From contig OZ240248.1 in the NCBI GenBank assembly GCA_965198235.1, positions 1,600,001 to 1,664,000 on the forward strand: 64,000 bases of DNA, given 5' to 3'. Shown in pieces: positions 1-64,000 of the stretch. This DNA comes from Candidatus Poribacteria bacterium (GTDB lineage Bacteria > Poribacteria > WGA-4E > WGA-3G). A program made the position numbers and the translations under genes. The notes below the pieces were generated by a model that saw nothing but the letters and a program-made list of their open reading frames with translations, was not told the origin of the DNA and ran no database searches. Numbering within the stretch: position 1 is the stretch's first letter; each line of letters starts with the position of its first letter.

Positions 1-1038
1 ATGAATTTCACGCGCGGGTTCCGGCAGTGGGAATTCGTCAGGGGTCAAGCCGAAGATAGGTACCGGGGTGGTGCGCACGCCGATCCTACGCTGATTTCCC
101 GTTATCGAGGAAATCCCGAACGTATCCGTGCCCATATTGTGAACGTTCAACCTGAACGTCCAGAGGAGATGTGGCCCGCCGCGCGGTTGTTCCGTTCCGC
201 CATCGAATTCGTTGAACACAATCATCAGAATACTCCGTTTTACCTCTATGTTGATGGATTCACACCGCACGAAACATGGGAAGCACCTATCCATTACTAT
301 GATATCTATGGTAAGCGAGAAGACCGCGAGCCTATCTGTCTCAACCTCCCCTACGGTTCACTCAACGATGAGGAACTTGAGGAACGGTTGCCGAGCGTTA
401 AAGCCAACTACGCAGGTTTGGTAACGCTCGTAGATACTTGGTTTGGAAGGTTGGTGGATACGATTGATCGGCTTGGACTGCGTGAGAACACGCTCATCAT
501 GTTCCTCAGCGACCACGGCACCAACTTCGCAGAGAATCCAGACAAAGCCACTGGTAAACCGGCGAACTTTATGTACCCCGGCACGATGGACATCCCTTTA
601 ATGGTTAGCCATCCGTCAGGCGTTAACGCCGGCACGACGTGTGATGAATTCGTCTATACGCTTGATGTACCTGCCACCGTTATGGCAGCAAGCCAAGTTG
701 AACCTGCTGGCGAGATTCAAGGGCAGAGTTTGCTTCCGATCGTTGAAGGGAAAAACGATTTTACGTCGCGTGAATATCTGACCTGTCGCTATGTCAATTC
801 TGTTTGGTATAAAGATGCGAAGAGTTGGTATTTTTCCAGCGTCGACTTCCAACAAGATACACGCCTGTTTGATCTTGAGGCGGATGTCGCTTGTCAGCAT
901 AACATCGCTGATAAGGGTGCAGACCGGATTGCCCTCGCACAGGAGCGGATTTTGGCGGATGCCGGTGGACGCCTGCCTCACTACAAACGCCAAGGTAGAA
1001 CGGATGCCCTCGGCAGACCGCAGTTCGCGGAGGCATAG
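1..1038 (+). CDS. Sulfatase-family hydrolase, probably 5'-truncated by the window edge
   Basis: Sulfatase C-terminal motifs 'FTPHETW', 'YAGLVTLVDTWFGRL', 'FLSDHG', 'IPLMVSHP', 'LFDLEAD'; the CxPxR motif is not in the window. Confidence 0.8.
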   Translation: MNFTRGFRQWEFVRGQAEDRYRGGAHADPTLISRYRGNPERIRAHIVNVQPERPEEMWPAARLFRSAIEFVEHNHQNTPFYLYVDGFTPHETWEAPIHYYDIYGKREDREPICLNLPYGSLNDEELEERLPSVKANYAGLVTLVDTWFGRLVDTIDRLGLRENTLIMFLSDHGTNFAENPDKATGKPANFMYPGTMDIPLMVSHPSGVNAGTTCDEFVYTLDVPATVMAASQVEPAGEIQGQSLLPIVEGKNDFTSREYLTCRYVNSVWYKDAKSWYFSSVDFQQDTRLFDLEADVACQHNIADKGADRIALAQERILADAGGRLPHYKRQGRTDALGRPQFAEA

Positions 1039-1147
1039 TCTGTGCCCTGCTGCAGCACCGGTGGGAGGGGTTTGTAACCCCGAACTTTTCCGTAGTCTGT
1101 GCCCTGCTGCAGCACCGGTGGGAGGGGTTTGTAACCCCGAACTTTTC
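1036..1147 (+). repeat. Tandem duplication (57-bp period, 2 copies) carrying a REP-like hairpin GTGGGAGGGGTTTGTAACCCCGA
   Basis: Identical 55-mer at 1036-1090 and 1093-1147. Confidence 0.9.
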
Positions 1148-1255
1148 GATAAAGCGATTGCAACCTTAAACGCCTTGATTGATGAAGTGGATCCCGACGA
1201 ACAATACCCTCTCTATGACCTCCTTGATACATTGGGTGTAGAGCACCTGCGTTAG
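1148..1255 (+). pseudogene. Remnant of a HigA-type antitoxin N-terminal region
   Basis: Frame reads DKAIATLNALIDEVDPDEQYPLYDLLDTLG, resembling HigA 'LIDEVG..E.HPL..LLD.LG'; no start codon or HTH. Confidence 0.5.
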
Positions 1256-1282
1256 GTTATGAGAGGTTGCTAACTTTACCAG

Positions 1283-1375
1283 AAACCATTGCGTAATGAA
1301 ATTAGGTTTCCTTAAATGGCATAATTTGTCTTTGCTTTACATTTGGAGCAATGCTCAGAGGCAATCGTTTAAAAA
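1283..1375 (+). repeat. Family-A dispersed repeat, right arm, ending at the ATG of the next gene
   Basis: Near-identical to ~3857-3947; reverse-complement relatives at ~24450-24557 and ~27700-27785. Confidence 0.85.
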
Positions 1376-3250
1376 ATGCAAATCCGCTTCTCCGAACTCA
1401 GCCATCACCTATACGTTCATCACGGACATGTCAATACGGGTATCCTTCGTGATGGAGATCGTGCACTCCTCATTGATCCGAGTGGGACTACCCTCCACGC
1501 CACACTCGCGGAACTTGGGATCGCCAACGTCGAGCAGATTCTATTTACGCATCATCACCGTGATAGCACAGCAGGTTTCCCGATACCGGGGTCCCCACCC
1601 GTTACTGGAAAGGGGAAGCATGCTCGCGTCGGGGTTCCGGCGAAAGAGGCAGCGTGGTTTAGCGAGGTTGAAACCTTTTGGGACGATCCACAATACCGAT
1701 GGCACCTCTATAATTATCATCCCCACAATCTCATGCTTGCCAATGCTATCTCCGTGACGGATACATATACTGAGGGTGAACAGATTGAATGGGGTCCGGC
1801 ATCGCTGACGGTTCTTGAAACACCAGGGCATACCGATGGAAGTGTCACCTATCTTATTGATGTTGATGGGGGACGTTTCGCCTTCTCCGGCGATCTCATT
1901 TATGACAAGGGTAAGTTATGGGATCTTTATAGTTTACAAAAAGGGCAACAGACGAGTGACTATCACGGGTTTCTCGGTGCACGCGATGAGCTAACAGAGA
2001 GTCTTGGGAAGGTCCGCCGTGCATCACCAGCGGCACTCATTCCGACCCACGGTGTTGTCATGAGAGATCCTGATAGGGCAATAGATGCGCTTCTGAACCA
2101 GTTAGCGCACTGTTACGATAAATACGTCGCGATCTCTGCTCTCCGACACTACTTTCCGAAACTCTTTGCTGAATTTGAGGGACGTGCTGGACACATGCCT
2201 ATCCGAGAGGGCAAGCCACCACCTAAATTTTTGCGCCATTTCGGCACAACGTGGTTGATTATCTCCGAAAACGGTGAGGCGTTCGTGATGGATTGCGGTT
2301 CACCGAATGTTATCAAACAGATCCAGCAGTTACAAGCAAGCGGCGAAATTTCGGAAGTTACCCAATTTTGGGTAACGCACTACCATGACGATCATGTTGA
2401 TGCTATCCCTGAATTTCAAGCGACCTTCTCTTGTGAAACGATAACGGATTCAGTTGTCGCACGAGTCATCACAAATCCGATCGGTTTCCGGCTTCCCTGT
2501 ATTTCGCCTTCGGTTACGCGAGTGGATCGCATTACCCGTGATGGAGATTCTTGGCAGTGGAATGAGTTCACGATGACAGCATACCATTTTCCGGGACAAA
2601 CCTATTATCACGGTGGACTGCTTGTTAAGGGGCGCGGTGTTCGGATGTTCTTCGCAGGTGATTCCTTCACGATGGCAGGAATTGACGACTATTGTTCAGG
2701 GAATCGGAATTTGCTCGGTAAAAATGCCGGTTACGAAAAATGTCTAAGGCGTATTCAGCAGCTCAATCCGACGCATATCTTTAACTGCCATGTCGATCCA
2801 GCCTTTGATTTTACTGATGCCGAGATTCAGTGTATGCTGGACACACTTGCCGAACGTGAAAAATGCTATACCGCGCTCTTTCCTTGGGACCACGCGAACT
2901 ACGGCATGGACGAACATTGGGTCCGTTGTTATCCTTATGAACAGGAAGTCGCTCTTGGAGAAACGGCACAGTTACGCGTGGAGATAACGAATCATTCATC
3001 TGAGCCACGCACAGCAATTGCCCAACCGATCCTTCCGAGCGAGTGGAGTATCGAGCTTCCCTCAGTAGAAACAACGATTCCAGCGCGATCAGATGGTCAC
3101 ATCGATTTTTCTGTCCCGACTCCACTGCGTTGTGAGTGGGAGGGATTTGTAACCCCGACCGTAAGAATTGTCGTTCCAGTAGATATTACCTATGATACGC
3201 GTCCACTCGGTCAATTTCGAGAGGCAATCTTCGTTCTGACAGGAGGTTAG
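1376..3250 (+). CDS. Tandem metallo-beta-lactamase-fold hydrolase with C-terminal Ig-like extension
   Basis: Two MBL motif sets: THHHRDS/TPGHT/SGD/PTHG and THYHDDH/FPGQT/AGD/NCH. Confidence 0.8.
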   Translation: MQIRFSELSHHLYVHHGHVNTGILRDGDRALLIDPSGTTLHATLAELGIANVEQILFTHHHRDSTAGFPIPGSPPVTGKGKHARVGVPAKEAAWFSEVETFWDDPQYRWHLYNYHPHNLMLANAISVTDTYTEGEQIEWGPASLTVLETPGHTDGSVTYLIDVDGGRFAFSGDLIYDKGKLWDLYSLQKGQQTSDYHGFLGARDELTESLGKVRRASPAALIPTHGVVMRDPDRAIDALLNQLAHCYDKYVAISALRHYFPKLFAEFEGRAGHMPIREGKPPPKFLRHFGTTWLIISENGEAFVMDCGSPNVIKQIQQLQASGEISEVTQFWVTHYHDDHVDAIPEFQATFSCETITDSVVARVITNPIGFRLPCISPSVTRVDRITRDGDSWQWNEFTMTAYHFPGQTYYHGGLLVKGRGVRMFFAGDSFTMAGIDDYCSGNRNLLGKNAGYEKCLRRIQQLNPTHIFNCHVDPAFDFTDAEIQCMLDTLAEREKCYTALFPWDHANYGMDEHWVRCYPYEQEVALGETAQLRVEITNHSSEPRTAIAQPILPSEWSIELPSVETTIPARSDGHIDFSVPTPLRCEWEGFVTPTVRIVVPVDITYDTRPLGQFREAIFVLTGG

Positions 3251-3256
3251 AAACCC

Positions 3257-3676
3257 GTGCTAAACTTATCGCATCCCACCATCGACATCGCTATTACCTG
3301 TAGCGACTTTGCAGCGTCGTTGGACTTCTATCATAACAAGTTAGGGCTTGAAATCGTGTTAGAGTTAGAGATTCCAGATGACCTCGCGCGCGGTGTAGGG
3401 CTTGCCCCGACCGGTTTTCGCCAGGTCCGCCTTAAAGCTGGCAACACGCTCATCAAACTGATGGATATTGAATCGCCACCGCCGACACCAGCAGACGGAT
3501 TCTCGGCAGGTGTCCGTTGGCTTACCTTTTTTGTAGAGGATATTCAGGGAACCGTCGAAGGCTTAAAACAGAATGGTGTTGAATTTCTGTCCGAACCGAT
3601 AAGCGCACCAGACGCAGTAGGCGTTGCGTGTGCGAAGGACCCGGATGGCATTCTGGTTGAACTGGTCCAAATTTGA
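3257..3676 (+). CDS. VOC/glyoxalase family protein
   Basis: 'SLDFYHNKLGL', 'LTFFVEDI', 'KDPDGILVELVQ'; GGAGG upstream of GTG. Confidence 0.85.
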   Translation: MLNLSHPTIDIAITCSDFAASLDFYHNKLGLEIVLELEIPDDLARGVGLAPTGFRQVRLKAGNTLIKLMDIESPPPTPADGFSAGVRWLTFFVEDIQGTVEGLKQNGVEFLSEPISAPDAVGVACAKDPDGILVELVQI

Positions 3677-3717
3677 CCATACGCGGTCGAATTTCGCATT
3701 TACATTATATAAGAGGT

Positions 3718-3947
3718 TTTTAATTTATTGAATATGGGCGTTATTCCTCTACAGAGATATTGAAGAAATCCGCAGGGAAATCCGCAGAAATGCCCTATCA
3801 AAAACCCCAAGCAAAAACCCCCTACGGGGTTCAGTCCCCGTTGAAATTGACCGGGAACCATTGCGTAATGAAATTAGGTTTCCTTAAATGGCATAATTTG
3901 TCTTTGCTTTACATTTGGAGCAATGCCCAGGAGCAATCATTTAAAAA
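3718..3947. repeat. Composite family-A element containing a family-B (AATCCGCAG...CCCAAGCAAAAA) insert
   Basis: Right arm matches 1283-1375; internal block matches 29220-29310 and 31245-31285. Confidence 0.75.
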
Positions 3948-4826
3948 ATGAAAACATTGACTGATTCGCAAATCCTCGATTTTAATGAGAACGGTTATCT
4001 GTTAATCGAAGATGCCCTTGCTCCAGACGATCTAAATCCGCTTATCGTGGAATTTGAAGAAATTGTTGATACGGGAGCATCAGAACTCTACGCAGAAGGT
4101 GAGCTTGATTCCGAATTCAAAACGGAAGGATTTAATACCCGCTTGGCAAAAATTACGGCGCAGTCTCCTGTCTTGTTTCAGAAGTTGTTCAGTGGTGCAC
4201 ACACAGGACCGGCACTCTTTGACCTGCTCATCAATCCGAAGCTGCTTGACCTCGCTGAGTCGCTCGTCGGGCCGGAAATTATGTGCCATCCCGCCTACCG
4301 GGTTCGTCCCAAGCTCCCTGAGCACGACCGGACCCTCGTTCCATGGCATCAAGACGCTGGCTATATGGAGCCTAAATGTGATTCTGTCTTGCAACTCACG
4401 ATCTGGATTCCGCTGATAGATGCTACCGTTGAAAACGGATGTTTGGAGGTCATCCCGCATGTCCATCGGGATGGCGTTTTCCGGCATCAGAGTGTTCCGG
4501 GACGTTTCTATCTTGAGATACCACCAGATGAATTGCCTGAAGTCGAACCCGTAGTAGTTCCTGTCAAGTTTGGCAGCATTCTTCTACTTACCAATCTGAC
4601 CCCGCACCGTTCCATTCCGAATGTCAGTCATCAAGTCCGATGGAGTGTTGATTCTCGCTATCAGGACACCGCAAAACCGACCGGCTATCAACCGGAAGCA
4701 GGCTTTCTCGCGCGGAGCCGGATGCACCCTGAAGATGTTGTTACCACGCCTGAGAAATTTAAACGTGTTCGCGATGAACATCAACCCGGTCCTGGTCCAA
4801 ATCGGTGGGCAAAGAAGGTCCGTTAA
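3948..4826 (+). CDS. Phytanoyl-CoA dioxygenase (PhyH) family 2OG-Fe(II) dioxygenase
   Basis: 'PWHQDAGY', 'WIPLIDATVENGCLEVIP', 'HRSIPN..R'. Confidence 0.9.
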   Translation: MKTLTDSQILDFNENGYLLIEDALAPDDLNPLIVEFEEIVDTGASELYAEGELDSEFKTEGFNTRLAKITAQSPVLFQKLFSGAHTGPALFDLLINPKLLDLAESLVGPEIMCHPAYRVRPKLPEHDRTLVPWHQDAGYMEPKCDSVLQLTIWIPLIDATVENGCLEVIPHVHRDGVFRHQSVPGRFYLEIPPDELPEVEPVVVPVKFGSILLLTNLTPHRSIPNVSHQVRWSVDSRYQDTAKPTGYQPEAGFLARSRMHPEDVVTTPEKFKRVRDEHQPGPGPNRWAKKVR

Positions 4827-4976
4827 CTATGGCGGCTTCCGCTCGGTTTTTCTCTGTTTTGATCATCAACTCGTGCCTTTATAAAATGTGGAAGACGAGT
4901 TGATGGTCAAGAAAAACCGGTTTCTGCCTAAATCGGAACAGGACTGGAAACAATTCAGTTTTTCTGAAGGAGACGA

Positions 4977-5471
4977 ATGATGCGTAATTTACAGGGGTTG
5001 TCCCTATTTTTTATCGTGCTAATTCTATTCATGAGTGGAGCTACACCTCCAACCGAAGAACAGAAACCGCGAGAGGTTGAACTCCGAGGCAAAATCGTCT
5101 GCTTAGCGGAGGAGATGCACACCCACTATGGTGTAGAACTCTTTAAAACCCACGATCATCTATACGGTGTCAAAACTGAAGATGGCAAATACTACACCCT
5201 CCTACGGACATCGCTGGCGGAGGCATTCTTTGTTGACGAGCAATTGCATGAGAAAGATCTGATTATCAACAGTCGCGTCTTTCCCAAAACGCAACTACTG
5301 GAGGTAATCCGATTTTACGCTATCAAAGATGGGGTTGTACATGAACTCTACTACTACTGCGACACGTGCTACATCCGAGCGGTTGCCCCGGGGAATTGCG
5401 ACTGCTGTCAGGCACCGGTTGTGTTAATAGAGAAACCTCTAAATGTCGATTCTACAATACCGTCACCGTAG
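4977..5471 (+). CDS. Secreted hypothetical protein with C-terminal Cys cluster (putative metal binding)
   Basis: Signal-peptide-like N-terminus; 'YYYCDTC...GNCDCCQ'. Confidence 0.6.
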   Translation: MMRNLQGLSLFFIVLILFMSGATPPTEEQKPREVELRGKIVCLAEEMHTHYGVELFKTHDHLYGVKTEDGKYYTLLRTSLAEAFFVDEQLHEKDLIINSRVFPKTQLLEVIRFYAIKDGVVHELYYYCDTCYIRAVAPGNCDCCQAPVVLIEKPLNVDSTIPSP

Positions 5472-5477
5472 GAACAT

Positions 5478-5631
5478 TTTTAAATAATTGATCCCTGGGG
5501 CCTCGTTCCACTACGTTTCACGAGGGTTTTCGGTGAAGTTAAGCCACTCCATTGACGGAAGCACGACTCGACTTAACCAAGAACCGTTGCGAAATGTAAT
5601 GGAGCAACGACCAGATTTAATAGGTAAAAAA
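5478..5631. repeat. Family-A palindromic element ending at the ATG at 5632
   Basis: Left arm CGTTCCACTACGTTTCACGAGGGTTTTCGGTGAAGT pairs imperfectly with right arm ACTTAACCAAGAACCGTTGCGAAATGTAATGGAGC. Confidence 0.75.
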
Positions 5632-6825
5632 ATGGAAAAACGACCTAAAATCGCCGCGATTGCGACGATTTATCACAAATACTCGCACACACAGCACATC
5701 GTCGATCGATTCTTGGAAGGCTATGGGTGGAACAGCCGACATCATCACCCGCCGATGGATCTCGTTTCCCTTTTCGTCGAACAGATCAAGGACAACGACC
5801 TCAGTCGCGAACGTCTGGAACGTTTCCCTACGGTGAAGGGATATCCTACAATCGCGGAGGCACTCACCCTCGGAGGTGAGGAACTCGCAGTCGACGGTGT
5901 CTTAATCATCGGTGAACACGGCGAATATCCAACCAACGAAAAAGGACAACGTTTCTATCCGCGCTATGAACACTTCATGCAGATCGCTGAGGTTTATGAA
6001 AAGAATGGACGCGGTGTGCCGACCTTTAACGACAAACACCTCTCATGGAACTGGGAGTGGGCGCGCGAGATGTACGACATTTCCCAGTCTATGGGCTTCG
6101 CGTTTATGGCAGGCTCGTCCCTGCCTGTTACGTGGCGCACACCTTCCATTGACATGCCGCTCGGTGTACCCGTTTCAGAGGCAGTATGTGTCGGCTACGG
6201 TGGTGTAGATAGTTATGATTTCCACGCGCTGGAAACCTTGCAGTGTATGGTAGAGCGGCGCGAAGACGGTGAGAGTGGGGTCAAATGGCTGCAAGCGTAT
6301 CGCGGCGACGCGTTTTGGGAGGCACATCACACCGAACTCTGGTCGCGAGAACTCTTTGAAGCTGCCCTCTGTCGGAGTCATACCCTTACACCATCACGTT
6401 CTGGGTTTAACAATCCTTTTCCGAATCTTGATGAGTTGAAGGAGATCGTGAAAGACCCAATAGCGTATCAATACGAACACAACGACGGACTCAAGTCTAC
6501 CATGATTCTGATGAACGGATTAGTCCAGGATTTCAACTTTGCCGCTTATATCGGGTCGGACAACGAGATTCTTTCAACACAGATGTATCTCCCGATGCCA
6601 CCCGCACGGACAACGTTGGCAAACTTCTTTTCGCCGCTGGTTAACAATATCGAAAAGATGTTCTTGACAGGTGAGGCAACCTATCCCGTTGAACGTACGT
6701 TATTGACGACGGGACTTGTTGCGGCAGGCGTTGACAGTCTCTTTGCTGATAGCACACGGCAGGAGACCCCTCATTTAGGCATTGCATATCAACCCACTGA
6801 AGCGTCAACTTTCTGGAGGACCTGA
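5632..6825 (+). CDS. Uncharacterised Gfo/Idh/MocA-like oxidoreductase (paralog 1)
   Basis: 'GVLIIGEHGEYP', 'FNDKHLS', 'AGSSLPVTWR'; start moved to MEKRPK because the upstream extension is repeat DNA. Confidence 0.65.
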   Translation: MEKRPKIAAIATIYHKYSHTQHIVDRFLEGYGWNSRHHHPPMDLVSLFVEQIKDNDLSRERLERFPTVKGYPTIAEALTLGGEELAVDGVLIIGEHGEYPTNEKGQRFYPRYEHFMQIAEVYEKNGRGVPTFNDKHLSWNWEWAREMYDISQSMGFAFMAGSSLPVTWRTPSIDMPLGVPVSEAVCVGYGGVDSYDFHALETLQCMVERREDGESGVKWLQAYRGDAFWEAHHTELWSRELFEAALCRSHTLTPSRSGFNNPFPNLDELKEIVKDPIAYQYEHNDGLKSTMILMNGLVQDFNFAAYIGSDNEILSTQMYLPMPPARTTLANFFSPLVNNIEKMFLTGEATYPVERTLLTTGLVAAGVDSLFADSTRQETPHLGIAYQPTEASTFWRT

Positions 6826-6829
6826 GGTT

Positions 6830-8011
6830 ATGAGAACAAAAAGGATTGCCGTTATCGCTACTATCTACCGTTATCTATCGCACGCGCAGCACTTCGCTGA
6901 CCGGTTTCTTGTCGGCTATCCGACTGAGGGGAGATGGCATCATCCGGATATGAAAGTCGTCTCGTTGTTCGTTGACCAGAAGCCGGAAGGTGACCAGAGT
7001 TTGGATCGTGCCAGAGAGTTCGGTTTTTCTGTCTACCCCACTATTGCCGAGGCACTCCGTTGTGGTGGTGATGAGATTGCTGTTGACGCGGTGCTACTCA
7101 TCGGGGAACATGGTGATTACCCGCACAATGAAATGAACCAGGTCCTGTATCCGCGGTACGAATTTTTCAAAGAATGTGTCAAAGTCTTTGAGGCAGATGG
7201 ACGTGCCGTGCCTATCTATAACGACAAGCACCTCTCTTATAGTTTTGAGAAAGCGAAGGAGATGGTGGAGGATGGACATCGGCTCGGTTTTGGCGTGCTT
7301 GCAGGGTCATCGTTACCCGTCACGTGGCGGTTGCCGGATGTGGAATTGCCGTTAGAGTGTGAGATAGAGGAGGCACTCATGGTAGGCGTTGGAGGCTCGG
7401 ATCCGATGGATTATCACGCCTTGGAGGCGATGCAATGCATGATAGAACGCCGAAAGGGTGGGGAAACCGGGGTCGCCGCTGTGCAACTCATTGACGGTGA
7501 TGCTGTCTGGGAAGCCGGTGAGAAAGGCAACTGGTCACACGCACTCTTGGAAGCGGCACTCTCTCGAAGCGATACGCCCTGCGGTTTAACCGATGAGGAC
7601 GGCAGAACGCAAGATCTGCTCGGTACGGGTGAACTTCAGCGGCTTGTCGAAAATCCGTCCGCCTATTTCATTGAATATAACGACGGATTGAAAGCGACAC
7701 TTCTGATGCTCAATGGGGCAGTGCGGGATTACTGCTTCGCCGCGCAGCTAAAGGATGAACCGGTACCAGTGTCAACCCAGTTTTTCTTAACGCCGACCCC
7801 GAACGTTACTTATTCAGCATGTCTTATCGCTAAGATTGAGGAGCTTTTTGAAACGGGTGTCGCACCGTATCCAGCAGAACGAACGTTATTGGTGAGTGGT
7901 GCCTTGGAGAGTTGTCTAACCTCGCGGATTCAAGGGCATGTTAGGTTGGAAACTCCGCATCTTAATGTTGAATACCATGCCCCTGCGGAATCACAGTATG
8001 CACGGCGGTGA
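6830..8011 (+). CDS. Uncharacterised Gfo/Idh/MocA-like oxidoreductase (paralog 2)
   Basis: Same motifs as the upstream gene ('LLIGEHGDYP', 'YNDKHLS', 'AGSSLPVTWR'); GAGG before ATG 6830. Confidence 0.65.
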   Translation: MRTKRIAVIATIYRYLSHAQHFADRFLVGYPTEGRWHHPDMKVVSLFVDQKPEGDQSLDRAREFGFSVYPTIAEALRCGGDEIAVDAVLLIGEHGDYPHNEMNQVLYPRYEFFKECVKVFEADGRAVPIYNDKHLSYSFEKAKEMVEDGHRLGFGVLAGSSLPVTWRLPDVELPLECEIEEALMVGVGGSDPMDYHALEAMQCMIERRKGGETGVAAVQLIDGDAVWEAGEKGNWSHALLEAALSRSDTPCGLTDEDGRTQDLLGTGELQRLVENPSAYFIEYNDGLKATLLMLNGAVRDYCFAAQLKDEPVPVSTQFFLTPTPNVTYSACLIAKIEELFETGVAPYPAERTLLVSGALESCLTSRIQGHVRLETPHLNVEYHAPAESQYARR

Positions 8012-8039
8012 AATGTAAGGGCGGGGACCTGGACCCGCC

Positions 8040-8187
8040 CATTTATTTCGCCTTTCCCAATCCGCGCTTTTACGCCTTCGGGTAAGTGCCGTAAATGCCA
8101 ATCTTGTGTATCTTGCGAGATAGTATTTTGCGGAACAACACATATCGCGAATCCAATCGCTAAAATTAGAACCAATGTTTTTTGCAT
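8040..8187 (-). pseudogene. Truncated duplicate of the WD40 gene N-terminus
   Basis: MQKTLVLILAIGFAICVVPQNTISQDTQDWHLRHLPEGVKARIGKG parallels the start of the 8349-10349 protein; homology ends at a REP-like hairpin (~8013-8042). Confidence 0.75.
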
Positions 8188-8348
8188 GAGAAAGTTTTCC
8201 TTTTTCGGTAGGGATTGTTTGTAATTTAATCGTAACATGAGTTAGCGACAAAAAAGGATATGATTATTGGCTATCGGCTTTCAGTTGTCAGCCATCAGTG
8301 GTAGTAAATCGGGCTTACAAAGACCTCCTACAATATGAGGTACACAGT

Positions 8349-10349
8349 CTAATCCACATTATCAGATGTAAGATCCCACAACAACACGATGCCATCCCAA
8401 CTTGCACTCGCCAGCGTTTTTCCATTCGGACTGAATGCTATTGCAATAACAGCATTCCGATGTGCATCCAGGGTCCGAAGATGTGTGCCAGTTTCCACAT
8501 CCCACAGACGAATAGTTCTGTCCAAACCCGAACTTGCCAGTATCTTTCCATCCGGACTGAAAGCGATACTATAGACATTTCCCTGATGCGCTTCTATCGT
8601 CCGAATCAGTTCACCAGACCCTGGATTCCAGAAACGCACGGTCTGGTCCGTACTGCAACTCGCCAGTATCTTTCCATCCGGACTAAATGCTACGCCATTT
8701 ACAGAATCACTATGTTTGTCCAAAGTAAAAAGAGGGGTACCCGTCTGCACATCCCATACACGCAAAATTTCATCATCACTCGCGCTTGCTAACAGTGAAC
8801 TGTCCGGGCTGAATGCTATGCGATAGACATGTTCCCCGGGATCTAACGCCATGAGTAGACTTTTACGTAGCTTTTGTGCTGCTTCCTTATCACCTTTTAG
8901 CATTCGATCACGCAGCTTTTGTATCTCTTCCGGACTAGGCAATTTTTGATGTTTTGACATCATACGTATAGGTTTTCGTGTTTGCCTATCCCACAAATAG
9001 ATGGTGTTTTGACGACTTGCACTCGCCAGTGTTTTGCCATCCGGGCTGAATGCAACGGTTGTGATATCTGCATCTGCATTATGCCCCATCAACGGCGGCA
9101 GTTTTATGCCTGTTTTTATATCCCACAATTTCACGGTCTTGTCCCAACCGCTACTTGCCAGTGTCTTTCCATCTGGACTGAATGCGACGTTTGCTCTAAG
9201 GTAGATATCGCTTTCCAGCGGCGGAAGCGGTGCCCCTGTCTGCGCATTCCAGAAATAAACGGTATTATCCCAAGTGCCACCTGCCAGCGTTTTGCCGTCC
9301 GGACTGAATGCAAGGCTATGTACATCCATCATCGTATGCTCTACTATCTTTTGAAGTTCTTTACCGGTTTCCACATCCCACAACCGCACGGTGTCGTCCA
9401 TGCTACCGCTCATCAGCATCTTCCCATCCGGGCTAAATAGAACGCGCTCGCTACCCCATTCATGCCCAGACACCACCCGCAGATGTGCCCCTGTCTGCAC
9501 ATCCCATAGACGGATGGTCTTGTCGGCACTTGTACTCGCCAATGTCTTCCCATCTGGACTGAACGCGATACCTTCAACAATAGCACTATGCTCAGTCAAC
9601 GTCTGAAGAGTCTCACCGGTCTGCACATTCCACAAACGCACGCTTCGATCCTGATTTGCACTCGCGAGTGTCTCCCCATCCGGACTGAATACTACGGTAT
9701 AAACATCGCCCTGATGCCCTGTTAGCGTCCGAACAGAATTTCCCGTTTGCGCATCCCACAGACGAACGGTTTTGTCCGAACCCGAACTTGCCAGTGTTTC
9801 TCCATCCGGACTAAACGCTACGCTTGTGACACCACCTTCATGTGCTGCCAGCACCCGAAGATTTGTGCCGGTTTCCACATCCCACAGACGAATGGTCTCG
9901 TCTACACTGCCACTTGCCAGCATCTTCCCGTCCGGACTGAATGCTACACTTGTGGTAAATTCTTCATGTCCTTGCATCGTCCGAAGTTCAGCACCCGTCT
10001 GTGCATTCCATAAACGGACGGTGCGGTCTTCACTTGTGCTTGCCAATATCTTCCCATCTGGGCTAAACGCTACGCTCAATACCCAATGCGTATGCCCTGT
10101 CAACAGATTAAGTATTTTGCCTGTCTCTACGTCATACATCCAAATACCGATGCTACCCGCGACCGCTAAACGTTTTCCATCAGCGGAACTCGCTATCTTT
10201 CCTGTTAACGAACCTTTGCCGTGCCGTGCTTTCACGCCTTTGGGTAAATACCGTAAATACAAATCCTGTGGGTCTTGTGCTATGGTATTTTGAGGAATAA
10301 CACATATCGCCAGTCCAATCACTAAAATGAAAGTCAGTGTATTTTTCAT
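8349..10349 (-). CDS. Secreted WD40-repeat beta-propeller protein
   Basis: Many 'GH...V.SVAFSPDG..LAS.S.D.TVRLWD' repeats; signal peptide from MKNTLT. Confidence 0.93.
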   Translation of the reverse strand: MKNTLTFILVIGLAICVIPQNTIAQDPQDLYLRYLPKGVKARHGKGSLTGKIASSADGKRLAVAGSIGIWMYDVETGKILNLLTGHTHWVLSVAFSPDGKILASTSEDRTVRLWNAQTGAELRTMQGHEEFTTSVAFSPDGKMLASGSVDETIRLWDVETGTNLRVLAAHEGGVTSVAFSPDGETLASSGSDKTVRLWDAQTGNSVRTLTGHQGDVYTVVFSPDGETLASANQDRSVRLWNVQTGETLQTLTEHSAIVEGIAFSPDGKTLASTSADKTIRLWDVQTGAHLRVVSGHEWGSERVLFSPDGKMLMSGSMDDTVRLWDVETGKELQKIVEHTMMDVHSLAFSPDGKTLAGGTWDNTVYFWNAQTGAPLPPLESDIYLRANVAFSPDGKTLASSGWDKTVKLWDIKTGIKLPPLMGHNADADITTVAFSPDGKTLASASRQNTIYLWDRQTRKPIRMMSKHQKLPSPEEIQKLRDRMLKGDKEAAQKLRKSLLMALDPGEHVYRIAFSPDSSLLASASDDEILRVWDVQTGTPLFTLDKHSDSVNGVAFSPDGKILASCSTDQTVRFWNPGSGELIRTIEAHQGNVYSIAFSPDGKILASSGLDRTIRLWDVETGTHLRTLDAHRNAVIAIAFSPNGKTLASASWDGIVLLWDLTSDNVD

Positions 10350-10662
10350 GAGAGGGTTATCCTTTTGCGGGAATATATCTGTTATCAAATCGGCAATAGA
10401 TGGAATATGCCGTCTTGAACTTCTCTGAATCCTTAAGTCGAACTTACTTTATTAAAGACACAATTTTTAGGCAAAACGTTACATGGCGTGAAAAAAAGGA
10501 TTTTATCGGATGATGATTTACAATTTATGGGTCTGGTGATGCCAAGTCGTTTTTCACAGGGTTTCTGATAAAGGTGTATAAGTATATACGTGCATACAGG
10601 TGTGTAATCTGTGTCAATCCGAGATTCAGACAAAAACGGTGCACTTAGCTGACAGTTGATCG

Positions 10663-12279
10663 CTACTTCCGTATCAACATCTTCCGTATCGCCGTGAATT
10701 CCCCGGCTCCGAGTGTATAGAAATAGACTCCACTCGCGACAGGCTCACCGAATTCGTTTTTGCCGTCCCAATGTGCTGCACGGCTACGGTTCTGGTATAC
10801 ACCCGCGGATTGATGTCCTAATGCTAAGGTGCGGACCAAAGTGCCGTTCACAGAATAGATAGTCAATGTAACATCAGCAGGTTTAGAGAGTTGATAGGGT
10901 ATCCACGTTTCAGGATTGAACGGGTTGGGGTAATTGGGCAGAAGTCCTGTCTTTTTTGGGGTCAACACCTCCATAAGATACTTTAGGACGATCACCCCTC
11001 TTTGGAAGGTTGGGTCGCGCACGTCAGTGCGTTGTATTTGAGTCAGCCAAAGTTGGATGTCTTCAGGGCGTAGGGGCGGGTGACTGGGGGCTGCTCCTAT
11101 ACCAGCAAAAATAGGAGGCGCGGCTGCTTCCGTACCCATTAAAGCTGCAGCCAAGACAATATCACGAATATTAACAGTACCATCGCCGTTAACATCCGCA
11201 GGATCAGGGCCCGTTCGCCCCAAACGCGACGCAATACGGACGAGGTCCAGGATATTTACGACTCCGTTACCATCAACATCTGCAGGTAGAGGACGCGATC
11301 CGGGAAGTATAGCAGGTTCCTCTCCAGTAACGAGTGTCGCGAATTCTGATAAAGCATTGGGGTTTTGCAGTAGAGTCTGAAAGTCCGCATCGCGGAGCAT
11401 CGCTCTGAGACCGGCGTTTTCTTTAATGAATGTTATCGTTTTATCCTGTAAACCGAACTGCGCCAAGAGGTCTGGATTCTCAGCAACAGCATCTATCGTG
11501 AGCGGGGTCAAAAGGACCTGTATCTCCGGTTCTTGAAGTCGCGATAAGACGGTTGGAAGTACTTCCTGAATCTCCGGATCTTGGAGGATGGCACTATATT
11601 TTTCAAACAGGTATGTAGCGAGAGAAATATCGAAAGTCACAATAGGCAGGGCAGTGCTAAAATCGCCCGCCTCAAGATAGATCTCAAAAAACATTCCCCA
11701 ATTCCATAGATTATCACTTACCTTAACGAGCAGGAGGTTATCTCCGACTTTCAGGTTGACGCGGAACAGGTCTTGAATGCCAGTTGTGCGTCTATCCACC
11801 TTGTTTACGTGAACCACTTTGCCATTGAGCCAAACCTTGACGGAGTCGTCGCTGCCAACTCCCATCGCGACGTTTTTTCGTTCTCGCGGCGAGATGATGT
11901 TAATCAAAGCGTACGCAGAGTGATAATTTAAACCCCGATCATTGCTCAATCCTATCCTGTTGATAACATTGTTGACATTGTCTGAATGGCAGATCCAACC
12001 CCGGAATAAGCAATCAACCTCTGGGAAAATCCGACCACGGGTCCATTGCAACTGCCCGACGGTATCCCCTTCGTTTACGCCATATTCAGCGACAAGATTT
12101 TCAGTGATCATCCCCTTGCTTGCGGCAGCCAACTGGTCGCTATCTATATCTGCACCGCTGGCAATCATCCACAACCAAGGCCCTTCTATATAAGCCTCCA
12201 CAGGAGGGCAAAGGACACCTATGAATAAAACAAAAAGACCCACCAGGACGCAGCTTGTGGGTTTACTATACAGATTCAT
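10663..12279 (-). CDS. Secreted protein with dockerin-like EF-hand pair and C-terminal FlgD-Ig/T9SS-type domain
   Basis: 'DVDGNGVVNILDL', 'DVNGDGTVNIRDI', 'LLPNYPNPFNPETWIPYQL...WDGKNEFGEPVASGVYFY'. Confidence 0.8.
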   Translation of the reverse strand: MNLYSKPTSCVLVGLFVLFIGVLCPPVEAYIEGPWLWMIASGADIDSDQLAAASKGMITENLVAEYGVNEGDTVGQLQWTRGRIFPEVDCLFRGWICHSDNVNNVINRIGLSNDRGLNYHSAYALINIISPRERKNVAMGVGSDDSVKVWLNGKVVHVNKVDRRTTGIQDLFRVNLKVGDNLLLVKVSDNLWNWGMFFEIYLEAGDFSTALPIVTFDISLATYLFEKYSAILQDPEIQEVLPTVLSRLQEPEIQVLLTPLTIDAVAENPDLLAQFGLQDKTITFIKENAGLRAMLRDADFQTLLQNPNALSEFATLVTGEEPAILPGSRPLPADVDGNGVVNILDLVRIASRLGRTGPDPADVNGDGTVNIRDIVLAAALMGTEAAAPPIFAGIGAAPSHPPLRPEDIQLWLTQIQRTDVRDPTFQRGVIVLKYLMEVLTPKKTGLLPNYPNPFNPETWIPYQLSKPADVTLTIYSVNGTLVRTLALGHQSAGVYQNRSRAAHWDGKNEFGEPVASGVYFYTLGAGEFTAIRKMLIRK

Positions 12280-12420
12280 GAACGTTGCTCCCTCAAAGGG
12301 GCTTCCTTATGAAAAAACAGTGGAATGAAGCAGGTTAAAAGTATTACACAAAATCTAATATTTTGCTATAATGCGTGTAGTATACTACATCCAATCATCA
12401 TACACAAGGAATAACGACGC

Positions 12421-13248
12421 ATGAAATTTAAACGCGAAGAAATTTTAACGCAACTGCGCAGCAACATTGATGCAGGCAAACCCATCATTGGGGCAGGTGC
12501 TGGCACAGGTATCTCTGCGAAATGTGAGGCAGCCGGTGGCATTGACCTGATTATTATCTATAATTCCGGCAGATTTAGGATGGCGGGTAGGGGTTCACTC
12601 GCCGGTATGATGCCATACGGCGACGCGAACCAGATTGTCGTTGAGATGGCAAGCGAGGTGCTACCAGTCGTTCCAGACACACCTGTCCTTGCAGGGGTCT
12701 GTGGTACGGATCCGTTCCGTTTGATGGATGTCTTCTTGAGTCAGATAGATGCGATCGGGTTTTCCGGTGTGCAAAACTTCCCAACGGTGGGACTGATTGA
12801 CGGCACATTCCGTCAACTGCTTGAAGAGACCGATATGGGATACGGACCCGAGGTGGAGATGATTCGGACGGCGCATCAGATGGGGATGCTTACCACACCT
12901 TACGCTTTCAACGAAACTGAGGCAGAGCAGATGGCGGATGCGGGTGCGGATATTCTCGTCGCACACATGGGATTGACAACAAAGGGTTCTATCGGTGCGC
13001 AAACTGCTCTCACGCTTGCGGATGCCGCCAAACGGGTGCAAGCCATTCATGATGCGGCGAAAGGGGTTAACTCGGAGATTCTCGTTATCTGTCACGGGGG
13101 TCCGATCGCTGAGCCAGAGGACGCAACGTCTGTTCTGGAAAATACCGAAGGGGTAGTGGGGTTCTATGGTGCGTCAAGCGCGGAGCGTCTCCCGACGGAA
13201 CGCGCGATTACAGCACAGATTGAGGAATTCAAGAAGATTCGGTTGTAG
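12421..13248 (+). CDS. TIM-barrel signal transduction / phosphoenolpyruvate hydrolase-like protein
   Basis: '[11 protein letters not shown]', '[17 protein letters not shown]', 'QNFPTVG', 'GFYGASS.ERLP'. Confidence 0.88.
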
Positions 13249-13362
13249 GAGGCGAGACACAGGGGTTTACCAAACAAGGTTCATTAGTAGAGACATCGGG
13301 CTTACAAGGTTTCCCTCCCACAACGGGATTTGATCTCACCTATCATAATTATTGATATAGGT

Positions 13363-13391
13363 TGGCGAGGTTAGGAAACCTCGCCAGCGGG
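13363..13391. repeat. REP-like hairpin TGGCGAGGTTAGGAAACCTCGCCA, possible terminator between convergent genes
   Basis: Identical copy at ~18384-18412. Confidence 0.75.
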
Positions 13392-13406
13392 ATGGGACGT
13401 AGGTGC

Positions 13407-15020
13407 TTACAACGGCACAACCCCAGCGTATTTAACACTTGTCAAATAGGCGATATCGCGCTCCCATGTCGTCAAATCGTCTGGATTGAATTGATTCAGA
13501 TGGGTGTGTCCGCAGGCACGCGCTAACACCTGTATGAGGGAAACAGACGCACCAAAAAACCGGTTCAATTGTTCCGCTGCGACTTCCACCTTGAGTCGAG
13601 AACGCAGATGATCCTTCTGTGTTGCAATGCCAACGGGGCAATTGTTGGTATGGCATGCGCGCATCCCGATACAACCGATCGCTTGCATCGCTGAATTCGC
13701 AATCGCAACCCCATCTGCACCGAGTGCCAACGCTTTGGCAAAATCAGCGGCTGTTCGCAAACCACCCGTAATAATAAGCGTAACATCGCTGTTGCCCGTT
13801 TCGTTGAGGTATTTCCGGGCGCGTGCTAAGGCTGGCATCGTTGGGACTGAGATGTTGTCTCGGAATAGAAGCGGTGCGGCACCGGTGCCACCGCCTCTAC
13901 CGTCCAAGATAATATAGTCCACACCGACGTGGAGTGCGGCTTCGATGTCCTTCTCGATGTGCTGCGCGGAGAGCTTAAATCCGATCGGAATACCGTCGGT
14001 CTCCTTCCGCACCAATTCAGCAAACTTCGCAAAGTCGTCCAGTGTTTCCCAATCGGGAAACCGCGCAGGTGAGATCGCAGGTTCCCCCGGACGCAACCCA
14101 CGTACCGCCGCTATCTCCTCTGTTACCTTGTTGCCGGGGAGATGTCCGCCTGTCCCCGTCTTTGCTCCTTGGCCACCCTTGAAATGAAATGCCTGCGCGT
14201 GTTCCAATTTATCGTAAGAGAATCCGAACCGCGCGGAAGCGAGTTCATAAAAGTAACGGCTGTTTGATTGAGCCTCTGCCAATAGCATACCGCCTTCGCC
14301 GGAGCAGATGCCTGTGCCTGCCATCTCCGCACCCTTCGCTAATGCGGTTTTCGCCTCAGCCGACAGCGCACCGAAACTCATATCGGAGACAAAGATCGGT
14401 ATATCCAGTTTAAGCGGTTTCTTCGCCCGCGGACCGATAACCAGTTCCGTTCCGACCGGTTCATCATCGAGGTGTGGTGTTTTGTGGAGCTGCGCCACCA
14501 CGAACTGAAGATTGTCCCAATTCGGTAAATTCTCCCGCAGCACTCCCATCGCCTCGGTTTGACCGTGGTGTCCGACCTTGCTCAGTCCGTGGCGTGCCAA
14601 TTCCTGAATTTGGACGACATAGGGTTCTTCCGAGGTGCCGTGGATGTCTTGATACGTTCCCTGATATTCGTCCCGGTGGTAAGGTTGCGGGTTCTGACCT
14701 TCCCACTCCCGGATTTCGTCTTCGTCAACGTAGACAGCATCGTTCTCTATCCATGCATTAAATTTGGCGAGACGTTCCGTGTTCTGATATTCGCTGACAC
14801 CGGTATCGTAGCGATAATCCCAGTAGTGAACGCCACATATCAGGTTTTCGCCGTCGATGTAACCATCTGAGAGCAAAGCCCCGCGATGATGGCATCTCCC
14901 ATAAAGCACAGAAACTTCGTTGTCATACCGGATAACGACGAGATCTACATTTGCAACGAGGGCATAAGCCGGCTCGCGATCGTTGAGTTTGCTGAAGTCA
15001 GCAATTTTTGTTTTCATCAT
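13407..15020 (-). CDS. Rieske [2Fe-2S] domain fused to FMN-binding glutamate synthase domain
   Basis: Rieske CHH...CGVH; 'MSFGALS', 'SGEGG', 'GQGAKTGTGGHLPG.KV', 'GCIGMRACHTNNCPVGIATQ'. Confidence 0.88.
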   Translation of the reverse strand: MMKTKIADFSKLNDREPAYALVANVDLVVIRYDNEVSVLYGRCHHRGALLSDGYIDGENLICGVHYWDYRYDTGVSEYQNTERLAKFNAWIENDAVYVDEDEIREWEGQNPQPYHRDEYQGTYQDIHGTSEEPYVVQIQELARHGLSKVGHHGQTEAMGVLRENLPNWDNLQFVVAQLHKTPHLDDEPVGTELVIGPRAKKPLKLDIPIFVSDMSFGALSAEAKTALAKGAEMAGTGICSGEGGMLLAEAQSNSRYFYELASARFGFSYDKLEHAQAFHFKGGQGAKTGTGGHLPGNKVTEEIAAVRGLRPGEPAISPARFPDWETLDDFAKFAELVRKETDGIPIGFKLSAQHIEKDIEAALHVGVDYIILDGRGGGTGAAPLLFRDNISVPTMPALARARKYLNETGNSDVTLIITGGLRTAADFAKALALGADGVAIANSAMQAIGCIGMRACHTNNCPVGIATQKDHLRSRLKVEVAAEQLNRFFGASVSLIQVLARACGHTHLNQFNPDDLTTWERDIAYLTSVKYAGVVPL

Positions 15021-15025
15021 TTTCG

Positions 15026-16090
15026 CTACTCCAGATAGGTTTCGTTGATATAGCGCGTGATTATCTCTATCTCTTCCTCTTCAAGATAGAGCCCGGTGTC
15101 TATCATTCGGATTATGATCTCGGTTGTCTCCTCTTTGGAGCGCGGTGGATAGTCTTCAACGTCCGTGAACGGATGACATTGCGAACATTTGTCCTCAAAG
15201 AGTGCTTTCGCTTCTACTTCATCGTAGGTGTTTGTCGTTGTGACAATCTCACCTTCTGCTTCCATTTCTATAGCGAAAGTCACGACTTGGGCAGCGATTT
15301 TCGCTTCATCCGCGCGCATCTGTTCCTGCCGTTGTTGTCGCACTGAAGTCTGAATATCAGGTGTAATTGCGATGAGATATGCTGAGACGCTCCACTCTTC
15401 TTCCTCGTGAATAGGTTCGCTAATCATAGGCTTTATCGCCATCCGATTGACGAGACGGACCCAATCTGTGGGGGTGCGTGGTTTTGCGAGAATGGTGCGT
15501 AGATCGTGGCAGACGACGCACTTGTGCTGTAAGACCTGCTGTCCGTCCCGCAATTTTCGCTTTGATGCCAACTGGTCGAGCGGTGCCTCTATAGGCAATC
15601 CGGCGTTTTCAAGCAACCTGCGTGTTCGCGCGATACCCTCCTCACTAAATGCCCCTGTCTGTGTTCGCAACGCCGCTTCACGGAATGTGAACGGCACCGA
15701 CAGTCCAATCAACAGATAGGTGCAAATCAGCAGGGTGGTACCAATATACGGCATCACTTCCTCAAAATGTCGGAAAAACCGAAGGATGGCAATCTTGACG
15801 AGGATCAACACGCCGATGGTGATACCGAGCATCAGATGAGCGACGGTTCGAGGCGGCAATTCGACTTGGTAATTCCACAAACGTGGTACCATGTACCACA
15901 TCATAAAAACATAGAGTATCGCATACGCATAGCCGATGAGTCGATGAAGCAGCATCAAGGAACGTGGAGCGGAACTTGTATGCGTCTCCTTGTCAAATGG
16001 ATAACCCCAGAGTTTAAACATCAAGAAAACGGAGGCGTTCGCGAGTCCTAAAAAAATTAGACCCAGGATTGCACTCATTGAAGTAGACAT
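15026..16090 (-). CDS. Membrane-anchored diheme c-type cytochrome
   Basis: About four N-terminal TM helices with His residues; CxxCH motifs CVVCH and CSQCH. Confidence 0.75.
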   Translation of the reverse strand: MSTSMSAILGLIFLGLANASVFLMFKLWGYPFDKETHTSSAPRSLMLLHRLIGYAYAILYVFMMWYMVPRLWNYQVELPPRTVAHLMLGITIGVLILVKIAILRFFRHFEEVMPYIGTTLLICTYLLIGLSVPFTFREAALRTQTGAFSEEGIARTRRLLENAGLPIEAPLDQLASKRKLRDGQQVLQHKCVVCHDLRTILAKPRTPTDWVRLVNRMAIKPMISEPIHEEEEWSVSAYLIAITPDIQTSVRQQRQEQMRADEAKIAAQVVTFAIEMEAEGEIVTTTNTYDEVEAKALFEDKCSQCHPFTDVEDYPPRSKEETTEIIIRMIDTGLYLEEEEIEIITRYINETYLE

Positions 16091-16105
16091 GTCGGATATT
16101 CCTTC

Positions 16106-16906
16106 CTACGCCTCCAAGGTCGGACGATTTAATCGAGAATGATAGGGAGGCTCCATGACAGCGCGCTGACGTTCATTTGCCCACTCCGGTATTTCATAGG
16201 CGGGAACATACGCCATGTTGCCTGCGGTATAACGGGTTAAGATGGAGCGACGTGGATGTTCAGCCGTCCATGGGAGTGTTCCGTGCGTCACTGCTTCCGT
16301 GAAAATTATCACATCGCCAGCGTCACAGACGAGCTGCCGGATGTGTTCTTGGTGTTGCTGATAGAGCCGCATCTCTTGTGGGCACGTGTAGTTGCTCTTA
16401 TGACTCCCCGGTATAACGATTAACCCACCCGCTCCCGGTGGCACGTCCGTTAACTGAAACGTAACGACGCTCAAGCCGTTGTGCATACGTCCATCACGGA
16501 AAATGTAATACTGGTTCGGGTCGAAGCTGGGACCGGAGGATCCGTGGAAGATGAAACCTTCCGCGCCTTTGTCCATTGAAAGCAGAAACATGTGATGATC
16601 CATACGGAAGCCCTTGCCGAGTATCTCATTAAGATAGGGAACGAGTGTCGGATGTGCGAGCATGTGTCGGAACGGATTACACCACGGTTCTTCCCATCCA
16701 AGCATACCGCCTTGTTCGCCTCTGCCTTGTTCGCCTTTTAGTTCTGGGGATCCGCCATCAAGCGTCTGGTCGCGTGGACGGATGCGCGCTTGGTCACTAT
16801 GTTTGTCAAGAGCTTCGTTGGCGAGGGCTACCTCTTCGGGTGTTAGTACGTTCTTGATAATAAGGTAACCGTTCAGATCGAATAGATATTTTTCATCAAC
16901 GTTCAT
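16106..16906 (-). CDS. PhyH family dioxygenase
   Basis: 'FDLNGYLIIKNVL', 'IPGSHK', 'AGDVIIFTEAVTHGTLPW'. Confidence 0.85.
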   Translation of the reverse strand: MNVDEKYLFDLNGYLIIKNVLTPEEVALANEALDKHSDQARIRPRDQTLDGGSPELKGEQGRGEQGGMLGWEEPWCNPFRHMLAHPTLVPYLNEILGKGFRMDHHMFLLSMDKGAEGFIFHGSSGPSFDPNQYYIFRDGRMHNGLSVVTFQLTDVPPGAGGLIVIPGSHKSNYTCPQEMRLYQQHQEHIRQLVCDAGDVIIFTEAVTHGTLPWTAEHPRRSILTRYTAGNMAYVPAYEIPEWANERQRAVMEPPYHSRLNRPTLEA

Positions 16907-16973
16907 GTTCGATGTCCTCCACCTCGCTTTGCCGAGCGAGGTTTCGTGCGGTTACAAACCGCAGTTACCACCA

Positions 16974-18101
16974 TTACACCGCGTAAGCGACAGAGCCATC
17001 TTCACGCAAAAGTGTCGTTCCTGTATTCATTGGTTGATAAGGATTCTTCTCGATTAAACTATCGTCAAGTTCGATGCCCAAACCTGGAGCTTCGGGGATT
17101 GGGATGTATCCACCTTCCCGCTGATACGCTACTTTATAAACAGCGTAGTTTGGGGATTCATCGCCTTTGCTGTATTCCTGTGTAATGAAGTTCGGGATGC
17201 TCGCATCTAAGTGAAGCGATGCGGCGGTAATGAGCGGTCCGAGAAAGTTATGTGTGACAACCGCGCTGTGATACGCTTCAGCCAGTGCCGCGATTTTCTT
17301 GCAGTGCGTTATACCGCCGGCAAGACCGAGGTCTGGACGGACGTATTGCGGTCCACCTGCCTCCAGGAGTTCACGGAATTCCCAGATGCTTACATTACGT
17401 TCGCCGATAGCGAGCGGGGTTGTCATCCGTTTTGCTAATTCCGCTTGCGTTGTAATAGTATCTATTTGGATCGGGTCTTCAATGAAATAGAGATTAAAAG
17501 GGGCAAGTGCGGATTCTAAGACAATGCCATTCATCGGTGTCAGTTTCCGATGTACTTCAACGATCAGATCGAGATCCGGTCCACCGCCTTCACGCGCAGC
17601 AGCGACGATGTCACGAGCGGTCTTGACGAGCCGATCGACTGCCATATCTTGGAAGTTGCCGACCACCGGGTCAAACTTGAGTGCTGTGAAACCTTCTTCG
17701 ACAGCCTCTTTCGCTGCGTCATACATCGTTTCTGGCGTGCTACCGCCACCGAGGAGATGCAATCGAATCTTATCACGACAGTTTCCGCCTAACAGTTCCC
17801 AGATCGGAACACCGAAATGTTTACCCTTGATGTCCCACAAAGCGATGTCCACCGCGCTGATAGCACCGCTCAGCGCGGTCCCACGAAACGGACCCATGCG
17901 GTAGAGATATTGCCAGTGATGCTCAATCCGCAACGGGTTCTGTCCAATAAGATGTTTCTTAAACGTGTTGATGATGCTATCAACGGCTTCTGGATACCCC
18001 CAGCACGCTGTCTGTCCCACGCCGCTGATGCCCGTATCTGTATGAATCCGAATCACATAGCCGTTCCTGATAAAAAACGACTCAATTTTATCAATCTTCA
18101 T
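16974..18101 (-). CDS. Mandelate racemase/enolase superfamily, galactonate dehydratase-like
   Basis: 'SAVDIALWDIKGK', 'FIEDP', 'AIGER', 'PEAPGLGIELD'. Confidence 0.88.
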   Translation of the reverse strand: MKIDKIESFFIRNGYVIRIHTDTGISGVGQTACWGYPEAVDSIINTFKKHLIGQNPLRIEHHWQYLYRMGPFRGTALSGAISAVDIALWDIKGKHFGVPIWELLGGNCRDKIRLHLLGGGSTPETMYDAAKEAVEEGFTALKFDPVVGNFQDMAVDRLVKTARDIVAAAREGGGPDLDLIVEVHRKLTPMNGIVLESALAPFNLYFIEDPIQIDTITTQAELAKRMTTPLAIGERNVSIWEFRELLEAGGPQYVRPDLGLAGGITHCKKIAALAEAYHSAVVTHNFLGPLITAASLHLDASIPNFITQEYSKGDESPNYAVYKVAYQREGGYIPIPEAPGLGIELDDSLIEKNPYQPMNTGTTLLREDGSVAYAV

Positions 18102-18188
18102 ATATGCCTCCTATCAGAAGTGACTTAACTTAGTCCGTTGAATTGTATCACAAGCACACGAATTTAACAATAGAGAAGTGAAAAACGT

Positions 18189-18330
18189 CAGGGCTATTTA
18201 GTTTTCCATTTTTTAGAACATTTTCGGGGTCCCGGACCCGGTAGGAGCGGTTTGTAACCGCTCCGGGCATTGAAAAAGAGGTGTTCAAACGCCAAACAAT
18301 CCGATAATTTCTTAAAACTAAATGGCTCTG
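18189..18330. mobile_element. MITE-like element with ~17-bp imperfect terminal inverted repeats enclosing a GTAG REP hairpin
   Basis: CAGGGCTATTTAGTTTT ... AAAACTAAATGGCTCTG; related TIRs at 19415-19575. Confidence 0.6.
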
Positions 18331-18500
18331 GAAAAACGTAGGGACATTTATGGTAGATTTTAGAATTAATTGGACATTAGCACTGGCGAGGTTAGGAAAC
18401 CTCGCCAGCGGGTGTGAAGAAGGACGAGGCACGGGGACCTCGTCCAACATGTTTGTTGCAACAGAAACCGTTAGGGGTTAAAGAAGGTATCCGCTTGAAT

Positions 18501-19307
18501 CTATCGCGTCTTGATCGCTCCCCAACTGAGAGTGAGCAGACCGGTCAGGTCAACTGCTAAACCGTCTTCCATTGCCTCTTCAATCTCGTTTGCGGTTAGT
18601 GCTGCGTCGTAAATTCGGATGTCGTCAATGGCCCCCTCGTAATCGATGCCGCCGGGCCAGCCACTCGTAAACCCGATCTGCCATGTGTTCCCTTTAATGT
18701 CTGCACCACCGTTGTATCCCATGTGATGGACGCCTTCGACCCCATCGACGTAGATATGCCCTCCAAGCCCTTTCAACTCCCACGTCACGGCAACGTGATG
18801 CCATTTGCTGTCTGCTACATCTGTGTCGCCTCTGATCCAGTCACAACTATGACCGACCCATTCGACCGCTCCAGTCTTTCCGCCCTCTGAAGTCGCCGCG
18901 TCACCCACGTAAAACAACTTTTCATGAAGGTCGAGTTGCCGATCGCCGTCGTTCTTGGTCAGGAAACTAACGCCGGTCGTGCTGGTTTTTATCCAAGCCG
19001 TAATCGAGAAATCTGCAGCACCTGTTTCGGTGATCCAAGCGTCGATAGCCACGTAGTCGTCGCCATCGAACTCCAGTGCACTGCCTGAAACACCCGGTAC
19101 CCATTGTGGATCGCCGCCGCCGAATTCACCATCGTGTCCTTTGCCGGAGCTGTCCTTGATGGTCTTGCCTTGACCTTCATTAAGTTGCCAGTGCGCTACC
19201 AATCCTCCTGTCGCATCAATGGACTGTCCAAAAAGGATACACACTGTTGCCAAGAAAATGGCGAAATGGCGTATATGTTTGAAAGTAATAGATTTGGTAA
19301 ATTTCAT
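18501..19307 (-). CDS. Secreted LamG/concanavalin A-like protein with C-terminal 'LLTLSWGAIK' tail
   Basis: 'LVAHWQLNEG', 'WHHVAVTW', 'GAIDDIRIYDAALT'. Confidence 0.85.
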   Translation of the reverse strand: MKFTKSITFKHIRHFAIFLATVCILFGQSIDATGGLVAHWQLNEGQGKTIKDSSGKGHDGEFGGGDPQWVPGVSGSALEFDGDDYVAIDAWITETGAADFSITAWIKTSTTGVSFLTKNDGDRQLDLHEKLFYVGDAATSEGGKTGAVEWVGHSCDWIRGDTDVADSKWHHVAVTWELKGLGGHIYVDGVEGVHHMGYNGGADIKGNTWQIGFTSGWPGGIDYEGAIDDIRIYDAALTANEIEEAMEDGLAVDLTGLLTLSWGAIKTR

Positions 19308-19366
19308 CCGTATGCCCTCCAGAGTTATTTCTGTCCAGACGCGTAACCGTTCATTCTGTGTGTATG

Positions 19367-19395
19367 ATTATAGTCTGATGTGGAAAAAGAGTCAA
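19367..19395 (-). promoter_or_regulatory. Sigma70-type promoter for the LamG gene
   Basis: TTGACT-17 bp-TATAAT on the minus strand. Confidence 0.6.
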
Positions 19396-19414
19396 CTGTG
19401 TGAATATGTGGGTT

Positions 19415-19575
19415 AGGGTCATTTAGTTTATATATTTACTTTATGTGAATAAACATTTTATTATGTGCATGAACACTTTTTATCAGGTGTAGCGTGAAAA
19501 GTCCCTCGATATCTCATAAAAACACTAACATCTGTGAACCAAAACTAAAGGCGGAGCCGAAAACTAAATGACCCT
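19415..19575. mobile_element. MITE-like element with perfect 15-bp terminal inverted repeats
   Basis: AGGGTCATTTAGTTT (19415-19429) / AAACTAAATGACCCT (19561-19575); no ORF. Confidence 0.65.
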
Positions 19576-19593
19576 GGCTTCCAAATCAAACGG

Positions 19594-19622
19594 TTGACAC
19601 AAATTTGTGGGCGTGTTAATAT
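19594..19622 (+). promoter_or_regulatory. Sigma70-type promoter
   Basis: TTGACA-17 bp-TAATAT with extended TGn; GGAGG before ATG 19676. Confidence 0.6.
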
Positions 19623-19675
19623 AATAGCAAGTTTCGGAGACCTGCAAACTGCACGCTTCAACGAGGAGGCACATT

Positions 19676-20710
19676 ATGGGAATGTATCGAACTGGGATCG
19701 TTGGTGGAAGGCGGGGTGTACACCATGCCCGACGTTATGAAGGCATCGAAAATATGAAGGTAATTGCCATCTGCGAGATTGATGAGGAACGGTTAAAAGC
19801 AGCGGTAGAAGAACTCAGCGTCCCGGGGTACACAGATTACGTCGAGATGTTGGAAAAGGAGAAACCCGATATTGTCCATGCCGTCACAGAGCCGACAGTG
19901 CCACGGCATATCTGGGTAGAGCCTGCTGCCGAAGCGGGTGTTAAAGCATTGGTGATAGAGAAACCGCTCGCACTCAGACCCAGCGAAGCAGAGGCACTCG
20001 TCGCAGCGCACGAGAAAACAGGGTTGAAGATTATCGTCAATCACCAACGGCGGTATCTGCCGTTTGCTGAAAAATTATTAGAGTTTTTTGCCGACGACAG
20101 TCTTGGTGACATACACTTCATCCGTGCCTGCACCGAAGGCGACATTACTGATATGGATACCCACTTGATGGATGTCGTGCTTTTCGCGCTCAAAGACATT
20201 CCGATTACGCACGTGTGGGGTGCCGTTGAAGGTGCTGAAATCTATGACGTTCCACATCGGCAGTGCCCCGAAGATTTGATGGCGATTTATACGTTTGAAA
20301 ACGGTGCCCGCGTCTTTTTTGAGTCCGCACGGACAGCATTCGGAACAATTGATTTTCCCGGCAGTAATCCGCGGTGCAACCTCGATTTTTGGGGGACAAA
20401 AGGCAGGATGTGGTGGCGAGAAAACGGTTCATGGGGCTATCAGTTTGACGGTATGGCACAGCACTTTGTTGAGAAGACCCACTTCGGTGAAGATGACAAA
20501 TTCGGACAGCGAGCATTCACAGAAGCCATCGCGGCGTGGCTGGATGACGAAAATCAACCGCATCGGAACAGATTGGAGTCTGCGATGCTTGGGTTTGATT
20601 TGATTATGGCGGCGTATCGCTCCGCGCTCATCGGCGAACGGATTGCGTGGCCCCCTAAACTCTCCGATGAAGAGTGGGTGGAACTGAAAAATAGGATCGT
20701 TGGTTCCTAA
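19676..20710 (+). CDS. Gfo/Idh/MocA oxidoreductase
   Basis: N-terminal Rossmann fold, 'IEKPLA', 'VNHQRRY', 'THLMD'. Confidence 0.88.
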   Translation: MGMYRTGIVGGRRGVHHARRYEGIENMKVIAICEIDEERLKAAVEELSVPGYTDYVEMLEKEKPDIVHAVTEPTVPRHIWVEPAAEAGVKALVIEKPLALRPSEAEALVAAHEKTGLKIIVNHQRRYLPFAEKLLEFFADDSLGDIHFIRACTEGDITDMDTHLMDVVLFALKDIPITHVWGAVEGAEIYDVPHRQCPEDLMAIYTFENGARVFFESARTAFGTIDFPGSNPRCNLDFWGTKGRMWWRENGSWGYQFDGMAQHFVEKTHFGEDDKFGQRAFTEAIAAWLDDENQPHRNRLESAMLGFDLIMAAYRSALIGERIAWPPKLSDEEWVELKNRIVGS

Positions 20711-20763
20711 AACAAAATGATAGCGTACGGAACTACAGAACCTCACCATCTTTATCTAATTCA

Positions 20764-20948
20764 TGTAAGCCCAACCAACGGGCGGGCTGGATATACGCAA
20801 GAGGTTTCTCTTTACATAATCTGCCTAAACGAACCGCAAGGAACATTATTTTTGTCTAATTGGTGTAAGCCCAACCAACGGGCGGGCTGGATATACGCAA
20901 GAGGTTTCTCTTTACATAATCTGCCTAAACGAACCGCAAGGAACATTA
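20764..20948 (+). repeat. Tandem duplication of an 85-bp unit (100-bp period) ending just before the next ATG
   Basis: Identical copies at 20764-20848 and 20864-20948. Confidence 0.9.
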
Positions 20949-20955
20949 AAAAAAT

Positions 20956-21768
20956 ATGCTCAATCAAACTCAGGTTGACACATTTCGTGAAAAAGGGTTT
21001 CTCCTCGGAAACCGTGTTTTAAGTGATGAACAGGTTGACGAGTTGCGTGAGGAATTGGCACGCGTTATTGATGACTACGAAAAAGACGAAGTTCCGCAAC
21101 CGGTGCGCATTGCCAATCTCGGCGGTAAGGAAGAGAGTCCGGTCTGGCAAATCGTTAATATTTGGGAGGCGAGTCCTGCTTACCACCGACTGATTCATAA
21201 CCCGATCATCGTAGAAGAGATTGGGCAACTCATGTCGGCGACAGAGTTGCGCGTCTGGCACGACCAAATCCAATACAAACCGCCGAAAGTCGGTGGTGTC
21301 AATCGTTGGCATCAGGATTCGCCGTTGTGGGGCATTCTCACCCCGAAAACGAGTCAAGTGAGTGCGTGGGTTGCGTTAGACGATGTTGATGAGAGCAACG
21401 GATGTATGCGCATGGCCCGAGGCTCCTATCACTGGGGGAGCCAGATGCCATTCTTGCGCGAGGTCGGAGACATCGATTCGATGCCAAGTCAATTTGAAGG
21501 TGACGAATTGGAGGTGGAACTTTGTCCTGTGCCGAAAGGGCATGTCCATTACCATCACGCTTTGACGTGGCACGGATCGCACGACAACACCAGTGGCGGT
21601 CCTCGGCGTGCGATTGCGGTGCATTATATGACAAGTGAAACCCTTTACGATGCCAGCGGAAACCATGTTATGAAACCCTTTGTCACCGTCAACGATGGTG
21701 ATAAATTAGCAGGCGACCATTTTCCACTTGTGATGGATGACGGGGTGCCTACGAGTCCTAATGCCTAA
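20956..21768 (+). CDS. PhyH family dioxygenase
   Basis: 'RWHQD', 'WVALDDVDESNGCM', 'WHGS..N.S..PRRA'. Confidence 0.9.
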   Translation: MLNQTQVDTFREKGFLLGNRVLSDEQVDELREELARVIDDYEKDEVPQPVRIANLGGKEESPVWQIVNIWEASPAYHRLIHNPIIVEEIGQLMSATELRVWHDQIQYKPPKVGGVNRWHQDSPLWGILTPKTSQVSAWVALDDVDESNGCMRMARGSYHWGSQMPFLREVGDIDSMPSQFEGDELEVELCPVPKGHVHYHHALTWHGSHDNTSGGPRRAIAVHYMTSETLYDASGNHVMKPFVTVNDGDKLAGDHFPLVMDDGVPTSPNA

Positions 21769-21785
21769 ACCTTTTTTATCTAAAT

Positions 21786-21876
21786 AGCAGTCGGCTGTCG
21801 GTTTCCGTCGGCTATCAGTCAAGAGGTTTTTTAGTGAAGTAACACCGTCTTGCTGATTGCTGACCGCTGATAGCCA
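21786..21876. repeat. Family-C element: heptamer-like CTGA.. arms around a central hairpin
   Basis: GGCTATCAGTCAAGAGG...TCTTGCTGATTGCTGACCGCTGATAGCC; relatives at ~23535-23632, 30979-31076, 39841-39918 and 60343-60422. Confidence 0.75.
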
Positions 21877-21897
21877 ATAAAAAGGAACATTAAAAAA

Positions 21898-23532
21898 ATG
21901 AAAGTTGTTGATGCAGTTGCGAAAGTCCTTAAAGCAGAGGGGGTAGAGTACCTATTCGCCTATCCTGTTAACCCGATCATCGAAGCGGCGGCGAAGTTAG
22001 ACATCCGTCCGATTATCGTTAGACAGGAACGTATAGGACTTCACATGGCAGACGCGATGAGCCGAATAACCTCTGGGGAGAAGATTGGTGTGTTCTGTAT
22101 GCAGAGCGGACCCGGTTCCGAAAACGCCTTCGGGGGTGTCGCCCAAGCCTATGGCGATTCGGCACCGATTGTGGTGCTGCCGGGTGGTTATTCTCGAGGC
22201 ATGACGCAAATCCAACCGAATTTCAATTCTGCCCTGAACTATCGGCATGTAACAAAGTCGTGTGAGCAGGTCACGATGCCTGAAGCTGTCCCGGAAGCGA
22301 TGCGGCGTGCATTTACCCAAGTCCGGAACGGCAGACCGCGGCCCGCGCTCGTAGAATTCCCGTCGGATATATTTAGTGAGGAAATTTCCGACTCCTTTGA
22401 TCCGACACCGGTGCCCACCGTGCGTTACGGACCTGACAGCGCGTCAATTGAAGCCACCGCAGAGGCATTGCTTGATGCCGAATGTCCTGTCCTCTACGCA
22501 GGGCAAGGCGTGCATTATGCGCAAGCCTGGGATTCTTTGAAAGAGTTGGCGGAGCTGCTCGGTGCACCTGTGACAACGAGTTTAGGTGGCAAAAGCGCAT
22601 TCCCAGAAGATCATCCGTTAGCCCTCGGTTCCGGCGGACGCGCGATTCCGAAAGCGGTGCATCACTTCCTCCAAAAAACCGATCTGATTTTGGGTATCGG
22701 GTGCAGTTTCACTCGAACCGGCTTCGGTGTCAGGATTCCCGAAGGAAAACGAGTTATTCACGCGACATTAGATCCAGCGGACATCAACAAAGATGTTCCC
22801 GTTGAAACTGCTCTCGTTGGCGATGCGGGTTTAATTTTAGATGGATTGGTAGAAGCCGTTCGCGATCGTTCTAATGGTGCATCCGAAGAGCGCACGGCTG
22901 CCGTCACCGGGGAAATTAGTGCGGTTAAAGCGGAATGGCTCGACCAGTGGAAGGCTAAACTCACTTCGGATGAGGTGCCGATGACGCCGTATCGCGTTAT
23001 CTCGGATCTGCTGCACACTGTCGATGTCAAAAACACGATTATTACGCACGATGCAGGGAGTCCGCGCGACCAAATGTCGCCCTTCTGGCAGTCTGTCGCA
23101 CCGCTCACTTATATCGGTTGGGGCAAGACGACGCAGCTCGGTTACGGTCTCGGACTCGTCATGGGTGCGAAACTCGCCAGACCGGATGCACTCTGTGTTA
23201 ACGTCTGGGGTGATGCCGCTATCGGCTTCACTGGAATGGATTTTGAGACTGCTGTGCGGGAAAGGATACCGATTTTGTCGGTGCTTTTCAACAATTTCTC
23301 TATGGCGATTGAGATTCCGATTATGCCCGTGTCTACCGAAAAATTCCGTAGTACAGACATCTCTGGTCACTACGCAGACATGGCGAAGGCGTTCGGTGGC
23401 TACGGCGAGCGTGTCGAAACACCTGATCAAATTATCCCGGCTATTCAGCGCGGCATCCAAAAAACACAGGAAGGCACTCCTGCGCTTCTTGAGTTTATTA
23501 CAGCGAAGGAAATTCAAATTTCTTCCTTCTAA
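21898..23532 (+). CDS. Thiamine diphosphate-dependent enzyme (acetolactate synthase-like)
   Basis: 'RQERIGLHMADA', 'SGPG', ThDP motif 'GDAAIG...FNN'. Confidence 0.88.
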   Translation: MKVVDAVAKVLKAEGVEYLFAYPVNPIIEAAAKLDIRPIIVRQERIGLHMADAMSRITSGEKIGVFCMQSGPGSENAFGGVAQAYGDSAPIVVLPGGYSRGMTQIQPNFNSALNYRHVTKSCEQVTMPEAVPEAMRRAFTQVRNGRPRPALVEFPSDIFSEEISDSFDPTPVPTVRYGPDSASIEATAEALLDAECPVLYAGQGVHYAQAWDSLKELAELLGAPVTTSLGGKSAFPEDHPLALGSGGRAIPKAVHHFLQKTDLILGIGCSFTRTGFGVRIPEGKRVIHATLDPADINKDVPVETALVGDAGLILDGLVEAVRDRSNGASEERTAAVTGEISAVKAEWLDQWKAKLTSDEVPMTPYRVISDLLHTVDVKNTIITHDAGSPRDQMSPFWQSVAPLTYIGWGKTTQLGYGLGLVMGAKLARPDALCVNVWGDAAIGFTGMDFETAVRERIPILSVLFNNFSMAIEIPIMPVSTEKFRSTDISGHYADMAKAFGGYGERVETPDQIIPAIQRGIQKTQEGTPALLEFITAKEIQISSF

Positions 23533-23653
23533 ATGGCAATCGGTCTTCGGTTATCAGTTGTTGGTTAAGGGATCATTTGTGGCAGACACGACTTATGCAA
23601 CTGCCACACGAGCAACCGACAACTGACAACCATCAAAAAAGGAGTTCCCTATT

Positions 23654-24430
23654 ATGAAACCGATTATCATAGTTTTTTGCCTCATTGCCTTATGTTTTAG
23701 TGTTGATGCGTGGGCATTAAACGATGACAAGGCGCTCATGTTGTACTTCACTTTCGATGAAGACGACGGTGGCAAAGTTGTAGATGTAACTGGAAATAAC
23801 ATTGAAGGCACCTTTGAAGGTGCGGTCTGGTCGAAAGATGGTAAGATTGGCGGTGCTGTGCATCTTGAAGATTCCGGGCAGTTTGTAGAGGTTGACACGG
23901 TCCCCGAACTCGACATTACCGATGAGATCACGATTCAGGCATGGTTTTTCCCTGAGGAATCCCAAGGTGACTCTAACCTGATGGGGCGTAGAAGTTCGGC
24001 AAACGTCGGTGGGTATTGTCTCCAGTGGAGCGCGCAGTTTACGGGTTCCCCACAAATTGAGACCTGGATTAACATCGGCGGGTGGAAAGGTTCTCGAAAT
24101 AAACAGACTATTAAACCCGACTTGGAAAAATGGCACCACGTCTCTTCTACCTACGATGGCGATATGATTCGCCAATATATTGATGGCAAGTTGGATGTCG
24201 AATTCGCACCACCGAAAGGTAAAATTAACAGCATTGAGGTGGTCTTCCGTATCGGTAAGGCACAAACGGGGTTACCCGGCATGATTGGCTTGGTCGATGA
24301 GGTTGCCATTTACGACCGCGCCCTCACCGTTGACGAGATTAACCAAGATATGGAAAACGGCGTTTACTTTGCTGTGTCGCCCAATGACAAGCTTGCCTCA
24401 ACGTGGGGTAAGTTGAAAATGTTTTTTTAA
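23654..24430 (+). CDS. Secreted LamG-like protein with C-terminal 'KLASTWGKLK' tail
   Basis: 'LYFTFDE', 'WHHVSSTYDG', 'GLVDEVAIYDRALT'. Confidence 0.85.
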   Translation: MKPIIIVFCLIALCFSVDAWALNDDKALMLYFTFDEDDGGKVVDVTGNNIEGTFEGAVWSKDGKIGGAVHLEDSGQFVEVDTVPELDITDEITIQAWFFPEESQGDSNLMGRRSSANVGGYCLQWSAQFTGSPQIETWINIGGWKGSRNKQTIKPDLEKWHHVSSTYDGDMIRQYIDGKLDVEFAPPKGKINSIEVVFRIGKAQTGLPGMIGLVDEVAIYDRALTVDEINQDMENGVYFAVSPNDKLASTWGKLKMFF

Positions 24431-24725
24431 CTATTAAGTTTTTGCGCATCGCTCCAAATGTAAAGCATTCTGCGCAAGCCTATAGAGGCTTGCGGGACAA
24501 TGCGAAGCAAAATTATGCCATTTAAGGAAACCTAATTTCGTTCCGCGATGGTTTCTGATTAAGTATGAAAGGGTCTCGGGGAACCTGCCCGAAACGAAGT
24601 GGAGGGGTTTTTGCTTGGGGTTTTTGATAGGGCGTTTCTGCGGATTTCTGCGGATTTTTTTAGCCCAGGAAACCATAGTTAGAAAGCCAAATTTTGTTGT
24701 AAGGGCGGGTTCTTTACCCGCCCTT
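24430..24725. repeat. Cluster of family-A (reverse), family-B (reverse) and REP hairpin repeats
   Basis: Reverse complement matches 1283-1375 and 3765-3830; GTAAGGGCGGGTTCTTTACCCGCCC at ~24699-24723. Confidence 0.75.
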
Positions 24726-24731
24726 CTGTTC

Positions 24732-24800
24732 ATCAGCGACACCCTTGATGTTTCTGCCCGCGGCAAACTGGCAACGGTATGGGGTCAGTTGAAGAAATAG
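24732..24800 (+). pseudogene. Orphan 3' end of a secreted-protein gene (ISDTLDVSARGKLATVWGQLKK*)
   Basis: Same tail motif as 18501, 23654 and 56131, but the upstream sequence is repeat DNA. Confidence 0.65.
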
Positions 24801-24958
24801 TTTTTAATTTATTGAATCTGAGCATCGTTCCACTTCGTTTCACGATGGTTTTTGGGGAAGTAGAAAACCTGCTTTAGGTTTGAAAAGGTTACTGACTTTA
24901 CCGGAAACCACTGCGGGATGTAATGGAGCCGTGCTCAGATTCCAATAGTTAGAAAAAT
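24801..24958. repeat. Complete family-A palindromic element (~55-bp imperfect inverted arms)
   Basis: TATTGAATCTGAGCATCGTTCCA... pairs with ...TGGAGCCGTGCTCAGATTCCAATA. Confidence 0.8.
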
Positions 24959-25081
24959 TGCATCTGTCTATTGCCTATTGCAACTGAGATGGGCGGGATT
25001 CATTCTCGCCCATTTTTCGTTGCAAATAGGCAGAAATAGACGTATAATTGATTTAAAGTCATCGCTGGCGAGGAAGAGACA

Positions 25082-26521
25082 ATGCATAAAGCCAAAAATG
25101 CACCAAAGTGCCCGAACATCCAAATTGCAGTGGAGAATTTCGGACCGATAGAGAAGGCAGAGATAGATCTCCGTCCGTTGACTGTATTTGTCGGCGAGAG
25201 CAACACCGGCAAGACCTATCTTGCCGCGCTAATCTATGCACTACAGCGTACCTTTGAAGGGTTCGCGCGAATTCCTTCACCACATAGCAGTATTTTGCTT
25301 TTAAAACAATCAAGATTCCGCTTTCAGACAGAACTAGACGATGAGACTCTGGAGACACTAAAAAAACTAAACACTCACGAACAGTCATTCAAATTTTCAG
25401 ATTTCCCACAGTGGTTACGTGCACATAAATTGCGTGCCCTTAACAATCCAGAACTTTTTAGGGGCCGGCTCAAAAGGTGTTTCAACTTGGATTCTGTTTC
25501 AGAGTTGATTCGCTTTACTGGGAACAAAGGTAACGAACTGAAGGTTTCGCTAAAAGTTAGCGAGGAAAATCAACCGCTTTGGAACTTTGAAATGGAAGGC
25601 TCTGGGTCAGGCATCACTGTAGGTGGAAAGATCAACAAGAACATGATTTTTCGCAACAAGAATGAAACACCATCACAAGAAATACTTGATCTTGACGATC
25701 TTGCAGCACTTTTACATATCAAGGGAAGTGAGATATCAGACTTCTATTACCTTCCTGCTCCTCGGAGCGGCATCATGGAAACCCGTGGGGTAATTATCAG
25801 TTCTCTCGTAGAGAATGCTACCCGTATCGGATTGGAACGATTTCATGAAGATGCTACACTTTCCGGGGTGACAGCGGATTTTCTAAAACAAATCATAAAT
25901 TACGACGAACGTCGCGTGCCTTCAGATGAGATGAGTGGAGTTGCCAAATTTCTGGAGGACAAAGTTCTGTGTGGAGAGATAGAGGTTAGGCGAACCGCTG
26001 CTGGATCTCTGGAATTTCGCTATCGTCCACAAAAATCGGAGCAGACACTGCCTATGAGTCGATCTTCGTCAATGGTATCTGAACTCGCGCCGCTCGTGCT
26101 ATTTTTACGCGGAGTCGTTCAACCCGGGGATACCCTCATTATTGAAGAACCCGAAGCTCATCTACACCCCGCTGCCCAGACTAAGGTTGCTCTGACCCTT
26201 GCCCGCTTGGTGCGAGCCGGTGTGCGCGTGATTATAACAACGCATAGCGACTGGCTCCTCGAGCAAATTAGCAACTTGGTTCGCGAAGGCGAAGTGATGA
26301 AATTGGGAAAAAGTAAGACAGAACCGGTGACTTGGTTGACGAAGGAAGAAATCGGTGCCTGGTGGTTTCGCACGGGCAAACCGGTGACGGAAATACCGTT
26401 TGATTACATTGAAGGCATAGAGCCGAAAGACTACTACAACGTTGCTGAGGAACTCCATAATAACGCTGTTGAGTTCCAACAACATCTCCTGAATGAGGAA
26501 GAATTCGGTGATGATGAGTGA
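25082..26521 (+). CDS. AAA_15/AAA_21-type ABC-like ATPase (defence/TA-associated type)
   Basis: 'VENFGPI', Walker A 'GESNTGKT', 'SSSMVSEL', 'IIEEPEAHLHP', 'ITTHS'. Confidence 0.88.
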   Translation: MHKAKNAPKCPNIQIAVENFGPIEKAEIDLRPLTVFVGESNTGKTYLAALIYALQRTFEGFARIPSPHSSILLLKQSRFRFQTELDDETLETLKKLNTHEQSFKFSDFPQWLRAHKLRALNNPELFRGRLKRCFNLDSVSELIRFTGNKGNELKVSLKVSEENQPLWNFEMEGSGSGITVGGKINKNMIFRNKNETPSQEILDLDDLAALLHIKGSEISDFYYLPAPRSGIMETRGVIISSLVENATRIGLERFHEDATLSGVTADFLKQIINYDERRVPSDEMSGVAKFLEDKVLCGEIEVRRTAAGSLEFRYRPQKSEQTLPMSRSSSMVSELAPLVLFLRGVVQPGDTLIIEEPEAHLHPAAQTKVALTLARLVRAGVRVIITTHSDWLLEQISNLVREGEVMKLGKSKTEPVTWLTKEEIGAWWFRTGKPVTEIPFDYIEGIEPKDYYNVAEELHNNAVEFQQHLLNEEEFGDDE

Positions 26522-27004
26522 AGTTCTCAGCGAAATCCGAGAACGGGTTGGTGAAAAAAACTTATTAACTCGTGTAGTGGTCGTGGGTGTCGTGTGGACA
26601 TGACTGATGTTCCACGCGAGCGGGTTGTGGTAAATGTGGACATGGCGTTCCCTGCAAATAGGGTTACAGGCAAACGATGCGACCGGATTCTAATTTACGG
26701 AGATACTACCAAAAGCAAGTTAATTGTAGTTTTAATTGAACTAAAGAGCGGGACCTTTAAAGCGACAGATGTGTTTGAACAACTACAAGGGAGCGTAGGG
26801 TTGCTCTCTGGCTTAATACAGCAGGTTCTCGAAACTACCTGTGTTCCTGTTCTTTTCCATGGTAAGGGGATTTCCAAACTCCAACTTAGAGACCTCAATA
26901 GGACCCCGGTACGTTTTCGGAATCAAAAATTTCCTGTTCGGCTAAAAAGATGTGGCGCGCCAAAGAATCTAGCGAGTGTGCTGTCTCGATCTGATAACCT
27001 CTGA
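26514..27004 (+). CDS. Putative PD-(D/E)XK-like partner of the ATPase, with a -1 frameshift at A-AAA-AAC (26555-26561)
   Basis: ATG overlapping the ATPase stop; 0-frame stops at 26601-26603; the -1 frame continues to 'KRCDRILI...LIELKSG'. Confidence 0.6.
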
Positions 27005-27025
27005 ACATGGCTGTCCGAATTTTTG

Positions 27026-27676
27026 TTACGGGAGTTCAGACACAACGCCCTTAAGCGCGCCCTCTTGCTCCGCAAGTACTTTGAGTTCCGGGTTGAGACG
27101 GACTGCTTGCGTAAGCGAGTTTACCGATTTTTGCGATGCACCCTCCAATGCGTATGCGCACGCAAGGTTGTAATGGAGCAGGGCAGCCTGCGGAAAGGTT
27201 TGAAGGGCGCGCAGGCACGATGCACGCGCATCGGCGGGTAGATTCTGTTGGAGATAGGCGGTTGATAGATTGACATAGCCTTCCGCGATATCGGGTGCCA
27301 TCTCAATCACTTTTTTAAAGTTCTCAACAGCGGGAGCATATTGCTCGTCATATAGATAGGCTTGCCCAAGGTTATTGTAAGCCGACGGTTCTTTGATGAA
27401 GAATAGTGTGCGCCCTTTATTTTTTATTGCCTTCTGATACGCTTCAATTGCTTCCTTGGCTTCGCCGTTGCGCATCAGAAAAGTTGCTTTCCGGTAGTGA
27501 TCGTTGAATTGGGTTTGGTGGTGCCAGACCCAGAGAAACAGTACCGTTACTGCAAGGCAAAACGTCATACAGACAATTCTAAAAGCTTTGTTGGTAGGTG
27601 TCTGTTCGGAGTCCTGCTCCTCTGTAGGCGAATGCTCTGGAACTTGATTTTCATTGGAAGTCATAAATTTTTCCAT
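27026..27676 (-). CDS. Membrane-anchored TPR protein
   Basis: One TM helix; 'AYNNLGQAY', 'GYVNLSTAY', 'HYNLACAYAL'. Confidence 0.85.
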   Translation of the reverse strand: MEKFMTSNENQVPEHSPTEEQDSEQTPTNKAFRIVCMTFCLAVTVLFLWVWHHQTQFNDHYRKATFLMRNGEAKEAIEAYQKAIKNKGRTLFFIKEPSAYNNLGQAYLYDEQYAPAVENFKKVIEMAPDIAEGYVNLSTAYLQQNLPADARASCLRALQTFPQAALLHYNLACAYALEGASQKSVNSLTQAVRLNPELKVLAEQEGALKGVVSELP

Positions 27677-27890
27677 TTTTTAGATAATTGGCCTCTTGGG
27701 TTGCTCTCCAAATGTAAAGCATTCTCACTGCGAAGCAAAATTATGCCATTTAAGGCATAATTTCATTACAAGCAGGTTTCTGGTGAAGTCAGAAACCTTG
27801 GGCACCCCAGAAGTGATTGGAATTAACCGAAAACCACCGCGTAATGTAATGGAGCGGTGCCTATATTCAATAGTTAAAAAAGTTAAAAAT
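27677..27890. repeat. Family-A element filling the gap between two divergent start codons
   Basis: Left part is the reverse complement of the 1283-1375 type arm; right arm AAACCACCGCGTAATGTAATGGAGCGG...AATAGTTAAAAAA. Confidence 0.75.
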
Positions 27891-28940
27891 ATGAAAACAT
27901 ACGGATTTGGTATTATTGGGTGCGGAATGATCTCCGATTTCCATTCCGCCGCGATTTCTGAATTAGAACACGGGCAATTGGTCGCAGTCAGTTCACGTAA
28001 TGCTGAGAACGCCAAACGACTTACCGATCGATACAACGTTGAAAGCTACGCCGATTATGCCGAGATGCTCAAACGGGACGATCTGGATATCGTTTGCGTC
28101 TGTACGCCAAGCGGTGCGCATTTGGAACCCGCCGTCGCTGCAGCGGAAGCCGGTAAACACGTCATCGTTGAAAAACCCTTGGAAATCACGCTACCGCGGT
28201 GTGATCAGATTATTCAAGGGTGTGATGCATCCGATGTCCGGCTCTGCGCTATCTTCAATTCCCGCTTCACGGAAAGTACGCAACTCGTAAAATCCACAAT
28301 TGAGAGTGGACGGTTCGGCAAGTTAACCTTGGGTGATGCCTACATCAAGTGGTACCGTTCCCAAGAGTATTACGACAGCGGCGGCTGGCGAGGAACGTGG
28401 GACCTTGATGGTGGTGGCGCGCTCATGAACCAGTCTATCCACGCTATCGACCTACTCCAGTATTTTATGGGACCCGTTAAATCCGTCCAAGCGTTTACTG
28501 ATACCTTAGCACACGAACGGATAGAGGTCGAAGATGCCGCTGTTGCCGCACTCCGATTTGAAAACGGGGCACTCGGTGTCATCGAAGGCACAACTGCCGC
28601 TTTTCCCGGCATGCTTAAGAAAACTGAAATCTCCGGCACAAACGGAACTGTCGTCTTAGCGGAAGAGGACATTGTAACTTGGGAATTCGACCCAGAACTG
28701 CCTGAAGATGCGGAGATCCGAGAGAAATTCGCCCAGAGGACAGACACAGGCGGTGGCGCATCCGACCCAAGAGCTATTAACCATGCCAATCACCGGCGGC
28801 AAATGGAAAACCTCATTAATGGTCTTGAGAGCGATGCCTCACATCTCGTTGATGGGCGCGAGGGACGCAAAGCCGTTGAGATTATCCTCGCTATCTACCA
28901 GTCCAGTCGTGAGGGATGTCCCGTTGAATTGCCGTTGTAA
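27891..28940 (+). CDS. Gfo/Idh/MocA oxidoreductase
   Basis: 'GIIGCGMI', 'TPSGAH', 'VEKPLE', 'GGGALMNQSIHAID'; start moved to MKTYGF. Confidence 0.9.
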   Translation: MKTYGFGIIGCGMISDFHSAAISELEHGQLVAVSSRNAENAKRLTDRYNVESYADYAEMLKRDDLDIVCVCTPSGAHLEPAVAAAEAGKHVIVEKPLEITLPRCDQIIQGCDASDVRLCAIFNSRFTESTQLVKSTIESGRFGKLTLGDAYIKWYRSQEYYDSGGWRGTWDLDGGGALMNQSIHAIDLLQYFMGPVKSVQAFTDTLAHERIEVEDAAVAALRFENGALGVIEGTTAAFPGMLKKTEISGTNGTVVLAEEDIVTWEFDPELPEDAEIREKFAQRTDTGGGASDPRAINHANHRRQMENLINGLESDASHLVDGREGRKAVEIILAIYQSSREGCPVELPL

Positions 28941-28959
28941 CGGCAGAGCGGAGTCCGCC

Positions 28960-29108
28960 TACTGTTCTATCCATTTTGAATTTTAGGGTAAGTTCGTAGT
29001 AGTGCGGTTTATCGCACTGCTTCGCAGTGAGAACAGGTCAACAACGGGCAATGAATTGCCCTACTACAAACCGAGGAAACATCCTCCAATTTGAAACTGG
29101 ATAAAGTA
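28960..29108. repeat. MITE-like element with imperfect TIRs enclosing an inverted GTAG/CTAC REP doublet
   Basis: TACTGTTCTATCCATTTTGAATT ... AATTTGAAACTGGATAAAGTA; GTAGTAGTGCG...GCCCTACTAC inside. Confidence 0.55.
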
Positions 29109-29219
29109 CTACTACTATTCATATCACCCAAACCATACGTTTGTAGCACAATCTGTTAGATTGTGATTTTACGTGGCAGCCGCTATTATATTGTGGGTAA
29201 TAGCCCCAGCAGGAGCGGG

Positions 29220-29312
29220 GAAATCCGCAGAAATCCGCAGAAATACCCAAGCAAAAACACCCCTATCAATACGCAGAAATACCCAAGCAAAAACACCCCA
29301 AGCAAAAACCCT
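29220..29312 (+). repeat. Family-B short tandem units (AATCCGCAG / TACCCAAGCAAAAACACCC)
   Basis: Three CCCAAGCAAAAAC units; relatives at ~3765, 24605 (rc), 31245, 34375, 53135 (rc) and 61617. Confidence 0.75.
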
Positions 29313-29372
29313 CCGATTCCCGACTTCCACTTCCGAACCTACCGCTCGGTATGTTTGCGTCTGTCCTAATTG

Positions 29373-30431
29373 TTACGACTTCGCTAACGCTTTCAAAACG
29401 TGTTGATGGAGTTTTCCGTTGGTTGCGATGATACCGCGATTCTTATGCATCCGCTTTCCTGTCAGAAAGTTGAGAGGAATGCCGTTCGCGTCTGTTACCG
29501 TGCCTCCTGCTTCTTCAACTACGATAAGTCCTGCAGCGTGGTCCCAGATGCATTCGCGGTAATCTGGGTAAGCCGGATTCGGAAGACGGATATAGAGCGA
29601 CGCTTCGCCACGGGAAACGATGCCGTACTTCGCTTGGCTGTCCATGCGGATGGGCGATTCTGTAATTCCGAGGGCATTCGCAATGCTACTGTGTGCATCA
29701 CTGTCCCCGTGCGTGGATTCGAAGCTCTCTGCGAAGCGATGTACCGCTTCCGATACGTGTACTTGCTCTATGAAGTCCCCTGCTTTAGTGTAGAGCCGCG
29801 TGCCTTCGCCGCGGATGGCGACAAAGAGGCATCCATGTTCTGCGTTTCCATCGTTCAACCGGTACGGCAAGTTTGGGCACCCTAAAACGCCGAGTTGAAC
29901 AGTGCCATTGACGATATAAGCCAAGGCGATTGCGTACTGATCGCGACGAAGAAAGCCTTTCGTGCCGTCAATTGGGTCAAGTGTCCAGAAGTTCGGTCCA
30001 ACCTCACCACTTCCCCGATCAATCCATTCACAGACAGTTTCTGCTGAGTGCAGTGTGTCTTTGCAAAATCGGTTCACATAACCTGTGACGCGTTCTAAGA
30101 GCGAGGCGTTCTCTTTCAGTGCCTGCGCGCTTTCCTCAGCAACAATAACGTCGTCGGGAAAAGCATCGCCAATTGCCTTGCATATCAGTGCCTGTGATCC
30201 GAAGTCGGCGACAGTTACGGGACTCCGGTCTGTCTTTTGGATTGCATCTGTTGGCACCATCTCAGCTTGCACCTGTTCGCAGAGTTGCATGGCTTTTATC
30301 ACAGCGTCAATGGCAGTTTGTACTTTGGCTATCGGCTCGAACCCCCAACTCGTGCTTTGCTGTCTTGTATCGGAGTCGAGTTGGGGATTCGGGCTTTCAG
30401 CCGTCAGCAAAGAGGGTTTTTGATTTGTCAT
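29373..30431 (-). CDS. 3'(2'),5'-bisphosphate nucleotidase, HAL2/SAL1-like inositol monophosphatase family
   Basis: 'SPVTVADFGSQA', 'AEES', 'WTLDPIDGTKGF', 'MDSQAKY', 'IWDHAAG'. Confidence 0.9.
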   Translation of the reverse strand: MTNQKPSLLTAESPNPQLDSDTRQQSTSWGFEPIAKVQTAIDAVIKAMQLCEQVQAEMVPTDAIQKTDRSPVTVADFGSQALICKAIGDAFPDDVIVAEESAQALKENASLLERVTGYVNRFCKDTLHSAETVCEWIDRGSGEVGPNFWTLDPIDGTKGFLRRDQYAIALAYIVNGTVQLGVLGCPNLPYRLNDGNAEHGCLFVAIRGEGTRLYTKAGDFIEQVHVSEAVHRFAESFESTHGDSDAHSSIANALGITESPIRMDSQAKYGIVSRGEASLYIRLPNPAYPDYRECIWDHAAGLIVVEEAGGTVTDANGIPLNFLTGKRMHKNRGIIATNGKLHQHVLKALAKS

Positions 30432-30523
30432 CGGTTTCCTGTTTGGTTTGAAAGTTTCCAAAAACTGGTAGAGAGCCCGCTGACAGCCGAAGGTTCTCAC
30501 TGCGAAGCAGGCTGACCGCTATT

Positions 30524-31171
30524 TCAGCGTCTGTTGAATTGGTTCATTGCTGTAAGAATATCATCTTTGACGAAGGTTTCAATGGCATCAACGGCACGGT
30601 CGATGGTATGTGCTATCTCAATTTCTTCGTCTTCTGTAAAACCCGTAAGAACATAATCGGTTAAGTCGCCGATGGATTCGCCGATGCCGATGCGTAAGCG
30701 CGGAAAAGCAGTAGTGCCCAAATGATGGATGATAGACTTCATTCCCTTCTGACCTCCATCACTCCCCTTCTGCCGCATCCGAAGCACACCGATGTCTAAG
30801 TGAATATCATCGTAGACGATGCACAGTTCCGGGGATGAAATCTCGAACTGCCTAACAAGTGCGGCGACAGCGGTGCCACTGTTGTTCATATATGTCATCG
30901 GCTTCGCGAGGATAATAGGGACGTCGTGCCATGTCGTCTGCATAACGAGTGATTTGCAAATTGATGTATGGGTCAAATGGCTATCGGAAACCATCGGCTT
31001 TCGGCTATCAGTGCCAAGAGGTTTTCGTTTAATGACACCCTCTTGCTGACTGCTGACTGCTGATGGCTGACGGCTATTTTCGTAGAGTGCGTCAATCACG
31101 CGAAAACCGACGTTATGTTTGGTCTGCTCGTAGCGTATCCCTGGATTGCCGAGTCCAACAATGAGTTTCAC
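30524..31171 (-). CDS. pth: Peptidyl-tRNA hydrolase with a ~33-aa repeat-derived insertion
   Basis: 'LIVGLGNPG..Y..TKHNVGF', 'KPMTYMNNSG', 'VYDDIHL', 'RLRIGIG'. Confidence 0.93.
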   Translation of the reverse strand: MKLIVGLGNPGIRYEQTKHNVGFRVIDALYENSRQPSAVSSQQEGVIKRKPLGTDSRKPMVSDSHLTHTSICKSLVMQTTWHDVPIILAKPMTYMNNSGTAVAALVRQFEISSPELCIVYDDIHLDIGVLRMRQKGSDGGQKGMKSIIHHLGTTAFPRLRIGIGESIGDLTDYVLTGFTEDEEIEIAHTIDRAVDAIETFVKDDILTAMNQFNRR

Positions 31172-31408
31172 TTTTTAATTATACCTTGCGGATAAGTAAC
31201 GGAGTTTGTAACTTGACACTTTTCGTGTTTGAGTTGAAGAAACACCCAAGCAATACGCAGAAATACCCAAGCAAAAACACCCTGCGCCGTTGTTGCAGGC
31301 TTGGTTTTTGATGTATCCTGTATTCCTTTTTAAAGATAGACAAGCGTTTCACCAGAAACCTGCCCGTAATGAAATGGAGGGCAGTCCAAGAGTCCATAAA
31401 TTAAAGTC

Positions 31409-32002
31409 CTATTGAAGCAGATGTAGAGGTTGTGAAAGGTTGAGGTGTCCCGCGAGCGTTTTCACTTCCTCGCCATCAATTAAAATCTGAACCTGTTCAA
31501 TTTCATCAGGAAATGCGTCGAATACGGTTTTGAGAATTGCCGTAACGGTCAAAAGTTCTGCTGTTGTTCCGCCGATATGTCCATTGGTGAGATGGCTTGA
31601 AAAGTCCAAGTATGCGGTTTGTTGACTATCGATGTAGGCTTCGTTCAGGACTGTTCCACGCGGAATCGTGTTTCTAAAGTTGGGTGGTGTTTCCTGAATG
31701 AGTGCTGTGACTATTTGACTCAAACGTTTGGTAAGTTCGACATGGAGTCGTCGTTCGGTTTTAACCGGGACAAGTGTTGGTGCAGTGGTGTCGAGAAGAA
31801 ATAGATTAACCTCTTGTGGTGGGGGTGGTATGTCTGACGGGTTAGCGGCGATGGGCAATGGTGGGGGTGCTGTCGGAACCGCCGATTGCTTTGACCGTTC
31901 AATCAAATATAACGTCACACTGAGGCCAACTGCAACGAGAACTAAGGTTATTCCCCATATCACTAAAAGTCTTGAAAACCCGGCACTACTGTTATGTTTC
32001 AC
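31409..32002 (-). CDS. GerMN domain membrane protein
   Basis: N-terminal TM; 'IPRGT.L', 'AYLDFS', 'VQILIDGEEVKTLAGH'. Confidence 0.82.
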   Translation of the reverse strand: MKHNSSAGFSRLLVIWGITLVLVAVGLSVTLYLIERSKQSAVPTAPPPLPIAANPSDIPPPPQEVNLFLLDTTAPTLVPVKTERRLHVELTKRLSQIVTALIQETPPNFRNTIPRGTVLNEAYIDSQQTAYLDFSSHLTNGHIGGTTAELLTVTAILKTVFDAFPDEIEQVQILIDGEEVKTLAGHLNLSQPLHLLQ

Positions 32003-32045
32003 GGTTTCGTTCCTGTCTTCTATACCGAGGTCCCTATGCCTCGGT

Positions 32046-32177
32046 TTAAGCCGCGACGAGTTGCGCAGCGAGTTCTAAAGCATCTCCCACGAGTTGTCCA
32101 ATGAGACACCCTTGTGCTCTTGAGATCCGTTCTCTTTGGATATTGGAAATGTTTACTGTTGCTTGATTGTCTGACAT
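32046..32177 (-). pseudogene. Truncated ADP-ribosylglycohydrolase remnant (43 aa)
   Basis: MSDNQ...RAQGCLIGQLVGDAL matches the ARH N-terminal 'GcllG..vGDAlG' motif, then ends; AAGGA upstream. Confidence 0.6.
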
Positions 32178-32229
32178 AGGTTTTCCTTGTATACGAGGAC
32201 AGGTCTGCCCTAAACCGATTGGTGTGTGA

Positions 32230-33429
32230 CTATTCTAATGCTGTTGGCGGGACAGGCGGGTTAATAGAAGAAATGTGTCGTTGAAAAGCGCGGACAATTG
32301 CTTGGGCAACGCCTATAATATATTCAGAATTAGAGAGTTTCTCTAAGTCCTCCACGTTGGAGAGATAGCCGAGTTCCAGAACGAGTGCCGGCATATAGGC
32401 TTCAGATAACGCTACAAGTGGTAGTTCGGTAATCTTAACTGGTGTTTCCGTTAGGAAATTCAATTCCGTTTGCAGCGCGTGTGCGAAGTCTTGGCTCTGC
32501 TTTAGGAAATTGGCTTGAGCAAGGATTTTTAACCGTTGTCCTGTAAGTGCTGCCTGGACGTTACTTGGAAATCGAAGTTGTCCTTTAGGGTTGTTGAGGT
32601 AAATCTTAATCCCTTTTTCATGTGGTGAAAAAGATGCGTTGCAGTGTAGGCTGAGAAAGAGTTGTCCTTGATTCCGTTTTGCAACCTGAATGCGTTCAAA
32701 GTGTGTCTTTTTCGTATCTGCCTGGCGTGTAAGGTAGACCTGTATTCCCTGCTCTTTGCTGATTGAGGAAAGTTGTTTTGCGATCGCAAGTACAATGTCT
32801 TTCTCAAGGAGGCCTGTACTACTTTCACATCCGCGGTCGTCTGCACCACCGTGTCCTGGGTCGATGATGATTGCCCAATTCACAAAACCACCTGTCACGG
32901 CTGGTGTCCATGTTCCCTTGGGTCTCAGCTGGACCCTTTTCAAACTGGGATTGTAGATGGCTTCGAGGTTATAGAAATCTGGTAGAATTTGCGTGAAAAA
33001 AGCGATAGGCAACATCGGTTGTTGCGCGATGATTATCGGGGGAGTCAGAAGGGTGCGTGTCAGCCCACTGGGATCGATACCGACGATCGGGTGCCCGATT
33101 TGTAAGCGGATTTGCTTGTCTTTGGTTTTCAGGGTAAGTCGTTTTCGCGGATGATTGTATTGATCCGTCATTTCGGGATCGAAGACCTGTCTCACGGTGT
33201 CAACAGAGAGGTAAATCTGCTCCCCTTGGAGTTGGGCAGGCACCTCGGCGATGGTTTCTCCATTGACATCAATGAAGCGAACGGAGTTTTCTTGAGCGGG
33301 ACTGTTGAGTGTAATAATCCACGCGAGGATGCTTAAAAAAAGCGCGCTAACCGTTTTTCTAATGTTCCTTGCGGTTCGGTTAGATAGACTTAGGGCTTTC
33401 ACGTTCCTTTCCGTATATCCGCTTTCCAC
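32230..33429 (-). CDS. N-acetylmuramoyl-L-alanine amidase (Amidase_3); start uncertain
   Basis: 'IIIDPGHGG', 'LEKDIVL', 'FLSLHCNAS', 'LVLELGYLSN'. Confidence 0.88.
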   Translation of the reverse strand: MESGYTERNVKALSLSNRTARNIRKTVSALFLSILAWIITLNSPAQENSVRFIDVNGETIAEVPAQLQGEQIYLSVDTVRQVFDPEMTDQYNHPRKRLTLKTKDKQIRLQIGHPIVGIDPSGLTRTLLTPPIIIAQQPMLPIAFFTQILPDFYNLEAIYNPSLKRVQLRPKGTWTPAVTGGFVNWAIIIDPGHGGADDRGCESSTGLLEKDIVLAIAKQLSSISKEQGIQVYLTRQADTKKTHFERIQVAKRNQGQLFLSLHCNASFSPHEKGIKIYLNNPKGQLRFPSNVQAALTGQRLKILAQANFLKQSQDFAHALQTELNFLTETPVKITELPLVALSEAYMPALVLELGYLSNVEDLEKLSNSEYIIGVAQAIVRAFQRHISSINPPVPPTALE

Positions 33430-33531
33430 TTCGTTCCAAGCTGCGCGCTTTGTTTAGAAAGAGTCGCGATCGGGAGATCGCTCCTATAGATTAAGTGCGC
33501 TTTGGATTTTTATTTGTTGGTGTAGACGACG

Positions 33532-34206
33532 TTATTCGTCGTCGTCATCATCGCGTCTACGGGAAATAACTTCTGGTTCCGTAGGTTCGTCAGTGGCTTC
33601 TTCCTCTTCTCCTTCGCCATCTTCAGCCTCTGTTACTTCATCAAGTAGGATGCGTGGTTGGCTCACCGTCGCAATAATTCGTTCTAAGTCATCTAAGATG
33701 TCAATTTCTTCGTCCAAGGTTAAGTCGCTGACATGGACGGAGTCACCGATTTCCAATTGACTGACGTCAATGGTGATATCGTTCGGCATTTGCCTCGGTA
33801 GGCAGTTAAGGGACACTTGGCGGAGAGGGAATTCAAGGACACCACCCTCTTGAATACCGAGTGGGTTGCCTACGAGAACCACCGGCACGGCTGATGTCAC
33901 AGGCTCATCCAAAGAGATTCTGATAAAATCCGCATGGAGTAGGGTCTGCTTATTTACCGGATGGCGCTGAATTTCTTTGATAATGACAGTTTCAGTATTG
34001 CCTGCACTGACTTCCATATTGATGATAACGTTTTCACCGTACGTTCGTAGGAATTGTTTGAAAGTCCGTGCGTCGAGTTGGATCGCCAAGGTGTCTTGTG
34101 CGCGACCGTACAGCACGGCAGGGACCCCGCCCTCTTTCCGAAGGTCCCGCGCGCCCTGTTTCCCGAAGGTATCGCGTTGTTGAGCCTCTAATTTTGCTTG
34201 TTGCAT
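33532..34206 (-). CDS. rplY: 50S ribosomal protein L25/Ctc
   Basis: 'GKQGARDLRKEGGVPAVLYG', 'IQRHPV...LLHADF', acidic tail. Confidence 0.95.
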   Translation of the reverse strand: MQQAKLEAQQRDTFGKQGARDLRKEGGVPAVLYGRAQDTLAIQLDARTFKQFLRTYGENVIINMEVSAGNTETVIIKEIQRHPVNKQTLLHADFIRISLDEPVTSAVPVVLVGNPLGIQEGGVLEFPLRQVSLNCLPRQMPNDITIDVSQLEIGDSVHVSDLTLDEEIDILDDLERIIATVSQPRILLDEVTEAEDGEGEEEEATDEPTEPEVISRRRDDDDDE

Positions 34207-34261
34207 TTTAAAATTCTAACCTTTTTTCTTTGTAGATTCAGTAGCCGTGTCAAAAAGGAGA

Positions 34262-34333
34262 CAGGGCGGGTAGGATTCGAACCTACGCATGCAGGTGCCA
34301 AAGACCTGAGCCTTACCGCTTGGCTACCGCCCT
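34262..34333 (-). tRNA. tRNA-Gln (anticodon TTG), CCA not encoded
   Basis: AGGGCGG/CCGCCCT acceptor stem, anticodon arm CAGGT-CTTTGGC-ACCTG, T-loop GGTTCGAATCC; usual position after ispE. Confidence 0.93.
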
Positions 34334-34462
34334 TTAATCGTCAATTTTTTAATTGATTGCTCCTGGGCAAAGAAACACCCAAGCAAAAACCCCTCCACTT
34401 CGTTTCAGGCAGGTTTTCGGGCATTCAAAACTGGGTTTGGGGATCCGTTTACCCCATAATCG

Positions 34463-35341
34463 TTAATATACGGACACACCGACGGGACTGGTTACCGTGG
34501 TTGTACAAAAACTGACTCTGTTTTTGAAGTGTGATTCACTCCGACGTGCTGCATCACCATTATGCATTACAGCGAACACTGTAGCACCGCTCCCTGACAT
34601 CAGCGCGCCACAAGCCCCAGTCTGCATAGATAACTCTGTTTTTAGCGCGGCAATTTCGGGATATTGGGAAAAAACTGGGACCTCAAGTAGGTTGTATAGG
34701 TTTTTCCCGATGCCTGTGACATCACCTTTCTCCAAACAAGCCTTTATAATTATACCTCTTTTTTCTCGTGTTGTCAAGGAAAAATTCAATTTCCTAAATA
34801 CAGTCGCTGTCGAAATTTCGATACCAGGATTTAAAAGGAGGAGCGGTACATCTGAGAGTGCGGGAAGGCGTGTTAACTGATCACCGATGCCGAGTCCGAA
34901 TGCAGCACCGCCGTGCAGGCAGAACGGGACATCTGCCCCCAACTGTGCTCCAAACTGCCTTAGGGTTTCCTGTGTGAAATTTAGCCCGAAAAGTTCGTTC
35001 ACGCCGTGGAGAACGGCAGCGGCGTTTGCACTCCCGCCTGCGAGTCCAGCCGCAACCGGAATCCGCTTATGGATGTCAATTGCGATCCCACCAATCCCAC
35101 CTACCGCATGACTGAGAAGCTGCGCCGCGCGATGTGCCAAATTACGTGAATCGCACGGAACCCCTGGGTGCTCACAGCGAACTGTTATGCCCTTTGTCTC
35201 CTGTTTGTAGATGGTGACATCATCGTGCAATCCAATTGAATGGAAGATCGTTTCGAGGTTGTGGTAGCCGTCCTCGCGTTTGCCTACGACATCCAGATAG
35301 AGGTTAATTTTCGCGTGGGCGCGGACCCTTATCTTTTTCAC
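34463..35341 (-). CDS. ispE: 4-diphosphocytidyl-2-C-methyl-D-erythritol kinase
   Basis: 'AKINLYL', 'KRIPVAAGLAGGSANAA', 'LGADVPF', 'MSGSGATVF'. Confidence 0.95.
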   Translation of the reverse strand: MKKIRVRAHAKINLYLDVVGKREDGYHNLETIFHSIGLHDDVTIYKQETKGITVRCEHPGVPCDSRNLAHRAAQLLSHAVGGIGGIAIDIHKRIPVAAGLAGGSANAAAVLHGVNELFGLNFTQETLRQFGAQLGADVPFCLHGGAAFGLGIGDQLTRLPALSDVPLLLLNPGIEISTATVFRKLNFSLTTREKRGIIIKACLEKGDVTGIGKNLYNLLEVPVFSQYPEIAALKTELSMQTGACGALMSGSGATVFAVMHNGDAARRSESHFKNRVSFCTTTVTSPVGVSVY

Positions 35342-35353
35342 GATTTTTGCCCA

Positions 35354-36217
35354 CTATTCCCGTAATTCTGACAAGGGGATGATTTCGACATCCTCGCCCA
35401 GAAAGGGTTCAGGGTCAAACTTGCTATCTTTAATCTCGACGTTCAGTTCAACTTTGGCAATTTTCACGGCGACCCGTGTTTGTTCAAGCGGACGTTCGAT
35501 TTCGACCTTGTGGGGGCGGAGGATACCACTCACCTCACGATAGTCAGTGAAAGTGGCGCGTTGTTCAAGCGTACCGTTCTCATTGTGGATATGCCATTCT
35601 GTAACTCGCGGTTCATCTTCGCGGATAAAGAGCGTGATGGTTTCCACATGTCCAGTTTGGATACCCGGACGCTTAAGGACAAATTTTGCCCCGGAGCTTT
35701 CAACGGATATGAAGTCATCGGTGCGTCCATGGAGAAACGGATTGGCGAAGATTGCACTCAACACATCTGACACGCGCAAATCCACACCAAAAATTTCTCG
35801 CAAAGCCCCGTCCGATAGTGGTCCAAGGTAGGCTTTCTGTTCATTCACAAGACGGAGTAGGAATTGGTTCTTGTCCTGATTGGCAATTACGATGCCACGT
35901 GGTGCGTTCATCGCTCCCAGTGCTTGGATGTGGAGCAATTCCCCGCCGTTCTCCGATTTTTTATACCACAACGATTCTCGGAGTTCCTCGCGTTGTTCGC
36001 CCTCCTCAATTGTTACCATCATCCGGGTGATCTTTAAGGATCCGGTCAGATCGTATCTCGCTTGCAGTGTGTTGAGGATAGCATTCAATTCCGTACGGGT
36101 CGCGGGTGACAATTCAATCGTGCTCGTGCCACTGAGGCATCCCACGACTGCGAGCAGGAAACAGAATACATAGATTTTTGCCCATGCAGCGCGGTCGAAC
36201 TTTTCGAGGTATCGCAT
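35354..36217 (-). CDS. Putative lipoprotein, LolA/LolB/DUF4292-like fold
   Basis: Lipobox-like 'LAVVGC'; beta-rich C-terminus 'FTDYREVSGILRPHKVEI'; directly upstream of ispE. Confidence 0.55.
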   Translation of the reverse strand: MRYLEKFDRAAWAKIYVFCFLLAVVGCLSGTSTIELSPATRTELNAILNTLQARYDLTGSLKITRMMVTIEEGEQREELRESLWYKKSENGGELLHIQALGAMNAPRGIVIANQDKNQFLLRLVNEQKAYLGPLSDGALREIFGVDLRVSDVLSAIFANPFLHGRTDDFISVESSGAKFVLKRPGIQTGHVETITLFIREDEPRVTEWHIHNENGTLEQRATFTDYREVSGILRPHKVEIERPLEQTRVAVKIAKVELNVEIKDSKFDPEPFLGEDVEIIPLSELRE

Positions 36218-36218
36218 C

Positions 36219-37409
36219 TTAAAGGGTTTCAGACATCGATTTTTCAACGATGTTAACGGCTTCCTCAACATGACCGGCATTGATATTGAGCGGTGGTAAG
36301 AACCGGAGGATATAATCGTTGGTGCAGATGGTGACCAGCCCGTTCTCAATGCATTTCGCAGCGAGCGGTTTGGCATCGACTTCCATGACTAAGCCGCGGA
36401 GCAAGCCTTTCCCACGTACCTCTTTGATTGGATACTTGTCCTTTAGTTCCATCAGTCCACCTGTGAGATAATTCCCCATTTTAACGGCGTTCACGGCGAG
36501 GTTTTCTTCCAGAATGGTTCTGACGGTTGTGGATGCCGCCGCGGTGACTAACGGATTACCTCCGAATGTCGCCGCGTGGGTGCCTGGCACAAAACTCTCT
36601 GCTATGTGTCGTTTCGCCAGCATCGCACCGATTGGCGCACCACTACCGAGAGCCTTCGCCATCGTAATCACATCTGGCACAACGCCGTAGCTTTGATACC
36701 CGAAAAAGGTGCCTAATCTCCCCATCGCGGTCTGGACTTCGTCGAAGATGAGTAGCAGGTTATGTTTGTCACACAGTTCTCGTAACCCTTGGAGATACCC
36801 ATCACTGGGGATATTAACGCCACCTTCGGACTGAATCGGCTCGACTAATATGGCGCACGTCTTTGAATTGATAGCGACTTCGGTTGCTTCGAGATCATCA
36901 AACGGCACGTATGTGAAGCCTTCGAGCATCGGCTCAAACCCGACGTGATATTTCGTTTGTGCCGTAGCGGTGATAGTCGCCATCGTCCGTCCATGGAACG
37001 AATTCTCCATCGTGATGATTTCGTAGGTGTCTGTTCTATCATTGTCCTTGGCGTATTTCCGCGCCAACTTAATCGCCGCTTCATTTGCTTCAGCACCGCT
37101 ATTGCAGAAGAAGCACTGATCCATATCGGAGTTGTCGATAAGCAGTTTCGCGAGTTCTGCCTGCGGTTGGATATAGTAAAGATTGGATGTGTGCAGCAGC
37201 TTGCCTGCCTGTTCACGGATAGCGGCGACAACCTTCGGGTGGCAGTGCCCTAAGCCGTTGACAGCGAGTCCACCGAGGAAGTCGAGGTATTTCTTGCCAT
37301 CGGCATCCCAGAGGTAGGGACCCTCGCCCTTGACGAATGCGAGACTTCTGTCACCGTAAGTATTGATGATATATTCCGTCGCCATCTCTTTGATTTCAGC
37401 TGTTGTCAT
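36219..37409 (-). CDS. argD: Acetylornithine aminotransferase
   Basis: 'FFCNSGAEANEAAIKLAR', 'SFHGRT', 'FDEVQT', 'MAKALG', 'TFGGNPL'. Confidence 0.9.
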   Translation of the reverse strand: MTTAEIKEMATEYIINTYGDRSLAFVKGEGPYLWDADGKKYLDFLGGLAVNGLGHCHPKVVAAIREQAGKLLHTSNLYYIQPQAELAKLLIDNSDMDQCFFCNSGAEANEAAIKLARKYAKDNDRTDTYEIITMENSFHGRTMATITATAQTKYHVGFEPMLEGFTYVPFDDLEATEVAINSKTCAILVEPIQSEGGVNIPSDGYLQGLRELCDKHNLLLIFDEVQTAMGRLGTFFGYQSYGVVPDVITMAKALGSGAPIGAMLAKRHIAESFVPGTHAATFGGNPLVTAAASTTVRTILEENLAVNAVKMGNYLTGGLMELKDKYPIKEVRGKGLLRGLVMEVDAKPLAAKCIENGLVTICTNDYILRFLPPLNINAGHVEEAVNIVEKSMSETL

Positions 37410-37513
37410 TTTCCTAACTATGGCCTCCTGTTCTGCTCTCCATTACATTACGAGCAGGTTTCTGGTTAAGTCGTGATTCTTCTGGGGTTTGTGCGTTTCT
37501 GGACCTTTAAAAC

Positions 37514-37631
37514 AGGACTTACGCAAATTGCGCGAAAAGCAATATATTTCCCCAAAAGAGTCGTTGTTTCAGTGATTTAACCCCCTCAATCTCCCTTATC
37601 AGGGAACTTTAAGAGGAGGTGCGTAAGTCCT
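37514..37631. mobile_element. MITE-like element with 12-bp perfect TIRs AGGACTTACGCA/TGCGTAAGTCCT
   Basis: Inverted repeats at 37514-37525 and 37620-37631, next to a family-A arm (37410-37475) that ends at the argD ATG. Confidence 0.65.
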
Positions 37632-37637
37632 ATAAAA

Positions 37638-38771
37638 TCACCAATTCGTGTAGGCACCGTCATCGCGTTGATAACCGTAGGGTGGTCCATACCCTTGCGT
37701 TGAGACATCGGTAAGGGCATCTTCGTTAAATTCGATGCCGAGTCCAGGTGCTTCAGGCGGTAGGAGATACCCTGATTCAAACGGTACTTGCACCGGGAAC
37801 ACGTCGGTTAGCGTGGACATCGGGGCACGTGGGAGTTCCTGCACACCGACGAGTGGCGATGACAAACAGAGATGCAGACACGCTGCAGCGGATACAGGTC
37901 CCAAGGGGTTGTGTGGTGCCATATAGATATAATGCGTTTCGCACCATCCGGCGATTTTACGTGCCTCCGTTAACCCACCAGCGATGCAAAGGTCAACGCG
38001 GCAGTAATCGATGAGGTCTTCCTCGATGACTTCTCGGAACGTCCATTTGCTGTCAAATTGTTCGCCAACGGCAATCGGCACCGAGGTCTGCTGCCGAATC
38101 CGTCTGAGACTGGCAGGGTTTTCAGCCCGAAGCGGATCCTCGATGAAAAACGGATTGTAGGGTGCAACCTTGTTGCAGAAATCGAGGCTATCCGCCGGAT
38201 CGAGGCGGGTGTGCACGTCAACGAGTATTTCAATATCGTCACCTAATGCCTGACGGACGGCTTGTACTTGTTTAAGCCCGTTCTGGATGGCGCGTTTGGG
38301 TTCAAACGTCCCTGTATCTGTGCCGTCAGCCAAGCCCCATCGGACGAATTTCCAACCCGCTGCGTGAGTTTGTTTGCAATTCTCAACAAGTGCATCAATC
38401 GTGCCGCCGCCGTTGTGAGGATAGCAGACGACCTTGTCTCTGGTGCGTCCTCCTAAAAGTTCATAGACGGGAACGTTCAGTGCCTTTCCTTTGATGTCCC
38501 AGAGTGCGATGTCTACAGCACTCACTGCCGCGGATTGGACGACACCTCCGGGGAAAAAGCCGCCGCGGAACATCACTTGCCATAGGTGTTCAATTCGGAA
38601 CGGATCTGCGCCGATGAGAAACGGTTCAAATGAGCGAACGACTTCGGCTAAGGCGAGTGCGCGACGGCGAAGTCCGCCCTCACCGACACCGTAGATACCC
38701 GCATCGGTTTCGACCTTCACAAAAAAATAGCCGTCCGCTGAAGCAAACGATTTAACTTTGGTAATTTTCAT
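37638..38771 (-). CDS. Mandelate racemase/enolase superfamily dehydratase
   Basis: 'SAVDIALWDIKGK', 'VDVH', 'FIEDP', 'AVGE', 'PPEAPGLGIEF'; start moved to MKITK. Confidence 0.88.
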   Translation of the reverse strand: MKITKVKSFASADGYFFVKVETDAGIYGVGEGGLRRRALALAEVVRSFEPFLIGADPFRIEHLWQVMFRGGFFPGGVVQSAAVSAVDIALWDIKGKALNVPVYELLGGRTRDKVVCYPHNGGGTIDALVENCKQTHAAGWKFVRWGLADGTDTGTFEPKRAIQNGLKQVQAVRQALGDDIEILVDVHTRLDPADSLDFCNKVAPYNPFFIEDPLRAENPASLRRIRQQTSVPIAVGEQFDSKWTFREVIEEDLIDYCRVDLCIAGGLTEARKIAGWCETHYIYMAPHNPLGPVSAAACLHLCLSSPLVGVQELPRAPMSTLTDVFPVQVPFESGYLLPPEAPGLGIEFNEDALTDVSTQGYGPPYGYQRDDGAYTNW

Positions 38772-38784
38772 TTTTTTGACGATT

Positions 38785-38980
38785 AAGTTTTCGCTCCTTT
38801 TCGGCGTAGCTTGCAAGTCAAAACTTGCTGTTAAAGGTTCCGTTGTCGAAAACGGGTTTTCGCCAATTTTCAACAACATATTTTTAATGATTAGGTTTTC
38901 GCTCCGTTTTTTCTCCCCCTTCCCAGTAACGGGCGGGGACCCCTATCAACAACGGGTTTTCGGCGAGTTTCAACAATATT
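38785..38980. repeat. Degenerate ~110-bp tandem duplication with an inserted REP-like unit
   Basis: GTTTTCGCTCC x2 and AACGGGTTTTCG..TTTTCAACAA x2; the unit at ~38912-38947 matches the insert at ~1582-1617. Confidence 0.6.
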
Positions 38981-39014
38981 GGTTATCATCAAATTAATGG
39001 CACGCAACGAGTTG

Positions 39015-39821
39015 CTACACAGCATCCAATGTTGGCGTGTTGTCCTGACAGTGAACGGGCCGGAAGAGCGTCTGACGTTTGAACGGCATCTCTTCAACGT
39101 GTTTCGGATGCGGTTCCCACTTATGCCATTTATTTCCAACTGTATTGTAGCAGTGGAAAATTGCAACTCGATCGATCTCTTCATCTGTCCACTTTGCACC
39201 GGTATGTGTGATTGCCTCTGTGAAGATAAGCACGGACCCGGCAGGACAGGTATAATCCTCCCAGAGTGGGGAATCACGGTTCTCTGTTGACTGCGGTGCA
39301 GGAAACGCCCCTTTATGACTACCCGTGAGGAACATCGTTCCACCACCACCTGTCTGAACGGGATTGAGCTCCCAGACGACGCGCGTCAATCCACTGTGTG
39401 CACTATCGTGATGTAAATGATAGGTGTGCGAGTTGCCGGGAAAGTTGAGCATCCCACGTCCGCCGTGTGGCTGGAAGTTGTCATGTCCATTCGGACGAAT
39501 AGTTAGGAATGTGCCTTCCAATCGGAATCCGTAGCAGTTCTCGTTGGCATAGCCCGAAGTAAGGAATTCGTTCATGAATCCGAGCACAACCGGATGATCG
39601 GTTAGCGACTCAAGGGGACCGCCGATGGGAGAGCGGTGGTGTTCAGGGATTAACTCCGGTTCCTGTTTGAGCTGATAACAGAACTCGCGCATCTCTTTAA
39701 CCTCGGTTTCGCTGAGAAGGCTTGGAATCAGGAGCCATCCACGGGTGTCAAAAAGATAGCGTTGCTCTTCCGTAAGTGGGATCGGTGATAGATTGTCAGC
39801 ATTCGTCGTAGGATTCGGCAT
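39015..39821 (-). CDS. PhyH family dioxygenase
   Basis: 'YLFDTRGWL', 'LTGSHK', 'AGSVLIFTEAITH'; paralog of 16106. Confidence 0.82.
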   Translation of the reverse strand: MPNPTTNADNLSPIPLTEEQRYLFDTRGWLLIPSLLSETEVKEMREFCYQLKQEPELIPEHHRSPIGGPLESLTDHPVVLGFMNEFLTSGYANENCYGFRLEGTFLTIRPNGHDNFQPHGGRGMLNFPGNSHTYHLHHDSAHSGLTRVVWELNPVQTGGGGTMFLTGSHKGAFPAPQSTENRDSPLWEDYTCPAGSVLIFTEAITHTGAKWTDEEIDRVAIFHCYNTVGNKWHKWEPHPKHVEEMPFKRQTLFRPVHCQDNTPTLDAV

Positions 39822-39916
39822 AGTTTTGTCCTTAGAGGAATGGTTATCAGTTGTCAGTTAAAGAAGGTTCTTGACGTATCAGGGATCTCTTTTAACTGAT
39901 AACTGATAACTAACAG

Positions 39917-41074
39917 CTATTTGTATAAGCGTTCGTCTTCTAATGATAGCCAGGTGCCGTAATCGCGAGGCATATCCCTTATTTCACCCAAGCCGGCTTC
40001 AGCACGCCACCGCAGCAACGGATGCTCTCGGTTTTTCTGGGGCAACTCCACACGTGTGCCGTAGACAGCGGACTCAAAGATTGCCATTAGAATTTCAATG
40101 ACATGGCGACCCTCTTCGCCGTTAGATTCGTGTTCACGGTCCTCGTCTAATGCGTTTACATACTCTTCAACGAAGCAGTAATCGTCGGCATTTGCGCCTT
40201 TATCTGCGTCAAAATGCTCTGGATAGATAGACGCGAGTGCTTCCCACTGGTCGTGTGTGCCATCAGGGACGAAATGTGGTGTAGGTAGCCACCACGAACC
40301 TTTCAATTCCGACCAGAAGAGCCTGCCTTCAGTGCCGTAGAGTTCCATGACGTACGCATCGGTATCCACCTTCGGGAATCGATGCTGAATGAGAGTACCG
40401 GTGACGTTTCCGTCGAATTGGAGCGTCGCTGTGGTATATTCACCTGCGACTGTGCCCATGCCAGCCGGGGAGGGGAGCACATCGTCGTGTCCGATGGCGC
40501 GTCCGCCTGTCGTCGCTTGTGTCATGACGCTCCGGCAGTGCCCACCGAAACGCAGCATGTTGTTAATGACATGCGTTCCGATGTTCATTAACCCATAACC
40601 GGCGTAGTAGCCTTTTCCACTGGCGTAGATGTAACGCAGGTCGCCTATTTTTCCTTCGTTTAGGGCTTTGGCGACTGCCTGCATCGACGGACTCGTACGT
40701 CGTTGATGATGTACGGCGACGCGAGCGTTTTTCTCTTTCGCCTTTGCCAGCACCTCATCCGCTTGAGTGAGGTTAATACAGAGCGGTTTCTCTACCTCAA
40801 TGTTCACGCTGTGTTCAAGGACGCGCATGCAAAGCGGATAGTGTGCCTCTGTTGCTGTGGGAATTGCGACAATGTCGGGAGATGTCTGTTGGATCATCTC
40901 GTCTAAATCGGTGAAATGTGCGGAGACGTTCACGATATCGCCGAGGGTCTCTAACCGCTCTTGGACGAGGTCGCAAAGTGCTACGATCTCGGTGCGCGGA
41001 TGTGCGTGATATGCTTTTGCTGCCGAGGTGCCGCGACTCCGGCACCCCAATATAGCGACGCGGTAAGTTTTCAT
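39917..41074 (-). CDS. Gfo/Idh/MocA oxidoreductase
   Basis: 'AILGCRSRG', 'VEKPL', 'VHHQRR', 'LMNIGTH'; start moved to MKTYRV. Confidence 0.88.
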   Translation of the reverse strand: MKTYRVAILGCRSRGTSAAKAYHAHPRTEIVALCDLVQERLETLGDIVNVSAHFTDLDEMIQQTSPDIVAIPTATEAHYPLCMRVLEHSVNIEVEKPLCINLTQADEVLAKAKEKNARVAVHHQRRTSPSMQAVAKALNEGKIGDLRYIYASGKGYYAGYGLMNIGTHVINNMLRFGGHCRSVMTQATTGGRAIGHDDVLPSPAGMGTVAGEYTTATLQFDGNVTGTLIQHRFPKVDTDAYVMELYGTEGRLFWSELKGSWWLPTPHFVPDGTHDQWEALASIYPEHFDADKGANADDYCFVEEYVNALDEDREHESNGEEGRHVIEILMAIFESAVYGTRVELPQKNREHPLLRWRAEAGLGEIRDMPRDYGTWLSLEDERLYK

Positions 41075-41334
41075 TTTTCTAACTATGGGCTCCTGGACTG
41101 CGCTCCATTCCATTACGCGCAGGTTTTTGATTAATTCGTGACGCTTCTGCGGATTTGTACGTTTCTGTACTTTAAAGTCTCGGACTCGTTCTGATATTAA
41201 TGTGGTAATGTTAACCTATTTGGGATTTGCTGTCAAGTTTTTTATCAGATGAACCAGAGGTATTCGGTTTTCAGCGGTCAGCCGCCGGCTTTGCCATATA
41301 GTAAAGTCTGCAATGACAAGGGACCTAAAATTGC

Positions 41335-42417
41335 CTATTCTACTGTGGCATTCCACTGCTTGGCACGTTTCATGAATACCGACGGATCCAGCAACCATTC
41401 GCCATAACCGATGTTCTTGTTATTTGTCAGATAGTCAAGTTTTTCATCAATGCAGGCGGCGAGATCGGCATCTTCGAGGGCGAGCGTAAATCCGCCATAC
41501 TCTATCTGCTCATCAAAGGCAGTGACGACAAGCTCACCGTGTGAGACGTGCGCGGCATCCTGACTACCAATCTCACCCCGCGCAATCGCATCAATACGAC
41601 CCGCGACGAGTGCCTCAAGCAACTCCGACTCCCCCAAGACATCACCGAGATAGATTATCTGTGGCAGGGTTTCCGTAGGTGGATAGAGATGCTGCCTACC
41701 CACGAGGTTCGGAGAGGCACCGGCGGCTGTAATCGTGTAAGCCGCTGTGCCATCGGCAACTACAGTCTTATCACGAGTCTCAACCCGGGTGCCCGATAGA
41801 AGGACCCCGTCAGCATCAACGAACCCGGTAAGTTGAAGTAAACGCGCCTCGCCCGTCGTGCTGGGAAGGGCACCAACGCGAACTTCACTGTTAAGGGCTG
41901 CATGCGTGGAGAGACGTTCCGCGTCTTCAGCACGAACCAAAAGCGTTTGCCGAAACCGGATATGTCCGGATGTAAAGGTGACGACGGGCATCCCTGTTGC
42001 ATCTTGCCTCCGGGATTCCAGAATAGTAATGCCGCCTCCGATAATATCATACGTGGGTTCAGCGGACTTTAGCCAGATACTATCCCATTCGGCGATAGCC
42101 GTTCGAGAGAACGTCAAACCCGCCCCTTCCATCGCTTCAAGTGCAGTCAATAGATCCGCTTCGTAACCGAGATGTGTATTGAACGCAGCCGAGACAGGAT
42201 CTTTGTTAGCACTGTAACTAATGGGTGCGAAATGGGCATAAAAGCCGACCTTCAACACGCGGGTTCCGTCCGTACAAGTACCCGTGGCTGTTCCCTTTTG
42301 TTGCGTAACGATCTGTCGCGCCTTCTCGCAACCTGAAAGCATCGCTGTTGTGAATATGAGTAAGATAAAAAGTCGAAAACGCATTGAAATCCTCCTACTT
42401 TGACTTGAGTTTGACAT
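41335..42417 (-). CDS. Periplasmic-binding-protein type 2 (SBP_bac_3-like) lipoprotein
   Basis: Lipobox 'MLSGC'; 'LKVGF...FAPISY', 'GYEADLL', 'GGITI', 'AGRIDAI'. Confidence 0.7.
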   Translation of the reverse strand: MSNSSQSRRISMRFRLFILLIFTTAMLSGCEKARQIVTQQKGTATGTCTDGTRVLKVGFYAHFAPISYSANKDPVSAAFNTHLGYEADLLTALEAMEGAGLTFSRTAIAEWDSIWLKSAEPTYDIIGGGITILESRRQDATGMPVVTFTSGHIRFRQTLLVRAEDAERLSTHAALNSEVRVGALPSTTGEARLLQLTGFVDADGVLLSGTRVETRDKTVVADGTAAYTITAAGASPNLVGRQHLYPPTETLPQIIYLGDVLGESELLEALVAGRIDAIARGEIGSQDAAHVSHGELVVTAFDEQIEYGGFTLALEDADLAACIDEKLDYLTNNKNIGYGEWLLDPSVFMKRAKQWNATVE

Positions 42418-42420
42418 ACG

Positions 42421-43135
42421 CGAATTTCAGAGTATTCAGAGTAAATATGAAAAATTGATATGACAGGAAGAGGCTATGAACCTACGTTTTGACTGGACTC
42501 TTCGAGTCTTTGCAAAAGGTCTTTCAAAAGTTTACTCTGAAATTTTATGTGTGAGAGCTTGTTTAAAAATGTTACACTGGTGTTACATTGGATGTATAAT
42601 GGCTATCGGTAGAGAACGCAATAACTGTAAGGGTTCATAGGCTCCCTGTTTCTAATTTCCCGCTGTGAAAAAAATAATTTGGTGGAAAGTGTAACATTTT
42701 TATTCTACGTGAACATGAATCGTTTGAACAGTTTCGCAAATCTGACGATACTTTCACAGTTTTCATAGCAAAGCCAAGAAATCAATAGGTGTCGTGAATG
42801 GCGATAACCCCTGACTCCTATTGGGTTTTAGGCGGTTTTCATCAAAGGGGGCTATGAAAGTTGCTATGAAAATGTCAGACCGGTCAATATGCGTCATAAA
42901 ACTTCCTCGGTGCTGGACGGAAAATGTTCCGAAGGTCTCCTGACTTTCACGGAGGCTTCACGGAGGTTTTTGCGGACGTAGACGTGACGTGGGTTGCCAA
43001 GACGCAATATGCGGTCTCTCCGTGAAAAAACGAATGTGAAAATTAAATTAACGCATCGTATCAGTGTTTTTAGGACAGGGAACTGTGAATGCCAAAAACT
43101 TTACACACCCTGTTTTTGGGTTTAGGGTTGGGGTA
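42421..43135. other. ~720-bp non-coding region of four arm-core-arm repeat modules with cross-module complementarity (structured ncRNA or recombination-site array)
   Basis: TTCAGAGTA x2 + rc; TGTTACA x2 + rc; rc + GCTATGAAA x2; TTCACGGAG x2 + rc; no ORF of 60 aa or more. Confidence 0.55.
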
Positions 43136-43139
43136 TTGG

Positions 43140-43517
43140 TTAGGATTTGTCGGGATTCATTTTCAGGTTGGTTTTCGGTTTCCATTCGCGGATAAGTTCA
43201 GTTTCTAATAACACCGTTTCTTCCGCGTCCTCTGTGAATTCTACCGAAAATTGGACAATTGACCTGAACATTCGGAGTTGTGAATGGAGTCCGTCATTCT
43301 GTGCGTTTGAGTGGTGCTGCAACAACCGTCTTCGCACACAGGTTGTGGATTCCCCAACATAGAGACAGTCGTTCCGCCCCTCGGTGCCGGTTTTCCGCCA
43401 CAGGACATATACACCACTCCGTCCAGTCGGCAGTTGCAGGATCTCCTCGCGCGTGAAGGGACGGAGGTTACGTTTGAGTTGATACTGTAAGACGTAGGGG
43501 GTAACACTGTCAGACAT
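43140..43517 (-). CDS. Stand-alone GIY-YIG nuclease
   Basis: 'GVYVLW', 'LYVGES', 'RRRLLQH', 'LETELI...P..N'. Confidence 0.85.
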   Translation of the reverse strand: MSDSVTPYVLQYQLKRNLRPFTREEILQLPTGRSGVYVLWRKTGTEGRNDCLYVGESTTCVRRRLLQHHSNAQNDGLHSQLRMFRSIVQFSVEFTEDAEETVLLETELIREWKPKTNLKMNPDKS

Positions 43518-43536
43518 AGGATACTTTCCACTGTCA

Positions 43537-43575
43537 GAATCAGGATTTACAGGATTGACGGATTTTCAGGATTAT
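43537..43575 (+). repeat. 9-bp-period degenerate microrepeat (CAGGATTTA-like)
   Basis: atcaggatttacaggattgacggattttcaggatt. Confidence 0.55.
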
Positions 43576-43580
43576 TACTT

Positions 43581-46379
43581 TTAAATATCAGCTGTCATCT
43601 GTTCTGGTGCCCGCATTGACTGTGAGATATACTGCCACTGAATCGCGAGGTTATTATAGTGTGCCGCGTTTTCTGCCTCGCCGCGGCGTTCATAGTAGGT
43701 ATACAATATCCCTGCCAAACGCTTTGCGGATTCGTAATCGCGCATCGCACGCGCAATGGTGGTACATCCCGAAATGCCGCCGCTCCTTTCTTCACCAGAT
43801 AGATGCCACACCATTCGCAGGCACCCCTCCCATGCTGTCATCTCTTCGCTGTTTGCATATGCCTCATATTCCTCACTCTGCAACAGTCGGACTCTACCCC
43901 GTGCGGCGATGAGGACCTTGTCGTGCATAGCGGCGACATCTACATCTTGTGCTGTTGCTAATACCTGAGCGTCTCCGAAATTACCTTCCATGTAACCGTG
44001 TTGCTTCAGCCATGTCAAGCAGAACTGACTCTCTGGATCTAATTCACCGGTCTCTTTTTCATGGTAGGCGGTGATCTCGTTGTTGATGTGCATGAGTGCC
44101 TCGCGTATCGGCACAATCTCACCGCTGATTCGTGTTACCTTACTATAGCGAGAATAGACCTCCATCCCCGGTCCGATGGCGGCTTGTGCTAAATCAACAG
44201 GTCTGATATTGGTGATGCGTGTGAGTCTGTCAAGCGCGGGTGGCATTTCTTTTTTCAGTTCTTGTAGGAACTCATTACGGGTTATGGCAGGCACATCCTC
44301 AGAACGCGGGCGGCAGACTAAAAGAATAGAAGATGCAAGTGCATTGGATCCAATTCCTCGATGTCTATTCACTAATTCAGTTCGCATGGGCCAGGTACCT
44401 ACTATCTGAAAACCGGCGTTCACGACTGCCGTTAGCATCGTCTCCCAACCGGTAGAGGTTTTCTTTCCATCCTGTTCCTTTTGCTGTTTATAGGCATAGA
44501 AAATAGAGGTAGGGAACCTGTCAGAACAGTGTTGTCGAATCCGCAGTAGTGTCTTGCCAAGTAATTCCTCAAAATGTTGTGCGGGATCTTCAAACCGGGG
44601 ACTGGCGGTTATTTCCTCATCCTTCGGAGTCATCATACTCCCAAATAGTTCTGGGTGGGTGTCTCGTAACAAAGGTCTCAACCAAACATAGAAGAAGTCG
44701 GAGAGATCCGCGTAGCCGATGTTATCGTAGTAGGGTGGATCAGTGACAATGACAGGTGCATCCATAGCATGAATAGTGGTGGCGGCATCTGCCTGATATG
44801 CTGTACCATCGTTTACTTCAGTGGGAAAACGCTCAACGACCTTGGCAACCCATTCGCCTTGGGATGTCCAGTTCCTTGTCGAACTAGAAAAAAGATTCGC
44901 TTCGGCAAAATCCCACACCATTGGAAGAGCAGGCAAGGAAAAAGCGTGGCAAATTTTGTGCCAAGTACTTGACCATGTCGCGGATGTACAACCGCTGTCA
45001 GCAATTCTGCCAATAACAAAGGTGAGATAGGTGGAAACAGCGGAAGCGTAGACGCTATCGCCTCCATCGAGCATTATAGCGTGATGAACATCTTTCAGCA
45101 AATCACTGAATGTAGTTAGAGTTGTGAGCTGCCTTTCTGTATACAGTTGATGCCAGTGGGAGAATCCATAATTTTGCAGACTGATTCCCAAAGCTTTTAC
45201 CGGTATTTTTCCTCTAGGCCTCCATTTAGGTTCGGCAAGTAGGGAGGCCTCAACGTGTTCATCAGTAGGGGAGATATACAAACGTCTTTGGTGGCCCTCA
45301 GCGATTATCGCTGTCATCATTTTTCCCATCTTTCCCACTTTGGCCTGTTCGCGCACATAAGACAATTTGACCGAACTCCCACAAGCAAAACAATAGGCAC
45401 CGCTGCGCCCTACGGTACCTCGCTTTGGGACCCCGTCTATATGTTTTTGCACTGTCCAGGAGATGGTGTTCGTTTCCCTGTCAACGACTGGTTTTGTCCA
45501 GTATTTGTTTCTTTCTTTAGTGGACAGTTGGAAGGTTTTCATCAGCGGCATCTGTAGTCCACAGGCCGGGTTGGAACATGGCACTGTGCGTGCCCAGAGC
45601 CACGCGATTACGGTGGCAGAAGTGCCGTCTGGTAGCTTTACTTTTGGGTAGAGGTGCCCAATTCGCTTATGTGCTTCCTCGCGCATCCATGCGCCATAGT
45701 AGCGGATGTCATTTGCTAAACCAGCAGTCCCTTTCCACGGCACGCGCGTTCGCCTTCGACCCGTGCCAGGGAACATACCCAACGGATCGGCATCGGGATT
45801 GACGGGGTTCTGATTGTGGAACTTCGGGGGCAGTTCAATCATCGCTTTGGTGAGTAGGACGGGCAGCGGATTCAGATCGGAGGCGCGGGCGCGCAATCCT
45901 AAGCGTTGTGCCTCAAGTGGAATGGAACCGCCCCCGCAAAACGGGTCGTAGACAGCGGGGCAGTGGTCGCGGAGGTATTGTAGAACCGCCTCTGGATCGT
46001 TCTGGAATCTCGTGCGAAAGGTAGTGATATCTTCCCCGTTGTTGCGGGCGACGGAGAACGCAATTTCATAACGTGCCTCCGCTAAGAGATTTTCATCGTT
46101 GCTGTCTTTCCAGATCACGAGTCGTTTGATGAGGTTGTGGAGACGGTTGTGTTCGGCGTTCTGTTCGGGTTCGGTTGGGAATTCGTCTTTGCATTCGGAG
46201 GGATCGTCCACCATGCTGGCGAAAATGACAGCGCGACATGCGGCCAAAGGACGGCGTGCCCAGTACAAGTGAAGTGTGGACGGATGGCCATGCCTGATGG
46301 ACTTTTCGCGTGTTGATTCACGGTTAATGGCTTGGAGGGGTATGTTGACCTCAATGAGTTTTTTTCGGTAATTGGACAT
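43581..46379 (-). CDS. DUF1156 adenine-specific DNA methyltransferase with Zn ribbon
   Basis: 'KKLIEV..PL', 'HLYWARRPLAACRA', motif I 'DPFCGGGSIP', Zn ribbon 'CSNPAC...CFAC', motif IV 'TDPPYYD'. Confidence 0.92.
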   Translation of the reverse strand: MSNYRKKLIEVNIPLQAINRESTREKSIRHGHPSTLHLYWARRPLAACRAVIFASMVDDPSECKDEFPTEPEQNAEHNRLHNLIKRLVIWKDSNDENLLAEARYEIAFSVARNNGEDITTFRTRFQNDPEAVLQYLRDHCPAVYDPFCGGGSIPLEAQRLGLRARASDLNPLPVLLTKAMIELPPKFHNQNPVNPDADPLGMFPGTGRRRTRVPWKGTAGLANDIRYYGAWMREEAHKRIGHLYPKVKLPDGTSATVIAWLWARTVPCSNPACGLQMPLMKTFQLSTKERNKYWTKPVVDRETNTISWTVQKHIDGVPKRGTVGRSGAYCFACGSSVKLSYVREQAKVGKMGKMMTAIIAEGHQRRLYISPTDEHVEASLLAEPKWRPRGKIPVKALGISLQNYGFSHWHQLYTERQLTTLTTFSDLLKDVHHAIMLDGGDSVYASAVSTYLTFVIGRIADSGCTSATWSSTWHKICHAFSLPALPMVWDFAEANLFSSSTRNWTSQGEWVAKVVERFPTEVNDGTAYQADAATTIHAMDAPVIVTDPPYYDNIGYADLSDFFYVWLRPLLRDTHPELFGSMMTPKDEEITASPRFEDPAQHFEELLGKTLLRIRQHCSDRFPTSIFYAYKQQKEQDGKKTSTGWETMLTAVVNAGFQIVGTWPMRTELVNRHRGIGSNALASSILLVCRPRSEDVPAITRNEFLQELKKEMPPALDRLTRITNIRPVDLAQAAIGPGMEVYSRYSKVTRISGEIVPIREALMHINNEITAYHEKETGELDPESQFCLTWLKQHGYMEGNFGDAQVLATAQDVDVAAMHDKVLIAARGRVRLLQSEEYEAYANSEEMTAWEGCLRMVWHLSGEERSGGISGCTTIARAMRDYESAKRLAGILYTYYERRGEAENAAHYNNLAIQWQYISQSMRAPEQMTADI

Positions 46380-46387
46380 AATATCGA

Positions 46388-46612
46388 TTAGTCAATCAGT
46401 TTTTGTGCGAAGGCTTGGATGCTACGTGCGTGAATTGACTGGATATAAAGATCCTTAAGTCGTTCCAGATCGTCTATATTTTCAAGTGCAGGCCTTAAGG
46501 CATCCACAAGTTCTGTCGAGAACTTCGTTTTAAGAACCACCGAGATGTGGCTGATAGTCGTTTCTTTGGTAATTCTCTCGTGTAGATGTTGGTAAGCCTT
46601 AGATTCTTGCAT
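46388..46612 (-). CDS. Stand-alone paralog of the Rpn C-terminal domain (RpnS-like putative antitoxin)
   Basis: MQESKAYQ...NIDDLERLK...QKLID parallels the last 70 aa of the upstream Rpn; own GAGG RBS. Confidence 0.75.
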   Translation of the reverse strand: MQESKAYQHLHERITKETTISHISVVLKTKFSTELVDALRPALENIDDLERLKDLYIQSIHARSIQAFAQKLID

Positions 46613-46630
46613 GTGTCCCTCGGGTATGCG

Positions 46631-46843
46631 TCAGTCAATCAGTTTTTGTGTGAAGGTTTCGATATTCGGCACCCGAGGTGCTGCGAGAAGGAGTTCCTTC
46701 AGCCGTTCCAAATCATCAATGTTTTGGAGCATAGGCGTTAAGGCACGCACCGCCTCCGTGTGAAACTGCTGTTCAAGCAGCGCGATGATGTGCTCGATAG
46801 TATTCTCTCTCAGCATGAGTTGGTAACCTTTAGATTCTCGCAT
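46631..46843 (-). CDS. Putative internally initiated RpnS (70 aa) inside the Rpn gene
   Basis: In-frame ATG at 46843 preceded by GGAGG (gcataccGGAGGaactcATG); same boundary as the duplicated ORF. Confidence 0.65.
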   Translation of the reverse strand: MRESKGYQLMLRENTIEHIIALLEQQFHTEAVRALTPMLQNIDDLERLKELLLAAPRVPNIETFTQKLID

Positions 46844-47482
46844 GAGTTCCTCCGGTATGCGTCTTTTGAAAAGTTCGGGGTCATATACGATACTCCCAAA
46901 AATATAGAGGGCGTAAAGTAAATTTGCTTGTGTTTCTTGATCTACAGACGTTGCGCGCGTCGCATCAATACACGTTTGTACCCAACGATCTGAGTCTATG
47001 CCTGTAGGCGGTTTCATGAGCGGTGTGAAGGGTAGTATGCCTGGGGTCTGCGTCTCTAAAACCGCTTGTCCCTCTATCTCAATGAGCCGGATGACTTTAT
47101 AGTGGAGCGTGTATGTGTAACCGTTCCACTGATATTCATATCGTCCGGTGTCATTTCTTCCAGCATCTGGATGGAAATAGATGACGTTGGAGTAGACGGG
47201 CAACTGGTGTTCACCGATGAGGTGTCCGTGATAGGCTGCGTTTCGTGCCCACATCGGGCTGCGCGTGCTACTGCGGAGCTGGAATTCAACGTGCAAGATC
47301 GCTTCACCACCGGCGACGCGGATCCGTTTTGTGGTATCGGTGCGTTGTGCGATAATGCGCTGTTGTTCTGTATCCAGGTTTTCAAGGACTTCCACATCCG
47401 CCACGCCGAGTACGAATCGTGAGAGGTCGGTGGCATGATCCGTGAAGAGGTCCTTGGTCATGTTGTCGTAGTTTTGTGCCAT
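46631..47482 (-). CDS. Rpn/YhgA-like PD-(D/E)XK nuclease (putative transposase family)
   Basis: 'YDNMTKDLF', 'RTD', 'ILHVEFQ', 'PVYSNVIY', 'ILPFTPLM'; start moved to MAQNYD. Confidence 0.82.
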   Translation of the reverse strand: MAQNYDNMTKDLFTDHATDLSRFVLGVADVEVLENLDTEQQRIIAQRTDTTKRIRVAGGEAILHVEFQLRSSTRSPMWARNAAYHGHLIGEHQLPVYSNVIYFHPDAGRNDTGRYEYQWNGYTYTLHYKVIRLIEIEGQAVLETQTPGILPFTPLMKPPTGIDSDRWVQTCIDATRATSVDQETQANLLYALYIFGSIVYDPELFKRRIPEELMRESKGYQLMLRENTIEHIIALLEQQFHTEAVRALTPMLQNIDDLERLKELLLAAPRVPNIETFTQKLID

Positions 47483-47488
47483 GGGTAT

Positions 47489-47518
47489 AGTGTAACCCAA
47501 AAAGTGAAGAAATGTCAA
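47489..47518 (-). promoter_or_regulatory. Sigma70-type promoter giving a probably leaderless Rpn mRNA
   Basis: TTGACA-18 bp-TACACT, ATG 6 nt downstream, no SD. Confidence 0.55.
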
Positions 47519-47572
47519 GCAGATTTGAAGTGGCACAAACTAACAGTTTATGCTACAAAAACTACAGATTTT

Positions 47573-50500
47573 TTAGTCGCTCTTGAATTCGGCGTTGAGG
47601 TGTTTGCTGTTTTGCTTGACAGCACGGGTGGTGTTTTCGGAAAAGCCGTCTGATTTGTTGGCAGTAATGGTAATTTCAATTTTCACATTTCCGCCATCTG
47701 CTTGTAGGGTGCGGGCAATCTCGTCTTGGATCATGTCAATCTCATCACCGAAAGGCAGTTCTAACTGCAAGGCTTTGGTAACAACGACGTGCGTAGGTCC
47801 CTTTGTTGGCGGGGGTTCGACCACAACGCCGGTTGGGTCGTCTCCCGTTTGCTTTTCTGTGTCTGGTGCTGATTCGGGAGCGTCCGATTTCTTCTGTTTT
47901 TCTTTTTCCTCCTTGAGGAGTTTTGCCATCTCAGGATTTATGAGGACAGCCGCGCTACCTTCAACCACTCGAAGCCCGCCGATCTGTTCTTCAAAACGGA
48001 AGTTGCGATAGTCGTCCCCCTCATAAGCACTGGCGTATCCGAAAGAGCCTGCCTGTACACCGTCTCTAAGGCACGTCGCCAAGACGTTTCGGTCCCTCAG
48101 TCGTGGCATGTAGACGTTTTGTGCCATGAGTTCCGAGAGCGTATCTAAGCCAATGTGCTCTTGATAGGTGTCGCTGCTCCAGATGTATTGCTGCAATTTT
48201 CCGGCAAAGATTTCAGGATCTATTTTTGTAACAATTGCGTCATCGTCAATGAATTTATCACGGAGCCGCCGTATAATTCTGCCATCTTCGGGTTTTGTGT
48301 CAGCGATAGAGAAGTCGTAGGCACTGTTTTGGGGATCTGATTGCGAAGGCGTGAGTGCCCATCGGTATGCCTTGAAGAGTGCAGTCGTTACGGCATCTTC
48401 AGCGGATTCAAGGTTTTCCGTCGTCTGATCTAACCTCGCGCCTTCGAGGTTGGTGAGCGCGCCGTGTAGGACATTTCCGTTCATGATGGAATCCCAAGAG
48501 AGGTAGTTTTTGACGAGATTTTTGAGGTCACGGATATCGTCTCGCCGTGCTGCGATGAAGAGGAGGGTGTTCCTGAAGGTGCGGGGTCTTTCATCGTCTG
48601 TGCTATATGTAAGCATTTTAAGCGCGGTTTCGCGTGCGATATCACTCTCTTTTTCACGGCTTGGCAGAGAGGACTGTGGATGAAGAATGATGTACTGAAT
48701 AGTTTGGGAATCCTGAATGGGATCTGGAGTCGTGGGACAGACCTTCACGTTTGAGGTGCTTTGAACTGTTCTTTCCAAGCGTGAAACGATTTCAGCGTAG
48801 ATATCTTCCTCGGTATATTCGGCTGCGCGGTCTGTAGCGACTTTATTGAGGTTTTCTTGGGTATGGAAGTAGTATCTATCGTCAAGGTTATAGAGGAAGT
48901 AGAGGTTACCGGTCATTCTACTGAGTGCGTCATTATACACAGAAACACCCTGTCCGGGTTCAACGACACCGAGGTGGATTTGCTGTTGAGATATACCTTT
49001 GACCGCACGTCCTGTTGCACTACCGAGGAATATCGTGCGAGCGATACGCCGCGCCGCGCTGCCCACCTCAATGAAGCTTTGAGAGTTTCGATCAATCTGG
49101 TCAGTGCGGGAACCGTGGCTGTCTACCTCTTGGACGACGGGGGCCCAATTTCCACCGGATCTTGCAAGCAGTCTGGTAAATTCATCAGCGAGTGCGGGAT
49201 CGTCAAGTGTGAGGTTCGCTGGCGTTATCAGCAGAGAGGGATCCTGTTCTTGAAACAGACGGGAAATGCAGGTCGCCATTATTCGGAGAACACTGCGGGT
49301 CCGCTGAAATCCGGGGATAACCGACCAATCCTCAAAGAGCCGATCAAATATCTCTGGGTGGATCGGATAGCAATCTTTCATCCGTTTCAGGTAGTCTTGA
49401 TTGCTAATGTTACTCGGATATTCGCTTCGGGAGTTCTGATACATCTTTCGGAACGCTTCACAGGTCAGGTCGCGTTCCGTTTCGTCAATTATGGGACCGA
49501 ACAATCGCCTGCGGACAACTTCATAAGCGTTATCCACTTCTAAGGGAATAGAAACGGCATCAACCCTTTCGAGGATAGATTCGAGGGTATCAAGGGCAGT
49601 CATTCCACCTTCACCACCTGCTTCGACCTGTGCTTCGGGAAGTGTTGCAACGAGTGTAACGTTCTGAGATCTGTTTACGGATTCTGTGAGGGTTTGAAAG
49701 AAGGTGTAGATACTCTCCTGTGTGACACCTTGGACATTACGGACATAAGCGACGAGTTCATCTATTAAGATGACAGAAGGGCCGACGTGTTCAAAGAGTG
49801 CGTCCAATTGCTTTCCGCCGGGGGCGATGCCTTCACGTGCGGCATCCCGTATGATGTTATAGGCATCTTGTCCGCCGAGTTGATTCGCCATCATCCCCCA
49901 GAGTGTGTTGAGCGGGTCGCCTTGTTTTGTTTCATCTGCATCAGTCGTAGAGAGGTAGGTGCCGACCAGAACAGCGACGTTGGCATTAAGGGGAGTGTTG
50001 GGGTCCCACGCCGCGTCTTGCAGGATGTCCGCTATTTCTTCTCGGAGCCGCTGGTATTCACCCTCTGCTGGCAGTTCTTTTAGCGCGTGAATTCCGGTAA
50101 CAAGATGATAGAGGGCAATGAGACTGTGGGTTTTCCCGCCCCCGAAACCTGTCTTGAGTTGGATGACTGGATCGCTATCTTTGCCGCCAAGTCTTTTGAG
50201 GGTATTCACCAACAATTGGCGAAGCCCAGGGGTGATGTATGTCTGGTTAAAAAAGATGTCGGTTTCGCCGTATTCTGGTGTTTTCGCGTTTCCTTCAAAA
50301 ACTTCTTGAAGGTCGGCGGCGAATTCCGATTTTCGGAAGGAGCCTTCAATGACATCGGTATTGGGGCGTATGACATCACGCCATGACTTGAGGTCAGCTG
50401 CCTTTCTACGCGGTAGTTTTGGTTTCGTGTCTACAGTTGGTGCCGCGCGGGTGAGTAATTTGTCGCGGATGACTTCAACTGCTCGCTTCTGTTCAGGCGC

Positions 50501-50854
50501 GTTGATTTGCCCAAGTATATCGCCAATTTCATGAAGCCGCGAAAGCGCGTAACTGGGATCGATGTCTCCTGTTTCCGGATGGGAAACGTTATTTCGGGCT
50601 TCGGTGATGAGACCTACAGCACTCCGAATATCGCGATCTGGATCGAAGCAGTGTTTAAAAACATCGTGCCAATACTCTCTGAAAAGGTATGGAAAATTGC
50701 CAATATCTATATCTGCTTCGTTTTGAAAGCGGTCTTCCGGTGCTAAGCCTTGCACGGTTTTCAGGTTTCTGAGAATAAACGGACGCATGGCATCGCGGTA
50801 GATATTGAGTGCTTGGTAGAGTGCATCTTGGGTTGGACGTTTGGGCGAATTCAC
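47573..50854 (-). CDS. DUF499 AAA+ ATPase with N-terminal Swt1-like HEPN domain
   Basis: HEPN Rx4H 'RNNVSH'; 'EFAADL', Walker A 'GFGGGKTH', Walker B 'ILIDE', 'YPIHPE', 'FQRTRSVLR'. Confidence 0.9.
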   Translation of the reverse strand: MNSPKRPTQDALYQALNIYRDAMRPFILRNLKTVQGLAPEDRFQNEADIDIGNFPYLFREYWHDVFKHCFDPDRDIRSAVGLITEARNNVSHPETGDIDPSYALSRLHEIGDILGQINAPEQKRAVEVIRDKLLTRAAPTVDTKPKLPRRKAADLKSWRDVIRPNTDVIEGSFRKSEFAADLQEVFEGNAKTPEYGETDIFFNQTYITPGLRQLLVNTLKRLGGKDSDPVIQLKTGFGGGKTHSLIALYHLVTGIHALKELPAEGEYQRLREEIADILQDAAWDPNTPLNANVAVLVGTYLSTTDADETKQGDPLNTLWGMMANQLGGQDAYNIIRDAAREGIAPGGKQLDALFEHVGPSVILIDELVAYVRNVQGVTQESIYTFFQTLTESVNRSQNVTLVATLPEAQVEAGGEGGMTALDTLESILERVDAVSIPLEVDNAYEVVRRRLFGPIIDETERDLTCEAFRKMYQNSRSEYPSNISNQDYLKRMKDCYPIHPEIFDRLFEDWSVIPGFQRTRSVLRIMATCISRLFQEQDPSLLITPANLTLDDPALADEFTRLLARSGGNWAPVVQEVDSHGSRTDQIDRNSQSFIEVGSAARRIARTIFLGSATGRAVKGISQQQIHLGVVEPGQGVSVYNDALSRMTGNLYFLYNLDDRYYFHTQENLNKVATDRAAEYTEEDIYAEIVSRLERTVQSTSNVKVCPTTPDPIQDSQTIQYIILHPQSSLPSREKESDIARETALKMLTYSTDDERPRTFRNTLLFIAARRDDIRDLKNLVKNYLSWDSIMNGNVLHGALTNLEGARLDQTTENLESAEDAVTTALFKAYRWALTPSQSDPQNSAYDFSIADTKPEDGRIIRRLRDKFIDDDAIVTKIDPEIFAGKLQQYIWSSDTYQEHIGLDTLSELMAQNVYMPRLRDRNVLATCLRDGVQAGSFGYASAYEGDDYRNFRFEEQIGGLRVVEGSAAVLINPEMAKLLKEEKEKQKKSDAPESAPDTEKQTGDDPTGVVVEPPPTKGPTHVVVTKALQLELPFGDEIDMIQDEIARTLQADGGNVKIEITITANKSDGFSENTTRAVKQNSKHLNAEFKSD

Positions 50855-50881
50855 GTGTTTAAAGCTCCATTTATTCCGCGG

Positions 50882-51379
50882 TTATCTAAAAATCCAATTT
50901 TCTCTTTTTACAATACCAGATATCCTAACACATTCAATATTAGAAACTTTACATACATCAGGAATTCTTGGGTGTTGTAGATTTCCGGTCGATTTTTCTT
51001 CTGTTACTACAACGCTGTTTCGGAATTTCATTGCTAAAGCTACCACCCACGGATCTGCTCCCGATGTGCCTTTTTTAATATTTAGCATCCCTGGATACGT
51101 TGATAACATGTTACGAACGGCTCTTTGATCTGAATCATCAATTTTCAATTCAAGATACGGTTTCAAACCTTTTTCACGACACCACTTATCTAATACTTCA
51201 TCTTGCATAGCTTCCGCAAAAACAAACTCAGACATCTTGAGCCGATCATCTCTTATTAGTTTCTCTAATTCCTGCCACAAGGCCGGAAAATTTTCCATTG
51301 GATATAGGAAGCGATAAGCATCAATTAGCGAGCTTGTATCCAGACTATAAACTATCTGATTTTGATTAAATAAATTCAT
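50882..51379 (-). CDS. DUF4411 PIN-like protein (putative toxin)
   Basis: 'YSLDTSSLI', 'FPALWQEL', 'ADPWVVALA', 'VVTEE', 'IPDVC'. Confidence 0.85.
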   Translation of the reverse strand: MNLFNQNQIVYSLDTSSLIDAYRFLYPMENFPALWQELEKLIRDDRLKMSEFVFAEAMQDEVLDKWCREKGLKPYLELKIDDSDQRAVRNMLSTYPGMLNIKKGTSGADPWVVALAMKFRNSVVVTEEKSTGNLQHPRIPDVCKVSNIECVRISGIVKRENWIFR

Positions 51380-52542
51380 GCAAAGATGGTACTCTCAATT
51401 TTAGAGAGATATTTTGTATCACAATTAGAAAAGGCGGAGGCTAACTCAGAGATTGTGATTTTATCCTCATAATAAGCCGTAAAAGCGGTCCTCGCGAAAT
51501 ACTCACCAGAGACATTAAGAAGCCGATTGTGGTAAAGTGGTGCTCCACCTGGTTGTTGTGGCGTGTCTTTATACTTCTTCTTCTGATTATTTCTATAAGT
51601 TTGGTATTTTCGTTGTGAGATTTTTTTGAGTATCAATAGCCGCCGCAGAATAACTTCAGGACTCACATGAAAGTGCTTGGAGATTTTAGATAAATTTTCT
51701 TCAGGGGTCTGCAGCTTTACAATTTCTAGTAATTCATCTTCGGGAACTAAGACTTCACCGGCTACATGATTGCAAAATGCTTCAATTGGATTCAGATCCG
51801 AGTGATCTATTTCTCTAAATCCTGTATTCTGAATGACACTTTCTCCAAGTGCAATATGAACCAATTCGTGGATGAGGGTAAAGATGCGACCGTAAGGGCT
51901 GTCCTTTGAATTTATTACAATTACCGGAAATGGTCTTTGTGCAATGCAAAACCCGCGTACTGTTCCTAGATTAACGGACAGGTGTGTGTTCGTCTGGCAG
52001 ACAAGAATACCTTTCGCTTCAACAATCCGTTTCCAAAATTTCAAAGCGGCGTGTGGGGTATTCGCTTCCTGTAGTTGCTCTCTGTTAACCTCAAGAAATT
52101 CTATTATTTTTTTCGCTGCTCGCTTCCGACTTGCGCGTCTGTCGAAATTCAGGTCAACCTCAGGCGGCGATTCCTCCAACAATTCGTATAATTCGATGAG
52201 CGTCTCTCGCCTTTTAAATGCTTCAACGATGTTGGCATTTAATCTATAGATCTGTTCCTCATCAGTTGCAGCTCGTTTAGGTAAGACACGATAGTCTGCC
52301 GGTCGCTGAAAACTAGTGGGGGGTACTGGCAAATAGAAAATAGAAATGTGGATTCTATAGAGTTTCGCAATCTTCTTTAATTGGGAGATAGTGGGTTGCT
52401 CTATCCCGTTTTCCCACGCCTCAAGACGTGCCGGGTCTACCTTTAATTTTTTTGCCGCGTAGTCGATCTCTAAGTCGATGTATTCTTCACGCGCCCACTT
52501 GAGAACTTCCGGCGTAATGAGTGCTTTTACAGATTTAGCCAT
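51376..52542 (-). CDS. XRE-HTH plus ImmA/IrrE (Peptidase_M78) metallopeptidase
   Basis: 'LKWARE...WENG..QPT..QLKKIA'; 'FTLIHELVH' HExxH; 'EAFCNHVAGEVLVP'; ATGA overlap with DUF4411. Confidence 0.9.
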   Translation of the reverse strand: MAKSVKALITPEVLKWAREEYIDLEIDYAAKKLKVDPARLEAWENGIEQPTISQLKKIAKLYRIHISIFYLPVPPTSFQRPADYRVLPKRAATDEEQIYRLNANIVEAFKRRETLIELYELLEESPPEVDLNFDRRASRKRAAKKIIEFLEVNREQLQEANTPHAALKFWKRIVEAKGILVCQTNTHLSVNLGTVRGFCIAQRPFPVIVINSKDSPYGRIFTLIHELVHIALGESVIQNTGFREIDHSDLNPIEAFCNHVAGEVLVPEDELLEIVKLQTPEENLSKISKHFHVSPEVILRRLLILKKISQRKYQTYRNNQKKKYKDTPQQPGGAPLYHNRLLNVSGEYFARTAFTAYYEDKITISELASAFSNCDTKYLSKIESTIFA

Positions 52543-52697
52543 GGTTTGTATCCCCACGAACCGGTTGGTCAGTTCGTCGTAAAATCATCAATTAGAACGT
52601 TTTCAGATTGCGCTGTGTTAAACCCCAAGGGATCGCAAGCAAATAAAATGTGATAGTGGCGAAATTACTTAACATATCCTACTCAAAAGTGAATTAA

Positions 52698-52726
52698 AGT
52701 ATACCACAAAAGAGGTAAATTGTCAA
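52698..52726 (-). promoter_or_regulatory. Near-consensus sigma70 promoter for the defence operon
   Basis: TTGACA-17 bp-TATACT with extended TGn. Confidence 0.7.
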
Positions 52727-53097
52727 AAGGTGGTTTTTGACAATTTGGCACTAAAGCGAGGCTGGGGCGAGACCGGCAAGGCAAACGCCGGATCGAACCA
52801 ATCTGCGTTGCCGTTATCACCTCGGTGTGTGAGCTGTTGCGGGACACCACCGTCCAAAGCGACTTTGAAGAGTTGGCCGACTTCACGAACCCGCTTGTCG
52901 TAAATGAGTTCATTCCCGTGGTGCTGGGTTAAGTTTATCTGATCAGATCCATCCGGGTTCATGATATAAATTTCAGAATTGCCATCACGCCTTGATGTAA
53001 ATACGATTTTGGCAGTTCCCGGGGCTTTTGCAAGAGCGGAAACCGAGAGAGGAGCAAAGATGAGGAAGGTGCTAAGCACATAACATAAGAGTTTCAT
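52723..53097 (-). pseudogene. TolB/PD40-like secreted protein, internally deleted and C-terminally truncated
   Basis: 'KIVFTSRRDGNSEIYIMNPDGS', 'QQLT...ADWFDPA.ALPVSPQP'; only ~2 blades and no WG tail. Confidence 0.65.
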
Positions 53098-53193
53098 GAT
53101 GCTTTCCTCCATAGCGTTTTCTGTAGGGAGCAAGGTGTTTTGCTTGGGGTTTTTGATAGGTGTTTCCCTGCGGATTTCCCCCAAGAAACGCGC

Positions 53194-54966
53194 TTAGGGG
53201 CCGATTTCCTCAATGCGAATCTGTTGGTTGGGTTTGACATTCTTGCGTGTGCTGAGGGCACCGCTGGGCCACGTTACCTCAATTGTTTCAATGATAGTAT
53301 CGTCGTTTATACCGAAAATGGCGGCGAGTTCGCTCTGTGAGCAGTAACTGGAACCGCTCTTGACTGTGTGGGTCTGCGTCACCGACGCGGAGGTTATACG
53401 GATCTGTGCGCCGATACCGTCTCGGTTGCTTGTTTGTCCGACGAGTTGGATCTTAATCCAGGCGTTGCGGTTTCCGCCATCGTTTCGGAAGAGGTGTGCG
53501 GGTCCGTTGGAGGTCGTAACGAGCAGATCCCAGTCGCCGTCATTGTCGATATCGCCATAGGCACCACCTCTCCCAACCATCGGCTTTGCCAAGTCCGCGC
53601 CAACTTTATGAAGCACATCGGTGAATTTGCCTTGGGAATCGTTGTGAAATAGGTGTGGGGGTTGAGCATAGGTAACGTGGGTCTGGATGGCGTTGATGTC
53701 GTTTTCGACATGTCCGTTGGCGGTGAAGATGTCGAGGTTGCCGTCGAGATCGAAGTCGAAAAAGAAACATGCGAAGGTGAGCGTCAGTAAGGTCGCGTTT
53801 CCGATGTGTGCGACAGGTGCATCGTCGATGAAAAAGTCGCCTTCGTTGTGGTATAGGTTGAGCATCTCGTTGGAGAAGTTGCCGATGACGAGGCTCTCCT
53901 TGCCGATGCGATCGTAGTCTGCGGCATCAATACCCATTGCGCCGGTTGCGATGCCGCTTTCGTTATACGCGATCCCCGCGAGCATTCCGGTCTCGATAAA
54001 TGTGCCGTCGCCGTTGTTTTGGTAGAGTTTATTGGGTTGTGTGTCGTTCGCCTCGAAGATGTCCGGTAAGCCATCGGCATTGTAATCGAAGATGCAAACA
54101 CCGAGTGATTTGCTCGTGTTGTCCTCAATCCGTGCGATCCGGGAGACATCGGCAAATGTGCCGTCGCCGCGATTTCTGAAGAGTTTGCTGGACTGCCCTG
54201 TATAGGATTCAGGGGTGCAGTAGGATTTATTGATGCCGTCGAGGGTGCAGAATAGGTCGTTCTCTCTGCTCCATTCGACATAGTTCGCGACGTAGAGATC
54301 GAGGTGTCCGTCCCTGTTGTAATCGAACCATGCGCAGCTTGTGCCGAAGCCGGGGTTGTGAATACCGGCGGTTTCCGTGATGTCAACAAAAGTGCCATCA
54401 CCTTTGTTTTGGAAGAGTCGGTCGGTTTCGAGGGTGCTAATATAGATATCCGAATCACCATCGTTATCGTAATCGGCGACAGCGACACCCATACCGTAAA
54501 GCGGTGTGGTGAGACCTGCGGTTTCCGTGACATCGGTGAAGGTGCCGTCCCGGTCGTTGCGGTAGAGTGCCATTGTTTGCCGTTTCTGGGTCAGCTCGCC
54601 TTCCCAATCCTTTCCGTTGACGAGTAGGATATCCTGCCAACCGTCCGTGTCATAGTCGATGAAGGCGCATCCTGAGCCCATGGTTTCAGGCAGGTATTTC
54701 TTACCGAAGGCACCCGTGTTATGGACGAAGTCGATGCCTGCTTCGTGTGTGATGTCGGTGAATTGTGGCAAGGGTTGTGCAACGGCATTGAGGGAGATGA
54801 GCAGACAGCAGCAGAATATTATATTGGCTATCAGCAGTCGGAAACCTTCGGCTTTCAGCGTGCGGTAGTTACGTATCTTGCTGAAGTCTGAAGCCTGAAG
54901 CCCGATGGATATTTCTACTGATGGCTGATTGCCGATGGCTGATTGCCGTTTTATACGGAGATCCAC
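53194..54966 (-). CDS. CRTAC1/ASPIC-UnbV family FG-GAP repeat protein
   Basis: 'ETMGSG', repeated 'DYDNDGD.D', C-terminal 'SNRDGIGA...GSSYCSQS...V.WPSG'; GGAGG before GTG 54966. Confidence 0.88.
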
Positions 54967-56114
54967 CGATCCTCCTTCCATGAGGTTTGGATGGCAGTTT
55001 GCACGTCAGCGACTGCGGCGGCTTCTCGGAAACCCGGATTTCCCTGTTTTCCTGTGTGGATGGCTTGCAAAAACTGATATGCTTCGATTGTCTTCAGGTC
55101 GTCGTAGCCTAATCCGACACCGGGACCGGGATTAAAATAACTGTGAAACGGGTGGCTCGGACCGCTTAATACGCGGGTGTATCCATCAGGGAAACCGTCC
55201 TCAGCGGGTAGGTACACTTCAAGTTCGTTCATCTGCTCGAAGTTCCAACGCAAAGCACCCTCTGTCCCATGCACCTCAAGCGCCATTTCGCATTTGGGTC
55301 CGGTGATAACTCTACACGCTTCCAGTGTGCCTCTGGCACCGTTTCCAAACCGGACCAGTGCTCCGACGTAGTCTTCGTTCGTGACGGCATCCATTTCGCC
55401 ATCTGCACCGAGGGTGAAGTGTGTGCCGGTCCCTGCTGTTACTATAGGACGTTCTGGGATAAATGTTTCCTGTTGTGAAACGACGCTATCAATACCACCG
55501 ACGATAAAATGCGCCATATCGATGACGTGAGAGATCAGATCCCCTAACGTTCCCAATCCAGCGATCTCTTTCTGAAATCGCCATGAAAGGACTGCGCGTG
55601 GATGACTCGCGTAACCCGCAAAAAATCTACCACGATAGTGGGTTAGTTTACCGAGTTTTCCGTCTGAGATCAGTTGGTGTGCGTATTGAACGACGGGTGC
55701 CCATCTATAGTTATAACCGACACAAGTCAAGACCCCCGCACGCTGTGCGGCGGCATAGATCGCCTTCGTTTCCGCTGGATTCCGTCCGACAGGTTTTTCA
55801 CAGAAGACATGTTTCCTCGCAGATGTCGCTGCCTTGACGATCTCAAGGTGCATGCTATTTGGTGCGGCGATGTTGACTACTTCTACGTCTTCATCATCTA
55901 TGACGTGTCGGTAGTCGGTCGTTGTGCGTTCAAATCTGAATCGTGTTTTCGCCTCGGTTGTGCGATCGACAACGTCGTCTGCGCAGATGATGAGTCTGGG
56001 ATGGAGAGGACTGTCGTGGAACCGGTCGCTGATCTGGTGATATGCGCGGGCGTGCGTCATACCCATCCATCCCATGCCGATAATGCCGATGCCAACCGTC
56101 TGTTTGGTCTCCAT
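54951..56114 (-). CDS. Gfo/Idh/MocA oxidoreductase
   Basis: 'GIIGMGWMG', 'FCEKP', 'GYNYR', '[12 protein letters not shown]'. Confidence 0.9.
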
Positions 56115-56130
56115 TTTTCGTGTACCTTCG

Positions 56131-56832
56131 TTATTTCTTCTTCAGATGTCCCCACATAGTTGCGAGTTTAGTTTGCGGCTCGACAGGACGTGCTTTTCCC
56201 GGACCGCCATTGCCAATGTTCGCGCCTGTGATTTCGACATCGTCGAATCGTGCTTGTCCATCTGCGATAACGAGCCCGGCTTGTCCGCCTTTTAAGGGCT
56301 CATCGTCAATAACGGTAAATATCTCGTCGTCGACTTGAAATTCAAGCGTGCCGTCTTCGTGGATGGTGGCAGTTAGTTCATACCACGTATCGATTTCGGC
56401 ATCAAATGGATGGATAACGGGAAACCAGTTATCTCGAAGTGCTTTGACAATTCGGACGGTTCCGAAAACGTAGTCAATAAAAAAGAGATAACGGGTATCC
56501 TCCTCACCTCTGTCGTGGAGTGTCAACCCGATACTTGGGGGTTCGTTCTTGTCTTGCACTAATTTTGCGCGACAGGAAAGGGAGTAGTTCTTCCATGTGA
56601 GTTCACCTGTGATCCAGAGACTCATGAAACCGGGTAAGAAGATTTCTCCGACTGCTTCGCCATCACTAACCCACCACTTTTCAACCTGTCGGTCAATGTT
56701 AAAGATTTTCCATTCGCGGGTGTCTTTGTCTTCAAAGTCGTCGCGCCACGTTCCCGCAAAGGTGGGTTGCCACGCCCGTATTGAAAAGCAGACAATTATG
56801 ATGATTGCAAATATTGGTATTAATTTTTTCAT
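56131..56832 (-). CDS. Secreted concanavalin-like (DUF1080-type) protein with '[10 protein letters not shown]' tail
   Basis: Signal peptide; 'WRDDFED', 'WKNYSL', 'GGQAGL', 'ARFDDVEI'. Confidence 0.65.
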
Positions 56833-56833
56833 T

Positions 56834-59800
56834 TTATGCCTCCGTGATTATGCACTGTCCATCTGGATTCGCATAGGGGCAGGAACAACAGTGTTCAAGG
56901 TTCTTCTCATAAACCCCGCGCTGCAATGCCAAGATTTTTTCCTGCCACTGTTTCTGAACTTCCTGCAATTGTGCCGTGCTGAAGTACATCTGTTCCCACC
57001 GGCCGTGCCCAGTAAAGAAGAGATTAATTGTCACAGTCGATTGGTTTGGATAACGCCGATGCACGAGTAGACTGTAAAGTTCCATTTCTGGATGGGATGT
57101 ATCTAAATTTTGAGCTTCGTCGGTTTTATAATTGATTACCTGCCAGTTTCCTGTTTCATCTTTAAAGAGTCTATCGAACCTGCCGTCAACGATATGTCCG
57201 TTGATGTCTGCGTGAATGTGTTGATTGGTGTGAATCGTGGGTGCAGAGAATGCCGTTTCACCGAGTTCGGAGTTGATAAAATTGTTAACGTGTGTACGAA
57301 GTGTTGCTGTTGATTCAGTCGTTACTTCCGGATAATTTTCAAGTGCTTGATCAATCGTGGTGTCAAGATTTTCTATGTCTGATCGCTGTCGTATTTGTGC
57401 GAACGTGTAGCGGAGAGCGGCATCCATCTCGTTTTCATCCAAATCCGATTCTTCTTGTCCATTTACCGGAATTCGCAGCACATTTTCCAATTGATACCGT
57501 AGTGGACACCGTGCATAATTCGCGAGTTCAGAGACAGAAAAGGCTGCGGAAGTACCGGTTAGTTCCAGTTTTCGTAGAGACTCAGGAAAATCAATAGGTG
57601 TTGTTTCGTCGGAAACCTCATCTGCGGATGTAGTCTCTGCTAGTGCCTGATGGATCGGGATTTGGAGTTCGAAGGATTCAGAACTTGTGATGTTTCCTGT
57701 GAACACTTCCAATGCGACGGACAGGTTCAGTAAACTGTCCTCTTCATCAATGTCGAGGTGTTTGTAGAGCCAGTCAAGCATGTTCATTGCTGGGAGTGTG
57801 CCTGATAAGATGAGCCGATCACAAGCACGTGTTGTCCCGACATAAAACAGTCGTTTCTTTTCGGCGATTTCTTTTTCATTTGCCCGATTTTTCATGTGTG
57901 TAACAATCTCTGGTGCGGTTTTTCTGTAGTCTTTATCGGAATTAAGGGGGCTGAAGCCGATACCGAGTGCTTCATCGATGAAAGGTTCCATGTCCGTTTG
58001 CCCTTTCCGGTCAAGCCTTGGGAGGATGACGATTGGGAATTGCTTCCCTTTGGCGGCATGGATCGTCATAATTTGGACCGCGCCGCTACCTGCCTCAACT
58101 GGTGCCTCTCCCTCTTGGGGTTCCTCCGTAATTAATGTATCCAGAAATTCAACAAAGTCTGGAAGGGTTTGCTTGTTTTCATCTCCGTCAAAATTTCTGG
58201 CGAGTTCCAAGAGTTTTTGGTAGTTTGCCCAGCGTTGTTGTCCGTATTTCCCCGCTCGCAACGTTCCAATCATTCCTGTTTCATTAACGAGGGTTAGGAT
58301 GAGTTGGTTTACAGGCATTCGGTGTGCAAGTTGGCTATGCCTTTTTAAAGTGGTTATGGCGCGGTTAAGGTTATGAGACCGGTCTTGATAGTTCTGCGCT
58401 TGATCCCAGAAATTTTCTCTTTCCTGGAGTGAAATTTCGTAGAGTTCAGCGTCGGAGATACCGAAAGCGGGACCGCGGAGAACTGCGGCGAGAGATGCTT
58501 GATTTTTTGTGGGTGCCTCGAGGAAGTGGAGGTAGTTCCAGATGTCGTAGATTTCCTGTCGTTGATAGAAACCGACACCCCCAGTGGTGAGGTAAGGTAT
58601 ACCTGCTTCAAGTAGAGCGTGCTCTATATCAGGGAGATGCCTTCTACTCCGGATGAGGATAGCAATGTCGCCGTACTGAATTGGACGTTCCGCTTCCACG
58701 CCCTTGCTCTCTTCACTGGCACCCCGCACCCACACCGTTTCTTCGTTTGCTTTCATGTTTATGATGTGGTGTGCGATAAGCGAGTATTCACTTGCTGCTT
58801 CCTCGCCCTGTTTTCCAAGCAGAATTTCAACTGCGCCGTTTGCATTGACGGGTCGAGCTTGCGTAAGAGCTTCATACTGCACTTCAAATTCAGTTTCTTT
58901 TCCGTCCCCCATCAAGCGATTGAAAAAGTAATTGACGAACCCGACAGTATCACGCAAGGATCGGAAATTCTCTGTGAGACGGATATCTCTTCCTCTGTCG
59001 TCGACGATTTTTTCCTTTGTCTTTTCAAATACGCGGACATCTGCGCCTCGGAACGCGTAAATACTCTGTTTCGGATCACCGACGATAAAAAGATTTGCTT
59101 CTTTGAGTTCGTTTGTGAGAAGCATCACCAATTCGTACTGTAGTTCATTTGTATCTTGGTATTCGTCTACCATATAGTACTTGTGCCGGGACACTAATTT
59201 CTGTCGGATTTCTTCGTTGTTGCGCAGCAAATCTCGGGTTTTCAGTTGCAGGTCAGCAAAGTCGAGTTCACCTTGAGAGAGTTTGGCAATTCTGTACGCA
59301 TTCGAGATTCGGGTGTATAGTGTGAGTAGGTCTCGAATTGTGCTCAGCAGGAAATCATCATCGGTTTCATTTTCATCTGTCCCATTTTCGTTGTCTTCAA
59401 TAAGGGGTACGGCTTTAATCTTTCTCGCAGTTGATACGAGAAAATTGATCTCAGCCTCAATGCCTGTTATTGTAACACGGTTCCCCAGAAAGTCTCTTTT
59501 TGCAATGGCACTACGTCCAGTTGTAATTAGGAACGCAATATCTCTAAGTAGGTTCAACGCTCCAGACGGGTCTGGGTTTTGTCCATATAGTGTTTCTAAC
59601 TGTTGGGTCGAGTCTCTAACTGCCTCTGCATTTTTACCTTTAGCAACCTGCAAAACAGCATTTAAACATCGGATGAATTCGGCAACGTCCATTGTTGACA
59701 TCAATGTGTCATGGACCCGCTGTTCCAAGCCTTTGCGTATCTCTGTATCGTTTGGATTACTATAAATTTTCTGCATTAGGTGTTCGAGGACATCACGTTG

Positions 59801-60334
59801 ATTTATCATAGTGGAGAAGAAATCCACCAGTTTTTTCTGTCCGCCATAGCGTCGTAGGAGCCGAGTGAGTCTCGCACGGTGTAGATCGTTAGGGTTTATG
59901 GCAATGTCCTTGAGGGTTTCCCGAATGATTTGCTGTAATGAGAGTTTCTGATCAATGCCTTGTAGAATGCTGAAGTTGGCTGGTACACCCGCTTGGAAGG
60001 GGAATTCTCGCAGGATACGTGAGCAGAATGCATGGATAGTTGAGATGTGTGCCGTGCTCATCTTTTCGCGAAAGCCTTGTAGCGAATTGTCCTGTTCTGA
60101 GCCATCACGCTCTTCTTGAGGCGACAGTTCTTCGATAACGCGCTCCTTCATCTCGGCGGCGGCTTTCTCTGTGAAGGTGATGGCGACAATCTCTTGCGGG
60201 TTGGCGTTACCTGCACGCAAAATTTTGAGGTAACGCTCGACCAATACCGTGGTTTTTCCGGATCCGGCACCAGCGGTTACGCAGATGTGTCTGTCTATGT
60301 CAAGGGCTTGTTGTTGACTCGGTGTTAGTCGCAT
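56834..60334 (-). CDS. UvrD-type helicase/nuclease, AddA-like
   Basis: 'AGAGSGKT', 'TFTEKAA', 'VDEYQDT', 'VGDPKQSIYAFRGA', 'TIHAAKG', C-terminal RecB-like 'GRFD...INYKT'. Confidence 0.88.
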   Translation of the reverse strand: MRLTPSQQQALDIDRHICVTAGAGSGKTTVLVERYLKILRAGNANPQEIVAITFTEKAAAEMKERVIEELSPQEERDGSEQDNSLQGFREKMSTAHISTIHAFCSRILREFPFQAGVPANFSILQGIDQKLSLQQIIRETLKDIAINPNDLHRARLTRLLRRYGGQKKLVDFFSTMINQRDVLEHLMQKIYSNPNDTEIRKGLEQRVHDTLMSTMDVAEFIRCLNAVLQVAKGKNAEAVRDSTQQLETLYGQNPDPSGALNLLRDIAFLITTGRSAIAKRDFLGNRVTITGIEAEINFLVSTARKIKAVPLIEDNENGTDENETDDDFLLSTIRDLLTLYTRISNAYRIAKLSQGELDFADLQLKTRDLLRNNEEIRQKLVSRHKYYMVDEYQDTNELQYELVMLLTNELKEANLFIVGDPKQSIYAFRGADVRVFEKTKEKIVDDRGRDIRLTENFRSLRDTVGFVNYFFNRLMGDGKETEFEVQYEALTQARPVNANGAVEILLGKQGEEAASEYSLIAHHIINMKANEETVWVRGASEESKGVEAERPIQYGDIAILIRSRRHLPDIEHALLEAGIPYLTTGGVGFYQRQEIYDIWNYLHFLEAPTKNQASLAAVLRGPAFGISDAELYEISLQERENFWDQAQNYQDRSHNLNRAITTLKRHSQLAHRMPVNQLILTLVNETGMIGTLRAGKYGQQRWANYQKLLELARNFDGDENKQTLPDFVEFLDTLITEEPQEGEAPVEAGSGAVQIMTIHAAKGKQFPIVILPRLDRKGQTDMEPFIDEALGIGFSPLNSDKDYRKTAPEIVTHMKNRANEKEIAEKKRLFYVGTTRACDRLILSGTLPAMNMLDWLYKHLDIDEEDSLLNLSVALEVFTGNITSSESFELQIPIHQALAETTSADEVSDETTPIDFPESLRKLELTGTSAAFSVSELANYARCPLRYQLENVLRIPVNGQEESDLDENEMDAALRYTFAQIRQRSDIENLDTTIDQALENYPEVTTESTATLRTHVNNFINSELGETAFSAPTIHTNQHIHADINGHIVDGRFDRLFKDETGNWQVINYKTDEAQNLDTSHPEMELYSLLVHRRYPNQSTVTINLFFTGHGRWEQMYFSTAQLQEVQKQWQEKILALQRGVYEKNLEHCCSCPYANPDGQCIITEA

Positions 60335-60426
60335 TTTTTTCTGGCTATCAGTTATCGGCTTTCAGCCCTCAGAAAAAGGCTTCGGTTCACCGAAAACCTC
60401 TTTACCGACCGCTGATTGCTATTCTC

Positions 60427-61506
60427 CTAATCCGGTAGTGGGATAATTGCCTCTGATGATATTGCAAGTTGAACAGTGTCTCCGGGTTTTTTTGTTTCTA
60501 CACCGGGATTGTAGTGGACGGCTTTAAGGGGAATATCTGCGGATATCAATTGATATTCCTCTACCCTGCCCAAATAGTTGACCGCAGTAACTTTCGCAGT
60601 TATCCTGTTTTCGACGGGATTTCCGCCATTCTGGACGTTGTCAATAATGAGTGCCTCTGGTCGAATTGAACACCGCACGGATGTCCCTTGTGTTAGTTCG
60701 TGATAAACGGTTGTGGAGTGGAGTGTTCCGGCGGGTGTTTCTATAGTAGCACTACCGTTTGAGGCGTGCTCGACCTTGCCTGAAATAAAATTGGTTTCCC
60801 CGACGAAGTTTGCAACAAAAGCGTTCTTTGGAAACTTATATACTTCGCGCGGTGTGCCAACTTGGATAACGACCCCGTCCTGCATAATTGCCATCCGATC
60901 CGCCATAGAGAGGGCATCCACCTGATCGTGTGTGACGTAGAACATTGTAATATTGGTGCGGTCATGGATCTGCTTTATTTCGTCGCGCATTTGCTGTCGG
61001 AGTGCGGCATCAAGGTTACTAATCGGTTCGTCAAGGAGTAGGACACTCGGTTCAATGACGAGGGCACGGGCGAGGGCGATTCGCTGCTGTTGTCCGCCAG
61101 AGAGTGTGTTGACAGCGCGATCACGAAAATCTTCCATCTGCACCATTTCGAGTGCGCGCGTGATTTTTTCGTTTCGTTCCGTTTTTTCGAGTTTCCGAAG
61201 CGTGAGTCCGTATTCGATGTTTTCGGCAACGGACATGTGGGGCCATAGGGCATAGTTCTGGAATACCATCCCTGTGTTGCGTTGATGTGGCGGTACGTCG
61301 TTGATGACGGTATCATCGAATCGTAGTTCGCCAGTGTCGGGCTTGTAGAATCCGGCGACGATTCGGAGAAAGGTTGATTTGCCGCATCCGGAGGGACCGA
61401 GGAGGAAGAAGAATTCGCCTTTCTCAATTTTCAAGCTCACGTCGTTGACGGCGAGCGTCGTATCGAAGGCTTTTGTGACATGGGTAAGTTGAACTGCAAC
61501 TGCCAT
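60427..61506 (-). CDS. ABC transporter ATP-binding subunit (PotA/FbpC-like, TOBE domain)
   Basis: 'GPSGCGKS', 'VFQNYALWPHM', 'LSGGQQQR', 'LLLDEP'. Confidence 0.9.
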   Translation of the reverse strand: MAVAVQLTHVTKAFDTTLAVNDVSLKIEKGEFFFLLGPSGCGKSTFLRIVAGFYKPDTGELRFDDTVINDVPPHQRNTGMVFQNYALWPHMSVAENIEYGLTLRKLEKTERNEKITRALEMVQMEDFRDRAVNTLSGGQQQRIALARALVIEPSVLLLDEPISNLDAALRQQMRDEIKQIHDRTNITMFYVTHDQVDALSMADRMAIMQDGVVIQVGTPREVYKFPKNAFVANFVGETNFISGKVEHASNGSATIETPAGTLHSTTVYHELTQGTSVRCSIRPEALIIDNVQNGGNPVENRITAKVTAVNYLGRVEEYQLISADIPLKAVHYNPGVETKKPGDTVQLAISSEAIIPLPD

Positions 61507-61687
61507 TTTTTAATTTTCCTTGCGGATAAGTAACGTGTGTTTGGCATTTGATGTGCCTTTGTGCCGAGTCGCTTTCCACTTCGTTTCAAGCTTGGTTTCT
61601 TTGGCTAAGAAGAGATATCCAAGCAAAACCGCTGCCACATCAGTAACAAGAGGTGTTAGGATTCCCATTACTTTCTTTAGTTGACGA

Positions 61688-62506
61688 CTACTCTTCTGTT
61701 TGTGTGATGTCTTTTACGCACCGAAATCCAATAGTGCTTCCGGATGAGAGGTGATACCATCGGTCTGCGACACGGAGATCTTCAGGACTCCCGCCCCATC
61801 CACCGCCCCGTAGGATGCGAAAGTTTTCACTATCAGGAGCAATTTCCCTGCCGAAGCGCGGGTTACTTTGTGGACTGATGCTATAGAATTCACTGTTGTA
61901 TTCGTCAAAGCACCACTCCCACACATTGCCTGCCATATCGTAGAGATTATAGCCGTTAGGTGGGAAGCTGCCAACCGGTGCTGTCCACTTCCATCTATCC
62001 GCTCCGCCTGTATTACCGAAATTGGCATCTGCATAAGTTATTATATCACCATTCGGGTATCGTTTGCCAGTGAGACCTCCGCGTGCGGCGTATTCCCACT
62101 CTGCTTCGGTAGGCAGCCGTTTATTTGCCCACGCTGCGTACGCAGCCGCATCGCGCCAGTTCACCCGAACGACAGGGACATCGGGGGCATTGAATCTTGG
62201 ATTATGCGACAGCGGTGGCTGAGGATAACCTGTGCTTTGGACGAACTTCTGATAGTGGGCATTCGTTACCTCGTATGTGTCCATGTAGAATGCATCGAGG
62301 GTGGCGGTATGCACGGGTCGTTCATCGCTATCCCCGGTGGCGGAGCCCATCTGAAACGTGCCTGCCGGAATTAACACCATTGTTGCACCATCGACTTCAG
62401 AGACAATTTCTGTGGTTGGTTCAATGGGTGAACCCTCCTCGTTTTGCGTGCAGGCGCACACACCAACACTGACAATGCTGATAAGAAGGATTCCTACAAT
62501 TCTCAT
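61688..62506 (-). CDS. FGE-sulfatase (SUMF1-like) domain lipoprotein
   Basis: 'FQMGS', 'YEVTNAHY', 'RLPTEAEWEYAARGG', 'DMAGNVWEW', 'GFRC'; ATG overlaps the selA stop. Confidence 0.88.
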   Translation of the reverse strand: MRIVGILLISIVSVGVCACTQNEEGSPIEPTTEIVSEVDGATMVLIPAGTFQMGSATGDSDERPVHTATLDAFYMDTYEVTNAHYQKFVQSTGYPQPPLSHNPRFNAPDVPVVRVNWRDAAAYAAWANKRLPTEAEWEYAARGGLTGKRYPNGDIITYADANFGNTGGADRWKWTAPVGSFPPNGYNLYDMAGNVWEWCFDEYNSEFYSISPQSNPRFGREIAPDSENFRILRGGGWGGSPEDLRVADRWYHLSSGSTIGFRCVKDITQTEE

Positions 62507-63975
62507 AAATCTTTTGCGATTTGTGTGGCAGTTTCGACGATCCAAGCCTGTTCTCTCTCATAGACTGTCCGCAGATCCAACCAAAAAAGACCGTCCTTGA
62601 TTCTGCCGATGACGGGAATTGTAGCGTTTCGGAATTGTGCAGCGAGCATTTCAGCGGAAGACTCCGAGGGTTCAAGGACAAGTGCGATACTCGGTAACGT
62701 CTCAACGGGGAGGGCACCACTCCCGATTTGCCCGTAGGTTTCCGAGACCTGAATACCGACCTTTTCTCCGAAGAGGGGTTCTAACTGCGTCTTGAGTGCT
62801 ATTGCAACGGCATGGAGTGCCTCTATCGGTCGGGTGTAGCGGTTGAGCATCGGAAACCGTTCAGTGATGGTGGCATCCTCTGTGAGATAGAGTTGCAATG
62901 TGGCTGACAAACCGGCAATAATAAGTTTATCGACTCGGAGTGCCCGCATCATCGGGTTTTTACGCATCTTCTCGATCCATTCCGCTTTACCCACGATAAT
63001 TCCTGCTTGGGGTCCGCCGAGCAGCTTATCGCCGCTAAAGGTAACAATGTCAACACCGCTGGCGATTCGCTCTCCGACGAGCGGTTCATGCGGAAGTCCG
63101 TATGTTGTCATGTCGATGAGCGCACCACTCCCAAGATCTTCCATCGTTGGAATGCCGTGCTGTGCACCGAGTTCCGTCAGTTCTCCCATCGAAGGCGTTG
63201 AGGTGAAACCGAGAATTTTGTAATTGCTCGGATGCACCTTAAGCAATAACCCTGTGTTCTCATTAATAGCCTCGGCGTAATCGCGGAGATGGGTTCGGTT
63301 GGTGGTGCCTACTTCGCGGAGGACTGCGCCGCTTGCTGCCATTACGTCAGGAACTCGGAACGCCCCACCGATTTCGATCAGTTCTCCTCGTGAGACGATA
63401 ACCTCTTTACCGCGTGCGATCGTTTGAAGCGCGATCAGAACCGCCGCTGCATTATTATTAACGACCGTGGATGCCTCACAGCCGGTCAACTGCTGTAAGA
63501 GGGGTTCGGTAATCCTATCCCGATGTCCTCGCCTACCTGTTGTAATGTCGTATTCGAGGTTGACATAGTTTTGTGCGGCTTGCTGGATTGCTTCACAGGT
63601 AGAATTGCTTAACAGCGATCTGCCTAAGTTGGTGTGTGTAATCGTACCTGTCGCATTGACGACGGGACGCATGCGGGCACCTATCTTTGCCTCAATTTTC
63701 TGGCGCGTTCGTTCGGCGTATTCCGTGTGTTCTGGCAGTTGTGTACTGCCACTCAGAATGTCGTTTCGGATGTCGGCGACGACGGCGCGCAATGCCTCCG
63801 TCACAAGAGAACGGGCGTAGGTGGCTTGCAAGTCAAGCATTTCCTGTGTGTTCAGGAGTTTTTCGATGGCGGGCAAGTGCCGTAGGAGGTTTTTTGTATC
63901 GACGGTTGTCAAGATAGTTTCCAAGAAGTAAGTTTTTTTAAGGATTAAGATGCTTTCCACATTGGACGGACTCAC
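62503..63975 (-). CDS. selA: L-seryl-tRNA(Sec) selenium transferase; true start probably near 63912
   Basis: 'VVNATG...HTNLGRS', 'VNNNAAA', 'SRGELIEIGG.FR', 'EVGTTN', 'DLGSG', 'FSGDKLLGGPQAG'. Confidence 0.95.
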   Translation of the reverse strand: MSPSNVESILILKKTYFLETILTTVDTKNLLRHLPAIEKLLNTQEMLDLQATYARSLVTEALRAVVADIRNDILSGSTQLPEHTEYAERTRQKIEAKIGARMRPVVNATGTITHTNLGRSLLSNSTCEAIQQAAQNYVNLEYDITTGRRGHRDRITEPLLQQLTGCEASTVVNNNAAAVLIALQTIARGKEVIVSRGELIEIGGAFRVPDVMAASGAVLREVGTTNRTHLRDYAEAINENTGLLLKVHPSNYKILGFTSTPSMGELTELGAQHGIPTMEDLGSGALIDMTTYGLPHEPLVGERIASGVDIVTFSGDKLLGGPQAGIIVGKAEWIEKMRKNPMMRALRVDKLIIAGLSATLQLYLTEDATITERFPMLNRYTRPIEALHAVAIALKTQLEPLFGEKVGIQVSETYGQIGSGALPVETLPSIALVLEPSESSAEMLAAQFRNATIPVIGRIKDGLFWLDLRTVYEREQAWIVETATQIAKDL

Positions 63976-64000
63976 GATCTGATATGTTCGTATTATAGCC

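Follow-up and report, generated by a model that had tools for sequence, protein, structure and literature searches.

Four arm-and-core repeat modules at the junction of a defence island and a conserved operon in Candidatus Poribacteria

What kind of element consists of four sets of inverted arms, each set with its own sequence, lined up in a spacer without genes? The question is raised by a stretch of 64,000 nt from a Candidatus Poribacteria genome (hereafter the window), in which a gene-free spacer of 755 bp (42385..43139; GC ~0.41) lies between a gene for an SBP-like lipoprotein (41335..42384, minus strand) and a gene for a GIY-YIG domain protein (43140..43517, minus strand). A first-pass annotation of this DNA had described four modules here, each with a tandemly repeated word at one end and the inverted word at the other, and had proposed either an array of recombination or protein-binding sites or a large pseudoknotted non-coding RNA linked to the nuclease. 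Defence-island hot spots are usually described by their genes; in this uncultivated sponge symbiont the non-coding junction is itself structured, modular and, as judged from the comparisons below, partly under selection.

The lipoprotein gene is the first of a conserved operon, in the order SBP-like lipoprotein, GFO/IDH/MocA oxidoreductase, PhyH, enolase-superfamily protein and aminotransferase. It starts with an ATG at 42384 that is preceded by AGGAGG, and its product begins MRFRLFILLIFTTAMLSGC, with a lipoprotein signal peptide. On the other side of the spacer, the GIY-YIG gene (PF01541, E = 5e-7) is the island's last gene and encodes the catalytic domain alone, in 125 aa. Next to it are Hma-type defence genes on the minus strand (43581..50854), comprising an HmaB methylase (43581-46379; PADLOC model, E = 2e-280), two unnamed ORFs and an HmaC ATPase (47573-50854; PADLOC model, E = 6e-221), and beyond HmaB and HmaC, farther along, genes for a DUF4411 protein and an HTH-peptidase M78 protein. 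A degraded PD40 beta-propeller remnant, present as fragments only (52762..53261, minus strand), marks the island's far border, and ~9.6 kb of defence genes lie between this remnant and the spacer. All genes around the spacer have the same direction of transcription.

A search with the SBP protein yielded nine further Candidatus Poribacteria loci with 88-91% amino-acid identity, giving a set of ten genomes with the window; two more distant SBP matches (L009 and L011) were left out of all counts. Three relatives (L001, L002 and L008) have no island, and their genes run UvrD-like helicase, 233-aa ORF, GFO oxidoreductase, FG-GAP protein, PD40 beta-propeller, spacer and SBP, with a spacer of 154-173 bp before the SBP gene. 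Other genomes carry different cargo at the same place, implying that the spacer is where a hot spot meets a conserved operon. The earlier placement of the modules at an island edge is thus borne out, the island being a variable Hma island and its neighbour the conserved lipoprotein/SBP operon. The GIY-YIG gene follows HmaB in three of the four genomes that have the whole gene and is one ORF away in the fourth (L003), and its copies in L003, L004 and L007 are ~95% identical. The spacer is non-coding, as had been assumed: short frames of 40-54 codons are present but are not retained in relatives. In L001 a stop codon ends the 54-codon frame at 42476 after 6 codons, and in L006 a frameshift disrupts a 17-codon frame between M2 and M3. 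Searching the spacer by blastn against plasmid and phage collections gave no match, and a literature search combining Poribacteria with inverted repeats brought up nothing relevant in titles or the opening lines of abstracts.

We were able to find every repeat named in the first-pass annotation, each at the coordinates given there. Module M1 (42423..42544) has the word TTCAGAGTA at 42426-42434 and 42435-42443 and its reverse complement at 42533-42541, within a perfect 12-nt inverted repeat (42423-42434 / 42533-42544). M2 (42564..42702) is built on tandem 11-mers based on TGTTACA (42570 and 42581, reverse complement at 42690), with a perfect inverted repeat of 15 nt (42564-42578 / 42688-42702). 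M3 (42760..42872) is flipped, with TTTTCATAGCAA at 42760, GCTATGAAA at 42851 and TTGCTATGAAAA at 42861; its perfect inverted repeat of 12 nt (42760-42771 / 42861-42872) has its second copy at 42851. M4 (42945..43027) has TTCACGGAG at 42946 and 42957 and the reverse complement at 43018-43026, its 10-nt perfect inverted repeat extending the inverted copy to 43027. The tandem periods of M1 to M4 are 9, 11, 12 and 11 nt, the gaps from arm to arm are 98, 109, 89 and 63 nt, and no helical phase of the arm-to-arm distances is common to the modules.

Such an arrangement is not expected by chance. We ran a module finder that required a word of 7 nt or longer, repeated in tandem with a period of 7-14, whose reverse complement lay 20-160 nt off. 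Of the 7 modules that it returned for the 64-kb window, 4 are in the spacer; with 9-nt words, all three modules found fall in the spacer. Among 5000 dinucleotide-preserving shuffles of the 722-nt stretch, 4942 had no module, 57 had one and a single shuffle had two (mean 0.012), so the count of four, which the first-pass annotation had asked to be compared with shuffled sequence, was never reached. The whole window, shuffled 30 times, contained between 0 and 2 modules, with a mean of 0.57. The unshuffled window has 17 perfect inverted repeats that are 10 nt or longer and enclose loops of 20-200 nt, and 5 of these are in the spacer. The words also share composition: TTCA-N-R-G is common to three of the four arm words, TGAAA occurs 14 times in the spacer against 2.8 expected from the window, and a second, degenerate inverted copy often lies beside the perfect inverted arm.

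Other structural features reported for the spacer are less well supported. The helix 42773-42793 / 42813-42833 is present with 76% complementarity and forms a 21-nt internal hairpin of M3 (42773-42833). The sequences at 42878-42895 and 43001-43016, described as a further helix, do pair in part but are mostly a direct repeat, CAATATGCG. A third helix, at 43071-43118, amounts to only 6 bp around a 26-nt loop, and the region 43060-43140 folds no better than shuffles (z = -0.8 and -0.5). For the cores of M1 and M2, said to be inverted homologues, we do find an inverted repeat of 13 nt with 92% identity, but by our own arithmetic ~0.2 such repeats are expected by chance; it includes the M3 arm word GCTATGAA.

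Comparison by blastn across the ten genomes shows a mosaic in which the modules are inherited separately: M1 is found in seven genomes, M4 in five, M2 in two, and a complete M3 in the window only. This independent inheritance argues that the four modules are not one RNA. M1 is carried by the window, L001, L002, L005, L006, L008 and L010, its tandem words always ending ~40 nt before the SBP ATG, and in the island-free genomes (L001, L002 and L008) it makes up almost the whole spacer. M1 is therefore part of the core operon and not of the island.

M4, carried by the window, L003, L004, L005 and L010, always adjoins the 3' end of the GIY-YIG gene. The gene beside it is intact in the window and L003 and is reduced to a remnant of ~110-140 nt in L004, 111 nt in L010 and 35 nt in L005; since these remnants differ in length, the breakpoints are not site-specific. 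L007 has an intact GIY-YIG gene without M4, and L003 and L004 have M4 without M1. The link to the nuclease drawn by the first-pass annotation thus holds for M4 and the GIY-YIG 3' end, but not for a working gene, since remnants suffice and L007 lacks M4; nor does it extend to the other modules, M1 belonging to the core operon. The tail between M4 and the GIY-YIG stop codon (43028..43139) is conserved in L004 and L005 and needs large gaps when aligned with L003 and L010. In L003 the tandem words of M4 occupy the exact place of the M1 tandem words, the junction falling at their shared TTCA. The swap would be accounted for, we infer, by a deletion through microhomology that joined two tandem paralogues.

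M2 is found in the window and L006 only, and the L006 copy has mutations in its second tandem copy, its right arm and its TATAAT. L006 also retains the left half of M3, where homology ends mid-core at 42805. In L007 the corresponding place is occupied by a different inverted-repeat module, whose arms (TTATAGTAAA / TTTACTATAA) are separated by 118 nt and differ from those of M1 (TTCAGAGTAAA / TTTACTCTGAA) by two matched changes. Taken together, the spacer is best read not as one element but as a four-part stack of small cis-elements at an island/operon junction.

Which parts of the modules are constrained? As a neutral yardstick we used the four-fold sites of the SBP gene, at which the window and its relatives are 0.79-0.84 identical. 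Pairwise identity in M1 is 0.98 in the arms and 0.82 in the core; no variation is seen at 25 of the 27 columns of the arms and at 51 of the 89 columns of the core (Fisher p = 4.6e-4). The difference is larger in M4, with identity of 0.985 in the arms and 0.58 in the core, and with invariance at 26 of the 27 columns of the arms and at 13 of the 54 of the core (Fisher p = 1.9e-10). The sole invariant block of the M4 core is GTGGGTT (42989..42995, plus strand), which occupies columns 49-55 in all five genomes at a fixed distance from both arms; outside it, identity falls to 0.30-0.33 between the window and L010. The five genomes align without a gap across the 90 columns of M4, whereas the flanks need large gaps. 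In L010 and L003 the M4 core has diverged beyond neutral sites, for which simple orthology cannot account. Inversion of the core between genomes was considered and rejected, identity to the reverse complement being just 0.09-0.29.

These comparisons of arms, cores and gaps imply that the words, the heptamer and the spacing are constrained while the intervening sequence is free, and from aligned sequence we conclude that the arm words of M1 and M4 are under purifying selection and that the cores drift. The neutral alternative is that the modules have no function and are quasi-palindromes and slipped duplications that template switching left behind in non-coding, AT-rich DNA. The spacer is indeed AT-rich (GC 0.41), M2 and M3 appear to decay in L006, and another inverted repeat of the window (37514/37620) has lost its perfection in L001, L002 and L005. 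Neutrality does not account for the conservation of the words in M1 and M4, which greatly exceeds that of their own cores and of four-fold sites, for four modules where 0.012 are expected, or for the fixed geometry of M4; we regard such an origin as very improbable, and for M1 and M4 it is already disfavoured.

We propose, tentatively and with confidence short of even, that the modules are sequence-specific recognition sites for proteins on DNA, probably operator and looping sets that were stacked by island turnover. Each module would consist of two tandem words of ~9 nt at one end, a perfect inverted copy at the other and a spacer of free sequence between them, and the words would be DNA sites for a multimeric protein bridging 60-110 bp, an operator-and-looping set being the most likely case. 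The reader of the words would then be a protein on DNA that regulates transcription. M1 may represent the native control region of the SBP operon, and M4 a second such element that is retained next to the GIY-YIG 3' end and can take the place of M1 immediately before the SBP gene; M2 and M3, sporadic and partly decaying, are probably relics of the control regions of lost cargo. The suggestion of the first-pass annotation that the spacer is an array of binding or recombination sites stays viable to this extent, in that the arms behave as selected recognition sequences. If the modules are operators, they offer a first view of cis-regulation in Poribacteria, and island turnover can stack and swap control regions before a core operon.

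Several observations argue for recognition sites. As is typical of operators, the sites in M1 and M4 have changed less than the neutral DNA around them. The constant spacing within M4, with a core free in sequence, favours a protein-DNA architecture. Both tandem copies are conserved in M1 and in M4, which pairing alone cannot explain because only one copy can pair at a time. The window also holds two inverted-repeat pairs with different cores and a common arm word, ATTTAGTTT (18196/18314 and 19415/19561), which are intergenic and flank one gene on either side; on our analysis they look like sites of a regulon. The retention of both tandem copies, the fixed M4 spacing and these regulon-like pairs together favour recognition sites over pairing. 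The shared TTCA-N-R-G and the excess of TGAAA are the pattern that related binding proteins would give. Position points the same way: M1 fills nearly all of the spacer before the operon in the island-free genomes, M4 stands in its place in L003, and promoter-like matches lie at the M2 words and next to the L007 module.

Looping operators and the tandem direct-repeat sites of winged-helix response regulators, known from the gal, lac and ara loops and from the OmpR/PhoB, WalR and PhoP boxes, are similar in having conserved short words with drifting DNA between them, a tandem period of 9-12 bp, a further site 60-110 bp off and a place in front of an operon; M2, with TGTTAC-N5-TGTTAC next to TATAAT, is a case in point. 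Unlike such systems, the spacer combines four unrelated word sets, three of them without a gene directly downstream, and the periods vary, the M1 copies abutting at 9 bp. The same features count against recognition sites in general: a separate binding protein would be needed for each of the four or five different words at the locus, M2, M3 and (in the window) M4 have no gene directly downstream, and tandem periods vary without a common helical phase. The excess divergence of the M4 core in L010 and L003 is a further point against them. Pfam scans of the window and of the relatives' islands found no regulator gene near the spacer.

Promoter-like matches touch M2, adjoin the L007 module and lie upstream of M4 in L003. 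The match at M2 (GTTACA-18 nt-TATAAT, 42571..42600, plus strand) is a consensus match only, agreeing at 10 of 12 positions; it overlaps the M2 tandem words and is not conserved in L006. The L007 module ends 4 nt before a TTGACA-17-TAGAAT match (11/12). The match upstream of M4 in L003 scores 9/12, and M4 would accordingly lie inside a transcript. No sigma-70-like promoter reached the scan threshold in M1 or in M4, which, like the L003 match, counts against recognition sites. Sigma-70-like boxes are used by this genome, and clear examples can be read at 19594-19622 and 25022-25050.

Between module types, and between M1 and the L007 variant, both arms have changed together, as a pairing constraint predicts. 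These matched arm changes, and the failure to find a binding protein, keep an RNA reading and a recombination reading alive beside the preferred recognition sites. According to the first, each module is a cis-acting RNA domain closed by a long-range stem of 10-15 bp, in a leader, intercistronic or antisense transcript, where it might stabilise or insulate the mRNA, with the tandem copy as a second register. Read-through transcripts are plausible here, as the neighbouring genes are all co-directional and no canonical terminator was found in the spacer; terminator-type GC-rich hairpins are visible elsewhere in the window. M1, M3 and M2 on the minus strand fold better than shuffles (z = -2.5 to -4.25), a result that owes much to the very arms that defined the modules, while M4 and the region 43060-43140 fold little better than shuffles (z = -1.8 to -0.5). 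Complementarity is kept with different sequences across modules, the two matched changes between L007 and M1 included, and the GFO-PhyH spacer of the operon holds a hairpin with 32-nt arms made of tandem heptads that differ between species. Four of six arm substitutions in orthologues would be tolerated as G-U pairs on the plus strand, a small sample that is not significant.

We were not able to find further support for structured RNA. Rfam searches of 41500-44000 (E <= 10) gave two sub-threshold matches, both in the GIY-YIG gene (19.6 bits against a threshold of 55, and 15.3 against 45) and none in the spacer, and at gathering score the whole window gave only tRNA-Gln. With RNAalifold, 0 of 31 predicted pairs had changed on both sides in M1 (7 genomes) and 4 of 26 in M4 (5 genomes), none of these in the arm words and one at the flanking columns 5/87, in samples that are shallow and of low power. 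The large pseudoknotted non-coding RNA that had been suggested thus has neither an Rfam match nor compensatory pairs in M1 or in the M4 arm words. The cores do not keep a common structure, the loop length of an RNA should be free yet the length of M4 is constant, and conservation of both tandem copies is left unexplained; we therefore consider RNA domains rather unlikely. A CsrA or anti-Shine-Dalgarno reading of the M4 words (CCUCC, minus strand) was dropped because it cannot be extended to M1-M3.

According to the second reading, the modules are either synapsis or recognition sites of a recombinase or transposase whose gene lies elsewhere, or foldback or MITE-like elements in decay, and they mediate or outlast island turnover. 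This seems unlikely as well, but much of the locus fits it. Modules come and go among genomes whose neighbouring proteins are 88-91% identical, and they lie exactly at the junction of variable and conserved DNA; M3 is cut mid-core in L006, and M1 is swapped for M4 in L003 at the shared TTCA. M4 combines conserved words, a central heptamer and fixed-length spacers of free sequence. The yeast FRT and the lambda arm sites likewise combine two direct copies with an inverted one. Other spacers of the SBP operon gain and lose blocks of 100-200 bp, and in L008 one operon spacer harbours an IS with a DDE transposase. The ends of this IS (TAACCCAAGTTGC) were considered as relatives of the GGGTT motifs in the cores and rejected, the similarity covering only 7 nt.

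Against recombination, Pfam scans that covered the ORFs of the 64-kb window down to 110 aa and a selection of ORFs from the islands of 7-9 relatives detected no integrase, invertase or transposase. No target-site duplication was seen at any module, no further M1 or M4 arrangement occurs outside this site in ~250 kb of Poribacteria DNA, and arms 60-110 bp apart are too far from each other for a simple crossover core. The claim that the modules are integrase att sites found no support, as neither a recombinase nor a matching repeat at the other island border could be found: the spacer shares 30 11-mers with the rest of the window against 23 expected, and none is near the border at 52.7 kb, where an attL/attR pair would place one. 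Lambda-like attP arm sites and the FRT of FLP resemble the modules in their two direct and one inverted copies and in their place at an island border, and, for M4, in the invariant central GTGGGTT and fixed-length spacers; they differ in having an integrase and an inverted core-type pair around an overlap of 6-8 bp, and the arms of FRT are 8 bp apart.

MITEs and other foldback elements have terminal inverted repeats, and perfect ones of 10-15 nt bound all four modules; target duplications and many copies, which such elements would also show, were not seen in the 64-kb window and the nine loci (~180 kb). Like REP/BIME mosaics and MITEs, the modules are intergenic and palindromic, form module-like mosaics, vary in presence and sit between co-directional genes. 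Unlike them, they belong to no multi-copy family in ~250 kb, and they have module-specific arms and short words with long non-conserved interiors. Elsewhere in the ~250 kb there are seven TTCA-containing perfect inverted repeats of at least 9 nt, all single pairs without a tandem copy; perfect 9-10-nt repeats are common by chance in this much DNA, 221 in all. Invertible promoters likewise have inverted repeats of 10-15 bp flanking ~60-110 bp, M2 has its promoter-like match and M3 looks flipped, but no invertase was found nearby and orientation is constant in all copies of M1 (7/7), M4 (5/5) and M2 (2/2).

Three more specific candidates were rejected. The attC sites of integrons have terminal boxes RYYYAAC ... 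GTTRRRY, in that order, and come with an integron integrase; the M2 arms, GTTACA...TGTAAC, are in reverse order and by eye fail the R/Y pattern, the other arms have no such boxes, and no integrase was found. A dif site was rejected by eye against its consensus. For a group I intron or homing unit there was no match to an intron model, and the GIY-YIG protein, being a catalytic domain only, lacks a DNA-binding domain.

A more far-reaching form of the recombination idea is a long shot in our judgement: the modules could be exchangeable cis-elements, synapsis sites for a recombinase encoded elsewhere, that mediate cargo swapping at the defence-island hot spots of Poribacteria. The parts of such an element would be two tandem words, a fixed-length free spacer, the central heptamer, a second spacer and the inverted word. 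Synapsis sites of this kind would explain the pile-up of modules at the junction, the interchange of M1 and M4 before the same gene and the mid-core break of M3, and they would provide a mechanism for hot-spot turnover without a linked recombinase. Whichever reading holds, arms and cores arrayed beside a nuclease gene, however striking, do not by themselves make an att array or a non-coding RNA. Variation of a similar kind is seen in other spacers of the operon: the enolase-aminotransferase spacer has a 12-nt inverted repeat that five genomes carry and that three lack or have replaced, and it is no longer perfect in L001, L002 and L005; the length of the SBP-GFO spacer differs between genomes.

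The Hma-type island to the right of the module spacer extends over positions 43581-52557 of the window and contains HmaB and HmaC, with no recognisable HmaA helicase in this interval. Two unnamed ORFs lie between HmaB and HmaC, one of 74 aa (46388-46612) and one of 301 aa (46631-47536), and the HmaB-HmaC genes are followed by a DUF4411 gene and an HTH-peptidase M78 gene (50882-52557). At the far border of the island, only three fragments of a PD40 beta-propeller gene are present (52762-53261); this gene is whole in the related loci L001, L002 and L008.

In L004, another of the related Candidatus Poribacteria loci, the 3' end of the GIY-YIG gene (its last 95-140 nt) is duplicated, at 5728-5869 and 9596-9729, the two copies sharing ~93% identity over 92 nt. 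Between the copies lie 3.7 kb of inserted DNA with four unnamed genes, among them one that weakly matches a pPIWI-associated nuclease. The 3' end of the GIY-YIG gene seems to be a shared right flank for varied cargo.

Some short words recur in the spacer that carries the four modules (window 42385-43139). TGAAA occurs there 14 times, compared with 2.8 expected from the window, and GCTATGA 4 times, compared with 0.01 expected, one of the four lying within the M1 core. Three of the four module arm words (TTCAGAG, TTCATAG and TTCACGG) have TTCA-N-R-G in common, and additional single copies have the form TTCACAG.

Repeats were also observed in and around the operon of the SBP-like lipoprotein. The aminotransferase gene has its ribosome-binding region within a block of ~100 nt (window 37403-37504) that recurs in relatives at further intergenic sites. 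In L001 the block is seen at 11121-11223 and 13429-13495, and L002, L006 and L008 show the like; in L001, L002 and L008 the repeated copies fall within the SBP operon itself. Seven nt past the stop codon of the enolase-family gene begins a perfect 12-nt inverted repeat, AGGACTTACGCA, whose arms enclose 94 nt (window 37514-37631). This block was found in 5 genomes and is absent or replaced in L003, L004 and L006; the repeat is imperfect in L001, L002 and L005. The SBP-GFO (oxidoreductase) spacer of L008 holds, directly past the SBP stop, an insertion sequence of ~0.9 kb (11052-11990) that encodes a DDE transposase (PF13612, PF01609) and has ends of the TAACCCAAGTTGC type. Upstream of SBP in L007, 250-420 nt from its start, four tandem copies of a TCTTGTGGGAGGGGTTTRTAACCCC-containing unit (~9610-9780, period ~40-55 nt) each include a small GGGGTT...AACCCC palindrome.

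The GFO-PhyH spacer contains a long hairpin (window 39839-39921) with 32-nt arms, 81% complementary, and a 4-nt loop. Its arms are built of tandem heptads of the GTTATCA / GTTGTCA type and their inverted copies. Such a hairpin also occupies the corresponding spacer in L001-L006, L008 and L010, with a heptad sequence that varies by species (GTCGGCT in L001, for instance), and further hairpins of this heptad kind lie at L006 20047, L010 689 and L007 9364.

Elsewhere in the window, inverted pairs of AAAACTAAAKG / ATTTAGTTT with arms 108-131 nt apart (18195-18324 and 19420-19570) enclose unrelated cores and flank, from intergenic positions on both sides, a LamG-domain gene. Allowing at most one mismatch, the word appears 8 times in the window against 2.6 expected; it could represent a regulon motif or else a dispersed repeat. 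It is also present at L010 9328-9338 and L003 41-51.
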